Positions 1-51,538 of a stretch of 51,538 bases of DNA are shown here, piece after piece. Below the pieces are notes generated by a model. That model was not told where the DNA came from and did not search any database. It saw nothing but the letters and a program-made list of their open reading frames with translations. Position numbers and translations under genes: made by a program. This DNA is from a virus. The DNA is taken from the IMG/VR virus record IMGVR_UViG_3300043689_000058, positions 1 to 51,538 of that record; one strand, written 5' to 3'. How positions within the stretch are numbered: the first letter of the stretch is position 1; each line of letters opens with the position of its first letter.

Positions 1-127
1 CATGATGACGTGTCATACAAACTCCCCATCCAAATTCTCCAAAATTTGGAATTCTTGCGAGAGGTCTTCCTCTACACAAACTAATCCAAAATTCGGATTT
101 CTTTCACGTGGTGTATATGCGCAACCG
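1..127. repeat. Terminal 127-nt exact duplicate of 51412..51538 (circular closure or short terminal redundancy)
   Basis: Direct comparison of both window ends: catgatgacgtgtcatacaaactcc ... gtgtatatgcgcaaccg is present at both, no mismatch seen. Confidence 0.95.
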
Positions 128-231
128 ACCCCCCCTGTTTTTGCCCCACCCATCCGGACGTGGGACGGTCGCCGATCGGCAAGTGAATTCCTTTTTCGCT
201 CGAGGGAGAAACCTATTTTATATGACTGTTA

Positions 232-441
232 TTGGATGATACTATGAACAAGCCCTTTAGCGCGAGCAACTTACGTGACGAGCCGTGCAATAACCACTCC
301 GAAGCCATCCACAACCCTCGCAACCCTCCTCAGTACGAGCCGTTCTGGATGTTTGATATCCGTCGCGCTTTGCGCCGCATCGACGCCCAACGAATCGCCG
401 GTCGTAAGGCGAGACATGCCATACGTTTTCCCGTTGGGTAA
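232..441 (+). CDS. hypothetical protein, 69 aa (alternative ATG at 244)
   Basis: Only sizeable + ORF between the VRR-NUC gene (across the junction) and the convergent - gene; no motif recognised. Confidence 0.3.
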   Translation: MDDTMNKPFSASNLRDEPCNNHSEAIHNPRNPPQYEPFWMFDIRRALRRIDAQRIAGRKARHAIRFPVG

Positions 442-513
442 GGTGTTAGAACGTTGCAAAGTGGAAATTTGCCCGCGTTTCGGCATCGAACAGCTTAGTT
501 GAGCTCTCGCAGT

Positions 514-554
514 CTTGCCTTGAGGCAAGCGCTGTTCGACGGCGCATGAGCGCC
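514..554. terminator. two short GC hairpins between convergent genes (candidate bidirectional terminator)
   Basis: CTTGCC-ttga-GGCAAG (514-529) and GGCGC-atga-GCGCC (541-554); no clear U-tract. Confidence 0.3.
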
Positions 555-584
555 TAAGCTCTCAGCGTAGCAATTTGTGAACGC

Positions 585-1016
585 TCACGGCAAGCTTTTT
601 TTGTGATTAATTTTTTGAGCGTTCAGGCGGAGCTGTTCTGGGGTTGTGTTGATGAAGGGGATATCGATGGCGTTAGCGAGTGGCGAATCATTGTGAGCGT
701 GTTCCAAATGGAGGCTAATAGCGACTGGTTTAGGTGCTGGCCAGGCAAAGAGTTTGGAGCAAGCGTCGATGAGGAACTGGAGTTGCCGGATAGCGGAGGC
801 GTTGAGTTCTGGTGGGGCTTGAGCTGCGAGCTGGCAGAGGTTGGCGAGAGCTGTGGCCAAGTTTGAGCGGGAAGCAGCGGAGAGCGAACTGAACTCGGCG
901 CTGTTATAGATGCGCGAGGTAGCGATAATGGACAAGGCTTGGTCGCGCTGTTGGTCGCGTTTACGGCGTTCCTTTTCGGAGATGGGCGGTAAAGGTTTTC
1001 TCATGATAAGAACCAT
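585..1016 (-). CDS. hypothetical protein, 143 aa (139 aa if ATG 1004 is used)
   Basis: Clean ORF, the only leftward gene inside the rightward arm, divergent from the AAA+ gene; Ala/Leu-rich, no catalytic motif seen. Confidence 0.55.
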   Translation of the reverse strand: MVLIMRKPLPPISEKERRKRDQQRDQALSIIATSRIYNSAEFSSLSAASRSNLATALANLCQLAAQAPPELNASAIRQLQFLIDACSKLFAWPAPKPVAISLHLEHAHNDSPLANAIDIPFINTTPEQLRLNAQKINHKKSLP

Positions 1017-1198
1017 AATTTAGGGTGGGCTAATCTCCGCGTGTCAAGCGCGGAAAATTGAAGGCTGCAAAAGCCTCTATTGCCTCGGAAATCTAAGTAA
1101 ATGCATGCTAATACTTGACAATCGATACAATGCGGTCTAATGGTATCGTCGACCGTGATTTTTTTAACGTAACCAACCCCAAATCAAATAGACCAAGT

Positions 1199-2584
1199 AT
1201 GATCGATTCAAGACTTCCTGACACCATCCTTTGCGCTGACGGCGCAACGTGGAAAACCGCGGAACTCTCCCGCGCCATGTTGCAAAGCTATCCGCGCGAT
1301 GCCGTGCGCGAACTGGCCAAAGCCGTGCACAAACACAGAGGAACTTCGTTGCCTTCTTTAACTTGGATAGGCCAACGCGCAACCGTAGACCAGCTCATTG
1401 CGCTGATATTAGGCGATTTTGTTGAGCAAGTGAGCGTAAACGAACCGCAACCTGTGCAAGTGGACGAAAGCGGAGCGTGGACGCCGACCATGAACAAGCC
1501 TTTTCCCGATTTGAACCCGAAACCCGTAGACGACATGGAACGCGTGCTGGGTAACAACGGCCAGCATGACATCGTTTCCGATCTCCGGGACGTGCTTGGC
1601 CGGTTGGGTATCGCTTCGAAAACCGAAGTGAACATGGAGAGCGTGCAAGCCTATGTAGACGACAGATTGCACGGTTCCATCGGAGAGCTTTGCCAAGCCA
1701 TCGATACCTTGCGTACCGAATCGGCCGTCGACGTGGCCAACCGTTTCATGGAGGAAAAAGCGAAATTGCTCGCCCTGGTTCAGGAAGCCCTCGCCAACGT
1801 CCAGACTAAGCGCATCGAAGTAGCGCTCCCTTCCGGCGAAGTAAACAAGGTCGATTGCGCTCATGAAAAATTCGAGGAATGCCTCGCTTATTTGATCTGT
1901 CGCAAAAACGTCTACCTGGTCGGACCTAGCGGTTCTGGAAAAAGCGAGATGCTCAAACAAGCGGCGCAAGCCTTAAGCCTTGAGTATGACGATATCAGTT
2001 GCTGCCAGCAAACGCCTTCCAGCGCATTTCTGGGATTTATGAACGCTAACGGAGGGTATGTCGAAACGGCGTTCCGTAGACGGTACGAAAACGGCGGAGT
2101 GTTCAACGCCGATGAGCTCGACAAAATGAACGCCAATATTGCGGCCGTTCTGAACTCCGGAACCAGTGGAAAAGGAATGAGCTTTCCGGATCGATACGTT
2201 ACCAAGCACGCCGATTTTATCTTTGCCGGAACGGCGAACACCTGGGGCAAAGGCGCCGATCGAAACTATGTCGGTAGCGTCCAGTTAGACGCGGCGACCC
2301 TGGATCGGTTCGCTTTCGTTCCGGTCGATTACGATGAAAGCTTCGAACGCCGACTGGCCGGAAATGATGAGTGGGTAGATAAAATTCAGCATTATCGGGC
2401 TAACGCGGTTAAGAACAATATCCGGATCGTTATCAGCCCTCGCGCATCGATAGACGGGGCTCGTCTACTGGCAAGCGGCAAGCTGAGCGCTGAGCAAGTC
2501 GAAAATGCGTTGCTCTTCAGGGGTTGCGACGCGCTGACGGTGCAGAAAATCAAAGGCCTTTCCGTTTCTGAGGAGGTTGCATAA
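1199..2584 (+). CDS. AAA+ ATPase, MoxR/AAA_5 (CobS/NorQ-like) type
   Basis: Walker A VYLVGPSGSGKS, Walker B GGVFNADELDK, ATLDRFAFVPVDY block typical of MoxR-class ATPases. ORF track starts at TTG 1115; I prefer ATG 1199 because the AAATAGACC leader motif (1186-1194) precedes it as at other early genes. Confidence 0.8.
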   Translation: MIDSRLPDTILCADGATWKTAELSRAMLQSYPRDAVRELAKAVHKHRGTSLPSLTWIGQRATVDQLIALILGDFVEQVSVNEPQPVQVDESGAWTPTMNKPFPDLNPKPVDDMERVLGNNGQHDIVSDLRDVLGRLGIASKTEVNMESVQAYVDDRLHGSIGELCQAIDTLRTESAVDVANRFMEEKAKLLALVQEALANVQTKRIEVALPSGEVNKVDCAHEKFEECLAYLICRKNVYLVGPSGSGKSEMLKQAAQALSLEYDDISCCQQTPSSAFLGFMNANGGYVETAFRRRYENGGVFNADELDKMNANIAAVLNSGTSGKGMSFPDRYVTKHADFIFAGTANTWGKGADRNYVGSVQLDAATLDRFAFVPVDYDESFERRLAGNDEWVDKIQHYRANAVKNNIRIVISPRASIDGARLLASGKLSAEQVENALLFRGCDALTVQKIKGLSVSEEVA

Positions 2585-2585
2585 T

Positions 2586-3482
2586 ATGGGATATCGTCGC
2601 CGCAGAATTCGCAGTTACAGCGCACCGTCTAAACCGCGCGTCAGCCTTCCGTCCGATTGGCAAGATCATGTCGTCTATTACCCAACCGTCAGCGCCTTTA
2701 TCGACCAGTCTTGCGACGGTCGCGACGCTAACGGCGACCAGTTCTGGCAGGGAGTGACCGAATACGAGGAAAGCTTCTACGGCGTAAAAACGCCAGCGCA
2801 AGCGCGGGAACTGGCCACGCACGGATGGCCGGAGGGTCGCGCTATAATCGAGGCGCAAAAGGCCCATATCGATAAGGTGCTAGGGTCTACCCATACGCAA
2901 TACGTTCCGGAATACGATATCACGGGTTCTTACCCGGATGTGGCGCGGTTCGTCGAAGGTATTCCGGAATGCATGATGAGCTTTGTCGAAGTCCCCAACC
3001 CGAACAGCGGGTTTGTCTGGATACACTTTTCGGCCGGCGTAACGGCCGGAGTGTCGAATAAGCACATTCAAATGCAAGGCGCGGTTTGCGGAGCACTGAT
3101 CGATGCGCTGGAAGCTGGCGGTAAACGCGTGAGGTTGACCTGGGAGCGCTCTTCAAAGCAAACCGGCTCTATCACTCTATGGTTTGAACTCAAAGGCTAT
3201 GACGAACCTTTAGAAATGGATCGACTGGCCTTTTTCCTATGCCACAATGCGCCTCGGCGCTGCATGGCCTGGAATTGCTACATGGCTGAAAACATGGGTC
3301 CTTCCCTCGGCGTTGAACCCGGCAATTGTGAGTGCAGACCGTTCACGCACGCTAGCGTGACCGCGCAATCCGATATCCAGATTAATCATCCAGAATGGTA
3401 CGACGAAAGCGCGGCAACCAAGTGGATGATCGACAAGCTCGCTGAATTCGGCATCAAGTTTGACGGCGCTTTCGCGGAGTGA
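2586..3482 (+). CDS. partner of the AAA+ ATPase; possible degenerate VWA-like protein, function unknown
   Basis: ATG 2586 lies 9 nt after AGGAGG (2571-2576) and 1 nt after the ATPase stop. Block FVWIHFSAGVTAGVS...AVCGALIDALEAGGKRVRL looks like a VWA beta1-alpha1 unit lacking the DxSxS MIDAS. Confidence 0.6.
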   Translation: MGYRRRRIRSYSAPSKPRVSLPSDWQDHVVYYPTVSAFIDQSCDGRDANGDQFWQGVTEYEESFYGVKTPAQARELATHGWPEGRAIIEAQKAHIDKVLGSTHTQYVPEYDITGSYPDVARFVEGIPECMMSFVEVPNPNSGFVWIHFSAGVTAGVSNKHIQMQGAVCGALIDALEAGGKRVRLTWERSSKQTGSITLWFELKGYDEPLEMDRLAFFLCHNAPRRCMAWNCYMAENMGPSLGVEPGNCECRPFTHASVTAQSDIQINHPEWYDESAATKWMIDKLAEFGIKFDGAFAE

Positions 3483-3492
3483 ACTGGATAGG

Positions 3493-3522
3493 ACAGGGGA
3501 GAGCGTTGTTTATCTCCCCTGT
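3493..3522 (+). terminator. perfect 10-bp hairpin after the AAA+ pair
   Basis: ACAGGGGAGA-gcgttgttta-TCTCCCCTGT starting 11 nt after the stop at 3482; not followed by a T-run. Confidence 0.4.
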
Positions 3523-3560
3523 AATCCGTTCAAACCAACGGAAACCAAAAATAGACCAAT

Positions 3561-3752
3561 ATGAGAACTAAACCAATCACCAAAGCTCAACGCCAAGCTA
3601 TCTATAAGTTGTTTTGCCGAACTAATCCAGTTAACCGAACCAGCTCTTATCGGAAGTTTCGTAAAGGATTTCTGAATTACGGAGACTATGTCGGAGGCGC
3701 ATGGTGTGGAATGTTTATCGGCATTGAAACGAATGGCTATATACATTCATGA
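3561..3752 (+). CDS. hypothetical small basic protein, 63 aa
   Basis: ORF preceded by the CA-rich leader caaaccaacggaaaccaaaaatagaccaat; ATGA-type overlap with the next ORF. Confidence 0.5.
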   Translation: MRTKPITKAQRQAIYKLFCRTNPVNRTSSYRKFRKGFLNYGDYVGGAWCGMFIGIETNGYIHS

Positions 3753-3946
3753 CAATGACGCCGAAACAACAAAAGCCGTACAACGAATTCAGGCGTCAGA
3801 TCGGCTACGCGAAAACCCGCCTGGATTTTCTGGAACAATCGGTTACCCGCCAGAACTGGTCGGAAGCTAATCGCGACTGGCAAGCGTTGCAGTCTACGTT
3901 GGCGGTTCTTATCAGCAAACGATTCGAAGTCCAAGCTTACCAGTAG
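3749..3946 (+). CDS. hypothetical protein, 65 aa
   Basis: ORF overlapping the stop of the previous gene by 4 nt; helical, no motif. Confidence 0.5.
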   Translation: MTMTPKQQKPYNEFRRQIGYAKTRLDFLEQSVTRQNWSEANRDWQALQSTLAVLISKRFEVQAYQ

Positions 3947-4073
3947 ACCAAAACGGCTAACGCCTGCTAATCACAACACTGTAAAACAATGTAGTTGACA
4001 AGGCCCCGAAACCGGAATAAAAGGGAGTAGGGGCTTTAACTAAACCCTAAACCTAACCAACCAAAAATAGACC

Positions 4074-4502
4074 ATGACTAAAAACACCCTGACTGAAAGC
4101 GATCTTAACCAGCATGCCGGCGGGACCGGCCGTTGGTATTCCTTAGGAATTCCCAGCGCTCGCGTTCACTTCACGGACGGCGCACGTACCGTCTGGGAAA
4201 AAGGCGGAGCGTATTGGCTCCATGATCTGATCGCCATCCATGTGGCCTTCGACCCGGCCTGCAGCACCGTGACCGCGCAGCCGTTCCAAGCTTGGAAACT
4301 CAAAGTTAACCTGCCCGCGCAGAGTGCGGTTCTCACCGCGGACGACGGCAACGGCAACGTCTTTTATCGCGAGGAAATCCCCTACACCGATTTTCCGCTC
4401 GAAAGACTCACCCTATGGGTGGAAGGCGACGGATTCGGCAACGGTCCCGTTCGTGCCGATGGAACCAATCGGGACGTCATTTACCTGCCCTGCGAACACT
4501 GA
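4074..4502 (+). CDS. hypothetical protein, 142 aa
   Basis: Clean ORF; the leader taaaccctaaacctaaccaaccaaaaatagacc runs straight into the ATG; no motif recognised. Confidence 0.7.
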   Translation: MTKNTLTESDLNQHAGGTGRWYSLGIPSARVHFTDGARTVWEKGGAYWLHDLIAIHVAFDPACSTVTAQPFQAWKLKVNLPAQSAVLTADDGNGNVFYREEIPYTDFPLERLTLWVEGDGFGNGPVRADGTNRDVIYLPCEH

Positions 4503-4510
4503 AGGATTTT

Positions 4511-4717
4511 ATGGAAGATAGACTTTGCTGTATCTGCGGCGGGCTGCTTGAGCCCGACTCTGAGTTCCGCAAAATGTGGCCGCACGGCCACAATGCGGAA
4601 CCGGTCGTGCTGGGCGGCAGGTGCTGTTTGAAATGCAACTGGGAGATTGTCGTTCCGGCCAGATTGCAAAACGTAGAAGAAGGTCGACCTCGGGATTGGA
4701 GCCCGCGTAATAATTGA
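4511..4717 (+). CDS. small zinc-ribbon-like protein, 68 aa
   Basis: ATG 4511 follows GAAGGA. Two Cys pairs, CCICGG ... CCLKC; the longer track ORF (4415) overlaps the previous gene. Confidence 0.55.
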   Translation: MEDRLCCICGGLLEPDSEFRKMWPHGHNAEPVVLGGRCCLKCNWEIVVPARLQNVEEGRPRDWSPRNN

Positions 4718-4723
4718 GGCGCT

Positions 4724-4888
4724 ATGCTGCGCGATCTTTTAGACCTACTTAACGACGAGGAAATAATTCGCCTGCGTCACCGGGCAAAGAAAAAGGGTAA
4801 AGAGGAACTGTCCAAAATTTTAAACGAGGTTTTCTACCAAAGGGAATCTCACGAAAAAAACAACCAACCAAACCAACCAGACAAATGA
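4724..4888 (+). CDS. hypothetical protein, 54 aa (below the ORF-track cut-off)
   Basis: Hand translation MLRDLLDLLNDEEIIRLRHRAKKKGKEELSKILNEVFYQRESHEKNNQPNQPDK with no internal stop; its TGA overlaps the next ATG (ATGA). Confidence 0.45.
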   Translation: MLRDLLDLLNDEEIIRLRHRAKKKGKEELSKILNEVFYQRESHEKNNQPNQPDK

Positions 4889-5424
4889 AAAAATACGACC
4901 CTTCACGCGGCTGCGACGACGAATTTCTCGCAGCCCAAAATGACGAACTTTACACGAGCCTGCTCGCAGAGCTTAAAGCTCGTTCAAGCAATCGTTGGCA
5001 GTACGACAAGATTGACTACTGCTGGACCGGCAAATATGCCGATCTGGACTGGCACGGATACCAGGGTTTGCACCTCGATTTTATCGATGACAGCAAAGTG
5101 CGAGCGACGGTCTATACCGGAAAAACCGTTTGCCCCGACGAGGAACACCCCGAAGACGACGAGATTTATTGTGAGATTGTCTGCGGCTGCGGTTATCCGG
5201 GCGAGTGGAGCGGCGACGACTGGTTTTTGACCACGGAAGAACCGATTGAGATCGCCACGGTCCTCAATCCCGAAACCCTGCAGTTAGACGCTGGCGCCAC
5301 GGCTGACGCGCTCTACGATGCCGCGCAAAAAGCGCTCGAGAACTGGGACCGGGAAATGAAGCTTTTAGACGAAGCTTGCGAGGCGCAGTACCGGGAAAGC
5401 AATCCGAAGGAGGTGCGACCGTGA
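4885..5424 (+). CDS. hypothetical acidic protein, 179 aa
   Basis: Clean ORF with a CA-rich leader (caaccaaccaaaccaaccagacaa); Cys cluster CEIVCGCGYPGEW; no family recognised. Confidence 0.7.
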   Translation: MKKYDPSRGCDDEFLAAQNDELYTSLLAELKARSSNRWQYDKIDYCWTGKYADLDWHGYQGLHLDFIDDSKVRATVYTGKTVCPDEEHPEDDEIYCEIVCGCGYPGEWSGDDWFLTTEEPIEIATVLNPETLQLDAGATADALYDAAQKALENWDREMKLLDEACEAQYRESNPKEVRP

Positions 5425-5639
5425 GCATTCCATTGACCGATCCGAAGACTGAAACCCTTTTGCGGCGGAGCTTTAACGGGACCCTGGTGCATCACGCTTA
5501 CTCGTTAGCCTGCCCGTTATACGACCTGATCGAGACGATCCGGAACAACTACTGCGAAGACTCCGAAAAGGAATTCTACGACGACATGCTGGATCGGGTT
5601 TGCCAGATCCTGAACGAGCTGCAGGAAAGGCGCCCATGA
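5421..5639 (+). CDS. hypothetical protein, 72 aa (GTG start)
   Basis: GTG 5421 sits 6 nt after GAAGGAGG and overlaps the upstream TGA; same frame as track ORF 5376..5639. Confidence 0.45.
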   Translation: MSIPLTDPKTETLLRRSFNGTLVHHAYSLACPLYDLIETIRNNYCEDSEKEFYDDMLDRVCQILNELQERRP

Positions 5640-5800
5640 AAATTCTCTGCATACTGGTGTTGCTGCTGCTGGCGGGATGTGAGCGTTACGTCAAAGTCGG
5701 AACTACCAATGAGGGCGATTACTTGATTGTCCGCGACCAGCTCACGGGGAAACTGTATTCCATCCAAGGTCCGACCATGCAGGAGGTAGTTGCGCAATGA
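5636..5800 (+). CDS. small lipoprotein, 54 aa precursor
   Basis: MKILCILVLLLLAGC is a signal peptide with lipobox L-A-G-C; ATGA overlap with the previous stop. Confidence 0.6.
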   Translation: MKILCILVLLLLAGCERYVKVGTTNEGDYLIVRDQLTGKLYSIQGPTMQEVVAQ

Positions 5801-6063
5801 AAATAATGAACGAATCAGTGCCGGAAGGCATGCGCGAGGAGTTCAGCGTGTGGGTTTTTTTGCCCGACGAAACCTACTTCGCCGAAGCGCGGTGGATCGG
5901 TGCGGAAGCCTCGGTGAAGCTTGCCCGCGAGCTCACGTTGCGTCCTGCCGCCAAAGTTGGTCTAATCAATCGGGTGCTGATCACCGATGGCGGCGATTTC
6001 TCCGTGTTCGAATGGGTTTACGGAAAAGGCGTCACTTTCCCTCCTTTGGCTTCCCCTTGTTGA
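5797..6063 (+). CDS. hypothetical protein, 88 aa
   Basis: ORF with ATGA overlap to the lipoprotein gene; last gene before a strong terminator. Confidence 0.6.
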   Translation: MKIMNESVPEGMREEFSVWVFLPDETYFAEARWIGAEASVKLARELTLRPAAKVGLINRVLITDGGDFSVFEWVYGKGVTFPPLASPC

Positions 6064-6136
6064 CGCGGTGGAGTATGGTAACATCCATCCGTCCATAGGA
6101 ATCCTGGTTCTTTTGGGCTTGGTTGGTTACCAAAAA

Positions 6137-6188
6137 GCGCTCGCGTTCAGGTTGTCTTGGTCTTCCTGACGCGAGCCGCTTCTTTTTT
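6137..6188 (+). terminator. Rho-independent terminator inside the rightward arm
   Basis: GCG-CTCGCGT-t-CAGG / 13-nt loop / CCTG-ACGCGAG-c-CGC followed by TTCTTTTTT; ends 5 nt before the ATG at 6194. Confidence 0.65.
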
Positions 6189-6193
6189 AAACT

Positions 6194-6910
6194 ATGAAAT
6201 CAGATATCGAAATTCCCTCCAGAATCGCGGCCCTGCCGCGGGATGAAAAAGGCCGGCCTATTCCCTGGTTTGTCCATCAGGAATCGGGCCAAGCGGTCGA
6301 TTTCCGGGTTGTCGACGGGAGCAAACTCAGACAAGCCGTTGAGGACCGTCTATGCTGGGTCTGCGGCGAAAAGCTCGGCACTTACATAACGTTTGTCTCC
6401 GGTCCGATGTGCGGTGTCAACCGGACCAGCGCCGAACCGCCCAGCCACTATGCCTGTGCCAGATTCAGCGCTAGCGCCTGCCCGTTCCTGTCCACGCCCC
6501 GGATGCACCGCAGAGAAGGGGATTACCCCGGCGAAGTATCTGCCCCCGCCGGGATTGCCCTGGAGCGCAACCCCGGCGTGACCCTGCTCTGGACGACCAA
6601 GGAATTTTCCATCCTTCCCGATGGAGCCGGAGGATTCGTTTTGCGGATGGGCGATCCGACTCAGGTGCAATTCTTTTGCGAGGGCAGACCGGCAACCCGC
6701 GAGGAGCTCGATTACAGCGTGCAAACTGGCCTGCCGCTGCTGCTGGATGTGGCCCGGAAAGACGGCAGCGAAGCGATCCTGTCCTTGAAGAGAATGATCC
6801 GGAAATTCTACCTCGTGGTAGACCATTTCCTGGGCGAGCCGGAAACTTTGCAATCGTTTCAGAGAACCGACCCGGTCGGTCCTTTGCCCGATGGACTCCA
6901 TTTTCATTAA
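6194..6910 (+). CDS. Cys/His-rich putative metal-binding protein, 238 aa
   Basis: Cluster RLCWVCGEKLG ... GPMCG ... PPSHYACARFSASACPFL; family not identified. Confidence 0.7.
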   Translation: MKSDIEIPSRIAALPRDEKGRPIPWFVHQESGQAVDFRVVDGSKLRQAVEDRLCWVCGEKLGTYITFVSGPMCGVNRTSAEPPSHYACARFSASACPFLSTPRMHRREGDYPGEVSAPAGIALERNPGVTLLWTTKEFSILPDGAGGFVLRMGDPTQVQFFCEGRPATREELDYSVQTGLPLLLDVARKDGSEAILSLKRMIRKFYLVVDHFLGEPETLQSFQRTDPVGPLPDGLHFH

Positions 6911-7658
6911 AGGCTGCTTGAGCCAGATCCATTGGCTCAGCTATTGCCTACGCCTGGTCGACCGCAACTGGCTCAAGCCCGATACCGAGATCGTGGTCAT
7001 GCTGGACGAGGATTGCCGGAACGTCGTCTCGCAGTGGGGCAAGTTCCGGCACAGCGTCTTCTACTGCTATTGCCAACCCTGGCCGGACCCTTACATGCAC
7101 GCCTTGTGGTGCAAGGCGACTGCCGATTACTGGACCCGCGGCGACCCGATCATGCTGATGGACTGTGACACGATGCTCACTGAGCCGGCGAAATTAGACG
7201 AATATATTTCGGACGGCAAAATAACCTTGCCTTTCCTGGACTGGCGCAATCGCGGCGATGACGGGGGTGCTTACCGGTTATGGCCGCGCGTGGTCCACGA
7301 ATCAACCGGGCTGGAATTAGACCGGGACTGGATGGTCAGCCGGCCGTGGATCTTCTGGCGCTCAACTTTTGTTGATGCCAGGCGCCTGGTCGAGGAGCAT
7401 AAACGCCTGCCCTTTTACGCTGCAGTCTACTCAAGCGCTCGCTACGACTGGACCCGCTACGCTCGGCACCCGTTCACCTTCTGTGATTTGGAGAACCTCG
7501 GGTTAGCCGCGGCGATTTATCATCCTGCCCGCTACGCTCCAGGCAATTTAGCGACTCTCTACGCCGCCGGACGCAAAGACAAGTTCCGCGACATGTGGAG
7601 CCACACCCATTTCACGCCAGAACTGCAGGCTGAGCTCTCGCAGCTTTTGCAAAGTTGA
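6891..7658 (+). CDS. putative GT-A-like glycosyltransferase (weak), 255 aa
   Basis: Hydrophobic-strand plus acidic motifs IVVMLDED and IMLMDCDTM resemble the nucleotide-sugar/DxD elements of GT-A enzymes; by eye only. Confidence 0.5.
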   Translation: MDSIFIKGCLSQIHWLSYCLRLVDRNWLKPDTEIVVMLDEDCRNVVSQWGKFRHSVFYCYCQPWPDPYMHALWCKATADYWTRGDPIMLMDCDTMLTEPAKLDEYISDGKITLPFLDWRNRGDDGGAYRLWPRVVHESTGLELDRDWMVSRPWIFWRSTFVDARRLVEEHKRLPFYAAVYSSARYDWTRYARHPFTFCDLENLGLAAAIYHPARYAPGNLATLYAAGRKDKFRDMWSHTHFTPELQAELSQLLQS

Positions 7659-7665
7659 AATAAAA

Positions 7666-8247
7666 TCAAAGAACCACAGGTTCCTTGCGAGACTGGAATT
7701 GGAACATCCCGGTTTGCGGATCGCGCAAGGTTAACGGGATAAGAGTATGGCCTTTACTCTTGCCCTTAAGCTTGACTTCGCCTTTTAAAAGCGCGGAGCG
7801 TTTCTTTATCGTGCCTTCCTTCATTCTCTGCTTGTACCTCTGGTAAGCTCCGTGACGCTGCGGGCTATCAAGCCTCATGATTCCCGTTGGCGCCGCGAAT
7901 ATCACCGCTTCCGGCGCCACGGCCTCTCCGCCATCGAAAGCTTTGAGGTTCGCTTTCGCGGGTTTGGTGATAATATAACGCTCCAGCCGCGGTTTTCCGC
8001 CTTTGGCTTTGAGTTCGACGTAAGCCACCCCGCGTGCGACCCAGCAGAGTTCTGATCCATACATCCGTCGACAAGCCAATGCGTACATGCAATGGGACGG
8101 ATCGCCTTTAACTCCGTCAGCGATGTCTTTTTCGCTGGGTTGCAGCAGGAAAGTGAATTTTCCGTCTACCACCGGAATTTTCGTGCCGTCAGCTTTCGTC
8201 GCCATCCTTAGTTTGTCGCTGATCTTTATTGAAGACTTGTGTCGCAT
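7666..8247 (-). CDS. hypothetical protein, 193 aa (179 aa from ATG 8205 after TAAGGA)
   Basis: Last gene of the leftward arm; its stop is 7 nt from the convergent + gene stop; Lys-rich C-terminus, no motif. Confidence 0.6.
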   Translation of the reverse strand: MRHKSSIKISDKLRMATKADGTKIPVVDGKFTFLLQPSEKDIADGVKGDPSHCMYALACRRMYGSELCWVARGVAYVELKAKGGKPRLERYIITKPAKANLKAFDGGEAVAPEAVIFAAPTGIMRLDSPQRHGAYQRYKQRMKEGTIKKRSALLKGEVKLKGKSKGHTLIPLTLRDPQTGMFQFQSRKEPVVL

Positions 8248-8483
8248 ATGAAAACTGGTTGTACCTCCTGCTCCTGTGTTGGTTCCTTTTTATTGGCGCA
8301 GCTATTGGCCAAAAAGGCTTTACCATCCTCGGTTTGTTTCCAGGCGTTCCAACGTTTGTCGATTCGATGCGATCGGTTTCGGCAGGAACTGCTGCAGAAT
8401 TTCCGCTTTCTGCCGGCGGCCTTGAGCTCAAAGACAGCGCCGCACATCTGACAGATTCTCGTGGGTTTTAGATTTCTGGCCAT
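8226..8483 (-). CDS. zinc-ribbon protein, about 85 aa (track ORF extends to 8528)
   Basis: ICQMCGAVF ... FCSSSCRNRSHR gives CxxC plus CxxxC. ATG 8483 lies downstream of a TTGACT-17-TACGAT promoter, so the longer reading is unlikely. Confidence 0.6.
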   Translation of the reverse strand: MARNLKPTRICQMCGAVFELKAAGRKRKFCSSSCRNRSHRIDKRWNAWKQTEDGKAFLANSCANKKEPTQEQEVQPVFICDTSLQ

Positions 8484-8499
8484 GCTTTTTCGAGCCTTG

Positions 8500-8528
8500 A
8501 TCGTACCGGCCGCGATACGATCAGTCAA
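8500..8528 (-). promoter_or_regulatory. sigma70-like promoter for the terminal two-gene cassette
   Basis: On the - strand: TTGACT (8528-8523), 17-nt spacer, TACGAT (8505-8500), about 16 nt before ATG 8483. Confidence 0.4.
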
Positions 8529-8556
8529 CCGTTTTATCGTACCGGCAGCGGTACGA
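8500..8556. promoter_or_regulatory. pair of related palindromic operators
   Basis: IR2 TCGTACCG-gcag-CGGTACGA (8537-8556, perfect) lies just upstream of the -35. IR1 ATCGTAcCG-gccg-CGaTACGAT (8500-8521) fills the spacer and -10. Centres are 36 bp apart. Confidence 0.5.
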
Positions 8557-8748
8557 AATAGCCGTAATTAGCTCGGGGAAAAATCAGAAAAATTTTGAAG
8601 CGGGGTCGGGTCAAAATCATTAGACGGAGCGTAACTTTAGTTACTTTTTCCGGAGGCGACCGGCCGAAAAGAATGCTTTAATTTGGTTTTCAAGCGCGGT
8701 GAAGTCCTGCGGATCGTGAATAATTGCCCTCGATATTGCCGCGGGTGG

Positions 8749-8919
8749 TCACCTGTGGGGGCGACCCGCCGCGCGGTTCTTTTTCCAGGAGCGCCGGATC
8801 GGGATCGCTTCATCCAGCCTGCCCAGCTTCTTGAGCCGGCTCCAGTGAGCGTCGCACAGCCCACGGTAACGCGCCGGCCTGATACAGATCTCGACACTGC
8901 ACTTGCGCCAGCGACTCAC
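8749..8919 (-). CDS. small Zn-finger protein, 56 aa (GTG start, not in ORF track)
   Basis: VSRWRKCSVEICIRPARYRGLCDAHWSRLKKLG matches the C-x-x-x-x-C...GLC-x-x-H-x-x-R motif common at the N-termini of phage HNH-type proteins. GTGA overlap with the upstream gene. Track ORF 8637..8897 is a different frame. Confidence 0.5.
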   Translation of the reverse strand: MSRWRKCSVEICIRPARYRGLCDAHWSRLKKLGRLDEAIPIRRSWKKNRAAGRPHR

Positions 8920-9056
8920 TTGGCTGCTCGCTTGAGTGTCTCCGCCACAAATTGCCAGGCGATCTTCTCGTCGGCGGTCAGGTCAGTCCAGGCTGGGTGC
9001 TTCAAATGATTGAGGCATTCGCAATAGGCCTCGTACGCCATCTGACCCAGACTCAT
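8916..9056 (-). CDS. hypothetical protein, 46 aa (not in ORF track)
   Basis: MSLGQMAYEAYCECLNHLKHPAWTDLTADEKIAWQFVAETLKRAAK; ATG preceded by AAAAGG; coupled to the next gene by GTGA. Confidence 0.4.
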   Translation of the reverse strand: MSLGQMAYEAYCECLNHLKHPAWTDLTADEKIAWQFVAETLKRAAK

Positions 9057-9062
9057 CCTTTT

Positions 9063-9242
9063 TTAGTGCGCGTGGTTGGCTTTTCGACGGGCCTTGCCCA
9101 GCGGCACATAATCCACGTCACCGTCCTCGTGGATCTCGATCGCGAACGGCTGAAGTATCTCGTGATGTCCTTCCTCCAGTGCCGTGGCGTACGCCTGGTC
9201 TACCATCTCGCAAAGGTCAGCTTTGAGTTCTTCAATTTTCAT
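9063..9242 (-). CDS. hypothetical acidic protein, 59 aa (not in ORF track)
   Basis: Hand translation MKIEELKADLCEMVDQAYATALEEGHHEILQPFAIEIHEDGDVDYVPLGKARRKANHAH; its ATG overlaps the TGA of the giant gene (ATGA). Confidence 0.45.
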   Translation of the reverse strand: MKIEELKADLCEMVDQAYATALEEGHHEILQPFAIEIHEDGDVDYVPLGKARRKANHAH

Positions 9243-12200
9243 TGTCCTTTCTCCATCCTGTGCGCTATCACCGCTCGTGCTCCCTCCTCGTTTGCCGTCT
9301 TCTCAAACTCGTTTTTGACCTCTTTGTCCTGGTCCTCAATAGACTGAGACGTAAAGTTCTGGTCCCCTATTGCCTCCGAAAGCTGCTGCTTAAGGCTCGA
9401 GCCTTTGGCCTCGTGATAGACGTGGAGTTCCTCGGGGCTCATTTTGACCCCGTCGACCTTGCCGCTGTAGCCGGGAAGACTCAGGTGTAGACCGGTGTGG
9501 CTGATGTAATCCCAGACCGGGTCCGGATGCATGGTTGCCGCCTCGATCAATCCTCCAACCAACGGGATCTTGATCCAGGGAGGGTTGATGACGTTCTCGC
9601 CCAGCACGTTGAGCTTGGGCCTGAGAAAGATGGTGTTCACGATCGGGATGTTGCGCATCAGGGTCGAACTCATATCGTTGGCCTCGTACTGCTCGGGATG
9701 AATAACCCGGTACATCTGGCGCCCGAAGGTGCCTCCCAGCGGGATCATGCCGATAGTGCTGGCCCAGTTAGCGACCTGGTCCTGCGCCCGCCGCAGTTTC
9801 TCGTCGGAGTTCCTGCCCTCGGCGATGCTTAAGATGGCCGACAACCCCTGGAGCGGGCTCGAGTCGGTCACGCTGCCTGCCGCCGCGATCGCCGCGCTGG
9901 TCAGTCCGGCCATATAGTAAGCGCCGGGATCATCGGGATGACTGTGGAACCGCGCATAATCGGCCGCGCCGCCAATGGTTGCCAGCATCCCCTTTAAACC
10001 GCCCAGATTTTCATAAGAAAACCGCATCGACCCGATCTTAACGGTGTAAGGATAGACGCCTTCAGCCTTCATCATGTCCCGCGCCCGTGCGTCGGTCGGA
10101 CCTTCGCCCGTGATCCAGAATGGCGGGTCGGGATTATCTTTCTGGCTGAGCACATAAGAGCCGACAACCGCCATCGCCGCGGTGCCGACTGCGCCTTTGA
10201 TCATCTGCTCATAGGCCATGTCGCGCAGCTCGCGCTGCGAGATCCCTCCGGGCCTGCCTTCCTTGCCTGCCGCCACCCGCTCGGCAAAGCCGGGGATAGT
10301 GCCGTAGTAGCTCTCGATCCCCCGCGTGGTGCCGGGTTCCATGCGGAACATTTTTCCGATTGGAGTGCCGGAGAACATGTCTCTGCCCCGCCAGATCCCG
10401 ATCGGGCTCCAGCTCATATACTCGTTGGCCAGGTTCATCGGCAGCTTGTTGAACGGGATGATGAAACTGATGGCCGGGTTGGCTAGGCGGGCCTGCTGAA
10501 TGATCCGGGAAAAGATCCCGGCCCCGCCCGCCACATCTTCGCGCAACGCGGTGTGCAGCCCGAACCGCGTAGCCTGGCCGGAAATAGACTGCAGCGCCTC
10601 CGTCTCCTTGTCGGCGATTGCCGTGTCCGGGTTTTCACTCTGGTCTTTGAGCCGGTCTAAAATCTCGTTCTCCCTGACCCGCCGCTCCAGCTCGGTGAGG
10701 TTGTACTTCTTCTGGTCCTCCAACGATAACCGGTTGGCCTCGGCGATCTTGTCCTCGGTGCCGTAGACGGCCTGGTTGGCGAATCGGTCTGCGTCCTGGC
10801 CGTGGTAACCCAGCTCGTCGGCCAGGCGGGAGGCGAGCATGCTTTTCATGGCGTACTCGGTGCCGCGCAAGGAAAACTGCTCGATGGCCAGGAGCGCTCG
10901 GCCGACGTACTTGTAATTATTGAACACCCGCCACGGCCCACGCTCGAACGGGGTAGACTCCAGCGCACTGCGGAACGGGATGGTTCCTCCGGGCTCCAGG
11001 ATGCCGCGCTCGGGCGCCATGCCGGTCTGCCAGATGTAGGGGATGTCGGTGCGCAACGAACGTTCAAAGCCTTGCATCGCGGCCAGCATGCCCTGGTTAA
11101 AACTGTGCACGTCGCCGGTCCTCATCGCCATGATCGAGAGGTTCAGCATCTTGCCGATGGCGTTCTGCAGGACGTAACCGGTATGCGAAATCAGGCCGGT
11201 CAAGAGGCTGGCCATGTACATCGCCTCGCCGCGCTTGACCGCTTTACCCTGCCAGCCCAGCATCGGCGCAGTCTGGGCGATCAGATCGGCTATCTGGGCC
11301 TCGTACCGGTTCCGGATGGCGGGCGAAGCGTTGCCGTCGTCGCGGATCTGCATCAGCATGTCGCCTGCCTCCTTGATCCCCTGCAGGATCTCCGGGGTCC
11401 AGGTCCGCAGGCCGAACCGCGGCCCGATCACGTTGAGGTACTCGTCCCGGTTGAACCCGCCGATAGCCATCAGGTCCAGCATCCGGTCTATCTCGCCTTT
11501 CATCGGGACCTTGCCCGCGGCGGTCTGCATCTGGCTGACGATTGATTCGATCTTCGCCTTCGATTCTGTTTCGAGAATGTTCCGGTACAAAGCGTCGAAG
11601 CGTTCCTGTGCACGCAGCGCCTGCTCGTTGGGCAGACCCAGGTTCTCCACCAGGCTGCGGGCCAGGTCGTTCCCGATCCGTTCCTGGGTGGAGTAATGAT
11701 TGTAGATCAGGTCGCTGATCTTGTTGGATTCTCCGATCACATTGCGCACGCCGCGCTCGCCGAAGGGTTCAGCCAGCGCCCGGTCTAAGTTGGCAAAGAA
11801 AACGGCATTCGGGTTCCGGGTTTTGAGGGTGTCCACCACCTCGCCAAAGGTCCGTTTGAACATCTCGAAGTTGGAGAGCACGTCCCGGATCTTCATGGTC
11901 GGGCTGGGCGGCGGTCGCCCCTCCTTGGCTTCCGGCAACGAAACGCGGCCGGCCTTGACGTCCTCGTCTAACTGCTCCTTGATGCGTTGCTGAAAGTTGT
12001 TGAACAACTCCTGCAGCATCGGCCGGTCAGCGGCGTTGAACCCGGCCTTGGCGAAGTTCGAGTCGATCGAATCGGCCACGGCGCGGATGTAACGATCAGC
12101 CAGCGTCCTCGGGTCTTTCATCGCGGCTTGTTCGGCTCTGCGCACGGCCTGCTCGGCTTTGAAGCTGAGCCGGTTGGCCATGATCTGCGCCGCTTCCCTG

Positions 12201-15200
12201 GTCACCTGCTTGAGCTTGCCCAGCGTGGCGCCTACCTGCTTGTTGCCCGCAAAGGCCTGGCGCTGCTGGCGACTGATCTGGCTGCGGATCTTGCCGATTT
12301 GCTGGGCGCCGTCCGTGAACTGACCCTGAGCCTCGAGTTCCTGCGCGGTGCCGGTGACCCGCTCCTGCATCGCCTGATTGAAATGGTCGCGCTCGGTTTC
12401 CAATCGCCGCGCGGCTTCCTCCAAGCCGGCGTCCCGGTAAGCTTTGATCTGGTCGTCGGTGCGCCGGGTCAAGAGATTGCGCAAGGCCGGGTTGACATCG
12501 GTCGGGCTGTGCGGGTTGCGCAGATCAGCCATCGCCTCGTGCACGTTGGAGTTGTACTGATTCTTGAAGGTCGCCCTGGCTTCCTCGGCGGCGATCTCGC
12601 GCCCGCGTATGTCGTAAACCGCAGTCTCGGGTGAGGCGTACCCCATCCGTTCCAACAGGGAGCGCCAGCGCTGCATTGCCAGCTTGGGCGGCTGGGCTCG
12701 TATGCCTTTCTCCGGGCCTAGACCGGCGGCTGTCTCCCGCAGCCGGTCCTTGACGAACAAGTCGCCGATGTTGGCCGTCTGAGTCACGCCCGCGGCCGTC
12801 CGCGCCGCGGCTGCTTCGGCCGATCCGGCCACATCGGCATAACGCGGGGGCTGCGGGGCGCCCAGGCCGCGCTCGATATTCTGCTGGCGCACCTTGTCGG
12901 AAACCGCTTCGCGCATCTGCTCGTGCTCCATCCCAAGCTGACGCAGAAAATCAAGCTGGCCTTCGCTCGGGCGTGACGGCACCCCGCCTTCTTCGCCCTC
13001 GGTCCCGCGCAAGCTGGCAAGCTGGTGTTCGCCCATCGCGATCTTGGCTTCGGCGACCAGGTCGGGGTCGAATCTTCCCGGCTGCATGTATTTCGGGAAC
13101 CGGAGCGCCGACATGGAATCGGCCAACAGATGCTGCATATCGAGCGGCGGCACCTGCAACCCCAGGCGTCTGCGGATGCCGTTCGAAAGCATATCCAGCG
13201 CCCTCTGATACCATTGCGGCGCGGAGTTCTCGATGTCATCCCTGGTCGCAAAGCGTTGCGCATAAGCGCCGGCCAGTTCCTCGGTCAGCGCGTGCTGATG
13301 CCGCGGGTTGGAGGCGTAATCCTCGTACCCGTAGCGCTTCGCCATCTCCTCCAAATTTCGAAACCCTTTCTCCTGGGCCAGGACATCGTTGAGCTTGGCC
13401 CGGTCGAAGTTGCGCTGGAGCCCGTTCATCGCGTCGACATAAGCCTGAGACTCCCGACTTCCGTAGAGGTAGCTGATCCCTTTGTGGATGGCGATCTCCT
13501 CGATGGAGGTCCGGTAAGCGTTGCGGTAAGGGTCCGCGCTGTTCAGGAGCGCGTCGGTGTTGAGCACCACCTTGTCGGCGGGGATGTCGTAATACCCGTG
13601 CCGGGGATCGTTGGCGTCGTGCTTGAACTGGATCTGCGCACGGTCACCCCAGATCCGCCCTTGAGTCTCCTCGATCAAGGCCCGCTGCAAGTCGGCATGG
13701 CTGTCGAACCGGTCGCCGATCACCCACAAATCGTGCATCGATCGGTCGTAGACCGTCTGCGCGGTGTTCTCGCGCTGCCCTTTGGTTAGCGTTTTCTTGA
13801 CCCGCTCAGGGAGCGCCTCGGCGTTCGGCACATACTTGACCACCTGTTCCAGCCCCATCTTGGCCGCGGCGTCGTTGACCTCCTGTTTGACGCGTGACTG
13901 GGTCGGCCGGACATCGAACCCCTCGGGCAAGGGCGGAGGCACAGCCTCGCCGCGGATGGCAGGCGCTTCATCTCCCGGCGGTCGGGAAGGATTAGACCAG
14001 GCATCATTGACTGCGGCAACACGCCGCTGATACTCGGCAACCGAATCGGGATCACCGGAATCCACCGCTGCTCTTTCAACAGGGGTCAGGTCGCCGTAGA
14101 CCTTGCGCTGCGCTCTGTCGAACTGATCCAGGTCGCCTGCTTTCTGCTCGGACTTACCCACCTCGGCCGTGGCGCCGATCGGCTCGAGCTTGATCTGCTG
14201 ATAGACGCCGGCTGCTTTTAGCTCGCGCATCTTCTGCTGCGCTGCCGCCTTGGTGGCGTAATGGGATTGGTGGTAAGCGGACAGATCGTGCGCCGGTTTA
14301 CTGACATCCAGGCCGCTGACCCGATACTTGGCCGGTTGGCCGGGTCGGTCTACAGATGTATAAGTGCTCGGCTTTGGTGTCGGAGCGGGACGCGCAGCCT
14401 CCTCCGGTCTTTTCGCTCCAGCATATAACCCGCGAGATGCCTTCTCTGCAGCTTCAGCCGCCTCATCTCTGGTATCGAAAACCAGGGGTTTATCGGTCAG
14501 TAGCCCGATCAACGGCTGACCATCCAGTATTGCGTGAAATCCGCCAGGTACTTCCTGAACATCCCAACGCGCTTGCCGTGCCAATAGTTCTTTGGCAAAC
14601 GATGCGGCCTGTTCCTCTTCTTGCGCACGAAACTGTTTCTGCTCCCATTGAATCCGGCCGTTCTGCAGCGAGGTGTCAAGCTGCCTGTCGGCATGGGCCT
14701 GCAGCCTGTCGTGCTGCTCCTGAGTGAATTCGCCGACGCTCAGCTTATCGGACAGGTCCTGTTTGCGTAGACGAAACTCTTCCCGGATCTTGTCCTGGAC
14801 TTCCTTCAAACTGCCTGAGGTCGCCGCCAACTCTTCCTCGTGGCTGGCGTAATGCGGCGCGACCGGCGTGACCGGCTGCTCAACCGGTCTAACCTCGGGT
14901 TCCGTGTAGCGGACGGTAAGGCGTTTCTCGCCCATGAAATCGACGGCCGCGGCGCGTTCCTGGTCGGTAGCTGTGGGCCAGTGACCGACATCCAATGTCA
15001 CTTCACCACGTTTGGCGGCGTCTTCCATCCACGCCTTGATTTCGGGTGCGCTCACCCCCAGGCGATCGCCGACCTTGGAAATCATAACTGCGCTGCCGGA
15101 GGTGCTTTTGCGTTCCTCGTCGTAAGCTGCGCGAACTTCGGCGGGTGTGATCTCGCGCCTGGCCTGCTCTTCGCGCCGGACTTCCTCGGTCTGGACAGCC

Positions 15201-16906
15201 GGCGTCTTGGATTCCTGTGCGGGTTCGGTGGCGATGCGCGGTTCCTCTGCTGGGCCTGGAGTCAGAGCTTTTTGGTATGGTGCGGCAGGTGTCGGTTCGG
15301 CTGTTCGAGTCGGAGCGATTGGTGCTGCCGGCGCTTCCGGCGTTACGGCCTGTCCCGCGCGGACGCCCTCGGCCGTGGGTTGCGGCGCGAACATCTCGTC
15401 CAAGATTGCTTGCGCCTGGCCCAGCGGGTCTTGGCGTGCCGCTTCGGTGGTGATCAGTTGTTGCGGATCTTGCTGCTGAGCCCTGGCTGCGAGCTCGGCC
15501 GTCGCCTGTGCGGTGGCGGGTCCGGGTGCCGCGGCTGGTGGTGCTGCCGCGGCTGGTACCGGTGGCGGCTGCGCTTCCCCGGATTCGGCACCCGTCTGCG
15601 GAGGTGCCCCCGGCTTTTCGCGCACACCACCCTCGGTGCGGGCGCCTCGTGCGTACTTCGCGTAACCTGGGATAACCCCTACTGCCGAAGTAAGGAATCC
15701 TAGACCGGCGCCGAAGAGCACCTGCTGATAGACGCCTTGATCAAGCGGCCGGTTGGGATCGTATCCGCTCAGCGCGGCGACCGCATTCTGGTAACCCTGG
15801 AAGGTAGCGCCGCCGGCTGCGCCTAACCCGCTGGCCGCGGCGAGCTCGGTTATCGCCTGTTTGGGAGTCTTGCCTGCCAGTTTCTGGCCCATCCTGCCGG
15901 CCACGGAGTTAAGCACCAGAGCCTGCGGAACGCTGGCTAGACCGCCCAATAGCGCGGCGTTCTCGGCGTCGTTATCGCTGGCGCCTTTGGCTTTGGCGTC
16001 CTCGTACTGGGTGCCGGAAGCGTAAAGATACTGGAGTCCAAGATCGATGACCGGCCCCGCAAAGGCTGCTGCACTCATCACCGTCGCGGTGCCGATCCCC
16101 GAAGAGATCTGGCCCGCCACCGATTGATCGAACTGCTGGGTGGTTGGCAGCGCCTGACGGATTTGCTCCTGCACCTCGGGTGCAGCCTGGGCAACTCTCC
16201 GCGCCGCGCCCCCGATCTGGCGCAGGAGGTTGGTCTGCCCGCTCGGGCCTGCCTTCGGTTTGCCGCTGGCCAGAATCCCGTTCAGCTCGTCTATGGACGC
16301 CTGGTACTGCGAATTCTTGATCCCCAGCTCCGGCAGGTTCGCCGTCTCCGGGGTGCCGGAATTGATCACCGCATCCATCTGCCGCTGGATCTCGGCCTGC
16401 TGCTGGACAAGAGCATCCCGCCGCGCACGGACCTGGTCTAAAGGCATCCCGACCAGTCGCGGGTCATCGGTGGCGCCGACATCGAAGTAGTGCGCCATGT
16501 TGGAGACGACCGCGCCCGTCCCGCCATAAGAGGTGACAGGGACGTCGGCCCCGCCCCTCATCAGGTTCCGGGCCATCGGCCCGATGATCGGTGCGTTAGC
16601 TGCGTCTGCAAACCCTCCGACTAACGGGCCAAATGCTGCGCGTAGACCGACCTGTAGCGCCGGGGAAATCGGCTGAGCCGCCCGCTCGTCCTGCGACATC
16701 TGGGCCAGTTTCTGCAGGTACGCCGCCCGCGCCGCCTGATCTTCTTCGGAAGGTTTCTCGGGAGCAGGCGCCCCGACCTCGCCGCGAAAATAAGGGTCAA
16801 GCGGTTCGGGAGGACCGCTCGGTTTAGCCCCCTCCGACATCTTGGAGAGCTTGTCGAGGTAAGCCGCCCGATCGGGAGACAACTCTGCTGTTTGATCGTC
16901 CGCCAT
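9239..16906 (-). CDS. giant internal virion / ejection protein, 2,555 aa
   Basis: Uninterrupted ORF, last and largest of three consecutive large genes after the tail genes. Contains a Gly/Ala-rich hydrophobic N-region, a Pro/Ala linker (about aa 430-560), long helical segments and several hydrophobic stretches near the C-terminus (GAVGTAAMAVVGSYVL, YYMAGLTSAAIAAAGSV). No catalytic motif recognised. Confidence 0.85.
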   Translation of the reverse strand: MADDQTAELSPDRAAYLDKLSKMSEGAKPSGPPEPLDPYFRGEVGAPAPEKPSEEDQAARAAYLQKLAQMSQDERAAQPISPALQVGLRAAFGPLVGGFADAANAPIIGPMARNLMRGGADVPVTSYGGTGAVVSNMAHYFDVGATDDPRLVGMPLDQVRARRDALVQQQAEIQRQMDAVINSGTPETANLPELGIKNSQYQASIDELNGILASGKPKAGPSGQTNLLRQIGGAARRVAQAAPEVQEQIRQALPTTQQFDQSVAGQISSGIGTATVMSAAAFAGPVIDLGLQYLYASGTQYEDAKAKGASDNDAENAALLGGLASVPQALVLNSVAGRMGQKLAGKTPKQAITELAAASGLGAAGGATFQGYQNAVAALSGYDPNRPLDQGVYQQVLFGAGLGFLTSAVGVIPGYAKYARGARTEGGVREKPGAPPQTGAESGEAQPPPVPAAAAPPAAAPGPATAQATAELAARAQQQDPQQLITTEAARQDPLGQAQAILDEMFAPQPTAEGVRAGQAVTPEAPAAPIAPTRTAEPTPAAPYQKALTPGPAEEPRIATEPAQESKTPAVQTEEVRREEQARREITPAEVRAAYDEERKSTSGSAVMISKVGDRLGVSAPEIKAWMEDAAKRGEVTLDVGHWPTATDQERAAAVDFMGEKRLTVRYTEPEVRPVEQPVTPVAPHYASHEEELAATSGSLKEVQDKIREEFRLRKQDLSDKLSVGEFTQEQHDRLQAHADRQLDTSLQNGRIQWEQKQFRAQEEEQAASFAKELLARQARWDVQEVPGGFHAILDGQPLIGLLTDKPLVFDTRDEAAEAAEKASRGLYAGAKRPEEAARPAPTPKPSTYTSVDRPGQPAKYRVSGLDVSKPAHDLSAYHQSHYATKAAAQQKMRELKAAGVYQQIKLEPIGATAEVGKSEQKAGDLDQFDRAQRKVYGDLTPVERAAVDSGDPDSVAEYQRRVAAVNDAWSNPSRPPGDEAPAIRGEAVPPPLPEGFDVRPTQSRVKQEVNDAAAKMGLEQVVKYVPNAEALPERVKKTLTKGQRENTAQTVYDRSMHDLWVIGDRFDSHADLQRALIEETQGRIWGDRAQIQFKHDANDPRHGYYDIPADKVVLNTDALLNSADPYRNAYRTSIEEIAIHKGISYLYGSRESQAYVDAMNGLQRNFDRAKLNDVLAQEKGFRNLEEMAKRYGYEDYASNPRHQHALTEELAGAYAQRFATRDDIENSAPQWYQRALDMLSNGIRRRLGLQVPPLDMQHLLADSMSALRFPKYMQPGRFDPDLVAEAKIAMGEHQLASLRGTEGEEGGVPSRPSEGQLDFLRQLGMEHEQMREAVSDKVRQQNIERGLGAPQPPRYADVAGSAEAAAARTAAGVTQTANIGDLFVKDRLRETAAGLGPEKGIRAQPPKLAMQRWRSLLERMGYASPETAVYDIRGREIAAEEARATFKNQYNSNVHEAMADLRNPHSPTDVNPALRNLLTRRTDDQIKAYRDAGLEEAARRLETERDHFNQAMQERVTGTAQELEAQGQFTDGAQQIGKIRSQISRQQRQAFAGNKQVGATLGKLKQVTREAAQIMANRLSFKAEQAVRRAEQAAMKDPRTLADRYIRAVADSIDSNFAKAGFNAADRPMLQELFNNFQQRIKEQLDEDVKAGRVSLPEAKEGRPPPSPTMKIRDVLSNFEMFKRTFGEVVDTLKTRNPNAVFFANLDRALAEPFGERGVRNVIGESNKISDLIYNHYSTQERIGNDLARSLVENLGLPNEQALRAQERFDALYRNILETESKAKIESIVSQMQTAAGKVPMKGEIDRMLDLMAIGGFNRDEYLNVIGPRFGLRTWTPEILQGIKEAGDMLMQIRDDGNASPAIRNRYEAQIADLIAQTAPMLGWQGKAVKRGEAMYMASLLTGLISHTGYVLQNAIGKMLNLSIMAMRTGDVHSFNQGMLAAMQGFERSLRTDIPYIWQTGMAPERGILEPGGTIPFRSALESTPFERGPWRVFNNYKYVGRALLAIEQFSLRGTEYAMKSMLASRLADELGYHGQDADRFANQAVYGTEDKIAEANRLSLEDQKKYNLTELERRVRENEILDRLKDQSENPDTAIADKETEALQSISGQATRFGLHTALREDVAGGAGIFSRIIQQARLANPAISFIIPFNKLPMNLANEYMSWSPIGIWRGRDMFSGTPIGKMFRMEPGTTRGIESYYGTIPGFAERVAAGKEGRPGGISQRELRDMAYEQMIKGAVGTAAMAVVGSYVLSQKDNPDPPFWITGEGPTDARARDMMKAEGVYPYTVKIGSMRFSYENLGGLKGMLATIGGAADYARFHSHPDDPGAYYMAGLTSAAIAAAGSVTDSSPLQGLSAILSIAEGRNSDEKLRRAQDQVANWASTIGMIPLGGTFGRQMYRVIHPEQYEANDMSSTLMRNIPIVNTIFLRPKLNVLGENVINPPWIKIPLVGGLIEAATMHPDPVWDYISHTGLHLSLPGYSGKVDGVKMSPEELHVYHEAKGSSLKQQLSEAIGDQNFTSQSIEDQDKEVKNEFEKTANEEGARAVIAHRMEKGQ

Positions 16907-19900
16907 TTAAGTTTTGGGAACTATTTGATACGAGATTGGATAGCTAGAGTCCTCGGGCAATCCGAGTCCCTCTCTGGTCGACCATGTCAAATCAATACCT
17001 GCTCCGGTCTTTTCACCAGGACCGGCGTCGCCTAGACTGGCATTCACCATCCTACCGGTCTTGGGATTAACGACCTTGACGACATATTTCGAATTGAAAT
17101 TCGTGGCAAAATTACTGGCATTAGGATTGCCATATTTTCGCAGTACCGACTGCGGCAGAGCCACCATCGGAGGACCCGATTTCCCTGAAATATCCGCGCC
17201 CCATCTGCCTCGATTCCAACCGGCTTCCGTGTAACCGCCTCGCGCAGGATTATCGACTTCACCAAACTCAGTACCCCGAACGGTAGTCATCCCGGCAGTG
17301 CTTGTGACTTGCCCGGTTTGCGGCGGTTGCCCAGTCTGGATCGGTTCATAGCTACCTGTCGCCGGGTTCAAGAAAAGCTTTGGTTGCTGCGTCTCTGGAG
17401 CATTGAGTGGCTCGGTTTGTCCTGACGTCGCCCTTGCCCGTGCAGCTGCAATCGCCCGGTCTACGCTGGACAAAGGTTGTGTCGCCCCTTGCGGCACCGC
17501 GGCAGGCTTGGATTCCCCGCTCGGCTGTCCAAACAATCGATTCATAGCCTGACCGACATTCGGGCCGCCGAGAGTATTTTGAGGAACGGGAACTGATCCG
17601 ATCTCCAGCGGCGGCGGCACATACTGGCCTGGTTCCTGCGACGACCCGGCCTGGTTGAGAGCGCTCAGCTTGTCGACCCCGATCGCTTCCACGGCCGGAG
17701 CGCTGATGACGAACTCGCCCGGAGTCAGCGCCGCGGCGACGGTGTCGGTCGAACCAAGGGTGAGAGGCGAAGTGACGGGACCACCTTCCTGGTAAGATTT
17801 GCTTACATCAGAAGGTAACGTTCTACTGACAGGCATTGCTGGAAATGGTTCATGTATGATCCCAATGGAATCATTTATGCCCTTACGCATCTGATCAAGA
17901 GTAGCGGACTGCTCAGGATCGAAAGGATTCTTTTCCCAGTTTGTTTTTAGTTCGTCCCTATATTTATAAAGGTCCTTTAGCGCGAAGCTTGCCTGCACGG
18001 CATTCATTCGTGTGTCGTAATCCGGACTTTGGTAATGAAGATTTATCCGGTTGAGCACCTGCAGTTGCCACTCTAGCCATCTCGATTCATTTATATTCCA
18101 TAAAGCATTAGCTTCCAGTCTTCCCGGTTCATCAGAGATTGCTCCCTTGAACTCTTTCCCTACTGGATACCCTCCCTTATGCGTTAGTTCCGGATTAACT
18201 ATACCTCCGCCCTGGTAACCGACCAGACCGCCGAGGCTCATCCCGGCGATTACGCCCTCGGTTCTGAGCTTCTTTACCAGAGCCGCGTCTCCTTCCGGCG
18301 TGCCAGGCTTAACCACTCTGCCCTTGTCGTCATAGAGCGGGTCCGCGCCGCTCAAAGCGTCAGCCCGGATCTGCTGGAAGAGCGGGGAGTTGACCACCTC
18401 GGGGCGGGCGAGAATCTCGGCATCGGTTCCCGGCTGAGTGCCGCGGATGCCGGGGCGTTGCCCGCTCCAGTGAGCACGCACCTGCTCCTCGTACTGCGGT
18501 CTGCTCATTTCGCCCCTGGCGAAAGCGTCGGCCAAAGGCTTGAGGGTCGGGTCTAATTGGATGGCCTGATTGGCTGCGGCGCGGCGTTCCTTGGCTTCCT
18601 GCGGGCTGATAGCCGGCCCCCCTCCTCGAGGCATCACTTTAAGGCTTCCATCAGGGTTACGTTGCATGTCGAAAACCGGATTGCCCTGCGCGTCGAACAT
18701 CCAGGGAATCGACCGGCGAAGAGTATCGCCTACTTGATCCACCGGAACATTCTTGAGCGTTATCATGGGCGGTTCGCGCTCGCCTTTGACGTATGGGAAA
18801 GCCGGGAACTGCAGCTCGGTCGTCGCGGCGGGCGGCATCTCGCGCTTAAACCATTGCGTCAGCATGTTCTGGTTAAGAGCTTGCACCCCGGCAATGTCGC
18901 CTGCGGCCAGGCCTGAGGGCAGCAGATTGCCGTTGCCGCCTTTCCTGATGTTGGCAATCTCGTTGTCGTCACCCAGGTAGGCGTTCAACTGATCCATCAT
19001 TGTCCCTATGCGCCGTCTATTGTCCTCGAACTGCATGCCGACAGTTCCCGACAACCCTTGCGGGATCTGGTTGTACTGGCTGCGTAAATCGTTTAAAACC
19101 CGTTTGATGTTGGCCCGGACCATGTCGTTGTAAAACCCGTTGGCGTCCTGGGTAAGTTTCTGCTCGGGAACGATGGTGCGATCGGTGAAGTTGTCTTCCT
19201 GATCTTTCGCGTACTGGTTCAGCATGCTGTGGCGCGTGATGCTGGCCGTCTGCAGATTGTTCGTTGCCTGCAACCGTGAAACCGTGTCCTGAACTATCTG
19301 CTCCGTAGCTGGGTCGTGCAGTTTCGGGTGCCGGTTCCACCACTTTGCTATCTGATCGTTGAAGTCCGGGGCAAGCGCATCGGGCAGTTCCGCCTGGGCA
19401 GTCTTCCACTCGGCCAGTGCCGCCATCGAGTTGTCATGCTGAACGCTTGACTGATCAAAATTCTGCTGCGCTTTCTGGTTCTCGATCGAGAGCTTCTTTT
19501 CGTCGAGCTGGTTCTGTTGCGCCTGGTGCCTGGTGAACTCGCGATCCTGCTGAGTCTTGAGATTGTTCTGCTCGATGAGGTTATCTTTGTTCGCCGAGTA
19601 AACCTCGGCTTCCAGCGCCAGCCGGTCAGCATTGGCCTTCGCCTCCTTGATCCGCGAATCAAGCGTCGCCTGGTTATATTGCGTGACAGAGTCTAATGAC
19701 TTGGCGCGGGCGATCGCCTCCTGGGTCGTCGCCTGATCCTGCTGCATTTTAAGGTTCTGGTTGTAGACCGAGTTGAGCAGGTTGGTGCCGCTCTGCGCGA
19801 TCGAGCTCATGATGGGCAGCGGGCTGGCCATGTTTTCGACGTTGTAACCAAGACGGGACAACGCGTCTAAATACTCCGGCCCGGTGACGATCTTCGGAGG

Positions 19901-19927
19901 GCCTAATGGATCTGAGAGGTCAGGCAT
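16907..19927 (-). CDS. internal virion protein with C-terminal RlpA-like DPBB (lytic transglycosylase-like) domain, 1,006 aa
   Basis: C-terminus YVVKVVNPKTGRMVNASLGDAGPGEKTGAGIDLTWSTREGLGL resembles the RlpA/DPBB_1 signature (V.V.N..NG..V.V..ND.GP......IDLS). The N-terminus is a Gln/Asn-rich coiled coil. The stop abuts the giant gene start. Confidence 0.75.
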   Translation of the reverse strand: MPDLSDPLGPPKIVTGPEYLDALSRLGYNVENMASPLPIMSSIAQSGTNLLNSVYNQNLKMQQDQATTQEAIARAKSLDSVTQYNQATLDSRIKEAKANADRLALEAEVYSANKDNLIEQNNLKTQQDREFTRHQAQQNQLDEKKLSIENQKAQQNFDQSSVQHDNSMAALAEWKTAQAELPDALAPDFNDQIAKWWNRHPKLHDPATEQIVQDTVSRLQATNNLQTASITRHSMLNQYAKDQEDNFTDRTIVPEQKLTQDANGFYNDMVRANIKRVLNDLRSQYNQIPQGLSGTVGMQFEDNRRRIGTMMDQLNAYLGDDNEIANIRKGGNGNLLPSGLAAGDIAGVQALNQNMLTQWFKREMPPAATTELQFPAFPYVKGEREPPMITLKNVPVDQVGDTLRRSIPWMFDAQGNPVFDMQRNPDGSLKVMPRGGGPAISPQEAKERRAAANQAIQLDPTLKPLADAFARGEMSRPQYEEQVRAHWSGQRPGIRGTQPGTDAEILARPEVVNSPLFQQIRADALSGADPLYDDKGRVVKPGTPEGDAALVKKLRTEGVIAGMSLGGLVGYQGGGIVNPELTHKGGYPVGKEFKGAISDEPGRLEANALWNINESRWLEWQLQVLNRINLHYQSPDYDTRMNAVQASFALKDLYKYRDELKTNWEKNPFDPEQSATLDQMRKGINDSIGIIHEPFPAMPVSRTLPSDVSKSYQEGGPVTSPLTLGSTDTVAAALTPGEFVISAPAVEAIGVDKLSALNQAGSSQEPGQYVPPPLEIGSVPVPQNTLGGPNVGQAMNRLFGQPSGESKPAAVPQGATQPLSSVDRAIAAARARATSGQTEPLNAPETQQPKLFLNPATGSYEPIQTGQPPQTGQVTSTAGMTTVRGTEFGEVDNPARGGYTEAGWNRGRWGADISGKSGPPMVALPQSVLRKYGNPNASNFATNFNSKYVVKVVNPKTGRMVNASLGDAGPGEKTGAGIDLTWSTREGLGLPEDSSYPISYQIVPKT

Positions 19928-19934
19928 AAATCAT

Positions 19935-20864
19935 TTATCCGAATAGAGTTGTGTCATCCGGCAGGCTTGATAAATCACTCAGGCTGAATCCTCCGGTGTT
20001 GCCGCCTCCTCCGCCTCCGAATAGACCGCTCAGCATTCCGAATCCGGTTTGGCCGGTCTGCGGGTTTTTGGTTCCCAACTGCTGGAACAAACTTGAGAGC
20101 TCTCCTCCGATCCCGGTCAGCACCGATTGCTGCGGCGCCCCTACCTGAGCCGCGGCGGCATCCGCTTTTGCGGTGAACGCGGCGAGATTGGCCTGGTAAT
20201 TTGCCGACTTGGTCCATTCAGCGCCCTGGATCAGGTCGCTCAAGGGTAGCAGCGAGAGCGGGTTGATCGGTTGCGGCATAAGGTAGTTGCGTGCCAGTTG
20301 CAGAAGATTGCTGGTCTGGCCGAACCCTGCCTGTTCCATCCCGACTCCGCGACCGATCAGGTCCAGGCTCGTTAAGCCGATATCACGCGCCGTTAACGCC
20401 CCGGTGGTTCCTGTACCCGCCCCCGCTGTTCCTCCCATCATCGACCGATAAGCTGCGCTGCGCTGAATCTGGTTGACCACGTCGCCGGGAACCTGACCGC
20501 CCAGGAACGCCTGCGTGGTCGGTCCTCCCAGCAGGCTGGTGGCGCCCGCCCCCATCTGAGTGACCATGTCCTGGTAACCCGGCAACGCCTGACCGAGCAG
20601 GGCCTGCAGTTGTTGCATGTTCGCCTGGTTAAGCGCCGGAGCCCGGCTGAACCCTCGCGTAATGGACTCTTCGGCAAAAGCCGGGACGTCGATGTTCCAG
20701 TACGGATTGTTCATCCCGGCAAACGGCACTACGAACTGGTTCGCCGCCTCGTTGATGCGCGAGGATTCCTCCGCCAGCGGCGCGTTAGCGCTGCCTTTGC
20801 TAAGCTGACCGGCCACGCTGACACCGGTTGAAACCAAACTGCCAATCAATGCGCCCCAGCCCAT
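19935..20864 (-). CDS. Gly-rich internal virion protein, 309 aa
   Basis: Hydrophobic N-terminus MGWGALIGSLVSTGVSVAG and a GGGGGNTGG tail; lies directly upstream of the two large ejection-type genes. Confidence 0.6.
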   Translation of the reverse strand: MGWGALIGSLVSTGVSVAGQLSKGSANAPLAEESSRINEAANQFVVPFAGMNNPYWNIDVPAFAEESITRGFSRAPALNQANMQQLQALLGQALPGYQDMVTQMGAGATSLLGGPTTQAFLGGQVPGDVVNQIQRSAAYRSMMGGTAGAGTGTTGALTARDIGLTSLDLIGRGVGMEQAGFGQTSNLLQLARNYLMPQPINPLSLLPLSDLIQGAEWTKSANYQANLAAFTAKADAAAAQVGAPQQSVLTGIGGELSSLFQQLGTKNPQTGQTGFGMLSGLFGGGGGGNTGGFSLSDLSSLPDDTTLFG

Positions 20865-20868
20865 AACA

Positions 20869-21453
20869 TTAGTCTTTCATGTGTTCGTATGCGATTTGCG
20901 TCCATGCGGTCAGACGGCCCAGAATAAAAAGATAAGGAGACATAGCGGCCGGGATTCGCACCGCGAGGGCGACCGCGGCCGTGTAAGCGCTCGGGTTGGG
21001 CATGATGATTTTGCCCGCGGCGTGCAATCGTTCGGTCACCGATCTGATCCGGTCGTGGATCTCGGCCCAGTGCACGCTCAATAAATCGTCTACTTCCAGC
21101 CAGAAAGGGTCGACGTGCTCTTTCTGAAACGTTCCGCCCCAGCCCGGAACTTTGCCGCCCACACCCAGGATGTAATCCACTTCGGAGGCGGGATTTTCGC
21201 GGGCCAGAAATTTTACGCTCTGCTGCAGCGGGCCGTGTTTTGCGCCCAAGGTCAGCAGCGCGGCGGCAATCGCCTTGGTCAGCTCCCCGCTCCCGCCCGC
21301 GGCGTTTGCCACCGTCACGCTGGAGGCGTTGTTACGAAAAGCGCTTTCGTAATGGGCTCTGCAGAGGGCGTCTAACAGCCTGGATTCCTCGGCGCTCAGT
21401 CCCTCTATTCGCCACCACGCTTCCCTTATTCGTACCGGGGCAATCTTGTTCAT
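20869..21453 (-). CDS. truncated citrate synthase / citryl-CoA lyase-like protein, 194 aa
   Basis: Ordered matches to citrate-synthase blocks: LCRAHYES..NASS, LGAKHGP, KVPGWGGTF..HVDP, PNPSAYTAAV, GRLTAWTQIAYEH. About half the normal length. ATGA-coupled to the upstream gene. Confidence 0.55.
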   Translation of the reverse strand: MNKIAPVRIREAWWRIEGLSAEESRLLDALCRAHYESAFRNNASSVTVANAAGGSGELTKAIAAALLTLGAKHGPLQQSVKFLARENPASEVDYILGVGGKVPGWGGTFQKEHVDPFWLEVDDLLSVHWAEIHDRIRSVTERLHAAGKIIMPNPSAYTAAVALAVRIPAAMSPYLFILGRLTAWTQIAYEHMKD

Positions 21454-22025
21454 TTGTTAATCGTCGAGAAAACTTCCGCCTGCGCCCACGGCAGGAACTT
21501 CGAATAATTCTTTTCCGGGGATGGGTTCTCCGCTGTGTAACAGATTCGTTGGACGTTATAGATTCCCCATCGCGCGTAATCAAAAGGCAGACCGGGCAGG
21601 CAGATTTCCCAGATCGCTTTGCAGGCCTCGAGATGTTCCAGGTGCTCGAACTTGAAAACGAAATCGATCAGCGCATAATTGGCGTCCCGCATCTCGATCA
21701 GGGTGCGGGCGCACTGTTCGTGAAACGCCATCCGGGCTCGCTTCATCGATTCCATTACCTCGGACATCGGGCGCTCGATCCAGATCACTTTGGTCATCGG
21801 GCGCTCGGCCAGGAGCGCCTGCAGCACAAAGATGTTGGCCGAATCGCTGTTTCCGTAATAATGGCAACCGAGAGCAAAATGGTTGGCATTAGACCAGAAC
21901 TCTTCCGCGCTTCCGGCATGTTCGGTGCCTTCGTGCATGCACAAGCTGATCCCTTCGACGGTGAGGAATTTCGAGAGCCACATCGTCCTGCTTCTGGGGA
22001 ACCCGCATAAGAGGAAAGTTTTCAT
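21450..22025 (-). CDS. sulfotransferase-like P-loop protein, about 191 aa
   Basis: MKTFLLCGFPRSRTMWLSKFL resembles the 5-prime-PSB loop (PRSGTT.L) and VIWIERPMSEVMES the 3-prime-PB RxxxxxxS element of PAPS sulfotransferases. I use ATG 22025 rather than the alternative-start codon at 22043. Confidence 0.45.
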   Translation of the reverse strand: MKTFLLCGFPRSRTMWLSKFLTVEGISLCMHEGTEHAGSAEEFWSNANHFALGCHYYGNSDSANIFVLQALLAERPMTKVIWIERPMSEVMESMKRARMAFHEQCARTLIEMRDANYALIDFVFKFEHLEHLEACKAIWEICLPGLPFDYARWGIYNVQRICYTAENPSPEKNYSKFLPWAQAEVFSTINK

Positions 22026-22120
22026 CCTGAAAGCTTTGTTCAAGGGGGGAACGGTTCAAAGAAGAACAACAAAAGAAAGTTAAACCAGTAGTTCGCCTCC
22101 TTTCTGTGTTTGGTGGTTAG

Positions 22121-23143
22121 CTAACGAAGATTCCATATATCGCCTCCGGTAAACCACTCCTGGACTTGCACGCTGGCGTTATAGTCGCCGTCCGTGTCCC
22201 TGGCGTCTGTGTCTAATACGGCAAAAGCCTGGTTCCACGCGGCACTCGCTTGATCATAGGCACCGGTTCGCTCGAACTTGAGCGCCTGCAGGGCCAGCTC
22301 GAGCGCTCCGATATTGGCTATCAGAAGATCGGAGTAAGGCAGCGTCGTCCACATGAACCGCCGTTTGGCCAGGACCGTCAGAATGGCGGGCAGCTCGGGA
22401 CCGGTCCAAGTGATGAGGTAACGCCGGTAATCGGGGTTCAATTCGTCGGGTTCCCACATCGCCAACTGGGTCTGGTTCCCGAGCGCGTCCACCCCGTACA
22501 AGCGCAACCTTCCCACGGTTTGCGGCTTGGTGATCGAGCCGATGAACTGCCACATCTGCGGCGTGTCGTGGTAAGGCTCGCCCTGGACCGGGATCTGCAG
22601 CGTCTGCCCGTTGATGTAGGTTCCGTTGACGTAGCTGAAGGGCAAATTCCCATTGGTGTCCTCACCCTTGATAACGATGTAGCCTTCACTGGTCGCCTGC
22701 GGGATATCGGCGTACAGGCGCAGGGTCAGCGGCGCGGTGCTGGAGGGATCGGCAAAGGTACTGAACCCGGTTCCCAGATCCATCAGCACGTTTTGGGCGC
22801 ACGGGATGAACCCGACCGGCCCTCCGGGAAGCATCTCGTACCATCGGCTCTTGACGCTTAAAATAGACGTGCAGCCAGGTCCGCATCCGCCCAGGCCGGC
22901 CGTGCACGCCGGGTAAGCGATCGATGCGGCCAGCACCGTTTTGACGTCGCGCGGCATGGTGATGGTATTCTGGACGACATCGAACTGGTAACGGGCAATG
23001 GTCTTGTCGGGGTTCAGCCTGGGCAGAAGACGTTCGATGGCCCGGTTGATCGCGGTGGTCACCCGCGGATCGGTCGGACACATGCCGTAATCGACAAACT
23101 CGTTCAGGAGTTGCTGCGCCTGCGATAGGATTAATCTGCTCAT
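22121..23143 (-). CDS. tail/adaptor structural protein, 340 aa (by position)
   Basis: Clean ORF, ATGA-coupled to the tail-collar fibre gene upstream; no motif. Confidence 0.55.
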   Translation of the reverse strand: MSRLILSQAQQLLNEFVDYGMCPTDPRVTTAINRAIERLLPRLNPDKTIARYQFDVVQNTITMPRDVKTVLAASIAYPACTAGLGGCGPGCTSILSVKSRWYEMLPGGPVGFIPCAQNVLMDLGTGFSTFADPSSTAPLTLRLYADIPQATSEGYIVIKGEDTNGNLPFSYVNGTYINGQTLQIPVQGEPYHDTPQMWQFIGSITKPQTVGRLRLYGVDALGNQTQLAMWEPDELNPDYRRYLITWTGPELPAILTVLAKRRFMWTTLPYSDLLIANIGALELALQALKFERTGAYDQASAAWNQAFAVLDTDARDTDGDYNASVQVQEWFTGGDIWNLR

Positions 23144-23883
23144 TGGTAACCTACAAACATGATGAAGCCGACAGCGTAATAAGGCACCATCGGCAAAGGC
23201 TGCTGATTGACCCCATCGACGGCAATACCGCTGGAATCGACCACGTTCCAGTAAGCGATCAGTGGCAGGGTTTGACCGGCAGGTGTATATGCTGTGGCGC
23301 CGCCTGTACCGCCAGCGTTGGCGTGAACTTCCGCCAACAGTTTTGGCAGATCAGTCCTAACGATCGTATGCCGCCCCTTGGTGCCGCCGGAGTTGCGCCA
23401 GGCCTGGCCGTCTACGTCGCTGTACCAGACATTAGCCGCCTGCCCGACCTGTTGTCCCGGAGCACCGCCGACGCAGAACATCGCTTCCAAGTTTGGCGTG
23501 CCGTTATTGCCGTTGCAGACCGCCCATCCGTCTAAATCTCCGCCGATGATGCCGCGCCCGCTGCCGTCAAAGATGCCGTCCCACGGGCCGATCCACATCC
23601 GGATCTCGCCGATACCCACGCCAGTGTACGTTTTCCTCCAGTTGCCGTTGTAGAACTGATAGACGCCCAGCGGCCGTCCGGCGGAATCGGTCTTGTACCA
23701 CACCTTGTTAGTCAGCGAGCTGGATGGAGGCGTGCTCCCGACGAAAACGCCACCGCCGGATTGGTCGGGGATGGTCCCGCTCAAGCCCCCGCCTGTCGAG
23801 AGCATGTCCAGTAAACCGTTTATATCGCTCGGGTAACATGCCGGGGCGGGCTGATGGTTAGCGCTAAAGGTTACATTAGCCAT
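23140..23883 (-). CDS. tail fibre protein with phage tail-collar domain, 247 aa
   Basis: GIGEIRMWIG ... LDGWAVCNGNNGTPNLEAMFCVGG matches the tail-collar pattern (G.I..W.G...P.GW..C.G..GTP.L.G.F..G). Confidence 0.7.
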   Translation of the reverse strand: MANVTFSANHQPAPACYPSDINGLLDMLSTGGGLSGTIPDQSGGGVFVGSTPPSSSLTNKVWYKTDSAGRPLGVYQFYNGNWRKTYTGVGIGEIRMWIGPWDGIFDGSGRGIIGGDLDGWAVCNGNNGTPNLEAMFCVGGAPGQQVGQAANVWYSDVDGQAWRNSGGTKGRHTIVRTDLPKLLAEVHANAGGTGGATAYTPAGQTLPLIAYWNVVDSSGIAVDGVNQQPLPMVPYYAVGFIMFVGYQ

Positions 23884-24115
23884 TCCTGTCTCTCCTCCCG
23901 TTCAAAAGCGCTACCAGCTTCTGGTTGAGTTCCTCGATGTGCTTGTCCTTTTCTCGAAGCATCTCCATAAGTTCCTTGTTGTGGTCGCTTAAGGTTTTGA
24001 TCGTGCGCCGGATCGCAATCCAGTAAGCCCACACCGCGGCCAGCACCAAGCCCGCACCCCAGAACTGAACCGGCTTGTGCGCAACTTCTTCGATTAACTT
24101 TTGTGCTTCGTCCAT
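23876..24115 (-). CDS. single-pass membrane protein with C-terminal coiled coil, 79 aa (holin/spanin-like or tail-associated)
   Basis: TM segment FWGAGLVLAAVWAYWIAI followed by RRTIK and a heptad-like LSDHNKELMEMLREKDKHIEELNQKLVALL; wedged between tail genes with overlaps on both sides. Confidence 0.5.
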   Translation of the reverse strand: MDEAQKLIEEVAHKPVQFWGAGLVLAAVWAYWIAIRRTIKTLSDHNKELMEMLREKDKHIEELNQKLVALLNGRRDRNG

Positions 24116-25930
24116 TCACGGGCATCCTCCTTGCGGCGACTCGACCATTTCCTCGCAGTGGATCATGAACATCAAGAGAGTAGCGGGACCGTTCCAAGTG
24201 ATTCGGAACTGGAAAAAAAAACCGTTGCGAAGAAGCTTGTTCGTGTTGGGGTCGCAAGTGGCATCCGGAAAGGTCAGCCGTTTCTGGAACCAGTACCCCT
24301 GCGGGACGCAGCCCGGAACCTGACAGACTTGCGTGTTCAGGGTGCACGGGTTCTGCTGACCGATCAATGTCATGGTCGTCCACGGAATCCAGACCGGGTA
24401 TCCGTCAGAGCGGTACTCCACGGTGACGTTGATCGTTGACTGCGTAGAGGTGAAATAGACCTCGCCCATCCGCAGCATTTTCAGGGCATCGGGAAGCTTG
24501 CAATCGAACGCCCGCGTCTCGATCTGGGACCTGACCGGGATCGTGGTGTTATCGAACGGCTGGCCGTCTACCAGCTCCCACAGCTCAGTCTGCCCGGTAC
24601 TGGTATTCTGGCAGAAAACGAAACAGCGCTCGAAATGATTGAAAATACCGGAGAGCACCTGCAGAATACGGTATCCGCTGGTCATCGGCCAAAACCCGTC
24701 AAAAGCCGGAGACCCGCGTTGGCTGAAGAACGGGCTGAACTCGTAGCCGAGATTAGACCGGTTGATCACCGAACTGATAATGTCCAGGTCCATTACCGTC
24801 ATTCCGGCGAAGGTCGCCGCCCCGGTTACTCCGCCGCCGCCTGGCGGAGTGTACGGCAACGGTTCGGAAGTCATAAAGATGCGGTTCTTGAACAGGGCCG
24901 CGCTCGCGTAATCCAACAATGGAAGGCTCTCATCGGTCAGGATACGGTTCATCTCGTGTGAGATGGGCGCCGCACCCCAGCCGTACTGCTCCATGCGTGC
25001 GGTGCGAAAAGTGCGCCACCCGTCCTTCGATCTGAAAAAGACATCCTGATTGACGTTCAGAAGGTTTCGCCATCCGGTGCCGCCGATATTGGTTAACGCC
25101 ACTTTCTGCATGCCTGGCGTTCCCTGCCACCCTAGCTGGGTCTGGGTCGCCGCCCTCGGCACGCTGGCCTGGATCGAGTAGGCCGCTTTGCGGGCGAACA
25201 TCAATAGTTCGCCCTGCCCGGTCGCGGTATCGCCCTGCTCGGAAAAGATCAGACCGATCACGTTCCCGGCATTCAGTGGCACCCCGAAGAACGCCGCTTC
25301 GCCGATATACGTTTGCTCGGTAAAACTGACTACGCTGGTGGGTCCGCCCAACAGATCCCCGGCAACCACCTGCCTGCCTTGCGCCAGCCAGGTCCGGCCC
25401 ATCCCGTAGGTCATCGCGGTCCCGGCCGGGATCTCGGTGCTCCCGGCGCGGCGCGGGTTCTGAACCCCCTGAAAGATCAGCGGAGTGGCATGCCCGTCCT
25501 GGACGATAAAATAAATGTCCGATTGGCAGAACCACATCTGCGGCGCATTCGGGTTAAACTTGTTGTCCGTAGACTGCGGATAAAGATTCGCAACCGGCAT
25601 AGCCCCAGCCGCCGAAGGGTCTATCATCAGGACGTTGCCGCTTGCCCCGACCATTAGATAGTCGGTTCCATCGTCTATATCGTAGATAGAGGCTCCCTGA
25701 AAATTGCCGTTCTGGAGGGCGGAAAGTCCGGGGGTAAACGGGGTCGCGGCATCGGTCAGCGCGACCCTGACAAACTTCTGGCGATTAGTCGGGAAGCCGC
25801 CGCGGAACGTCACGTTCTCGGCGTAAGCGCACTCCTGAGGCTGAAGCAGCACCGGGTTTCGGCCGCTGTTCATCCCGGCTTCCAGCGTCCGGTGACCGTC
25901 CTTCCTGAGTTGTGTCTTGTCTTTGTACAT
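24116..25930 (-). CDS. large tail protein, 604 aa (nozzle / tail-tubular-B-like, by position)
   Basis: Largest non-fibre gene of the tail block; beta-rich sequence; contains a T9 run (24213-24221 on +). Confidence 0.55.
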   Translation of the reverse strand: MYKDKTQLRKDGHRTLEAGMNSGRNPVLLQPQECAYAENVTFRGGFPTNRQKFVRVALTDAATPFTPGLSALQNGNFQGASIYDIDDGTDYLMVGASGNVLMIDPSAAGAMPVANLYPQSTDNKFNPNAPQMWFCQSDIYFIVQDGHATPLIFQGVQNPRRAGSTEIPAGTAMTYGMGRTWLAQGRQVVAGDLLGGPTSVVSFTEQTYIGEAAFFGVPLNAGNVIGLIFSEQGDTATGQGELLMFARKAAYSIQASVPRAATQTQLGWQGTPGMQKVALTNIGGTGWRNLLNVNQDVFFRSKDGWRTFRTARMEQYGWGAAPISHEMNRILTDESLPLLDYASAALFKNRIFMTSEPLPYTPPGGGGVTGAATFAGMTVMDLDIISSVINRSNLGYEFSPFFSQRGSPAFDGFWPMTSGYRILQVLSGIFNHFERCFVFCQNTSTGQTELWELVDGQPFDNTTIPVRSQIETRAFDCKLPDALKMLRMGEVYFTSTQSTINVTVEYRSDGYPVWIPWTTMTLIGQQNPCTLNTQVCQVPGCVPQGYWFQKRLTFPDATCDPNTNKLLRNGFFFQFRITWNGPATLLMFMIHCEEMVESPQGGCP

Positions 25931-25933
25931 CCA

Positions 25934-26149
25934 TCACTGCAGCCGGGTGTCGTTAGACCGTGCAAAATGGTCTATATAGCTATTAATATAGGCCCGGTTA
26001 GGCTTGAAGAAGATGTCGCTCTGATCGACCGGGAAATGTCCGAAATAAGTGTCGAACGCACGACCAAATTTGGGCTTGTTGTCGGTCGCCGAGTGCGGCT
26101 TGTGATCGAAATAGCTGCGGACTTTGGGCGGGTTAGCGTATTTGCTCAT
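25934..26149 (-). CDS. hypothetical protein, 71 aa
   Basis: ORF between the fibre gene and the large tail gene. Confidence 0.45.
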   Translation of the reverse strand: MSKYANPPKVRSYFDHKPHSATDNKPKFGRAFDTYFGHFPVDQSDIFFKPNRAYINSYIDHFARSNDTRLQ

Positions 26150-26175
26150 AGGTAGTGAATTGACTCATAAATCTT

Positions 26176-27429
26176 TTACCAGCCGGTATCAGCGGAGTAG
26201 TGCCACATGTAAAAAGCCATTGCCGCATTAAGGGTTGAAATTTGGTGACCGCCATAACCTGATTCGCCAAGACTCTGATTGCCAGAGACGGCCCGATCTA
26301 CGTTAGCGCTTGTATCTCGTACAGTATTAACTGCACCGGTGCTGACGCTGTAGGCTGTCACGGTTGGGACTTTGGCCATTCGGCGTTTAAAGAAAATCGG
26401 GACATATGGATGGTTATTTGCTTGAGCCCAGATATTTCCCACCGAGCCGACAGCATTAGTTACATTGGGGACAGATGAGTAAGCAGCCGATTTGTCGTAA
26501 TACCTCTGGCACCGATCCAGGTTGGTGGCAAAATCCAGGTCTATCAATTGTGTGCAGTTTGGGCCGGGTTCGTGCTGGATGAAGCCCATCCAAAATTGCG
26601 TGTTGACTGGTAAGGAAGCAAAGTTCGTCATTCCTGATCCACCGTAAAAGTTGCCTGCTTGCCAAGTGGCTGTCGCTGGAGCGATCGAGCTCGAACCGCA
26701 AGCCAATCCTATAACAAGAAAATAGCCCAGGTTACCGGGAAGAACTGAAAATGAACCAGCCCCAGGCCATAAAGCAAGGTTTGGCAACTTAACCAGCGTC
26801 ATTGCATTAGCCGGGATAGTGCAAAGATTTACCAACGAATGGGTCTGATTATTATCTTGTATCGATAAACTGAAAGTCAACGCTTGAGTGCAATAAGCCA
26901 ATATAGAAAGGCTATGCACGTCTTTGGAAAGTTCTCGAAAAACTGACCCTTCTATTTGCTGGTAAATGATAAGGTTGTCACCGGCAGCTAGGGTGGCTTC
27001 TTGTCCAGTCAAGGTCAGTGCCAGCACTTTGCTGCTAACGAGGTAATTTGTCCCAGGAACAAAAGTATTATTCGCTGAGGCTGACGCCGTCGCGGTCATG
27101 GTTCCTGTTTTGCTGGCCCACCAACGATCACAAAGTCTGACGCTTCCTGTGATGTTAGCAGCGCTGCCAGCCAGAACCTGATCGACCTCGGAATTGGGGT
27201 TGCCAATCGCGTTAAAGCTGCGCAGGCGCACGCTGGTGATAACCGGAGTGGGGTCCGGAACGTAAATCAGGTTATCGGTCCCGAGCACGGCCTGGTTCCC
27301 GGCCTGGGCGCTAACCGCGTTAGGGCCGGAGGGACCCTGGATTCCGCCGATCCCTTGAGGGCCGCCTGGAGTGACCAGAACGCCGCTCGGGATTACGGTG
27401 CCTGGGACTGCTATACCAGGTGCGGCCAT
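26176..27429 (-). CDS. tail fibre / receptor-binding protein, 417 aa
   Basis: N-terminal G-x-y run GPQGIGGIQGPSGP, then FNAIGNPNSEVDQ and LDRCQRYYDK, motifs I associate with a widespread jelly-roll tail-fibre tip family. Confidence 0.65.
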   Translation of the reverse strand: MAAPGIAVPGTVIPSGVLVTPGGPQGIGGIQGPSGPNAVSAQAGNQAVLGTDNLIYVPDPTPVITSVRLRSFNAIGNPNSEVDQVLAGSAANITGSVRLCDRWWASKTGTMTATASASANNTFVPGTNYLVSSKVLALTLTGQEATLAAGDNLIIYQQIEGSVFRELSKDVHSLSILAYCTQALTFSLSIQDNNQTHSLVNLCTIPANAMTLVKLPNLALWPGAGSFSVLPGNLGYFLVIGLACGSSSIAPATATWQAGNFYGGSGMTNFASLPVNTQFWMGFIQHEPGPNCTQLIDLDFATNLDRCQRYYDKSAAYSSVPNVTNAVGSVGNIWAQANNHPYVPIFFKRRMAKVPTVTAYSVSTGAVNTVRDTSANVDRAVSGNQSLGESGYGGHQISTLNAAMAFYMWHYSADTGW

Positions 27430-27430
27430 G

Positions 27431-29080
27431 CTAGACGACTCCTTTCACGGTGAGGAAGGATCTACCTATGTTGCCGCTTGCGAAAAAGTATCTAAAAGCA
27501 TTTATTGGCCCAAATATGTTGAGGTTTTCAGCCCATACTTGCCATTTTTGGCTCGCTAAATTAGACCTGCGTCCGCCGGAATCACAGAGGTAAGTCGAAA
27601 GCAACGTTGCGCTACCTGGATAGATAATCACTTTAGCCTGTGCCGCATAAGCTGCGCTGGAGGTGATGTTGGGGATCAATGGTATGTTAGCGCCGGTGCT
27701 CTGATTTTCGGTATAGGCAGCTGCCGTGGGGGAAGAATTGTACATAATTCCATAGATGTAGCTACCAGTCGGAAACGTGGTCCCTCCATCATTGGAAACT
27801 AGCCCAGACATTGTATCATCTTGTGTAGTTCCTGCCACACCCGTAAATTGTAATTCGAAAAGCCGATAGCCAACCGGCAAGAGAATCGTGACGCTGGCAG
27901 TAGAACTCACCGTATCGACAGTCCCTAAAATCACCTCCCTCTTGAGCCCAAAGGTGCGCCAATTGGTGCCGTCGGTGATGACGGTGCATTCCTGACCCGG
28001 CAGTAGCGGGATAGAAAAGACTCCGGTTCCATCGATCGTTCCTCCGTTGGTAGCAATCGTGATGGTGCCTGTGGTCCCGGTAATTCCCATGTCGTTCCGA
28101 ACCTGGAAGTAAAGACCACTTGCCGGGAAGGGAAGGGTTAATGTCCAGCTACCACCGGCGCAGATGATGTATTTTCCGCTGTCAGCAGCCGTGAGGGTAT
28201 AGGCCGCGGTTTTACTGACGAACCCTTTCCAGATGGTGGGGGCCAGGTTGTGACAGGCGTTGTCGCCACCGACGAAATCGGTGCTTAAGCCTGAGAGCTG
28301 TTTGAGTAATCCTGCCTGGGTAGCATCGGCTGGCGGGATGGATGTTGGCGGTGCCGGGTTGACCAGGGTCAGGCTGTTCCCGCTCTTGCTCTGGACGACG
28401 AGCTCGCCAGGTAAAGTGGGGCTCCCGCCAGCTTGGGCTACGAACACCGGTTCACCGACCGCGACCCAACTGGCGTCCGTAACCGGCACCGTAACGGTGG
28501 TAGTACCGTCGGCGGGGGGAACCGTGAAACCGGCTCCTGTCGGAGTCCAGGCGTTCGCACCCGGACTGCCGGCTGCTCCAGGTGAACCGGCCGGACCCTG
28601 ACTACCGGTGGCGCCGGTCGGACCTTGCGCCCCGGTGGCACCTGTAGGCCCTTGCGAACCCGTGGCACCTGTCGCGCCCGCGGCACCGACCTGGGCGATC
28701 AAGTTCCAATAAGTGGTATTGGTCGGGGCTTGATTGGTGTTGCCTAAAATGCAGACGTAGCTCGATCCCAGATAACTGACCGTGTCATAAGGGTTGTAGG
28801 TGGTGACAGAAGCCCAAGCTCCTTTCCAGGTGTAACCCTGGCCAGCCGGTCCCGGCGGGCCGGCCGGCCCCTGTGAGGGACCTCCGGTACCGCCCTGGTA
28901 CAAAATGTCATTAATTTTGACCAGGCTGGCGCGTTCGGCATCCCCTGCTTTGGGTTGAGTGGTGTTGTAAGTGTTGCCGGGACTGGCCGGGAAAGTGCCG
29001 CGGGACCAGAGGATTTCATTGATCTTGACGAGGCTGTCACGTTCGTCATCGCCCGGTCTTGGTTTGGTAGTTAACGGCAC
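27431..29080 (-). CDS. collagen-like tail fibre, 549 aa
   Basis: Two N-terminal copies of the PxxGDxExxSLVKINxIL module; G-x-y tracts (aa 63-82 and 132-175); YTWKGAWASVTTYNPYDTVSYLGSSYVCILGNTNQAPTNTTYW resembles a CBM5/12-type aromatic module. Confidence 0.8.
   Translation of the reverse strand: MPLTTKPRPGDDERDSLVKINEILWSRGTFPASPGNTYNTTQPKAGDAERASLVKINDILYQGGTGGPSQGPAGPPGPAGQGYTWKGAWASVTTYNPYDTVSYLGSSYVCILGNTNQAPTNTTYWNLIAQVGAAGATGATGSQGPTGATGAQGPTGATGSQGPAGSPGAAGSPGANAWTPTGAGFTVPPADGTTTVTVPVTDASWVAVGEPVFVAQAGGSPTLPGELVVQSKSGNSLTLVNPAPPTSIPPADATQAGLLKQLSGLSTDFVGGDNACHNLAPTIWKGFVSKTAAYTLTAADSGKYIICAGGSWTLTLPFPASGLYFQVRNDMGITGTTGTITIATNGGTIDGTGVFSIPLLPGQECTVITDGTNWRTFGLKREVILGTVDTVSSTASVTILLPVGYRLFELQFTGVAGTTQDDTMSGLVSNDGGTTFPTGSYIYGIMYNSSPTAAAYTENQSTGANIPLIPNITSSAAYAAQAKVIIYPGSATLLSTYLCDSGGRRSNLASQKWQVWAENLNIFGPINAFRYFFASGNIGRSFLTVKGVV
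28556..28687 (-). repeat. collagen-like G-x-y coding repeat
   Basis: GAAGATGATGSQGPTGATGAQGPTGATGSQGPAGSPGAAGSPGA; 27-nt periodicity visible in the DNA. Confidence 0.85.
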
Positions 29081-29085
29081 TTTGT

Positions 29086-29466
29086 TTACCTCCTTCCGGT
29101 TGCTCGCCGGAATCGTGCGGCGGCTTGAGAAGCGAAACTGGCCTGGGTACCGAGTGCCGCGCCCGGTGCACCGCCCGGAAGTCCCGCGCCGGTTGCCGGG
29201 GTCGGGGCGCCCATGTTCGCCTCGGCGCTCGCCGCGCTTCCGGCTCCCTGTAAAGCTTCCCGGATATTGCCCTGCTCGGTTTCCTGGGCCGCTTCGGTGT
29301 CCCCTTCGGTGTCCTCCTTTCCGATTTCGTACCCCTCGATATCGACCAACTGCAACTCCTCACCGCCCAGGATCTTAATGGTACACATCGCCTGGAAAGT
29401 GTCGTCCGAGTCCAAATGCTCCGGAGGAGTAAAACCCTCCGGAGCGTTAAACGTCAGGTCTGGCAT
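29086..29466 (-). CDS. acidic / Gly-Ala-rich head-associated protein, 126 aa (decoration or head fibre candidate)
   Basis: ATG 29466 lies 31 nt after the capsid gene stop; the longer track ORF would overlap the capsid gene. Confidence 0.5.
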   Translation of the reverse strand: MPDLTFNAPEGFTPPEHLDSDDTFQAMCTIKILGGEELQLVDIEGYEIGKEDTEGDTEAAQETEQGNIREALQGAGSAASAEANMGAPTPATGAGLPGGAPGAALGTQASFASQAAARFRRATGRR

Positions 29467-29497
29467 AGGTCTAGCAGCGGGGTCTACACCCCTGCGG

Positions 29498-30703
29498 TTA
29501 AGATGCGCAACCTTGCAATGCCAGGTCAACTCCGCAGTTGGCGTGCATTATGGCGTAGCCCAGTTCCGGGTGGATGGGTTCCGCGCCATCTTTCATCACT
29601 GCGCGGAAGAATCCTATCGTCCGATCCGGGTTGCACTGCCGGTGCCATTCGTTGATCCACTGGAACCGGCCGAGATAATCCAGGTTCGGGTTGAAACTTA
29701 GACCGGATACGTTGGCGACCTGGTTGAAGACGTTGATGTACATCACATTGGGCAGGAAGATGTACGAGATCTGGTAGGGCGCCGTCTTGTAGAGCGGGTT
29801 CAACTCCCATTTCTGCCCTTTTGACGCCGCCACTTGAACGAACGGCTCGACTCGCACATAAGCGCTGCCACTCCATGAGTAGCGCGGCGGGTAAGGCATC
29901 TGCAAATGTTTGTACCCGCCATAAGAACGCGCCTCACCGAGAGCCTGGATGAGGGTGTTTTCGCCGCTACCCTGGAATGCGAACCTGATGTCCTGACGGA
30001 TATCGGGGTTCTGCCTCACGATATCGCGGGACACTTCCGATCCGGTGACCAGCAGATAGACGTCGCCGCCGTCTACCCGGCCGATCGCCGACTCGTCCGT
30101 ACCTTCCCTGAACAACGTCATGTAGATATCTTCCAACACACCTTGCGTCAGTGCACCATTCGGCAATGTGGCGGTATCGAAACTGGCGGAGCCGTTATCG
30201 ACAACACCTGTCGTCGAAACGGTCAGTTTGTGGCCGCAGATTTGGACGTACTTGTTGTAGTAGTGATTGCCAATTTCGTACTCCGTAATTTTTGCCAGGA
30301 CCTCGACCATCCGCTCGATCTGCCTTTCAAATTGATAGCTGGTCTGAATGTCCTGAATGCAGAAGTCAGGCGTTTCGAAGGCTTTATGCGTGAGAAAGAA
30401 AGTACGCAGCGTCTCGCCGAAGGTGATGTTCTCAACGGGCGGCAGACAGGCGTTGACGCTGGAGGAATCCTGCGATGGCTGGACCTGGGTCCAAGTGTCT
30501 TCGGAACTGGCCGGGAGCGCACGCTCGAAGGTAAGATTGGAAATGACGTAGCCTAGACCGTTGGGGAATTCTTTTTTCGGAACTAGACCGATGATCGGGT
30601 TGCGGCGGATCAAGCGTTTGTTTATTTCGCCTGCGATACGCCCCGTTTCCTGCACTAAGAGATTGTTTACGGCCGCGCAGGTGGTCGCGATATTGGTGGG
30701 CAT
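29498..30703 (-). CDS. major capsid protein, 401 aa
   Basis: Position after the scaffold gene, size, preceded by a long structured leader. ATG 30703 (MPTNIATT) preferred over the GTG at 30763. Family assignment by context only. Confidence 0.7.
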   Translation of the reverse strand: MPTNIATTCAAVNNLLVQETGRIAGEINKRLIRRNPIIGLVPKKEFPNGLGYVISNLTFERALPASSEDTWTQVQPSQDSSSVNACLPPVENITFGETLRTFFLTHKAFETPDFCIQDIQTSYQFERQIERMVEVLAKITEYEIGNHYYNKYVQICGHKLTVSTTGVVDNGSASFDTATLPNGALTQGVLEDIYMTLFREGTDESAIGRVDGGDVYLLVTGSEVSRDIVRQNPDIRQDIRFAFQGSGENTLIQALGEARSYGGYKHLQMPYPPRYSWSGSAYVRVEPFVQVAASKGQKWELNPLYKTAPYQISYIFLPNVMYINVFNQVANVSGLSFNPNLDYLGRFQWINEWHRQCNPDRTIGFFRAVMKDGAEPIHPELGYAIMHANCGVDLALQGCAS

Positions 30704-30920
30704 GGAGTGACTCGCAAAGAGACAAAAAGGGTGGAAACGATTGTTTCCCTGCCCGGTGAGCACTCCGGTCGTGGGCGAACGATTTTAAGCTCTTGAGCGT
30801 CTGACCGGGACGCTTTGAAGGATTTAAGGTCCAGGCATTAGACCGAGACGCCTGCTTGCTTAAGGTCTACCGCAATGCAATACTGCAAACCGCATAGCCT
30901 TGTCAATCACATACATGTGT

Positions 30921-30946
30921 GGGCGCTCTTCGAGTGAGGAGCGCCC
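30921..30946. terminator. 8-bp GC hairpin just after the amidase stop
   Basis: GGGCGCTC-10 nt-GAGCGCCC. The T-run (cgttttattt) lies on the + strand side, so it is oriented against the genes around it. Confidence 0.35.
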
Positions 30947-30950
30947 CGTT

Positions 30951-31499
30951 TTATTTCCGGGACGAATCGGTGTTCCAGCCGAGATGCTGCACGATCCCCT
31001 CAAAAACAGCTTCGGCGATCGTCCATCGGTAATCTGTCGTTGCCAATTTTTCTTCCGTGGCGCGATGGCTGATGAATCCGATCTCGGCCAGGATGGCCGG
31101 CATCACCGTGGCGTTCAAGACGTAGAGGTCGCTTCGATACTTGAGCCCCCGGTCACGGTCGCCGGTCGCCTGCAGCATGGCCTGCTGCACCGCAGCGGCC
31201 AACCGTTTACCGGCATCGCTTTTGTACAAGGTTTCGATCCCGACCGCGCTCTCACCATTTGAATTGCAATGTATCGACACGAAAAAATCCGCACCCCAAT
31301 CGTTGGCGATAGAGGCGCGATCGCTGAGTGTCACGAACACCTCCGCCTTCCTCGTGAGCCTGGTTTGGATACCCGATTCCTCGAATAGGGTATCCAGGCT
31401 CTTGCACACATCCAAAACGACCAAGCTTTCCTTCAGGCCCGATGGGCCGCAAGCGCCCGGATCGCTTCCTCCGTGACCGGCATCGACAGCTATCTTCAT
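30951..31499 (-). CDS. N-acetylmuramoyl-L-alanine amidase (Amidase_3 type) endolysin, 182 aa
   Basis: MKIAVDAGHGGSDPGA, FVSIHCNS and GIETLY are the Zn-ligand blocks of Amidase_3 (AmiC/CwlD-like); no signal peptide. Confidence 0.85.
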   Translation of the reverse strand: MKIAVDAGHGGSDPGACGPSGLKESLVVLDVCKSLDTLFEESGIQTRLTRKAEVFVTLSDRASIANDWGADFFVSIHCNSNGESAVGIETLYKSDAGKRLAAAVQQAMLQATGDRDRGLKYRSDLYVLNATVMPAILAEIGFISHRATEEKLATTDYRWTIAEAVFEGIVQHLGWNTDSSRK

Positions 31500-31503
31500 A
31501 TCG

Positions 31504-32154
31504 TTATAACCATTGCTCGGTTGTTTCGAGTCGTCTCAAATGCTCCCTGCACAAGAGCGCGACCTGGACGCTGCGAAGATTTTCCAAGATCGGGTTAGCC
31601 CATCTGGCATGAGCGGCTGCGCGTTCTGCTTTGAGTCGTCTTTTTCTTTCACGCTCTTTTTCGCGGCGAGAATTTAAAGCCGCCTGGCGCTGTTTTATTG
31701 CGCGTTTCCGAGAAGCTTCGGCATAAGACCGCTCCGCTTCGTTGCGCGAAGTGAGTTCCACAACTTTCCACGTTCTGCGATCGACCAAATCTTTCAGCGC
31801 CGCGATATGATACGGACCCAGCCAGATCGGTTGCGGCCTGCCTATCCAGGTCTTTGGATTGCCTCCCTGCTGGGTGTACCGAATCATCGACCAGACCGGG
31901 TATCCGTCCCACCCGATGTAGCCCATCTCCCATTCAACGTCGCGACGAGGAAAAATCATCCGGACGATCACGAAGGCGTTGCCTGGGCAACCCAGCATCC
32001 CGATCCGGTGCGGATAAATCCTCGATAAATCCTCGGCCCGAATCGGTTCTATACAGTTGTAAGAATTGCGCTTCCCGACCAGGTCGAAGGTAAAAGCCCG
32101 GTAAGCGTGCAGCGGTTGGCCGAGAAAACTTTGGCCCTGATTGAGTAGAAGCAC
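31504..32154 (-). CDS. hypothetical protein with Arg/Lys/Glu-rich C-terminal helix, 216 aa
   Basis: Clean ORF between the tRNA and the amidase; C-terminal SRKRAIKQRQAALNSRREKERERKRRLKAERAA. Confidence 0.6.
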   Translation of the reverse strand: MLLLNQGQSFLGQPLHAYRAFTFDLVGKRNSYNCIEPIRAEDLSRIYPHRIGMLGCPGNAFVIVRMIFPRRDVEWEMGYIGWDGYPVWSMIRYTQQGGNPKTWIGRPQPIWLGPYHIAALKDLVDRRTWKVVELTSRNEAERSYAEASRKRAIKQRQAALNSRREKERERKRRLKAERAAAHARWANPILENLRSVQVALLCREHLRRLETTEQWL

Positions 32155-32172
32155 TTTTTTCTATTTCTTTTT

Positions 32173-32245
32173 TGCAGGGGCGGGATTCGAACCCGCGACC
32201 TCGTGGTTATGAGCCACGCGACTTAGACCAGCTTGTCCACCCTGC
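32173..32245 (-). tRNA. tRNA-Met, anticodon CAU (elongator-type, or Ile2 if lysidine-modified)
   Basis: Reverse complement GCAGGGTGGACAAGCTGGTCTAAGTCGCGTGGCTCATAACCACGAGGTCGCGGGTTCGAATCCCGCCCCTGCA has anticodon stem CGTGG/CCACG, loop CTCATAA and T-arm GCGGG-TTCGAAT-CCCGC. G1-C72 is paired; no encoded CCA. Confidence 0.85.
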
Positions 32246-33537
32246 TATTGCAATCCGGTTGACTGCTGAAATTTGTTGACCAAGTCTTTCACGAAATCGC
32301 CGTTAGGCGAGGAAAGAATCCGCCCCGGCTGGGCGACATCCGCCCCGGTGTCCCGGACCTCGGGCTGCAGGCCCTTGAGCTTGGCAACCTGCGTTTTGAG
32401 CTCCTCAATCTGGCTGTAAGCGTTCCGCAGAAGGTTCTGGTAAGCGATTGCAGCCGGTGCCAGGATCGCGGCCTGTGCCACCATTTCGCGCGACACATTG
32501 CCGTCATAGAGCCGCCTTGCGACCGTTTTCAAGGTGTCCGCGCTCTTGTTCCAGGCCTCGTTGCCTTCGATATGATTGTAGACTTCGAGTTTACCTTTGC
32601 AGAGCGCAAACTGGTTCTCGAAGACTTCCTGGCTCTCTCTTAAAAATTTCGCTCTGGCGCTTTCCTGGGCCTGCTGCTGCTGGTTGATATATTCAGCCAG
32701 CGTCTCCCGGCCGCGGGCGGTCATCTTTTCCCGGTCTTCCTGGACCGAATCCCATTTGCTGATGATGTCGGCCACTTGCTGACGTCGGAAAGTGCTCATC
32801 TGCCGGCTTTCCAAAACAGCCTCACGCGAACGCAGATCGCCCCGAAGCATGACATCGGCTTCCTGGGCCGAAATCCCGGTCCCGTCTATGATCTTACCCA
32901 GACGAGCTCGCAGAAGCTCCTCCTGGTCAAGCACCTTCGTTTTAAAGATGGGCGAACGTTCAATAGCCACTCTCTCAATGATTGACTGCGCACCGACGAG
33001 CTGGGCCTTGAGTTGATCAAGCGAAGCCTGGGTCTGCGGGAGCTGAGTCTTGGCCTCGGCCAGCTCGCTCTCGAGCGCCTTGATTCGCGAATCGCGTGCC
33101 TCCACGTCGGCCACGGCTTTGGATCGGAAAGTCTTCCAGCTTTCCTGCGCATTTTTGGTAAGAGTTTTCGGAGGCTCTTCCTCTCGCCAGGTCTTTTCGG
33201 CCGGAGGCGTTTGGGCAGCGGGCTTTTGGGCAGTATCCGGTGCCTCTTTAGACGGCGTCTCAACGGGCGTTTGCTGGGGCGTTTCGATAGCTCGGGTAAA
33301 GGCTTTCCCGAGATCGCCGATGAGGTCTTTGCCCGGTTCGGCAGGCGCCGTTCCTTCCTGGGGCGCGGAAATGAACGCTTCAGTGGCGTTATTATTGCCG
33401 GATGCATCCGCGGGTTGAGGTGTTGTTATGGGATTAGACGGAGGAGCGGACGGTCCCGTGTTGAGGGTCATCTCGGATGTTTGCGATGCCGTCCTGTTTG
33501 AGTACGTCAAACCTTCTAAGCTGGCTTCCTCTGGCAT
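32245..33537 (-). CDS. scaffolding protein, 430 aa
   Basis: Lies between portal and capsid genes; low-complexity Pro/Ala/Thr N-half and long coiled-coil C-half. Confidence 0.65.
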   Translation of the reverse strand: MPEEASLEGLTYSNRTASQTSEMTLNTGPSAPPSNPITTPQPADASGNNNATEAFISAPQEGTAPAEPGKDLIGDLGKAFTRAIETPQQTPVETPSKEAPDTAQKPAAQTPPAEKTWREEEPPKTLTKNAQESWKTFRSKAVADVEARDSRIKALESELAEAKTQLPQTQASLDQLKAQLVGAQSIIERVAIERSPIFKTKVLDQEELLRARLGKIIDGTGISAQEADVMLRGDLRSREAVLESRQMSTFRRQQVADIISKWDSVQEDREKMTARGRETLAEYINQQQQAQESARAKFLRESQEVFENQFALCKGKLEVYNHIEGNEAWNKSADTLKTVARRLYDGNVSREMVAQAAILAPAAIAYQNLLRNAYSQIEELKTQVAKLKGLQPEVRDTGADVAQPGRILSSPNGDFVKDLVNKFQQSTGLQ

Positions 33538-33543
33538 ATATAC

Positions 33544-33870
33544 TTACGGATGGATCACGGGTCGCATCGCGTCCTCGTGCGGCATGTTTTCATGGTCTGT
33601 TTCCGGTGCGCCGTATGCGGATTCGGGCTGTTCGCCGGTTCCGGGCGGGATGGACAAGGTTTCCATCTCATCAAGGCAAACGTTGGCACCGTGAAACTGA
33701 GAAAGGATTCTCGCGCTGACCAGCGCCTCGGCAGTGTTCGGGACATCGTAGGCCCGGTAACGCTGGCGCATGACGTGCAGCAGGGCCTGGCCGGTGTCAG
33801 AACTCAGGAAGGTCCGAAGCTCGATCCGGAGCGCCGGGTTGGCTCTGAAATCATCGTAGGTAAACGGCAT
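33544..33870 (-). CDS. hypothetical protein, 108 aa
   Basis: ATG 33870 lies 8 nt after the portal stop. Only this C-terminal part of track ORF 33544..34545 is free of the portal gene. Confidence 0.5.
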   Translation of the reverse strand: MPFTYDDFRANPALRIELRTFLSSDTGQALLHVMRQRYRAYDVPNTAEALVSARILSQFHGANVCLDEMETLSIPPGTGEQPESAYGAPETDHENMPHEDAMRPVIHP

Positions 33871-33878
33871 TTCTCGCC

Positions 33879-36254
33879 TCAGTCGTAGGGCAATTCTTCG
33901 GCCGCTTCGCCCGGTTCGCTTCCGTTGGTGGCGGCGTATCCCGGTGGCGGCTGCATCGGGCTGAGCATCCGGTTCTGTTGCGCCACTTCCTGTTGCATGG
34001 CCTGGCGCGGGTTTGTGAAATGCGCGGCGGCTTTGGCCTGGCTGGTCTGGATCTGGGACGCCGTCTTGAGCGCCTGGTTCTGGATTTTGGCCGCAGCCTC
34101 GGCGCGGGCGATCTGCATTTCGTTCTGGCTTTCGTCCATCTTGATCTGCTGCTCGGTCTGAGCGCTTTGCTGCATTCCCTGCATTTTCTGCATGTGTTCT
34201 TGCCCCTGTTGCACGATCGCGTCGATCTGCCGGAATACGTTGGTCAAGCTCCCCAGCCGGGTCCGGAGCGCCTCGAACTGCGAAGCGTGCATCTTGTCCT
34301 GGGCGAGAAGCTGCAGGTGCGCGTTGATGTGAGGGATCATCATCTGGCCGAACATCTGAGTCTTGACCATCGCGGCGATCCCGGAGGTGGCGGGCATCTG
34401 CTCGTAGAGCTGGTTGGCCATCGTGACCATCTGCTCCACGCCAAAAAGGTGAACGTCGGCGTGCACGGCGTGCCTTTGCCCATCCGCGATCGGCCCCGGA
34501 TGCTGACCGGCGTGCGCCAGGCCGTTCTCCACCTGCGCCTCCCACTGGTCGTGAGTCGGGAATTCTTGCTCGGGAAAGTAACGATCGAGGTTTTCGGGTC
34601 CCGCGATGGCGATCACCTCGTCCCTCACCCAGTTATACCTTCCGCTCTCGGGTAACATCCCCAGGTAAGGCATCATCTGCTGAGCCCGCATCTGGCGAAG
34701 CTGCGGCGATCCGTAGCCGGCGGTACGAACCGCGCGGACGAAATCGTAGTTGCGCAGGGCGATCGTCGGGATGCCGTGGTCGTGGCAGCGTTTCTGGAAA
34801 GCTCGCGCCGCTTTGTCCGGGGTGTTCGGATCAGAAGCCCGCAGGTACATCTGCTCGTAAAGCTGGTCTAAATCCAGAAAATGCAACAGCATCTGACCCT
34901 CGCTGATCTGGGTCGTGGTGATGATGTCCTGCTGGACTTGGGTCGCGGTCGGCCGGGTCTGTTGCGCCCCGTACCCAACACCTTTGCGGAATGTTCCGAG
35001 ATTAGACGAAAGGTGCGATGACAGCTCCCTATCTACCGTGATCGCGTCGGTGAGGAATCCGACGATCCGGTTCTGCACGATATCAACATCCGGCGGCAGG
35101 ATGTTGACGGGGCCGAGTTGCATCAACTGCATTTCATCGCGGGCCTTGCTGGTCGAGCACTTTAAATTGATGGCTGTCCCCGCGATCCCCATGTCGAACA
35201 AATGATTTTTTAGACGATTCGTGCACTCCAAATGCTGATATTGTAGACGCCCCAAACCCCTGATCGAATGATAATCGCCGTTACCGACATCGTTTCGGAA
35301 GATAGTCAAGACCTGCTCGGTCGAATCGTAGCGGTTCACCTTCTTGAAAAGGAAGTCTGGTATAAGCGCGTTCTCCGAGAGGATGTAGTGGCTGAGCTTA
35401 CCGCTATATTCCTTGATGAAGAGGTGGTAGACCATCAAGGCTTCGGACGCTACCAACGTCATGTAGATGTCGTTGTTTTTATAGGCTTCCTGCCACTGTT
35501 CCCAGTTGCGCCCGTCCCAGGTCAGCCTGCCGCCAAAGATGTCTTTGCTCGCGAGCATGACCGCTTGCCGCGTCTGCTCGATGTCCCAACCGATTTCCTC
35601 GCTGTATTCTGCGTTCTCGGGCATAGCCCGAAACCAGAGATCCATTGCTTGCATCTCTGTGCGTATAGCGAAGTAGGCCCACTCACTGGGGGTAGCGGCC
35701 CCGTGTTCCGGCACCAGGAGGTCACGGTGGCGCAGAGCTTGGAAGCGCCAGTTATACATGTCCGGCAAAAGGACAGGACCGATCCCGAACTTGCACAATT
35801 CCTGTTGGGCTTTCTGCATCTGGTAGGAGAAATCCGGCCAGGACTTTATAAGCTGGGTAAACTCGCGGGTGATCACCGTGGACCAGAGGTGCTGGTTCGG
35901 CCCCCCTTCGCGAGTCCTGATTTCAGCGTAATGAGGGACGCTTGCGATCAAGGCAAAGTACGGAGTCTTGACGGCCTGAATGTTGCTGTACGCTTCCATG
36001 AAATTCAAGTTTGTCCTCCACCCTTGGCCGAGGGACTTGAGCTTGACCGGGTCGTATGGCTGATTGCCGTCTATCATCCCCTGGACCTTGGCGCGTTCCC
36101 TGGCTCGCAATCGGTCGTTGTCGAGCATCTTCAGACAAATCTGGCGAGCGCTGAAAGCGTCCCGAACACGGGTGTCGGGAATCGTTAGACGGGTCCGTCC
36201 GCTCAGCGGGTCCTGCGTTGAAATGCTCTCAAGGAGCATCGATTCCCAACTCAT
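33879..36254 (-). CDS. portal protein, 791 aa
   Basis: Large gene downstream of TerL, AAGGAAGG Shine-Dalgarno, Gln-rich helical C-terminal extension (barrel-like). Confidence 0.75.
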   Translation of the reverse strand: MSWESMLLESISTQDPLSGRTRLTIPDTRVRDAFSARQICLKMLDNDRLRARERAKVQGMIDGNQPYDPVKLKSLGQGWRTNLNFMEAYSNIQAVKTPYFALIASVPHYAEIRTREGGPNQHLWSTVITREFTQLIKSWPDFSYQMQKAQQELCKFGIGPVLLPDMYNWRFQALRHRDLLVPEHGAATPSEWAYFAIRTEMQAMDLWFRAMPENAEYSEEIGWDIEQTRQAVMLASKDIFGGRLTWDGRNWEQWQEAYKNNDIYMTLVASEALMVYHLFIKEYSGKLSHYILSENALIPDFLFKKVNRYDSTEQVLTIFRNDVGNGDYHSIRGLGRLQYQHLECTNRLKNHLFDMGIAGTAINLKCSTSKARDEMQLMQLGPVNILPPDVDIVQNRIVGFLTDAITVDRELSSHLSSNLGTFRKGVGYGAQQTRPTATQVQQDIITTTQISEGQMLLHFLDLDQLYEQMYLRASDPNTPDKAARAFQKRCHDHGIPTIALRNYDFVRAVRTAGYGSPQLRQMRAQQMMPYLGMLPESGRYNWVRDEVIAIAGPENLDRYFPEQEFPTHDQWEAQVENGLAHAGQHPGPIADGQRHAVHADVHLFGVEQMVTMANQLYEQMPATSGIAAMVKTQMFGQMMIPHINAHLQLLAQDKMHASQFEALRTRLGSLTNVFRQIDAIVQQGQEHMQKMQGMQQSAQTEQQIKMDESQNEMQIARAEAAAKIQNQALKTASQIQTSQAKAAAHFTNPRQAMQQEVAQQNRMLSPMQPPPGYAATNGSEPGEAAEELPYD

Positions 36255-36940
36255 AATTTTGCCTTCCTTAACTCGAGGACTTCTTTCTTTTGCCAGCAGA
36301 AGTCCGGGTAGTTATTGAGCATTTCATCGGACATCCCGCTCGCGACGCTTTCGATGGGGACCCAGACCTTTGCTTGCAACGCGCAGCGACACACACTACA
36401 GGCTTTGAGCCAAAAATCGCTAGACGTTTTTCGGCCCGAGGTCAGCCTGGCGGCAAGATTCTGCAGATGGCCGCAGGCGCCGCAGGCCCCCGAGATCTGG
36501 ACGTTGAAATAGCAGCCGGCGCAGATGGCGGCTCTTCGATCGGCGCTTGCTTGGTCTACGTGCTGTAGACCGGACGAGAGCCAGGAGGCGAGGGTTTGCG
36601 TACCGGAGATCACCTGTTCCCAGGTGACCCGCGAGAACACGTTGCGATCCCGGCCAGGATCCTGATGTTTGCAGAATCCCGGCGGGAGTTGCTGGCAAAG
36701 CTGGTCCTCAACTTCCGCCTCCCAATAGGTGGTCAGCGGCAGGTGGTTGGCGAGGCGATGTTCGCGCACGCTGGCAAAGAGGTTGCCGTAATCCGGGGCG
36801 CGGATCGTGGTCCGGGTTTCGGCCTGGGTGTAGCGAAACCCGTCTGGGGGGACCGTGTTCGGCTCGAGCAACTTTTGCATACGGTTATTTGGTGACCCAG
36901 GCCCAGGTCCATAACGCCCAGAATGACATCCACATCCCAT
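36251..36940 (-). CDS. Cys-rich putative zinc-binding protein (start 36940 or 36880)
   Basis: AAICAGCYFNVQISGACGACGHL ... CSVCRCAL; its stop overlaps the portal ATG (ATGA). Confidence 0.55.
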   Translation of the reverse strand: MGCGCHSGRYGPGPGSPNNRMQKLLEPNTVPPDGFRYTQAETRTTIRAPDYGNLFASVREHRLANHLPLTTYWEAEVEDQLCQQLPPGFCKHQDPGRDRNVFSRVTWEQVISGTQTLASWLSSGLQHVDQASADRRAAICAGCYFNVQISGACGACGHLQNLAARLTSGRKTSSDFWLKACSVCRCALQAKVWVPIESVASGMSDEMLNNYPDFCWQKKEVLELRKAKL

Positions 36941-36965
36941 ACCAGAACCAGTCAATAAACATGTT

Positions 36966-38741
36966 TTAAAATTTATAATCCATGCTTCCTTGCGTGGTGT
37001 AGCACTCCTCCCCGGCAACCATCTCGTCGTAGCGCTGCTGAGTGTCGATCCCCCAGCGGCCGACTTTGATCAGGTCCGGGTTGCCGGCAATGGCACCCAG
37101 GCGCCTGGCCAGCTCGACACAAAAAGCGATGGCGTCCCCGTAATCGGGCGAATGGCGGAAATGTTTGCGGAGCTCTTTTTTGGTTTCCAGCCGGACCCGA
37201 TGATTCATGATCTCCCAGCGCCGGGTGTAAAATTCTTTTAAAGCGCTGTCGGGAAATCCGCGGAGGCACCCGTGCACAGCAAACTCGCGCACAGCGAACC
37301 ACAGCTCGGTGACCACCCGGTCATACTCATCAGAACAAGGTTTTGGGTTGCTGTGCGATATGGGCCGGTCGCTGACTTTCCCGGCTTCCTCGATGCCGAC
37401 GACCGCCCCCCACTCACGGCGAAAAATGGCGAGTAACCCCCCGCCTTCGCCCGAGGAGCCCAGTCCGAATCTGTCCGGGGTAATGTCGAGCATTTCGCAT
37501 AAGTCAACGCACTGCTGCACGAGCTGGTAATGGATTTCATCCTCGGCCTTGATGGAGATTTTGAGTTCAACGGGTTTCAGGAACTCGATCTGCCAGCGGT
37601 AATGATCGTCGGGACCGAGTTCCCCTAGACGGAAAGGCTGAAACACTTTGCGGTCGCCGCCTTCGTAGGAGGGATCGAAACAGGCGCAAGTCAGACACTT
37701 GGTGTACCAGGTGGCGGATTCCTGGCACCGATTGTTGATCACGATCCGCTCATCCAAGACCGTGCGCTTCATCGATATCGGGGGCCAAAACCCGATCGAC
37801 TGGCTCCAAAAGCGAGGGTCCTCCTCGGTCTTGTAATAATCCAAGGCGCTGTTGATTTGCGTTTGGTTGATCAGGAACGGGTATTTTTTTTCGCCGCCTT
37901 CCTCCAGGATTGCCGGGGATTTGCGGCCGTCGAAAAAGACGCAGGTGCCGTTTCCTCTGGCCATTGCGCCTTGAGTTTCCCATTGCCCGTCAGTTTCGGG
38001 GTCGATCGAAACCCAGCCGCGCAACGGCTCGCTGAACCGGCCGTGCGGATCTTCCCGGCTTTCGGCGTTGCCCATCGCCAAAAATTTGAACTCCTGATTT
38101 TTACTCAGGTTATCGCAGGCGCTGAAGACGGCCTCGCGCACACCCGGCGCCTCGTCTACGATGAGAGCAACCCGTCTATTGTGAAACCCAATCAGATTGT
38201 GAATCGCCTCCTCCACTGGGCCGTCTTCGACCGCGATGCCGAATACACCGTTTTTCTTATCCCCAGCCCGCCAGCGGATCAGGTACTCCGAATAGATCGG
38301 TTCACCCTTGGGTCCGGCTTCCGCGGGGATCTTCGAGTGCAGATCCTGTACGTAGTACCAAATCCGCCGCGCCAATGCGCCCTTGGTCGTCGAGGCAAGG
38401 ATTACCGAGGTGTGCGTTGGGTCCTCCATCCAATACTCCAAGGCGAAGGCTGAAGCGGCCATCGATTTGCCGCTGGCCGCGGGGCCGGTCCAGGTGATCC
38501 AGTTGTACTCGCACCAGCTTTTCAGCATCCGATCAATCCAGGGGTGCCAGAGCAAGTCCGCGCCCCAGATTAGTTGGATGGCTTTTTTGCGGTAATAGTA
38601 CCGGCTCTTGTAGAGATGAGCTAAATCGGGAACCGGATCGTGCAAGCCGCAGTAGAGAAGATTCTGGAGAAGTTTTCTCTCCTTACCGAAATGGAAGGGC
38701 CATACCTCCTTGTCATCATGAGCTGGCGGATTCGAGGGCAT
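36966..38741 (-). CDS. terL: terminase large subunit, 591 aa
   Basis: Walker A TGPAASGKS, Walker B RRVALIVDEAPG, size, and position upstream of the portal. Confidence 0.85.
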   Translation of the reverse strand: MPSNPPAHDDKEVWPFHFGKERKLLQNLLYCGLHDPVPDLAHLYKSRYYYRKKAIQLIWGADLLWHPWIDRMLKSWCEYNWITWTGPAASGKSMAASAFALEYWMEDPTHTSVILASTTKGALARRIWYYVQDLHSKIPAEAGPKGEPIYSEYLIRWRAGDKKNGVFGIAVEDGPVEEAIHNLIGFHNRRVALIVDEAPGVREAVFSACDNLSKNQEFKFLAMGNAESREDPHGRFSEPLRGWVSIDPETDGQWETQGAMARGNGTCVFFDGRKSPAILEEGGEKKYPFLINQTQINSALDYYKTEEDPRFWSQSIGFWPPISMKRTVLDERIVINNRCQESATWYTKCLTCACFDPSYEGGDRKVFQPFRLGELGPDDHYRWQIEFLKPVELKISIKAEDEIHYQLVQQCVDLCEMLDITPDRFGLGSSGEGGGLLAIFRREWGAVVGIEEAGKVSDRPISHSNPKPCSDEYDRVVTELWFAVREFAVHGCLRGFPDSALKEFYTRRWEIMNHRVRLETKKELRKHFRHSPDYGDAIAFCVELARRLGAIAGNPDLIKVGRWGIDTQQRYDEMVAGEECYTTQGSMDYKF

Positions 38742-39759
38742 TCTCGCGCTTCTTCTTCCTGAGATATTTCATCCAGTTACTGTGATCGACGATCCCGTTT
38801 CTCATGATGAACCAGGCAATTTTTTCCTTATCCAGGGAATTATTTTCCGCGGATAGGCGGATCATTTCGAGCAACTCGTCTAAATCCGGGGGCTCCTTGT
38901 GCCGGTGGTCTATGACGCGCCCAAACTCCGGGTTGACAACCAATGGTTCTGACTGTGCGAAAACCTCCACCAGAGGCTTGCCTGAGTTCTCGCTTGTGTC
39001 CTTAACAGAATTGAGATGCGTCTGGTGGTGTTCGGCAGACACACCCGTGCCGCCGAGAAGTCTGATGATGGCACCGAACTTGTCGGTGTGAAAAACGACC
39101 GCTTCGGGTTTGACGATTTTTCGGTAGTCTTCCAAGGTTTGAATCTCCTCGTAGCGGTACTCGTGCTGGATCAGGGAGGTAAAATGGCAGCGTTTGAGGA
39201 TCTCCCTGGCTGAGTAGACATCCCACGGCGTCATTCGCGCCTCCAGAAGCTTGGGCGCCAATTTGTAGGCGTCCTCCGGGTAAACGCCGTTGCCCGTCAT
39301 GTGCGGCGGGATGCGGAACCCCTGCGATGTCTGGACATCCACGTAAGCGCCCATGAACGGTTTATTTTCCCGGATGTACTCGCCCGCGATTCGGTCCAGC
39401 CATTCGGGAGAAAGCGGGATGCAATCCGGCTCGATCCACAGAAAAGAACCCTTGATCTTGCCGTGAATCTGAAACCATAGAACCTGCTGAAACACCGTAT
39501 TCGGACCCAGCGGCCAAGCCTCGATCTTGGAATTTTCGTCGAAGCGCCTGACGCTTTTCCAGGCATTGATTTCCTCCTCGGGAAGCAATGTTCCACGTGG
39601 AACAAGTAATATTAAATCGTAGGCTTTGAGCAGTTCCCCTGAGATCTTGGCGGTGTGTTTGAGCCACATCACGCCAAGATCCTCGCCGGTATAGGGGCCG
39701 GGTACACCGGGTTTGATGAACGTGGGATAAGGCCCGAAGGCCATGACGACCTGGAGCAT
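38716..39759 (-). CDS. GT-A-like protein occupying the small-terminase position, 347 aa
   Basis: SFLWIEPDCIPLSPEWLDRIAGEY resembles a GT-A acidic (DxD-like) motif. A helical basic C-terminus overlaps the TerL start by 26 nt. Confidence 0.45.
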   Translation of the reverse strand: MLQVVMAFGPYPTFIKPGVPGPYTGEDLGVMWLKHTAKISGELLKAYDLILLVPRGTLLPEEEINAWKSVRRFDENSKIEAWPLGPNTVFQQVLWFQIHGKIKGSFLWIEPDCIPLSPEWLDRIAGEYIRENKPFMGAYVDVQTSQGFRIPPHMTGNGVYPEDAYKLAPKLLEARMTPWDVYSAREILKRCHFTSLIQHEYRYEEIQTLEDYRKIVKPEAVVFHTDKFGAIIRLLGGTGVSAEHHQTHLNSVKDTSENSGKPLVEVFAQSEPLVVNPEFGRVIDHRHKEPPDLDELLEMIRLSAENNSLDKEKIAWFIMRNGIVDHSNWMKYLRKKKRENALESASS

Positions 39760-39763
39760 AAGA

Positions 39764-40192
39764 TTAGACCGGAGAGGCGACGACGGAGATGTAACCGCCC
39801 TTGATATCGACCTGATCTCCGGGAGCCATCACGGCGCTACGGACAATATGCCCGGATTCCAAAAGTCCCTGGTAAGCGGTGTTGCCTTCGCCGAAGACAA
39901 AAATCGACTGGCCTCGTTCCATCAACCCTCCGCTGGCGCCTTTATCCAGTTCGACAGCCAGGGTGCGTTCGACAGCGATTTCGTGAGCGCAACTGGCGTG
40001 CACATCGACCGTGACAAAGGCCCGGTGAGTCAGCGCCACGCCTCGCTCAACCGGCGAAAACAAGCTCGGGTTGCCGTAGTTTTGCGGATCAGTGATATCG
40101 ATTTGGTGATAGAGAGCGTCTCCGGGTCTGGTCTGCGGAGCGAAATATCCGCACCACATGCCGGAAGCTGAAACGATAGGGGTTTGGTCCAT
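39764..40192 (-). CDS. hypothetical beta-rich protein, 142 aa
   Basis: Clean ORF; no motif confirmed. Confidence 0.55.
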   Translation of the reverse strand: MDQTPIVSASGMWCGYFAPQTRPGDALYHQIDITDPQNYGNPSLFSPVERGVALTHRAFVTVDVHASCAHEIAVERTLAVELDKGASGGLMERGQSIFVFGEGNTAYQGLLESGHIVRSAVMAPGDQVDIKGGYISVVASPV

Positions 40193-40198
40193 AAAGCT

Positions 40199-40402
40199 TT
40201 ATACTTTGCGTGCGAGCTCCTTGCGTTTGGCATTAATCCGGGTCCGCAATTCCATCATCCCGAACGCCGCGTAGAAAGCGTCAATCGGGGTCATGGTGGT
40301 GCGGGCGAAACGTTCCAGAGCAAGCTTTTCGAGTTCCGAAAAACCGCCCTCGTAGTTGGCGATTTCCACTATTTTTGCGTTTTTCTCTTCGTCCTCAGTC
40401 AT
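40199..40402 (-). CDS. hypothetical protein, 67 aa
   Basis: Short helical ORF in the operon. Confidence 0.45.
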   Translation of the reverse strand: MTEDEEKNAKIVEIANYEGGFSELEKLALERFARTTMTPIDAFYAAFGMMELRTRINAKRKELARKV

Positions 40403-40422
40403 TGTTTTAGTCAGTGATTACA

Positions 40423-41196
40423 CTACGGCCCTACCGCATTGTATAGGATCGAATTGATTTTTCGTAACGATCTCGTTTCGGTATCGCCTTGTCTGGGCGC
40501 CTGTGCGGGTGAGGTTGATAAAATCCCTCCGCTGAAAGCCGGAAAGCCGAAAGCGTTTGTACTCGGAATACCGGAGGGTGTGATCGTGACGGTACCGCTT
40601 GCCGAGACAGTGGGAGAGCCGAAGGCGTTCGTGCTCGGGATGCCGCTCGGTCCAAGACCAATCGTCAGGGTCGGGTTACCGAAGGCGTTCGTGCTTGGAA
40701 TGCCGGTAGGGGTTACCGTTTGGGGAGCGCCGCCGCTTGTAACAGTGGCATAAAATCCAAATAGATCATTGCTTAGAGTGCTTCCGGCGGGATAGGTCGA
40801 GGGGAGACTCCCCGTCCATGCCTGGCCCGTGTTGTAGTAGATATTGGCTCCGGCCTGGCCCCCGTCGTAATAACCAGTAATTGTGTTGGTGACTGACGCT
40901 TGTACGGCAATCCAATAAAGGCCGGCTGTAACCGCCGCGCTCATTGAAACAGTAAACCAGCCCGTCACTCCACTGGGAGGCGAACCGGAGCCACTGGCCA
41001 GGAGCGTAAGCGGTATATCGGGGCTTCCCGCTTGATTGGAATAAAGACCCAAAGCCACCAGCGGCGAGCCTGAACTTTGCAGATAAATACTGATACTGTT
41101 GAGTGTACCGCCTGCGGTAACATTGATTTCCTGTGCCCATATCCCATTGATTGGGCTGGCATTGGCACCAGGGGTAACGTAGCCGTAATTAGGCAC
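40423..41196 (-). CDS. fibre-like protein with GIPSTNAFG repeats and C-terminal PRQGD..SLRKINSILY module, 257 aa
   Basis: Three tandem P-[ST]-G-I-P-S-T-N-A-F-G units; the last 24 aa are homologous to the N-terminal modules of the 549-aa fibre. Confidence 0.65.
   Translation of the reverse strand: MPNYGYVTPGANASPINGIWAQEINVTAGGTLNSISIYLQSSGSPLVALGLYSNQAGSPDIPLTLLASGSGSPPSGVTGWFTVSMSAAVTAGLYWIAVQASVTNTITGYYDGGQAGANIYYNTGQAWTGSLPSTYPAGSTLSNDLFGFYATVTSGGAPQTVTPTGIPSTNAFGNPTLTIGLGPSGIPSTNAFGSPTVSASGTVTITPSGIPSTNAFGFPAFSGGILSTSPAQAPRQGDTETRSLRKINSILYNAVGP
40543..40710 (-). repeat. three tandem coding repeats (GIPSTNAFG units)
   Basis: ccgaa(a/g)gcgtt(t/c)gt(a/g)ct(c/t)gg(a/g)at(a/g)ccg recurs about every 60 nt on the + strand. 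Confidence 0.8.
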
Positions 41197-41198
41197 TG

Positions 41199-41612
41199 CT
41201 AGAGCGCGAATATCTTGTTCGCACCCGTGTCCCAGGCAATGGAAATATTGCTGCCGTTGGGCGTGACCGGCAGACCACTGCCGGCGGTCAGAACCGCGAC
41301 CAGAGGCGAGGTCGCGGCAACGCCGGTGTCCTTGTAAAGAACGATCTGGCTAACTGCTGGCCCGGAGGCGACGGAGGCGTAAGTTACACCCGCCCCGTTA
41401 AAGACGCCGCCGGTGACCGAGGGGCTTGTGATCTGTTGCGGCGTCCCGGCATAATTGGCTCCGACAACCGACCAGTATTGATCCCCGCCGGCAGCTGTGT
41501 TTGGCGTATAAGCGCCCGTGACCAGCGCCGCCTTGATGGTATCGGTGGTCAGATTAATTGCGGGTGCGGCACCCAGCAACGACGCCTTAGCAAAAGCGTA
41601 GATGGCGCTCAT
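41199..41612 (-). CDS. virion-associated beta-rich protein, 137 aa
   Basis: Ala/Gly/Thr-rich Ig-like looking sequence, coupled to its neighbours. Confidence 0.5.
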   Translation of the reverse strand: MSAIYAFAKASLLGAAPAINLTTDTIKAALVTGAYTPNTAAGGDQYWSVVGANYAGTPQQITSPSVTGGVFNGAGVTYASVASGPAVSQIVLYKDTGVAATSPLVAVLTAGSGLPVTPNGSNISIAWDTGANKIFAL

Positions 41613-41845
41613 TTTTTGTTACTCTTTCCGATGTCCGGATATTTGGCGTGTACCTTGGCGCGGACAGTTTTCTTTTCAGCCGTCGTGCCATGTTGCGCAA
41701 CTCTCGCGAGGGCGTTCCTCGCGTGACTCTTGTCAGGAATTGGATAAGAGCCAGGTCCTTTGCCTCCTGCTCCTTCGCCTTTGCCTGGGAGAGCGAAACT
41801 TTTGGAGGGAAGTTTCTTTCGTTGTGCGGTGGTGAGTCTGGCCAT
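41609..41845 (-). CDS. small basic protein with YPIPDKSHARNALAR motif, 78 aa
   Basis: Conserved-looking motif I have seen in small phage/bacterial proteins (family name not verifiable here); Lys-rich. Confidence 0.5.
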   Translation of the reverse strand: MARLTTAQRKKLPSKSFALPGKGEGAGGKGPGSYPIPDKSHARNALARVAQHGTTAEKKTVRAKVHAKYPDIGKSNKK

Positions 41846-41850
41846 AATTT

Positions 41851-42066
41851 TTACGCGGGTGGACCCACGGGTCGGGCCGGGTTAGAGGGGTCTAGCGTTT
41901 TGGGCGGTCCCCTTTGCCCAGTTTTTGTTCCTTGCGCTCCTCCGCGCGGGATTCGCGTTTTTCCTCCGCTTTGGAGCCTTCCTTGAGTAGTTTTTTCTTT
42001 GCCATAGAGTGCTTTTGCTCGGAGCGTCGAGCGTTGTCGAGTCGGGATGGATTTGATTTTCGCCAT
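41851..42066 (-). CDS. possible small basic protein, 71 aa (frame uncertain)
   Basis: The ATG overlaps the upstream TAA by 1 nt. An alternative 37-aa frame (MAKKKLLKEGSKAEEKRESRAEERKEQKLGKGDRPKR) also exists. Confidence 0.3.
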   Translation of the reverse strand: MAKIKSIPTRQRSTLRAKALYGKEKTTQGRLQSGGKTRIPRGGAQGTKTGQRGPPKTLDPSNPARPVGPPA

Positions 42067-42275
42067 TACGGTCCTCCGACGATGTAGTAGATCGCGTTGA
42101 TCTTTTTCAAGGACTTCTGCAAGGTATCGCCTTGCTTTGGAGCCAGGGTCGTGAGTCCGCTTCCGGCCGGCGGTGCCGGACTGCCTTTGCTGGTGAAAAG
42201 CAAGCTGTTAACCTTCATCGCAGCGCGATTAGCATTATCGCCGTTGGTCACTCTTCTGAGGACTGGTACGCCCAT
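42066..42275 (-). CDS. 69-aa protein ending in the PKQGD..SLKKINAIYY..GGP module
   Basis: The C-terminal 24 aa are homologous to the module in the 257-aa and 549-aa proteins. Confidence 0.5.
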   Translation of the reverse strand: MGVPVLRRVTNGDNANRAAMKVNSLLFTSKGSPAPPAGSGLTTLAPKQGDTLQKSLKKINAIYYIVGGP

Positions 42276-42279
42276 AGGT

Positions 42280-42618
42280 TCACGCCCATTTCGTGGCGGT
42301 CAGGTTAACTGATTTTCCGGTGTTCGGGCCGCTGTTAGCCGTGACGACCAGCTCGGCGCTGGCGTTCAAGGTAAGCGTCACCACCCCGTTGACGGTTGAG
42401 ATCTGGATCGAGGGAACAATCAGCGCCCCGGTCATGGTGTCGCCGGATTTATGGACGGACAGATCGCCCCAGGCGCCCGATTTGCGTTCGTAAACGCCCC
42501 CGTCAGTCGGTGCGTCGGCGATCCCGGTTCCGGACAGCGTGGTGACCCATCTGCCGTTCTGCCGCGCGTACAACTGACCGTCTAAAGGGGCCTCGTCTGC
42601 TGTCGAACCAGGAAGCAT
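42280..42618 (-). CDS. mini tail-fibre-like protein with two foldon-like motifs, 112 aa
   Basis: [18 protein letters not shown] and [18 protein letters not shown] resemble the T4 fibritin foldon [26 protein letters not shown] is a common fibre motif. Confidence 0.6.
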   Translation of the reverse strand: [112 protein letters not shown]

Positions 42619-42794
42619 TATTTCTTTTTTTTCTTTCCGGCGTACCCGCCTTTGGGTTTGGTGGCGAACTCCTCGAGTTGTTTCTCGCTCATTTGGCCCG
42701 CTACTTTTCGCGCTTCGGGAAAAGCCTTTCCCCCGCGCTTAGCCGATAACGCGGCCCCCATCAAACGTTGCTGTTTTGGAGTTCTGGGCGGCAT
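42618..42794 (-). CDS. DUF3008-like small basic protein, 58 aa
   Basis: MPPRTPKQQRLMGAALSAKRGGKAF...MSEKQLEEFATKPKGG..KKKKK matches my memory of the DUF3008 pattern (KAQQ..aGAALaAKRG...MS...LEEfA). Internal ATG 42794 avoids overlap with the upstream gene. Confidence 0.55.
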   Translation of the reverse strand: MPPRTPKQQRLMGAALSAKRGGKAFPEARKVAGQMSEKQLEEFATKPKGGYAGKKKKK

Positions 42795-42804
42795 GAGAAA
42801 AACA

Positions 42805-43068
42805 TTAAGCGTAAACGGTCGGGAGAGGGAGCCTCTGGAGCAACGAGGAAGGACCGGCGTAATCGCTTTGGCAAGCCGATTGGGCAAGCGACAGGGTGGC
42901 AAATAGACCGATCTGGGTTACCACGTTGTTGGCGGAGTTGACCTTGTAGACTTTGAACACCGGGCTCAAGAGGTTGTCGCCGGGAAAATCGATGTGATAG
43001 ACGAATCCGACCGGGTTAGTCGACGCCTGGTAAGAGATCGGGCTCAGGAATATAAGGGGTGCCGCCAT
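42805..43068 (-). CDS. hypothetical protein, 87 aa
   Basis: ORF; ATG 43068 preferred over the TTG at 43074. Confidence 0.45.
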   Translation of the reverse strand: MAAPLIFLSPISYQASTNPVGFVYHIDFPGDNLLSPVFKVYKVNSANNVVTQIGLFATLSLAQSACQSDYAGPSSLLQRLPLPTVYA

Positions 43069-43195
43069 AAGCAAAAGATTTCCGTGGCGCGGCGAGGGTT
43101 TTTAAGGCCCCGGAGCCCGTTCACGGCTGGAAAGGAGGTGAAGCCAAAACAGCCCAGATACGCTCTCTTTTATCGCCGCATTTTCACAGAAAAAT

Positions 43196-43489
43196 TTACG
43201 GGCTGACCAGCAGCGTTAAAGGAATGCAGGCGCTCCCGTCGCCGGTTAAGGAAAATGTCAGAGTAGTTCCCTCGGTGTTGACCGACAGCACGCCGCCCGT
43301 GTTGGAGGTGATGGTGGCGGTGTGTTCCACGCCGGTCACCGGATCGGTGTAAGCCACTGGGGTGGCGCCTGTAGCCGAGAGAAAGGCGCTCTTGGGAGTA
43401 AAGTTAAGACCGCCCCATTGCGGCGGCGTGGGAGGGAATGGGATAACGAAGGGAGCTGGCGCGGCCAAGGTATCGGTTCCGTTGCTCAT
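43196..43489 (-). CDS. hypothetical Thr/Pro-rich protein, 97 aa
   Basis: ORF in the operon; beta-rich. Confidence 0.45.
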   Translation of the reverse strand: MSNGTDTLAAPAPFVIPFPPTPPQWGGLNFTPKSAFLSATGATPVAYTDPVTGVEHTATITSNTGGVLSVNTEGTTLTFSLTGDGSACIPLTLLVSP

Positions 43490-43498
43490 AAAGGAGAG

Positions 43499-43684
43499 TT
43501 ATTTTTTGCGAACTTGCTGGACCACCATGACAGAGGTCGCTCGGCCTGGGTCCATTAGACGGCCGGTAACCAAATCTGCAAAAAGGCTGGCGCTGCCGCT
43601 GAAAGGAGGCAGATGCGGATCGAGCGGTACCCGGTTAAGTTCCTCATCGGACGGGCCTTGCGGCGCTTTTGGGTGAAGTTCCAT
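43499..43684 (-). CDS. hypothetical protein, 61 aa
   Basis: ORF in the operon. Confidence 0.4.
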   Translation of the reverse strand: MELHPKAPQGPSDEELNRVPLDPHLPPFSGSASLFADLVTGRLMDPGRATSVMVVQQVRKK

Positions 43685-43687
43685 AGT

Positions 43688-43891
43688 TTACTTGATCCTC
43701 CGCATGTGGCCGTTGTACTCGCTGGTGCTCATCGGAGCGCGAGCGGTTTTGGTGTGCGCCCCTTTGAAAGGCTTGTGCGGGTGACCGGGGACGTAATGCT
43801 TGTCCGCTTCGGCTTTGAGATACTGCGGACCCATCCGACCCACGCCGGGACCGCCCCGGCCGCGGACGTCTGCTTTAAATTGCTGCGCCAT
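43688..43891 (-). CDS. small basic protein, 67 aa
   Basis: ATG 43891 is preceded by GGAGG at good spacing; the longer track ORF lacks one. Confidence 0.5.
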   Translation of the reverse strand: MAQQFKADVRGRGGPGVGRMGPQYLKAEADKHYVPGHPHKPFKGAHTKTARAPMSTSEYNGHMRRIK

Positions 43892-44023
43892 TCTGTTTTT
43901 CCTCCGTTGGTTGCGGTGGAAAGATGCCGACGCTGAAAGTCCGGGCCAGAATGCTGTGATCGGAGGTGAAACCCAGAGCATCCCGCGTCGGCTACTCTCC
44001 AGATAACCCCCAGATATTGCGGT

Positions 44024-44224
44024 CTAAAGATCCAGAATGTCAAGCAGTTGTCTGAAATGCTCCGAACTATCTTCGATCGCGCTTTTTGAAAATGCCCAAT
44101 CTTCCTCGCTTAAAGCGCCTTGAGTCGCCTTGATGCGGATGGTTTCGAGGTCTTTGAACAACTGGGTGTGGAGATCGATGGCGGCTTGGAGTTTGGCCCT
44201 GAATTCGGGGTCGGTAGGTTTCAT
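44024..44224 (-). CDS. hypothetical helical protein, 66 aa
   Basis: ATGA overlap with the DnaB stop. Confidence 0.5.
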   Translation of the reverse strand: MKPTDPEFRAKLQAAIDLHTQLFKDLETIRIKATQGALSEEDWAFSKSAIEDSSEHFRQLLDILDL

Positions 44225-45471
44225 GCCCGGTTGGAAAAACTGACGTAAGGGGGGAAGAAATCGACCTCGATATTAGCCTTTGCCCCATGGCGCGATTTGT
44301 TGATCTGAATTTCTCTCAACGAAGAGGTTTCATCCTCTCCGTTTGGGTTGACGATGTAAAGGACGATGTCGGCATCGTGGCCGATGGCGCGGCTTTCCCG
44401 GAGCTGGTTCTGCTCGTTGAGCTGCGACAAGGAAACCACGATCACGTTCAGGTCGTTGGCCATCATTTTGAGCTTCCGGCTGATGGTTGCAAGCTCGTTC
44501 TGCCGATTGGAATCCCTGGTTAAGCCCGGAGAAATAAGCTGCAGATAATCGACGATGACCAAGTCTAGGCCGCCCTTTTTTTTGATCTGCCGGCAGCGAG
44601 ACTGAATTTCTTCCACCTCCTGGATCGAGTCGTCGATGATCCGCAACGGATCTGAGTCAGGGTCGATGGTGGCGATGAATTTATCCATTTTTTCGCCGTC
44701 CTGGCTCGATAGTTCCCGGTCGCGGATATCGCTCATCCGGATACTGCAAATCTGGCTGAAAAGTCGCTCAACCACTTCTTCCTGTTTCATCTCCATCGAG
44801 AAGATGGCCACGTTTTTACGGTAACCGTTCCAGCAGGCGTGACCGGCGATGTTGTGCGCCATTGCACTTTTTCCCAAGGACGTTTTGGCCCCGATAACGA
44901 TCACGTTGCCGGGACGCACGTAGCCGAGGGTCTGGTCTAATGCCGTGATGCCGCTCAAGTGCATCAAGCCTTGAGCCGCCTTTTTGTCGAACAAAGCGTC
45001 CCGAACCCTCTGAAAAAGGGCGCGGGTTTTTTCTTCGGGTTTTCTGAGCTGGATGCCGTAATCGAATTTGAGCAAGGCATCGGGATCGAAAGTTTCCTCG
45101 AGGTTGGCACACCGGTTGAGGTCTTTGAGTGCAAACTCCATCCGTCTACGGCGCTGATAAGCTTCAAGCAAAAATTTGTAGCTGAAGCGCCAGTCTTCCA
45201 CCGGGCTGGTGTAAAAGAGGATCTCCTGCAAAATCCCTTTGCCGCCGATTTCGGCCAACTCGGCCAGGCTGAAGGTGGAAAACACCATGTCGAGCGTGAG
45301 GTGATCGTGGTTGCAGGCCAGCTCGCACAGATGGAGGAAGATAATGTTGCGCGGGCAACTGAACATCTCGGGCGAAAAGGTCTGCTCAAGCAAAATCTCC
45401 GGCCGCTGAAAAATGCAGGAGATCACCACGTTCTCGGAGATTTCCCGGTAAGGGAAGACGGGCTCAGTCAT
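44221..45471 (-). CDS. dnaB: DnaB-family replicative helicase, 416 aa
   Basis: Walker A VIGAKTSLGKS, Walker B LDLVIVDYLQLI, SLSQLNEQ and RESRAIGHDADIV blocks typical of DnaB. Confidence 0.85.
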   Translation of the reverse strand: MTEPVFPYREISENVVISCIFQRPEILLEQTFSPEMFSCPRNIIFLHLCELACNHDHLTLDMVFSTFSLAELAEIGGKGILQEILFYTSPVEDWRFSYKFLLEAYQRRRRMEFALKDLNRCANLEETFDPDALLKFDYGIQLRKPEEKTRALFQRVRDALFDKKAAQGLMHLSGITALDQTLGYVRPGNVIVIGAKTSLGKSAMAHNIAGHACWNGYRKNVAIFSMEMKQEEVVERLFSQICSIRMSDIRDRELSSQDGEKMDKFIATIDPDSDPLRIIDDSIQEVEEIQSRCRQIKKKGGLDLVIVDYLQLISPGLTRDSNRQNELATISRKLKMMANDLNVIVVSLSQLNEQNQLRESRAIGHDADIVLYIVNPNGEDETSSLREIQINKSRHGAKANIEVDFFPPYVSFSNRA

Positions 45472-46091
45472 TGGAGGACGGTTCTGGGGGTGTAGCCGTT
45501 AAGTTTGAGCGGTGGATCAACCTTATTGAGCCAGTTGACAGCGAACTGCCGGGTGAGCTGGCGTCCGTGATGAGCGCTAAGCCAGGCTTTCATTCGCCCG
45601 AACTCGCGCTCGACGTCGATGCCTTTGTACGCCGGATTAGTTTTGAGCTGAGCAATGAAATCCGAATCAGCAACGCGCACCTTCTTCTTTTCGGAAGTGA
45701 GAGAGGAGAAAGGAAGAGGGGGATTGGGGGAGAAACCATTGAGGAGAGGAGAAACCTTTTCTTCTTCAATGTCACCGGGGGGGGGTGTCACGGATGTCAC
45801 CGGGGTATTAGCAAAGGCTGTGAATCGGTAGAGATTAGAAATCTGTGAACCGTTCTGACCAAACTGCTGAGAACTTAAAAGCTCTGATCTATCGGTAAGT
45901 GATTGCAAGTGCCGCTGGACTTGCCTTTCAGATATCCTGCATCGGACGGCCAAGGACTTAATAGTCGATAAATTTGCAGGCCAGCAATATCCTTCGTCAT
46001 TTGCCATATCGGCCAGAGCTAACGATACCAACAACTCAGTCCCTTCAGCTTTGGAGTTTTTCCAGACCCAGGAGGAAACATGAATGCTCAT
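45468..46091 (-). CDS. HTH replication initiator / helicase-loading protein, 207 aa
   Basis: N-terminus WVWKNSKAEGTELLVSLALADMANDEGYCWPANLSTIKSLAVRCRISERQVQRHLQSL is the HTH_36-type pattern of phage replication proteins. ATGA-coupled to dnaB. GGAGG Shine-Dalgarno. Confidence 0.7.
   Translation of the reverse strand: MSIHVSSWVWKNSKAEGTELLVSLALADMANDEGYCWPANLSTIKSLAVRCRISERQVQRHLQSLTDRSELLSSQQFGQNGSQISNLYRFTAFANTPVTSVTPPPGDIEEEKVSPLLNGFSPNPPLPFSSLTSEKKKVRVADSDFIAQLKTNPAYKGIDVEREFGRMKAWLSAHHGRQLTRQFAVNWLNKVDPPLKLNGYTPRTVLQ
45770..45805. repeat. three iteron-like repeats TGTCAC(C)GG inside the initiator gene
   Basis: TGTCACCGGGG (45770), TGTCACGG (45786), TGTCACCGGGG (45795); flanked by a G9 run and a purine-rich tract of about 60 nt (45693-45756). 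Confidence 0.5.
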
Positions 46092-46147
46092 TTTTCCTCC
46101 TTGCCGTAATTATTCTGATTTTCTAACATGCTCCGGGGAAAACGAAA

Positions 46148-46215
46148 GCCTTCTAGTGGCGCACAGGTACAATAGGTCAAGATCGGGAGAAGACCTCTGC
46201 ACGCCACCAGAAGGC
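46148..46215. repeat. 14-bp inverted repeat with 40-nt spacer in the divergent control region
   Basis: GCCTTCTaGTGGCG (46148-46161) pairs with CGCCACcAGAAGGC (46202-46215), 13 of 14 bp; an inner AGGTC/GACCT sub-stem is present. Confidence 0.6.
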
Positions 46216-46401
46216 TCTTGTAAAAGGCTTCCGGAGATTCGGACTCCGATCTACGTTGTTTCCGGGACGATTGTACTCGCCCTCTCTTTAACTGCCTGAT
46301 TGGTAGCTGATTATTTTCGGATCGTCAAATAAAAAGTTTTATTGTTATCTAAGACGATGGCAAGGGTTTACCGCAACATCAGCTATTGTTATGCATATCC
46401 A

Positions 46402-46430
46402 TTGACAGAGGCTGCGATTGGCGGCATAAT
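46402..46430 (+). promoter_or_regulatory. sigma70-type promoter of the rightward arm giving a near-leaderless mRNA
   Basis: TTGACA (46402-46407), 17-nt spacer, CATAAT (46425-46430). The ATG at 46441 is only 10 nt past the -10. Confidence 0.6.
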
Positions 46431-46440
46431 TCTGTAAAAA

Positions 46441-46788
46441 ATGAACCAGGCAAATAATATCCAACATGTCGAACTCGAGGGTGATTTGGAGTATTTGACG
46501 GTTGGGGAGTGTACCGCGCTGCTGCGCTATCGCAATAACCAGTCGATCATGCGGATGATCAAAAAAGGGATTATCCCGGCGGTGGCGGTCAACCGTAAGC
46601 AGGTTCTGGTGCCGAAAGACGCCTTCATCAAGTTCCTGGTCGGGAAAAAACTTCACATGACCGCCCGGATGCTGGTCATGACGCGGGTGCAGGATCTCGA
46701 TGTCGAGCAATCGCCCGTCCCGGCCAGACGTCCCAGAAAACCGCGAAACAAGAAGGATACTAATGCCAATAGCGATGTCCATAGCTAA
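46441..46788 (+). CDS. HTH DNA-binding protein (excisionase/MerR-like HTH_17 type), 115 aa
   Basis: LTVGECTALLRYRNNQSIMRMIKKGIIPAVAVNRKQVLVPKDAFIKFL fits the excisionase-family HTH pattern; first gene of the rightward arm. Confidence 0.65.
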   Translation: MNQANNIQHVELEGDLEYLTVGECTALLRYRNNQSIMRMIKKGIIPAVAVNRKQVLVPKDAFIKFLVGKKLHMTARMLVMTRVQDLDVEQSPVPARRPRKPRNKKDTNANSDVHS

Positions 46789-46936
46789 TATCGGTGCTTT
46801 TGCGGCCTTAGCGGCTTTAGCGGCTTTTTCGGGCTGGGTTTTGCGCGGGAAAATGGATAAAATTTCTCGCAAACGGGAGCAGCAGGCATGGAAAAAGAAC
46901 CGCATTTTTATGCCGAATCGGACCACGAAATCATGA
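46763..46936 (+). CDS. small membrane protein, 57 aa
   Basis: MPIAMSIANIGAFAALAALAAFSGWVLRGK gives one TM segment followed by a basic tail. Confidence 0.4.
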   Translation: MPIAMSIANIGAFAALAALAAFSGWVLRGKMDKISRKREQQAWKKNRIFMPNRTTKS

Positions 46937-47127
46937 CGGAACAAAGAGCCAGGGAACTCGCAAAAAACCTGATGGAATGCATCAAACCCAACGAGAGCTA
47001 CGTCGTGATTGTCGGCGACGAATTGAACAGCGCGATGCTGAGCAACGCTCCGCCCTCCTCGGTTAAAGCGATGCTTGTTTCGATCGCCGACAGCATGAAA
47101 CAGACCAGTGTTCCGGAAAACAACTAA
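46933..47127 (+). CDS. hypothetical protein, 64 aa
   Basis: ATG 46933 overlaps the upstream TGA (ATGA); the track ORF starts at 46888. Confidence 0.45.
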   Translation: MTEQRARELAKNLMECIKPNESYVVIVGDELNSAMLSNAPPSSVKAMLVSIADSMKQTSVPENN

Positions 47128-47130
47128 AAA

Positions 47131-47370
47131 ATGAAAAAGACCAGAATTTTGGCCGAGGACAACCTTGAGGCATGGCATGAGGTCGCCACCAATCTCTTAA
47201 ATAACGATGCCAGCCATCCCGTGATCCGGGTGTTTTTCGAGCACACCATAGAGAAGATGCGCAAAAACCCTCGGCTCCTTTTCCAGGTCGCGTTCTGCAT
47301 GGGCGTTTGCTCAGCGCTCCGGCACATTAAAAGCGGCGACATGGTGATCAGCGACCTGACCGAGAACTGA
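47131..47370 (+). CDS. hypothetical protein, 79 aa
   Basis: ORF in the operon. Confidence 0.5.
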   Translation: MKKTRILAEDNLEAWHEVATNLLNNDASHPVIRVFFEHTIEKMRKNPRLLFQVAFCMGVCSALRHIKSGDMVISDLTEN

Positions 47371-47379
47371 CTCTTTCAA

Positions 47380-47622
47380 GTGAGCGATGGAATCATCAAA
47401 ATCACGCTGCGCGATGAGGTGCTGGGGTTTATGGGACCGATTCTGGACCGATCGCGGGAAGAAAACCGCTACGAAGGGGTCCTGTGCACGATCGCCCGAA
47501 CTTATAAGCCGCAAAAAGGGGTTACGGTCCTGGAACTGCAGATTCGACAGGTTCCGCGCCATAAATTCCTCCGGCTGCTGAAATTTTTGACCGAAATAGA
47601 CCAACCAAAACAAAATGAGTAA
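47380..47622 (+). CDS. hypothetical protein, 80 aa (GTG start)
   Basis: ORF in the operon; its 3-prime end carries the AAATAGACC/CA-rich leader of the next gene. Confidence 0.45.
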   Translation: MSDGIIKITLRDEVLGFMGPILDRSREENRYEGVLCTIARTYKPQKGVTVLELQIRQVPRHKFLRLLKFLTEIDQPKQNE

Positions 47623-48835
47623 CGAAATAGACGACAAAGAACCGAACTCCGATTCCGAGCACGAATCGGTGCTCCAAACAATTGCTCCCTCAAGTCTGGA
47701 AGCGATCCAGCGGGCGGAGGTCGACGTGGCCATCAGTACGGCGAAGAAATTCCCGCGCGACGTGGCGGCGGCGATCAAGACCGTTAAAGAACTCGCCTTG
47801 CGCAACCCGAAGGTGGCTGCGCGGTGCAATTACGCGGTGCCGAAGGGCGGCAAGACGCGGGTGGGTCCCAGCGTGCACTTTGCCAAGATGGTGATGTACG
47901 CCTGGGGCAATTGCACGGCCATCTCGCGGGTGATCGGGGCTGACCGGGAGAACGTCCATATCCAGGGCGTTTTTCATGATTTGGAAAAGAACGCCCGGAT
48001 CGGGATCGAAATGGATTGGCAGGTCCAGGCCCCTAAAGACCGGAGCGACCAGATGTGGAAGTACCAGATCGACAACGCCAAACGGGCCGGGGCGAGCGTG
48101 GCCTTGCGCAACGCGATCATCGCCGGGACCCCGTGGGTTTTGTTCGAGGATGTCGCCGAGGAAGCCAAGCTGGTGGCTGTGGGCGAGGGGAAAAGCTTTA
48201 TCGACAGCCGGAACAACGCAGTCAGCGTTTGCAAGGAGATGGGCATCACCCAGGCGATGATTTATAAGGCTTTGAATGTAGGCGGGTTGGAATCTATCAC
48301 GACCGACGACCTGATCTGGCTCCATGCCGTTTTGCAAAACATCCGGGACCAGACCAGCACGATCGAGGAAGTGTTCGGCCCTCCGCTTGAGAAAGCCAAG
48401 GTGCCGCCGCCGAAGGCGCCGCCTCAGGAGGAGCGCAAACCCACCCCCGCGGCCAAGACTGAGCCAGTTCGTCCCGCCCACGAGCCGCAGCCCAAGAAGC
48501 GCCAAAATGTCCCTGCCCCTGCGGCCGCGCCGAAAAAGGCAGACGTGCACGAGGACCCGCTTTTCAGCGAGGAAGAGCCCCGCAAAAATGAGCCGACGCC
48601 GGCCGCGGCCAAGGCGCAAACGGCAAGCGCTTTAGCGGCCAAGGTGCGAACTTACATGACGGACGCCAACCTCTCAGAAAGCGAATACATCGGGTGGCTG
48701 TCAAGCATCGGGTGCGCGGGGCCGAGTGCAAGCAACATCGAAGCGATCGAGCCGAAATATCTGCAGGACACCATCGCCAACTGGGACTCAAATCTCGAGG
48801 CGATCCTGGAATGGAAAAGCGCCGAGGTAAAGTGA
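47615..48835 (+). CDS. putative single-strand annealing protein (family uncertain) with Pro/Ala/Lys-rich C-terminal half, 406 aa
   Basis: Block ISTAKKFPRD...CNYAVPKGGKTRVGPSVHFAKMVMYAWGN...ASVALRNAI is a pattern I associate with phage recombination proteins. It lies in the same operon, about 0.8 kb upstream of a Cas4/RecB-type nuclease. Confidence 0.45.
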   Translation: MSNEIDDKEPNSDSEHESVLQTIAPSSLEAIQRAEVDVAISTAKKFPRDVAAAIKTVKELALRNPKVAARCNYAVPKGGKTRVGPSVHFAKMVMYAWGNCTAISRVIGADRENVHIQGVFHDLEKNARIGIEMDWQVQAPKDRSDQMWKYQIDNAKRAGASVALRNAIIAGTPWVLFEDVAEEAKLVAVGEGKSFIDSRNNAVSVCKEMGITQAMIYKALNVGGLESITTDDLIWLHAVLQNIRDQTSTIEEVFGPPLEKAKVPPPKAPPQEERKPTPAAKTEPVRPAHEPQPKKRQNVPAPAAAPKKADVHEDPLFSEEEPRKNEPTPAAAKAQTASALAAKVRTYMTDANLSESEYIGWLSSIGCAGPSASNIEAIEPKYLQDTIANWDSNLEAILEWKSAEVK

Positions 48836-49020
48836 GCTTACAGGAACAACAAGACGCCGAGGTCCGCAGGCTGATGCAGGAGTTGACCCGGGTCAGGCGT
48901 CTTTGCACCCGCGCGTCCGACGCGCTGGAGAGTGAACCACTGCACCAGAGACATCCTTACAAGGAACGAAACGATCTAATCGCCGAACTGCGAAAGGCGG
49001 CGCGTTACGGAAGGAGGTAA
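48832..49020 (+). CDS. hypothetical protein, 62 aa (GTG start)
   Basis: GTGA overlap with the upstream stop; same frame as track ORF 48694..49020. Confidence 0.4.
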   Translation: MSLQEQQDAEVRRLMQELTRVRRLCTRASDALESEPLHQRHPYKERNDLIAELRKAARYGRR

Positions 49021-49027
49021 ATATTTA

Positions 49028-49309
49028 ATGTCCATTAAATACGTAGATAAATACGTAGAGGATCTCCCACCCGATTACGATTTCAGCGCCGAAGTGGTGA
49101 GCTTAAGCAATAAAATCAGACCCTTTTTAGCTGGGCGTGAACCTGCGGTTCAAAGTGCGGTGATTGCGGATCTGCTCGCCATCTGGCTGGCCGGATTCCG
49201 GGCCGTGGACGAAGAGGGAACCGAACGGCTGCGTAACGGCCTCTTGTACGGCCATGTGCGGCTGGTGCGCGATTTGATCCACGTTAACGAGGAGATCTTG
49301 AGCAAATGA
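49028..49309 (+). CDS. hypothetical protein, 93 aa
   Basis: GGAGG Shine-Dalgarno 8 nt upstream; clean ORF. Confidence 0.55.
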   Translation: MSIKYVDKYVEDLPPDYDFSAEVVSLSNKIRPFLAGREPAVQSAVIADLLAIWLAGFRAVDEEGTERLRNGLLYGHVRLVRDLIHVNEEILSK

Positions 49310-49665
49310 ACTCTCCTATAGACGGCCAAGAGGAATTCGATTTTGATCCGCGCAGGAAATTCCGCTCGAGCGACCCGATCACCTCGCGCCTGGCCGCATT
49401 CGAGAACCTTCCCTTGAAAGACACCCAGCGCCGAGCGCTACTTGATATCCATCTCGCTCATCCTCTTGGCCTTACCAACGACGAACTTGACACCCTATCC
49501 GCAATCGCCCTCAATAGCCTGACCACTCGGGTAAGCGAACTTTCCCGAGGCGGCTGGCTGGAGGACAGCGGCCTGACACGCCCGACCCGGAACGGCATCC
49601 ACGCCGTGGTCTGGCGCGTCACGCAAAAAGCCAAACAGCAGAGCTTATGCAGCCTGAACCCTTAA
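49306..49665 (+). CDS. winged-helix DNA-binding protein, 119 aa
   Basis: SDPITSRLAA ... GLTNDELDTL ... LTTRVSELSRGGWLEDSG ... RNGIHAVVWRV fits the MarR-like wHTH pattern frequent in phages. Confidence 0.55.
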   Translation: MNSPIDGQEEFDFDPRRKFRSSDPITSRLAAFENLPLKDTQRRALLDIHLAHPLGLTNDELDTLSAIALNSLTTRVSELSRGGWLEDSGLTRPTRNGIHAVVWRVTQKAKQQSLCSLNP

Positions 49666-50810
49666 AGCCCCCGCCCCACACCCGCTACCCTCGATCCAGT
49701 TCCTTTTACGCCCTGGACAATTGCGACGCCTCTTTCACCTTGAGCCAGGCGTCCGGCGAGGAACCGCCCACCCCTTATGCCTTTAAAGGCACCGAGGTCC
49801 ACGGCGTGCTCTCCGGCAAAATCCCCCGCGCTACCGTCGACGACGCCACCCAGGCTCTCGCCGACGATCTGGCCGGCCAGCGGGCCAACGCCCTGCGCCT
49901 CTGGGTCGGCCTCGATGCCAAAATAGAGGAAGAAACAATCGAAACACGCCTCTGGCTGCGCCAGGGCCTGATCCCGCTCTACAGCGGCCAGCCCGACGTC
50001 TTCGCCAAAAGCGATTCACGCGTCTTTCTTTCCGATTACAAAAGCGGCTGGCACCCCCTCGACCACTGGGTCGCCACCAACTCGCAACTACGTGCTTACG
50101 TCCCTTTAATCGACGAGCATTATCACCACGCGCTCGACGAAATCACCGCCGCCATCCATAAACCGGGTAAAAAAAGTCCGCCCGCCATCTTTTTCCGATC
50201 CGAAATAGACCAGGCCCGCGCCTGGGCCATCGATGTCGTCCGCCGCGCCCGAGACAAACACCACGCCCGCCCATCCAGAGGCCCATGGTGCACCTACTGC
50301 AGCGGCAAAGTCCTCTGCCCACTATGGAAAGACGAAATTCGCTCCTTCAGCGATCTCGCCACCGCCCTGGTCAGCGATATCCCAGACCTCGCCCTGCGCG
50401 AAATCGCACCAAAACTCGACTTAGCCAAAACCGTTATCGACAAACTTTCCGCTCGCCTCTACGAACGCGTCCGCCTCCACCCAGAAATCTTTACCGACTG
50501 GCGCTTCGAACCAGGTCAGCCTTCCCGCAAAATCGACTCCGTCCCCCAAGCTTACATCAAACTCGTCCAGGACCCCGAGTCCAACGCCCTCTCCCCGGAA
50601 GAGTTCTTGGCCTGCTGCAGAATCGCCATCGGCGATATCGAACTTTGCGTCCGCAAAAACCGCCGCCTCTCCGTCAAAGACGCCCAAGCCTGGATGGCCG
50701 CAACCCTCCAAGGCATCATGCATACACGCCGCCCGCGCGACCTCCTCGTCTATGACCCGCGCCCAAAAGAACTCCCTCCACCCTCTCAGCCTCCCGATCC
50801 CGCAGCATGA
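49647..50810 (+). CDS. PD-(D/E)xK exonuclease with Cas4/RecB-type Fe-S cluster, 387 aa
   Basis: GQPDVF ... VFLSDYKSG (D...D-x-K), QLRAY (QxxxY), one N-terminal Cys (LDNCD) plus CTYCSGKVLC (C-x2-C-x5-C). Confidence 0.7.
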   Translation: MQPEPLKPPPHTRYPRSSSFYALDNCDASFTLSQASGEEPPTPYAFKGTEVHGVLSGKIPRATVDDATQALADDLAGQRANALRLWVGLDAKIEEETIETRLWLRQGLIPLYSGQPDVFAKSDSRVFLSDYKSGWHPLDHWVATNSQLRAYVPLIDEHYHHALDEITAAIHKPGKKSPPAIFFRSEIDQARAWAIDVVRRARDKHHARPSRGPWCTYCSGKVLCPLWKDEIRSFSDLATALVSDIPDLALREIAPKLDLAKTVIDKLSARLYERVRLHPEIFTDWRFEPGQPSRKIDSVPQAYIKLVQDPESNALSPEEFLACCRIAIGDIELCVRKNRRLSVKDAQAWMAATLQGIMHTRRPRDLLVYDPRPKELPPPSQPPDPAA

Positions 50811-51148
50811 AGTATTCCACATCCAAACACGCCCCGCGCCATAAACGCGAAATCTCACGCAACCCAGTAGGAGATTGGATCTTACGCAAGTTCGCCTGCC
50901 GTCAACAACCGCGCAAAACCCAGCAGCATAACGCCTTCTCCACTGCCTTCCTCGCCAAAATGTCACCCGAAAATCAGGCCTACGCTCTCGCCTGGAACCT
51001 ACGCCGTAAACGTGACAAAATCGGCTATGGGCATAAACCTCAACTCCCTCTCCCCTCACCAACTCTCCCTTATCGATCCATCACAGAAAAAATCGTTGAA
51101 GATCATTTCAACCGCCAAAAACAATCCCGAAATCATAGAACAACGTAA
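50807..51148 (+). CDS. hypothetical basic protein, 113 aa
   Basis: ATGA overlap with the nuclease stop; overlaps the VRR-NUC ORF by about 137 nt, so one of the two boundaries is uncertain. Confidence 0.35.
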   Translation: MKYSTSKHAPRHKREISRNPVGDWILRKFACRQQPRKTQQHNAFSTAFLAKMSPENQAYALAWNLRRKRDKIGYGHKPQLPLPSPTLPYRSITEKIVEDHFNRQKQSRNHRTT

Positions 51149-51416
51149 CTTCGCCATCGCCTGTAAAGCCCGCGGCTGGCGCCACTTATGGCACAATACC
51201 GCCAAACCTTCCACCGCCAATGTCGGCGCCCCTGACTTCGTCGTCGCTGCCCGTAACCACACCTTCTGGATCGAGTTCAAACGCCCAAACCAAAACCTCC
51301 GCCCTGACCAAGCTGCCTTCCATAAACAACTCCGCCAAAACGGCGTCTCCCCAGCCATCGTCCATTCCGCTCTGGAAGCCGTCAACCTCATCGAAACCTT
51401 CCACTCCAAAACATGA
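51012..51416 (+). CDS. VRR-NUC domain nuclease, 134 aa (start 51012 or 51027)
   Basis: GWRHLWHNT ... GAPDFVVAARNHTFWIEFKRPNQNLRPDQAAFHKQL gives the PD...E-x-K core of VRR-NUC. The stop overlaps the first bases of the 127-nt terminal repeat. Confidence 0.7.
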   Translation: MTKSAMGINLNSLSPHQLSLIDPSQKKSLKIISTAKNNPEIIEQRNFAIACKARGWRHLWHNTAKPSTANVGAPDFVVAARNHTFWIEFKRPNQNLRPDQAAFHKQLRQNGVSPAIVHSALEAVNLIETFHSKT

Positions 51417-51538
51417 TGACGTGTCATACAAACTCCCCATCCAAATTCTCCAAAATTTGGAATTCTTGCGAGAGGTCTTCCTCTACACAAACTAATCCAA
51501 AATTCGGATTTCTTTCACGTGGTGTATATGCGCAACCG
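51412..51538. repeat. Second copy of the 127-nt terminal duplicate
   Basis: Identical to 1..127. Confidence 0.95.

Follow-up and report, generated by a model that had tools for sequence, protein, structure and literature searches.

Why would a phage carry a gene resembling half of a citrate synthase directly next to a gene resembling a sulfotransferase, among the genes of its virion, and what could such a pair do? The question is raised by a viral record of 51,538 nucleotides (IMGVR_UViG_3300043689_000058), the whole of which was analyzed and is referred to here as the window. The two open reading frames named in the original prediction, whose strand had not been stated, are present at 20869-21453 (194 aa) and 21450-22025, and both lie on the minus strand. 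The predicted ATGA overlap, in which the stop codon of the partner, gene B, runs into the start codon of the citrate-synthase-like gene A, is likewise seen:

21450..22025, minus strand: gene B, a 191-aa minimal sulfotransferase-fold protein, TPST-like (ORF call)
20869..21453, minus strand: gene A, a 194-aa truncated citrate synthase/citryl-CoA-lyase-fold protein (Pfam, PDB, AlphaFold2, Foldseek)
21450..21453, minus strand: ATGA stop/start overlap of the B stop with the A start (sequence read; translational coupling)

The overlap indicates that A and B are translationally coupled. Gene B starts with an ATG at 22025 (MKTF), and its homologues likewise begin with MKTF or MK. No promoter- or terminator-like site was found on the minus strand, whether inside A and B or in the stretch that separates B from the gene before it, and uncoupling of A from B by an internal promoter or terminator was rejected on this basis. 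Recent horizontal acquisition of the pair was also rejected, because the GC3 of A and B equals that of the neighboring genes.

The pair is followed by large genes of the late operon and is flanked by members of two gene families:

22121..23143, minus strand: 340-aa late-operon protein (g340), always before the module; members of its family precede A/B in 17 distinct loci
19935..20864, minus strand: 309-aa glycine-rich protein (g309), always after the module; members of its family follow A/B in 18 distinct loci
16907-19927: 1006-aa protein after g309, with weak tape-measure-like matches only
9239-16906: 2555-aa protein after the 1006-aa protein, with a PHROG internal virion protein match

This order agrees with the earlier placement of the pair between tail-fiber genes and internal virion proteins, and the position of the pair in the late operon, flanked by the g340 and g309 families, is fixed and conserved. 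Elsewhere, the same slot sometimes carries extra accessory genes (response-regulator receiver, lipase, GNAT, or HNH). To call it a hypervariable hotspot of accessory genes would be only partly correct, since in the closest clade it contains just B, or B and A. Clustering of 222 neighbor ORFs yielded structural families only and no third recurrent partner gene. Pfam searches of the 32 window ORFs, A and B included, found no phage-encoded PAPS-synthesis or CoA-related genes; with no recognizable PAPS-synthesis genes in the phage, a host supply of PAPS (3'-phosphoadenosine-5'-phosphosulfate) must be assumed. The fixed slot is compatible with the suggestion that A and B modify the virion or the envelope, or are themselves packaged. 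Set against such virion roles are the occurrence of A alone and of B alone and the position of B-like genes among early genes in cultured phages.

Gene A had been described as a half-length protein of the citrate synthase family, and this description was upheld by both profile and fold matches. Pfam family PF00285 matched A well beyond chance, with an E value of 6.2e-11 and a score of 42.4 bits, where the gathering score is 27. The alignment spans only HMM positions 161-348 of 357, and the N-terminal half is therefore absent from A, as had been claimed; the five C-terminal citrate-synthase blocks listed earlier all align in the HMMER alignments. A profile of the A family searched against the PDB matched citryl-CoA lyase (CCL) at 1.6e-11 and citrate synthases at 5e-11. 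An AlphaFold2 model of A (pLDDT, 94.6), submitted to Foldseek, recovered the citrate-synthase/citryl-CoA-lyase fold, with the citryl-CoA lyase 6hxp as the best match (E, 2e-7; TMq, 0.79). The search against the PDB gave 148 matches at E<=1e-3, and the 50 matches listed were all CS, PrpC, CCL, or ACLY, with TMq values of 0.65-0.79. Gene A is a member of the citrate synthase superfamily that has the C-terminal half of the fold only; at 194 aa, it falls short of a full two-domain citrate synthase subunit, which has about 360-440 aa and N-terminal large-domain helices. Such short lengths are typical of the A family, whose 147 listed representatives are mostly 170-200 aa long (median, about 185), the shorter entries resembling fragments and the longer ones being fusions. 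The family comprises at least 256 clusters at 50% identity (E<=1e-30). In NCBIfam, A scored far below the cut-offs of both citryl-CoA lyase (NF004869; 26.9 bits versus 212) and citrate synthase (20 versus 505), and B was without any match. The JGI source annotation of A reads 'citrate synthase'.

The residues of the former active site were followed through a census of 268 distinct members of the A family, with equivalents given in pig citrate synthase numbering:

21229..21246, minus strand: A residues 70-75 GAKHGP, in the place of citrate synthase GPLHG, with pig His274 kept as H73 (alignments, census)
21100..21153, minus strand: A residues 101-118 KVPGWGGTFQKEHVDPFW, equivalent of PGFGHR...DPR (alignments, census)
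20980..21000, minus strand: A residues 152-158 PNPSAYT, equivalent of PNVDFYS; Asp375 is replaced by S155 (alignments to CCL/PrpC, census)
20902..20919, minus strand: A residues 179-184 GRLTAW, in the place of SR..GW, with Arg401 kept as R180 (alignments, census)

The original prediction had held that the His/His/Asp catalytic triad was retained and, with it, acyl-CoA or oxo-acid chemistry. Only the first part of the triad survived the census: the His274 equivalent H73 is His in 267/267 members, while the His320 position, G107 in A, is His in only 2 of 268 (N, 126; G, 84; S, 44; T, 7; C, 3; H, 2; A, 1), and Asp is found in 0 of 268 at the Asp375 position (S, 169; A, 65; G, 33; T, 1), where the NVD of CCL and the NADFY of PrpC align with N-P-S in A. 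Arg329 is also gone, being replaced by F117 in the alignments; the seven commonest residues at this position, which account for 237 of the 268 members and include I, L, A, D, and V, do not include Arg. Of the oxaloacetate/citrate-binding arginines, A thus keeps Arg401 (R180; Arg in 267 of 268 members) and not Arg329, and Arg421' lies beyond the aligned region. With the equivalents of His320 and Asp375 lost, A is very unlikely, as judged from these alignments, to carry out canonical synthase or lyase reactions, and the chemistry foreseen with a kept triad is not supported. The equivalents of His274, Asn242, Asp327, Asn373, and Arg401 are conserved, a basic pocket (H34, R40, N42, H73, K111, and R180) is strongly conserved, and the former active-site region holds fifteen invariant residues, most of them polar. 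The G-W-G loop is kept as well, with G104 and G106 in 268/268 members. In citrate synthase, a loop of this type recognizes the adenine of CoA, and the N-terminal half of the pig enzyme contributes to the site that binds the CoA phosphate and forms a large share of the dimer interface.

Gene B carries the following sites:

21975..22004, minus strand: B residues 8-17 GFPRSRTMWL, equivalent of the 5'-phosphosulfate-binding (PSB) loop (alignment, conservation)
21930..21941, minus strand: B residues 29-32 CMHE, with the candidate catalytic base H31/E32 (alignment to TPST1 C-G-E-E)
21744..21782, minus strand: B residues 82-94 WIERPMSEVMESM, 3'-phosphate-binding motif R85-x7-S93 (alignment, conservation)

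The PSB loop aligns with GVPRSGTTLM of TPST1 and YPKSGTTW of SULT1A1, and the 3'-phosphate-binding motif aligns with MVRDGRASVHSM of TPST1 and VARNAKDVAVS of SULT. In a diverse set of B-like proteins, R11, T14, R85, and S93 each reach at least 90% conservation and are among the few nearly invariant residues, in keeping with the earlier reading of FPRSRTMW and WIERP......S as the two sulfotransferase cofactor motifs. H31 is nearly invariant and E/D32 is common, and by alignment H31/E32 could act as the catalytic base; the C-N-K-D-P of TPST1 aligns with G-N-S-D-S, so that the catalytic Lys of TPST is Ser in B. Fold and profile matches agree that B is sulfotransferase-like. With an AlphaFold2 model of B (pLDDT, 95.1), Foldseek placed TPST1/2 on top (E, 3e-4), and the 14 top-ranked chains were all sulfotransferases; shikimate and NMP kinases appeared only further down the list. 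A wide B-like profile searched against the PDB matched TPST1 (3.1e-7), Stf1 (2e-5), and SULT1A1 (1e-4), its 32 best-scoring chains all being sulfotransferases. In Pfam, B itself stayed below the cut-offs for Sulfotransfer_4 (17.8 versus 22.8; E, 0.0032) and Sulfotransfer_3 (16.0 versus 27), and a fused B homologue, in L007, exceeded the former (24.6 versus 22.8). A Walker-type kinase or NTPase was considered and rejected, as B lacks a GK[ST] motif and all significant profile matches are sulfotransferases. From alignment and model alike, we conclude that B has a predicted sulfotransferase fold with both PAPS-binding motifs kept.

Conservation of the two genes as neighbors in related phages, on which the prediction depended, is borne out. 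Among 57 distinct A loci, a same-strand sulfotransferase-like gene adjoins A in 41 (28 upstream and 13 downstream) and is fused to it in 2, and 3 loci with adequate flanks have no such neighbor; in other words, of the 46 decidable loci, 43 have the two genes side by side, whichever comes first, or joined into one. The A-B fusions come from several samples (L007, L008-L010, P0146, and P0069), and the one in L008 spans 9449-10540. Since A and B are adjacent or fused in dozens of related phages, the pair is a real, undescribed accessory module and not a Krebs-cycle gene. In diverged lineages, the partner of A is a different, more canonical sulfotransferase-like protein with GQFRSGTS; a single-sequence search of the PDB with this partner from L013 gave no match. 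B occurs without A in the same slot of three related contigs, and A without B in at least three other phage lineages; therefore, neither partner strictly needs the other. The A-only copies sit in early or nucleotide-metabolism regions, and the one in L003 is a lone opposite-strand gene of an early region, with an AcrVA2-like gene about 3 kb away. At one locus, a GNAT-like gene lies directly upstream; GNAT proteins use acetyl-CoA.

The pair is carried by a clade of phages that are uncultured and were recovered mainly from soil metagenomes. A tblastn search of GenBank phages (50,697 records) with three diverse A queries gave no match, no A relatives were found in GTDB species genomes, and the A fold had no match among BFVD viral structures. 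The wide B-like profile found no further named or cellular homologues in a set of 5.8 billion proteins. Neither A nor B matched the PADLOC defense models, a library of defense systems and not of anti-defense genes.

Collectively, these findings lead us to favor, tentatively and with slightly less than even confidence, a two-part sulfotransferase module that combines a catalytic B with a non-catalytic, ligand-binding A of citrate-synthase fold. In this view, A and B make up an accessory module that is conserved, and in some phages fused into one protein, in the late (virion) operon of podovirus-like phages. B would be its catalytic part, a stripped-down sulfotransferase related to tyrosylprotein sulfotransferases, whose two loops would hold PAPS and whose conserved His-Glu/Asp could serve as the base. 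Because the aldol residues have been lost while the basic pocket and the G-W-G loop are kept, A is most likely a ligand-binding partner of B, devoid of the aldol or retro-aldol residues His320, Asp375, and Arg329, and may hold either the acceptor or an adenine nucleotide with a 3'-phosphate (PAPS, PAP, or CoA). The two folds, the conserved motifs, the missing catalytic residues, the linkage and fusions, and the fixed slot are observed directly; from them we infer the activity of B with PAPS, the binding of a ligand by A for B, and the target of the module. For the citrate-synthase-homology module of ATP-citrate lyase (ACLY), the proposed task is the loading and unloading of CoA for its neighboring catalytic domain and not catalysis of its own (PMC10115795), and it is possible, by analogy, to liken A to this CoA-handling module. 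Several observations count against the two-part model: B stands alone in three related contigs and A in at least three lineages, the window B scores below the Pfam sulfotransferase cut-offs, the catalytic Lys of TPST (CNKDP) is Ser, the phage has no recognizable PAPS-synthesis genes, and the many invariant polar residues of A could equally mean a new catalytic activity.

If those fifteen invariant, mostly polar residues make up an active site that has been rebuilt, e.g., from H34, H73, and D115 together with R40 and R180, A would still be an enzyme, acting on a CoA thioester or a hydroxy- or oxo-acid in sequence with B. The pair would then constitute a two-step small-molecule pathway, e.g., one that yields or uses up a sulfated carboxylate or modified CoA. 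That A and B each persist alone suits autonomous pathway enzymes better than an obligate complex, and the acetyl-CoA-using GNAT-like gene directly upstream in one locus also speaks for this reading. However, the general base Asp375 is missing in 268/268 members and His320 is present in only 2/268, the half of the protein that would contribute to the CoA phosphate site and dimer interface is absent, and no third pathway gene recurs beside the pair, making such an enzyme unlikely. The more familiar version of a catalytic A, an ordinary auxiliary metabolic gene encoding a functional citrate synthase or citryl-CoA lyase that raises TCA or reductive-TCA flux in the host, we consider barely credible. 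It can draw on the PF00285 score above the cut-off and on the source annotation, but it is contradicted by the half fold, the NCBIfam scores (26.9 versus 212 and 20 versus 505), the family-wide absence of two of three catalytic residues and of Arg329, and the linkage of A to a sulfotransferase-like gene and not to metabolic genes.

The loss of catalytic residues from A, and the fixed slot directly before a glycine-rich protein and large internal virion proteins, would also fit an exaptation of both folds as non-enzymatic virion, assembly, or ejection parts, standing where T7-like genomes have their small internal virion proteins. A purely structural role would nevertheless leave unexplained why the conserved residues of B are the nucleotide-binding ones, and it sits poorly with the A-only copies in early or nucleotide-metabolism regions and with the early or replication genes that surround the B-like genes of cultured Pamexvirus and Sanovirus; we regard it as improbable. 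Low probability also attaches to a host-takeover or anti-defense effector in which the target sulfated by B is a host protein or an immune signal containing adenine, with A as binding pocket or sponge. The genes do behave like accessory genes (presence and absence, variable order, and sometimes extra accessory genes in the slot), the L003 copy of A lies near an AcrVA2-like gene, and A keeps the loop that recognizes adenine in citrate synthase. This reading is entirely inferential, though: PADLOC, with its library of defense systems and not anti-defense genes, gave no match, no known defense or anti-defense partner was found, and the slot of the closest clade, holding only B and A, is not hypervariable. 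Also rather unlikely, to us, is a new kind of phage effector pairing two folds that each recognize a 3'-phosphoadenosine cofactor (PAPS for the sulfotransferase fold and CoA for the citrate-synthase fold). Here, A would capture an adenine compound, either CoA or a nucleotide second messenger of bacterial immunity, and B would inactivate or re-route it by sulfation, or would take CoA as a group donor. If true, sulfation would be a phage host-takeover or counter-defense chemistry delivered from the virion operon.

The two-part module that we favor would place a degenerate citrate-synthase fold in the role of partner, and sometimes fusion partner, of a minimal sulfotransferase. We are aware of no earlier description of such a combination, cellular or viral, and a literature search on phage citryl-CoA lyase or citrate synthase, PF00285 in viruses, and phage sulfotransferases returned nothing relevant, in line with the earlier statement that no phage system of this composition had been described. 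To our knowledge, next to nothing has been described on sulfotransferases in the biology of phages. A conserved sulfotransferase of the virion operon points to an unexplored modification, whether of the virion, the host envelope, a host protein, or a metabolite. Gene A represents a sizeable protein family restricted to uncultured phages, and since annotation pipelines give its members the name 'citrate synthase', these could be tallied in virome studies among the auxiliary metabolic genes of the TCA cycle, to which, on present evidence, A cannot belong. Both proteins are small, are modeled with a pLDDT of about 95, and occur as natural fusions, so the module should be easy to express and test.

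The closest known relatives of A, in both sequence and structure, are the CCL of Hydrogenobacter thermophilus (6hxp) and the ACLY module (6hxl and 6z2h). Like A, these have a short citrate synthase fold without part of the large domain, and they share with A the GxxHG, GxG-loop, PN, and R..W blocks. Compared with CCL, A is about 70 residues shorter (194 versus 268), and unlike CCL/ACLY it lacks the Asp of N-V-D (ACLY D1026/CS D375) and the His-Arg of GYGHR. Its partner has a sulfotransferase fold, whereas that of the ACLY module is a succinyl-CoA-synthetase-like domain, and A, unlike the CCL/ACLY module, is phage-encoded. Citrate and 2-methylcitrate synthases (PF00285) have C-terminal helices collinear with those of A, with TM values of 0.7-0.8 over the query, but A lacks their N-terminal half and has lost His320, Arg329, and Asp375.

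For B, B-like proteins are known from cultured phages (Pamexvirus PA_LZ02, AAT-1, and phiH1; Sanovirus Suzuki; phrog_10855), the Pamexvirus proteins being annotated as 'similar to sulfotransferase' or 'nucleotide triphosphate hydrolase'. The cultured-phage proteins match the B HMM at an E value of 1e-12, the E value for phrog_10855 is 1.1e-10, and they have the PRS.T loop and R...S motif of B. However, they are only 25-29% identical to B, and their genes lie among early/replication genes without a citrate-synthase-like neighbor. The best structural and profile matches of B are TPST1/2 (5wrj and 3ap1-3), along with Mtb Stf1 and SULT1A1. B resembles TPST in having the PRS(G/R)T 5'-PSB loop and the R-x7-S 3'-phosphate-binding motif at matching positions, and in carrying His or an acidic residue at the position of the catalytic Glu of TPST; these residue roles are as reported in the TPST2 structure paper. 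B differs from TPST in being about 100 residues shorter (191 versus about 300 for the catalytic domain), in a TM score of only about 0.6, in the loop Gly being Arg (PRSRT), in the Lys of CNKDP being Ser (GNSDS), and in lacking a membrane anchor. B is also, unlike these sulfotransferases, paired with a citrate-synthase fold.

The citrate-synthase-like gene (A) and the sulfotransferase-like gene (B) lie in the late operon of a 51.5-kb phage contig whose ends form a direct repeat of 127 bp. Positions 1-127 are identical to 51412-51538, so the contig probably represents the whole phage genome (~51.4 kb), either assembled as a circle or terminally redundant. The following features are referred to below:

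9239-16906, minus strand, late operon, 2555-residue protein, weakly matching a PHROG internal virion protein at residues 2238-2416
20869-21453, minus strand, A, 194 residues
21450-22025, minus strand, B, 191 residues from an ATG, beginning MKTF
26176-29080, minus strand, late operon, tail-fibre proteins
30951-31499, minus strand, late operon, endolysin
36966-38741, minus strand, late operon, terminase large subunit

The TGA stop of B overlaps the ATG start of A (ATGA, 21450-21453), neither the pair nor the spacer ahead of B has a promoter- or terminator-like site on the minus strand, and the GC3 of both genes (0.70-0.71) is the same as that of the flanking genes. In an ORF scan, the B frame extends upstream to a TTG at 22043, while the JGI call begins at Met15, removing the P-loop. 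Full-length B homologues begin a few residues ahead of a conserved FLIC segment and the closest also begins MKTF, which fits a start at the ATG at 22025. Internal-Met starts recur in public gene calls for B and eight homologues (21983-22025 of the window, minus strand; proteins P0083, P0089, P0091, P0096, P0102, P0105, P0110, P0111, and P0112, the last starting even later); these calls cut off the FPRSRT nucleotide-binding loop and so probably help to obscure the link to sulfotransferases. A strong Shine-Dalgarno-like AAAGGAGG lies ~70 nt before the B ATG, in the 95-nt upstream spacer (22026-22120, minus strand), and is not followed by a start codon; the ATG itself is preceded by only a weak CAGG motif.

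A matches the Pfam citrate synthase family PF00285 (E 6.2e-11; 42.4 bits; gathering score, 27) over only HMM positions 161-348 of 357, and HMMER reproduced all five alignment blocks of the original prediction. Its best solved relative is the citryl-CoA lyase 6hxp, both for the single sequence (E 3.6e-5) and for a 33-member family profile (1.6e-11), followed in the latter case by PrpC or citrate synthases (5e-11 to 1e-9). In line with this, Foldseek searches of the PDB with a confident AlphaFold2 model (pLDDT 94.6, pTM 0.90) returned citrate-synthase-superfamily proteins for all of the best 50 chains, with 6hxp at the top (E 2e-7, TMq 0.79) and then PrpC, citrate synthases, and the citryl-CoA-lyase module of ATP-citrate lyase. 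An exhaustive profile search yielded 256 family clusters at 50% identity (E ≤ 1e-30), nearly all of 170-200 residues. One library representative, P0212 (307 residues), carries a pentapeptide-repeat region N-terminal to the citrate-synthase-like domain, a fusion partner other than a sulfotransferase.

In pig citrate synthase numbering, His274 lies in GPLHG, His320 in GYGH, Arg329 in DPR, Asp375 in PNVD, and Arg401 in SR. Equivalent positions, placed by alignments with PDB relatives, were surveyed in 268 distinct A-family members.

Equivalents of pig citrate synthase residues in the A family
His274: H73 of A; His in 267 of 267
His320: G107 of A; N126, G84, S44, T7, C3, H2, A1 (268 members)
Arg329: F117 of A; the seven commonest residues (237 of 268 members) do not include Arg
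Asp375: S155 of A; S169, A65, G33, T1, Asp 0 (268 members)
Arg401: R180 of A; Arg in 267 of 268

N153, G104, and G106 are each present in 268/268 members, position 105 is W in 255 and F in 13, and position 111 is K or R in 231/263. The His/His/Asp triad had been proposed to be retained. Only the His274 equivalent is kept; the His320 position is mostly N, G, or S, and the Asp375 position is never Asp. Together with NCBIfam scores far under every equivalog cut-off, this refutes the proposal and makes canonical aldol or retro-aldol chemistry by A very unlikely; a role as an ordinary TCA auxiliary gene is effectively excluded.

B alone falls under the Pfam threshold (Sulfotransfer_4, E 0.003; Sulfotransfer_3, 0.015) and matches phrog_10855 at 1e-10. 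Its confident structure model (pLDDT 95.1) retrieved human TPST1/2 first (E 3e-4, TMq ~0.6), then other sulfotransferases, and then shikimate and NMP kinases. Across 27 diverse B-like partners from related loci, only R11 and T14 (PRSRT loop), H31, G58, R85 and S93 (R-x7-S), and L129 are near-invariant. The profile of this alignment matched TPST1 (3.1e-7), Mtb Stf1 (2e-5), and SULT1A1 (1e-4), and its 32 best-scoring PDB chains were sulfotransferases without exception. TPST1 PRSGT aligns with PRSRT of B, C-G-E-E with C-x-H-E, C-N-K-D-P with G-N-S-D-S, and R...S with R85...S93. Collectively, these motifs and matches place B, as a minimal member, in the PAPS-type sulfotransferase superfamily; both of its nucleotide-binding motifs are intact, and it is presumably active as an enzyme.

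Homologues of A and B form 82 and 30 clusters, respectively, at 90% identity, all exclusively metagenomic. Loci were gathered from IMG/VR, JGI metagenomes, and assemblies. Among 57 distinct A sequences, 41 adjoin a same-strand sulfotransferase-like gene (28 upstream, 13 downstream), 2 are fused to such a part, 3 have no such partner within flanks of at least 650 nt on both sides, and 11 are cut by contig ends. The partnerless lineages number four once L081, collapsed with L022 in this census, is counted. Both Pfam domains occur in a single ORF in L007 (385 residues) and L008-L010 (363 residues, identical in three samples); P0146 (364 residues) has both by B-family HMM and A-profile match, and P0069 (320 residues), with PF00285 on record and an N-terminus resembling B in sequence, is probably a third fusion. 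L013, L019, and L020, the most diverged lineages, have next to A a GQFRSGTS protein of another, more canonical kind, which matches Sulfotransfer_3 weakly in L013 (3.8e-5) and L019 (0.006) and is recognized only by motif and family HMM in L020. The variable order, the repeated fusion, and the replacement by an analogous partner are classical signs of functional coupling.

This coupling is not obligate, since B stands alone in the same slot in L083-L085, A stands alone among early genes in two lineages of 78-kb contigs and, in L022/L081, close to genes for dUTPase and ribonucleotide reductase, and cultured Pamexvirus and Sanovirus phages have B-like genes, located among early or replication genes, but no A. 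In L084, the usual place of A, flanked by B and the gene of the g309 family, is taken by an HNH-endonuclease-like 143-residue ORF (3561-3992). On the 78.6-kb contig L003 (6061-10570), the unpartnered A is a lone plus-strand gene amid minus-strand small early genes; an AcrVA2-like gene (PF26125) lies ~3 kb away, and a ThiF-like gene is also close by. In the 55-kb relative L001 (8437-10004), extra genes lie just upstream of A. They encode a Lipase_3 protein, a 112-residue product, and a response-regulator receiver domain that stands alone (Pfam E 7.7e-14); the stop of the last of these overlaps the A start. In L020 (2897-3367), a weakly GNAT acetyltransferase-like ORF (Pfam E 0.005) directly precedes A and a sulfotransferase-like ORF directly follows it, so that three successive ORFs encode candidate 3'-phospho-ADP-cofactor proteins.

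Other features of the window were also recorded. No Pfam domain was found in the 2555-residue ORF, whose relatives elsewhere have 1485-2057 residues, one with LPD38. By eye, the last ~130 residues of the 1006-residue protein (16907-17300, minus strand; …GYTEAGWNRGRWG…VVKVVNPKTGR…DAGPG…) resemble an RlpA/DPBB-type lytic transglycosylase, a domain reported by neither Pfam nor PHROGs that would suit an ejection protein. A tRNA-Met (CAT; 32171-32247, minus strand) within the late operon abuts the stop of a 430-residue ORF (32245-33537), and the 549-residue tail-fibre gene (27431-29080, minus strand), matching collagen-like tail-fibre PHROGs, contains a 27-nt tandem repeat (2.6 copies, 28604-28674). 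In the early region, a DUF7192 gene follows and overlaps an AAA_5 (MoxR/dynein-type) ATPase gene (1115-3482, plus strand).

The best-supported reading is that A and B form a two-part sulfotransferase module, in which B would bind PAPS and likely be the catalyst, and A would be a catalytically degenerate citrate-synthase-fold partner whose ligand is the acceptor or else a 3'-phosphate-bearing adenine nucleotide. A basic pocket (H34, R40, N42, S44, H73, K111, and R180) is still conserved in A, as is the G-W-G loop, which we take to be the counterpart of the citrate synthase adenine-recognition loop (residues 314-320). Alternatively, the active site of A may have been rebuilt, and A and B may act one after the other. 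When 32 ORFs of the window, A and B among them, were scanned with Pfam, no gene for PAPS synthesis or related to CoA turned up. The order g604-g247-g340-(B, A)-g309-g1006, in which families such as g340 are named by length in residues, is kept across the clade, and these structural families are the only recurrent neighbors of the module. A and B might instead be exapted non-enzymatic virion proteins, or an injected host-takeover or anti-defense effector.

Three diverse A queries retrieved no counterpart from 50,697 GenBank phage records, and none was found in 185,579 GTDB species genomes or in BFVD; nor is A described in the searchable literature. Neither fold is new. What appears to be undescribed is the half-size, degenerate subfamily of citrate synthases, the way it is coupled to a minimal sulfotransferase, and its location within a virion operon; the pair has a realistic but unproven chance of being a new functional system. 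The citrate-synthase-homology module in ATP-citrate lyase offers a precedent for the proposed role of A; one line of work proposes for it an allosteric part in loading CoA and unloading acetyl-CoA, instead of catalysis of cleavage (PMC10115795).
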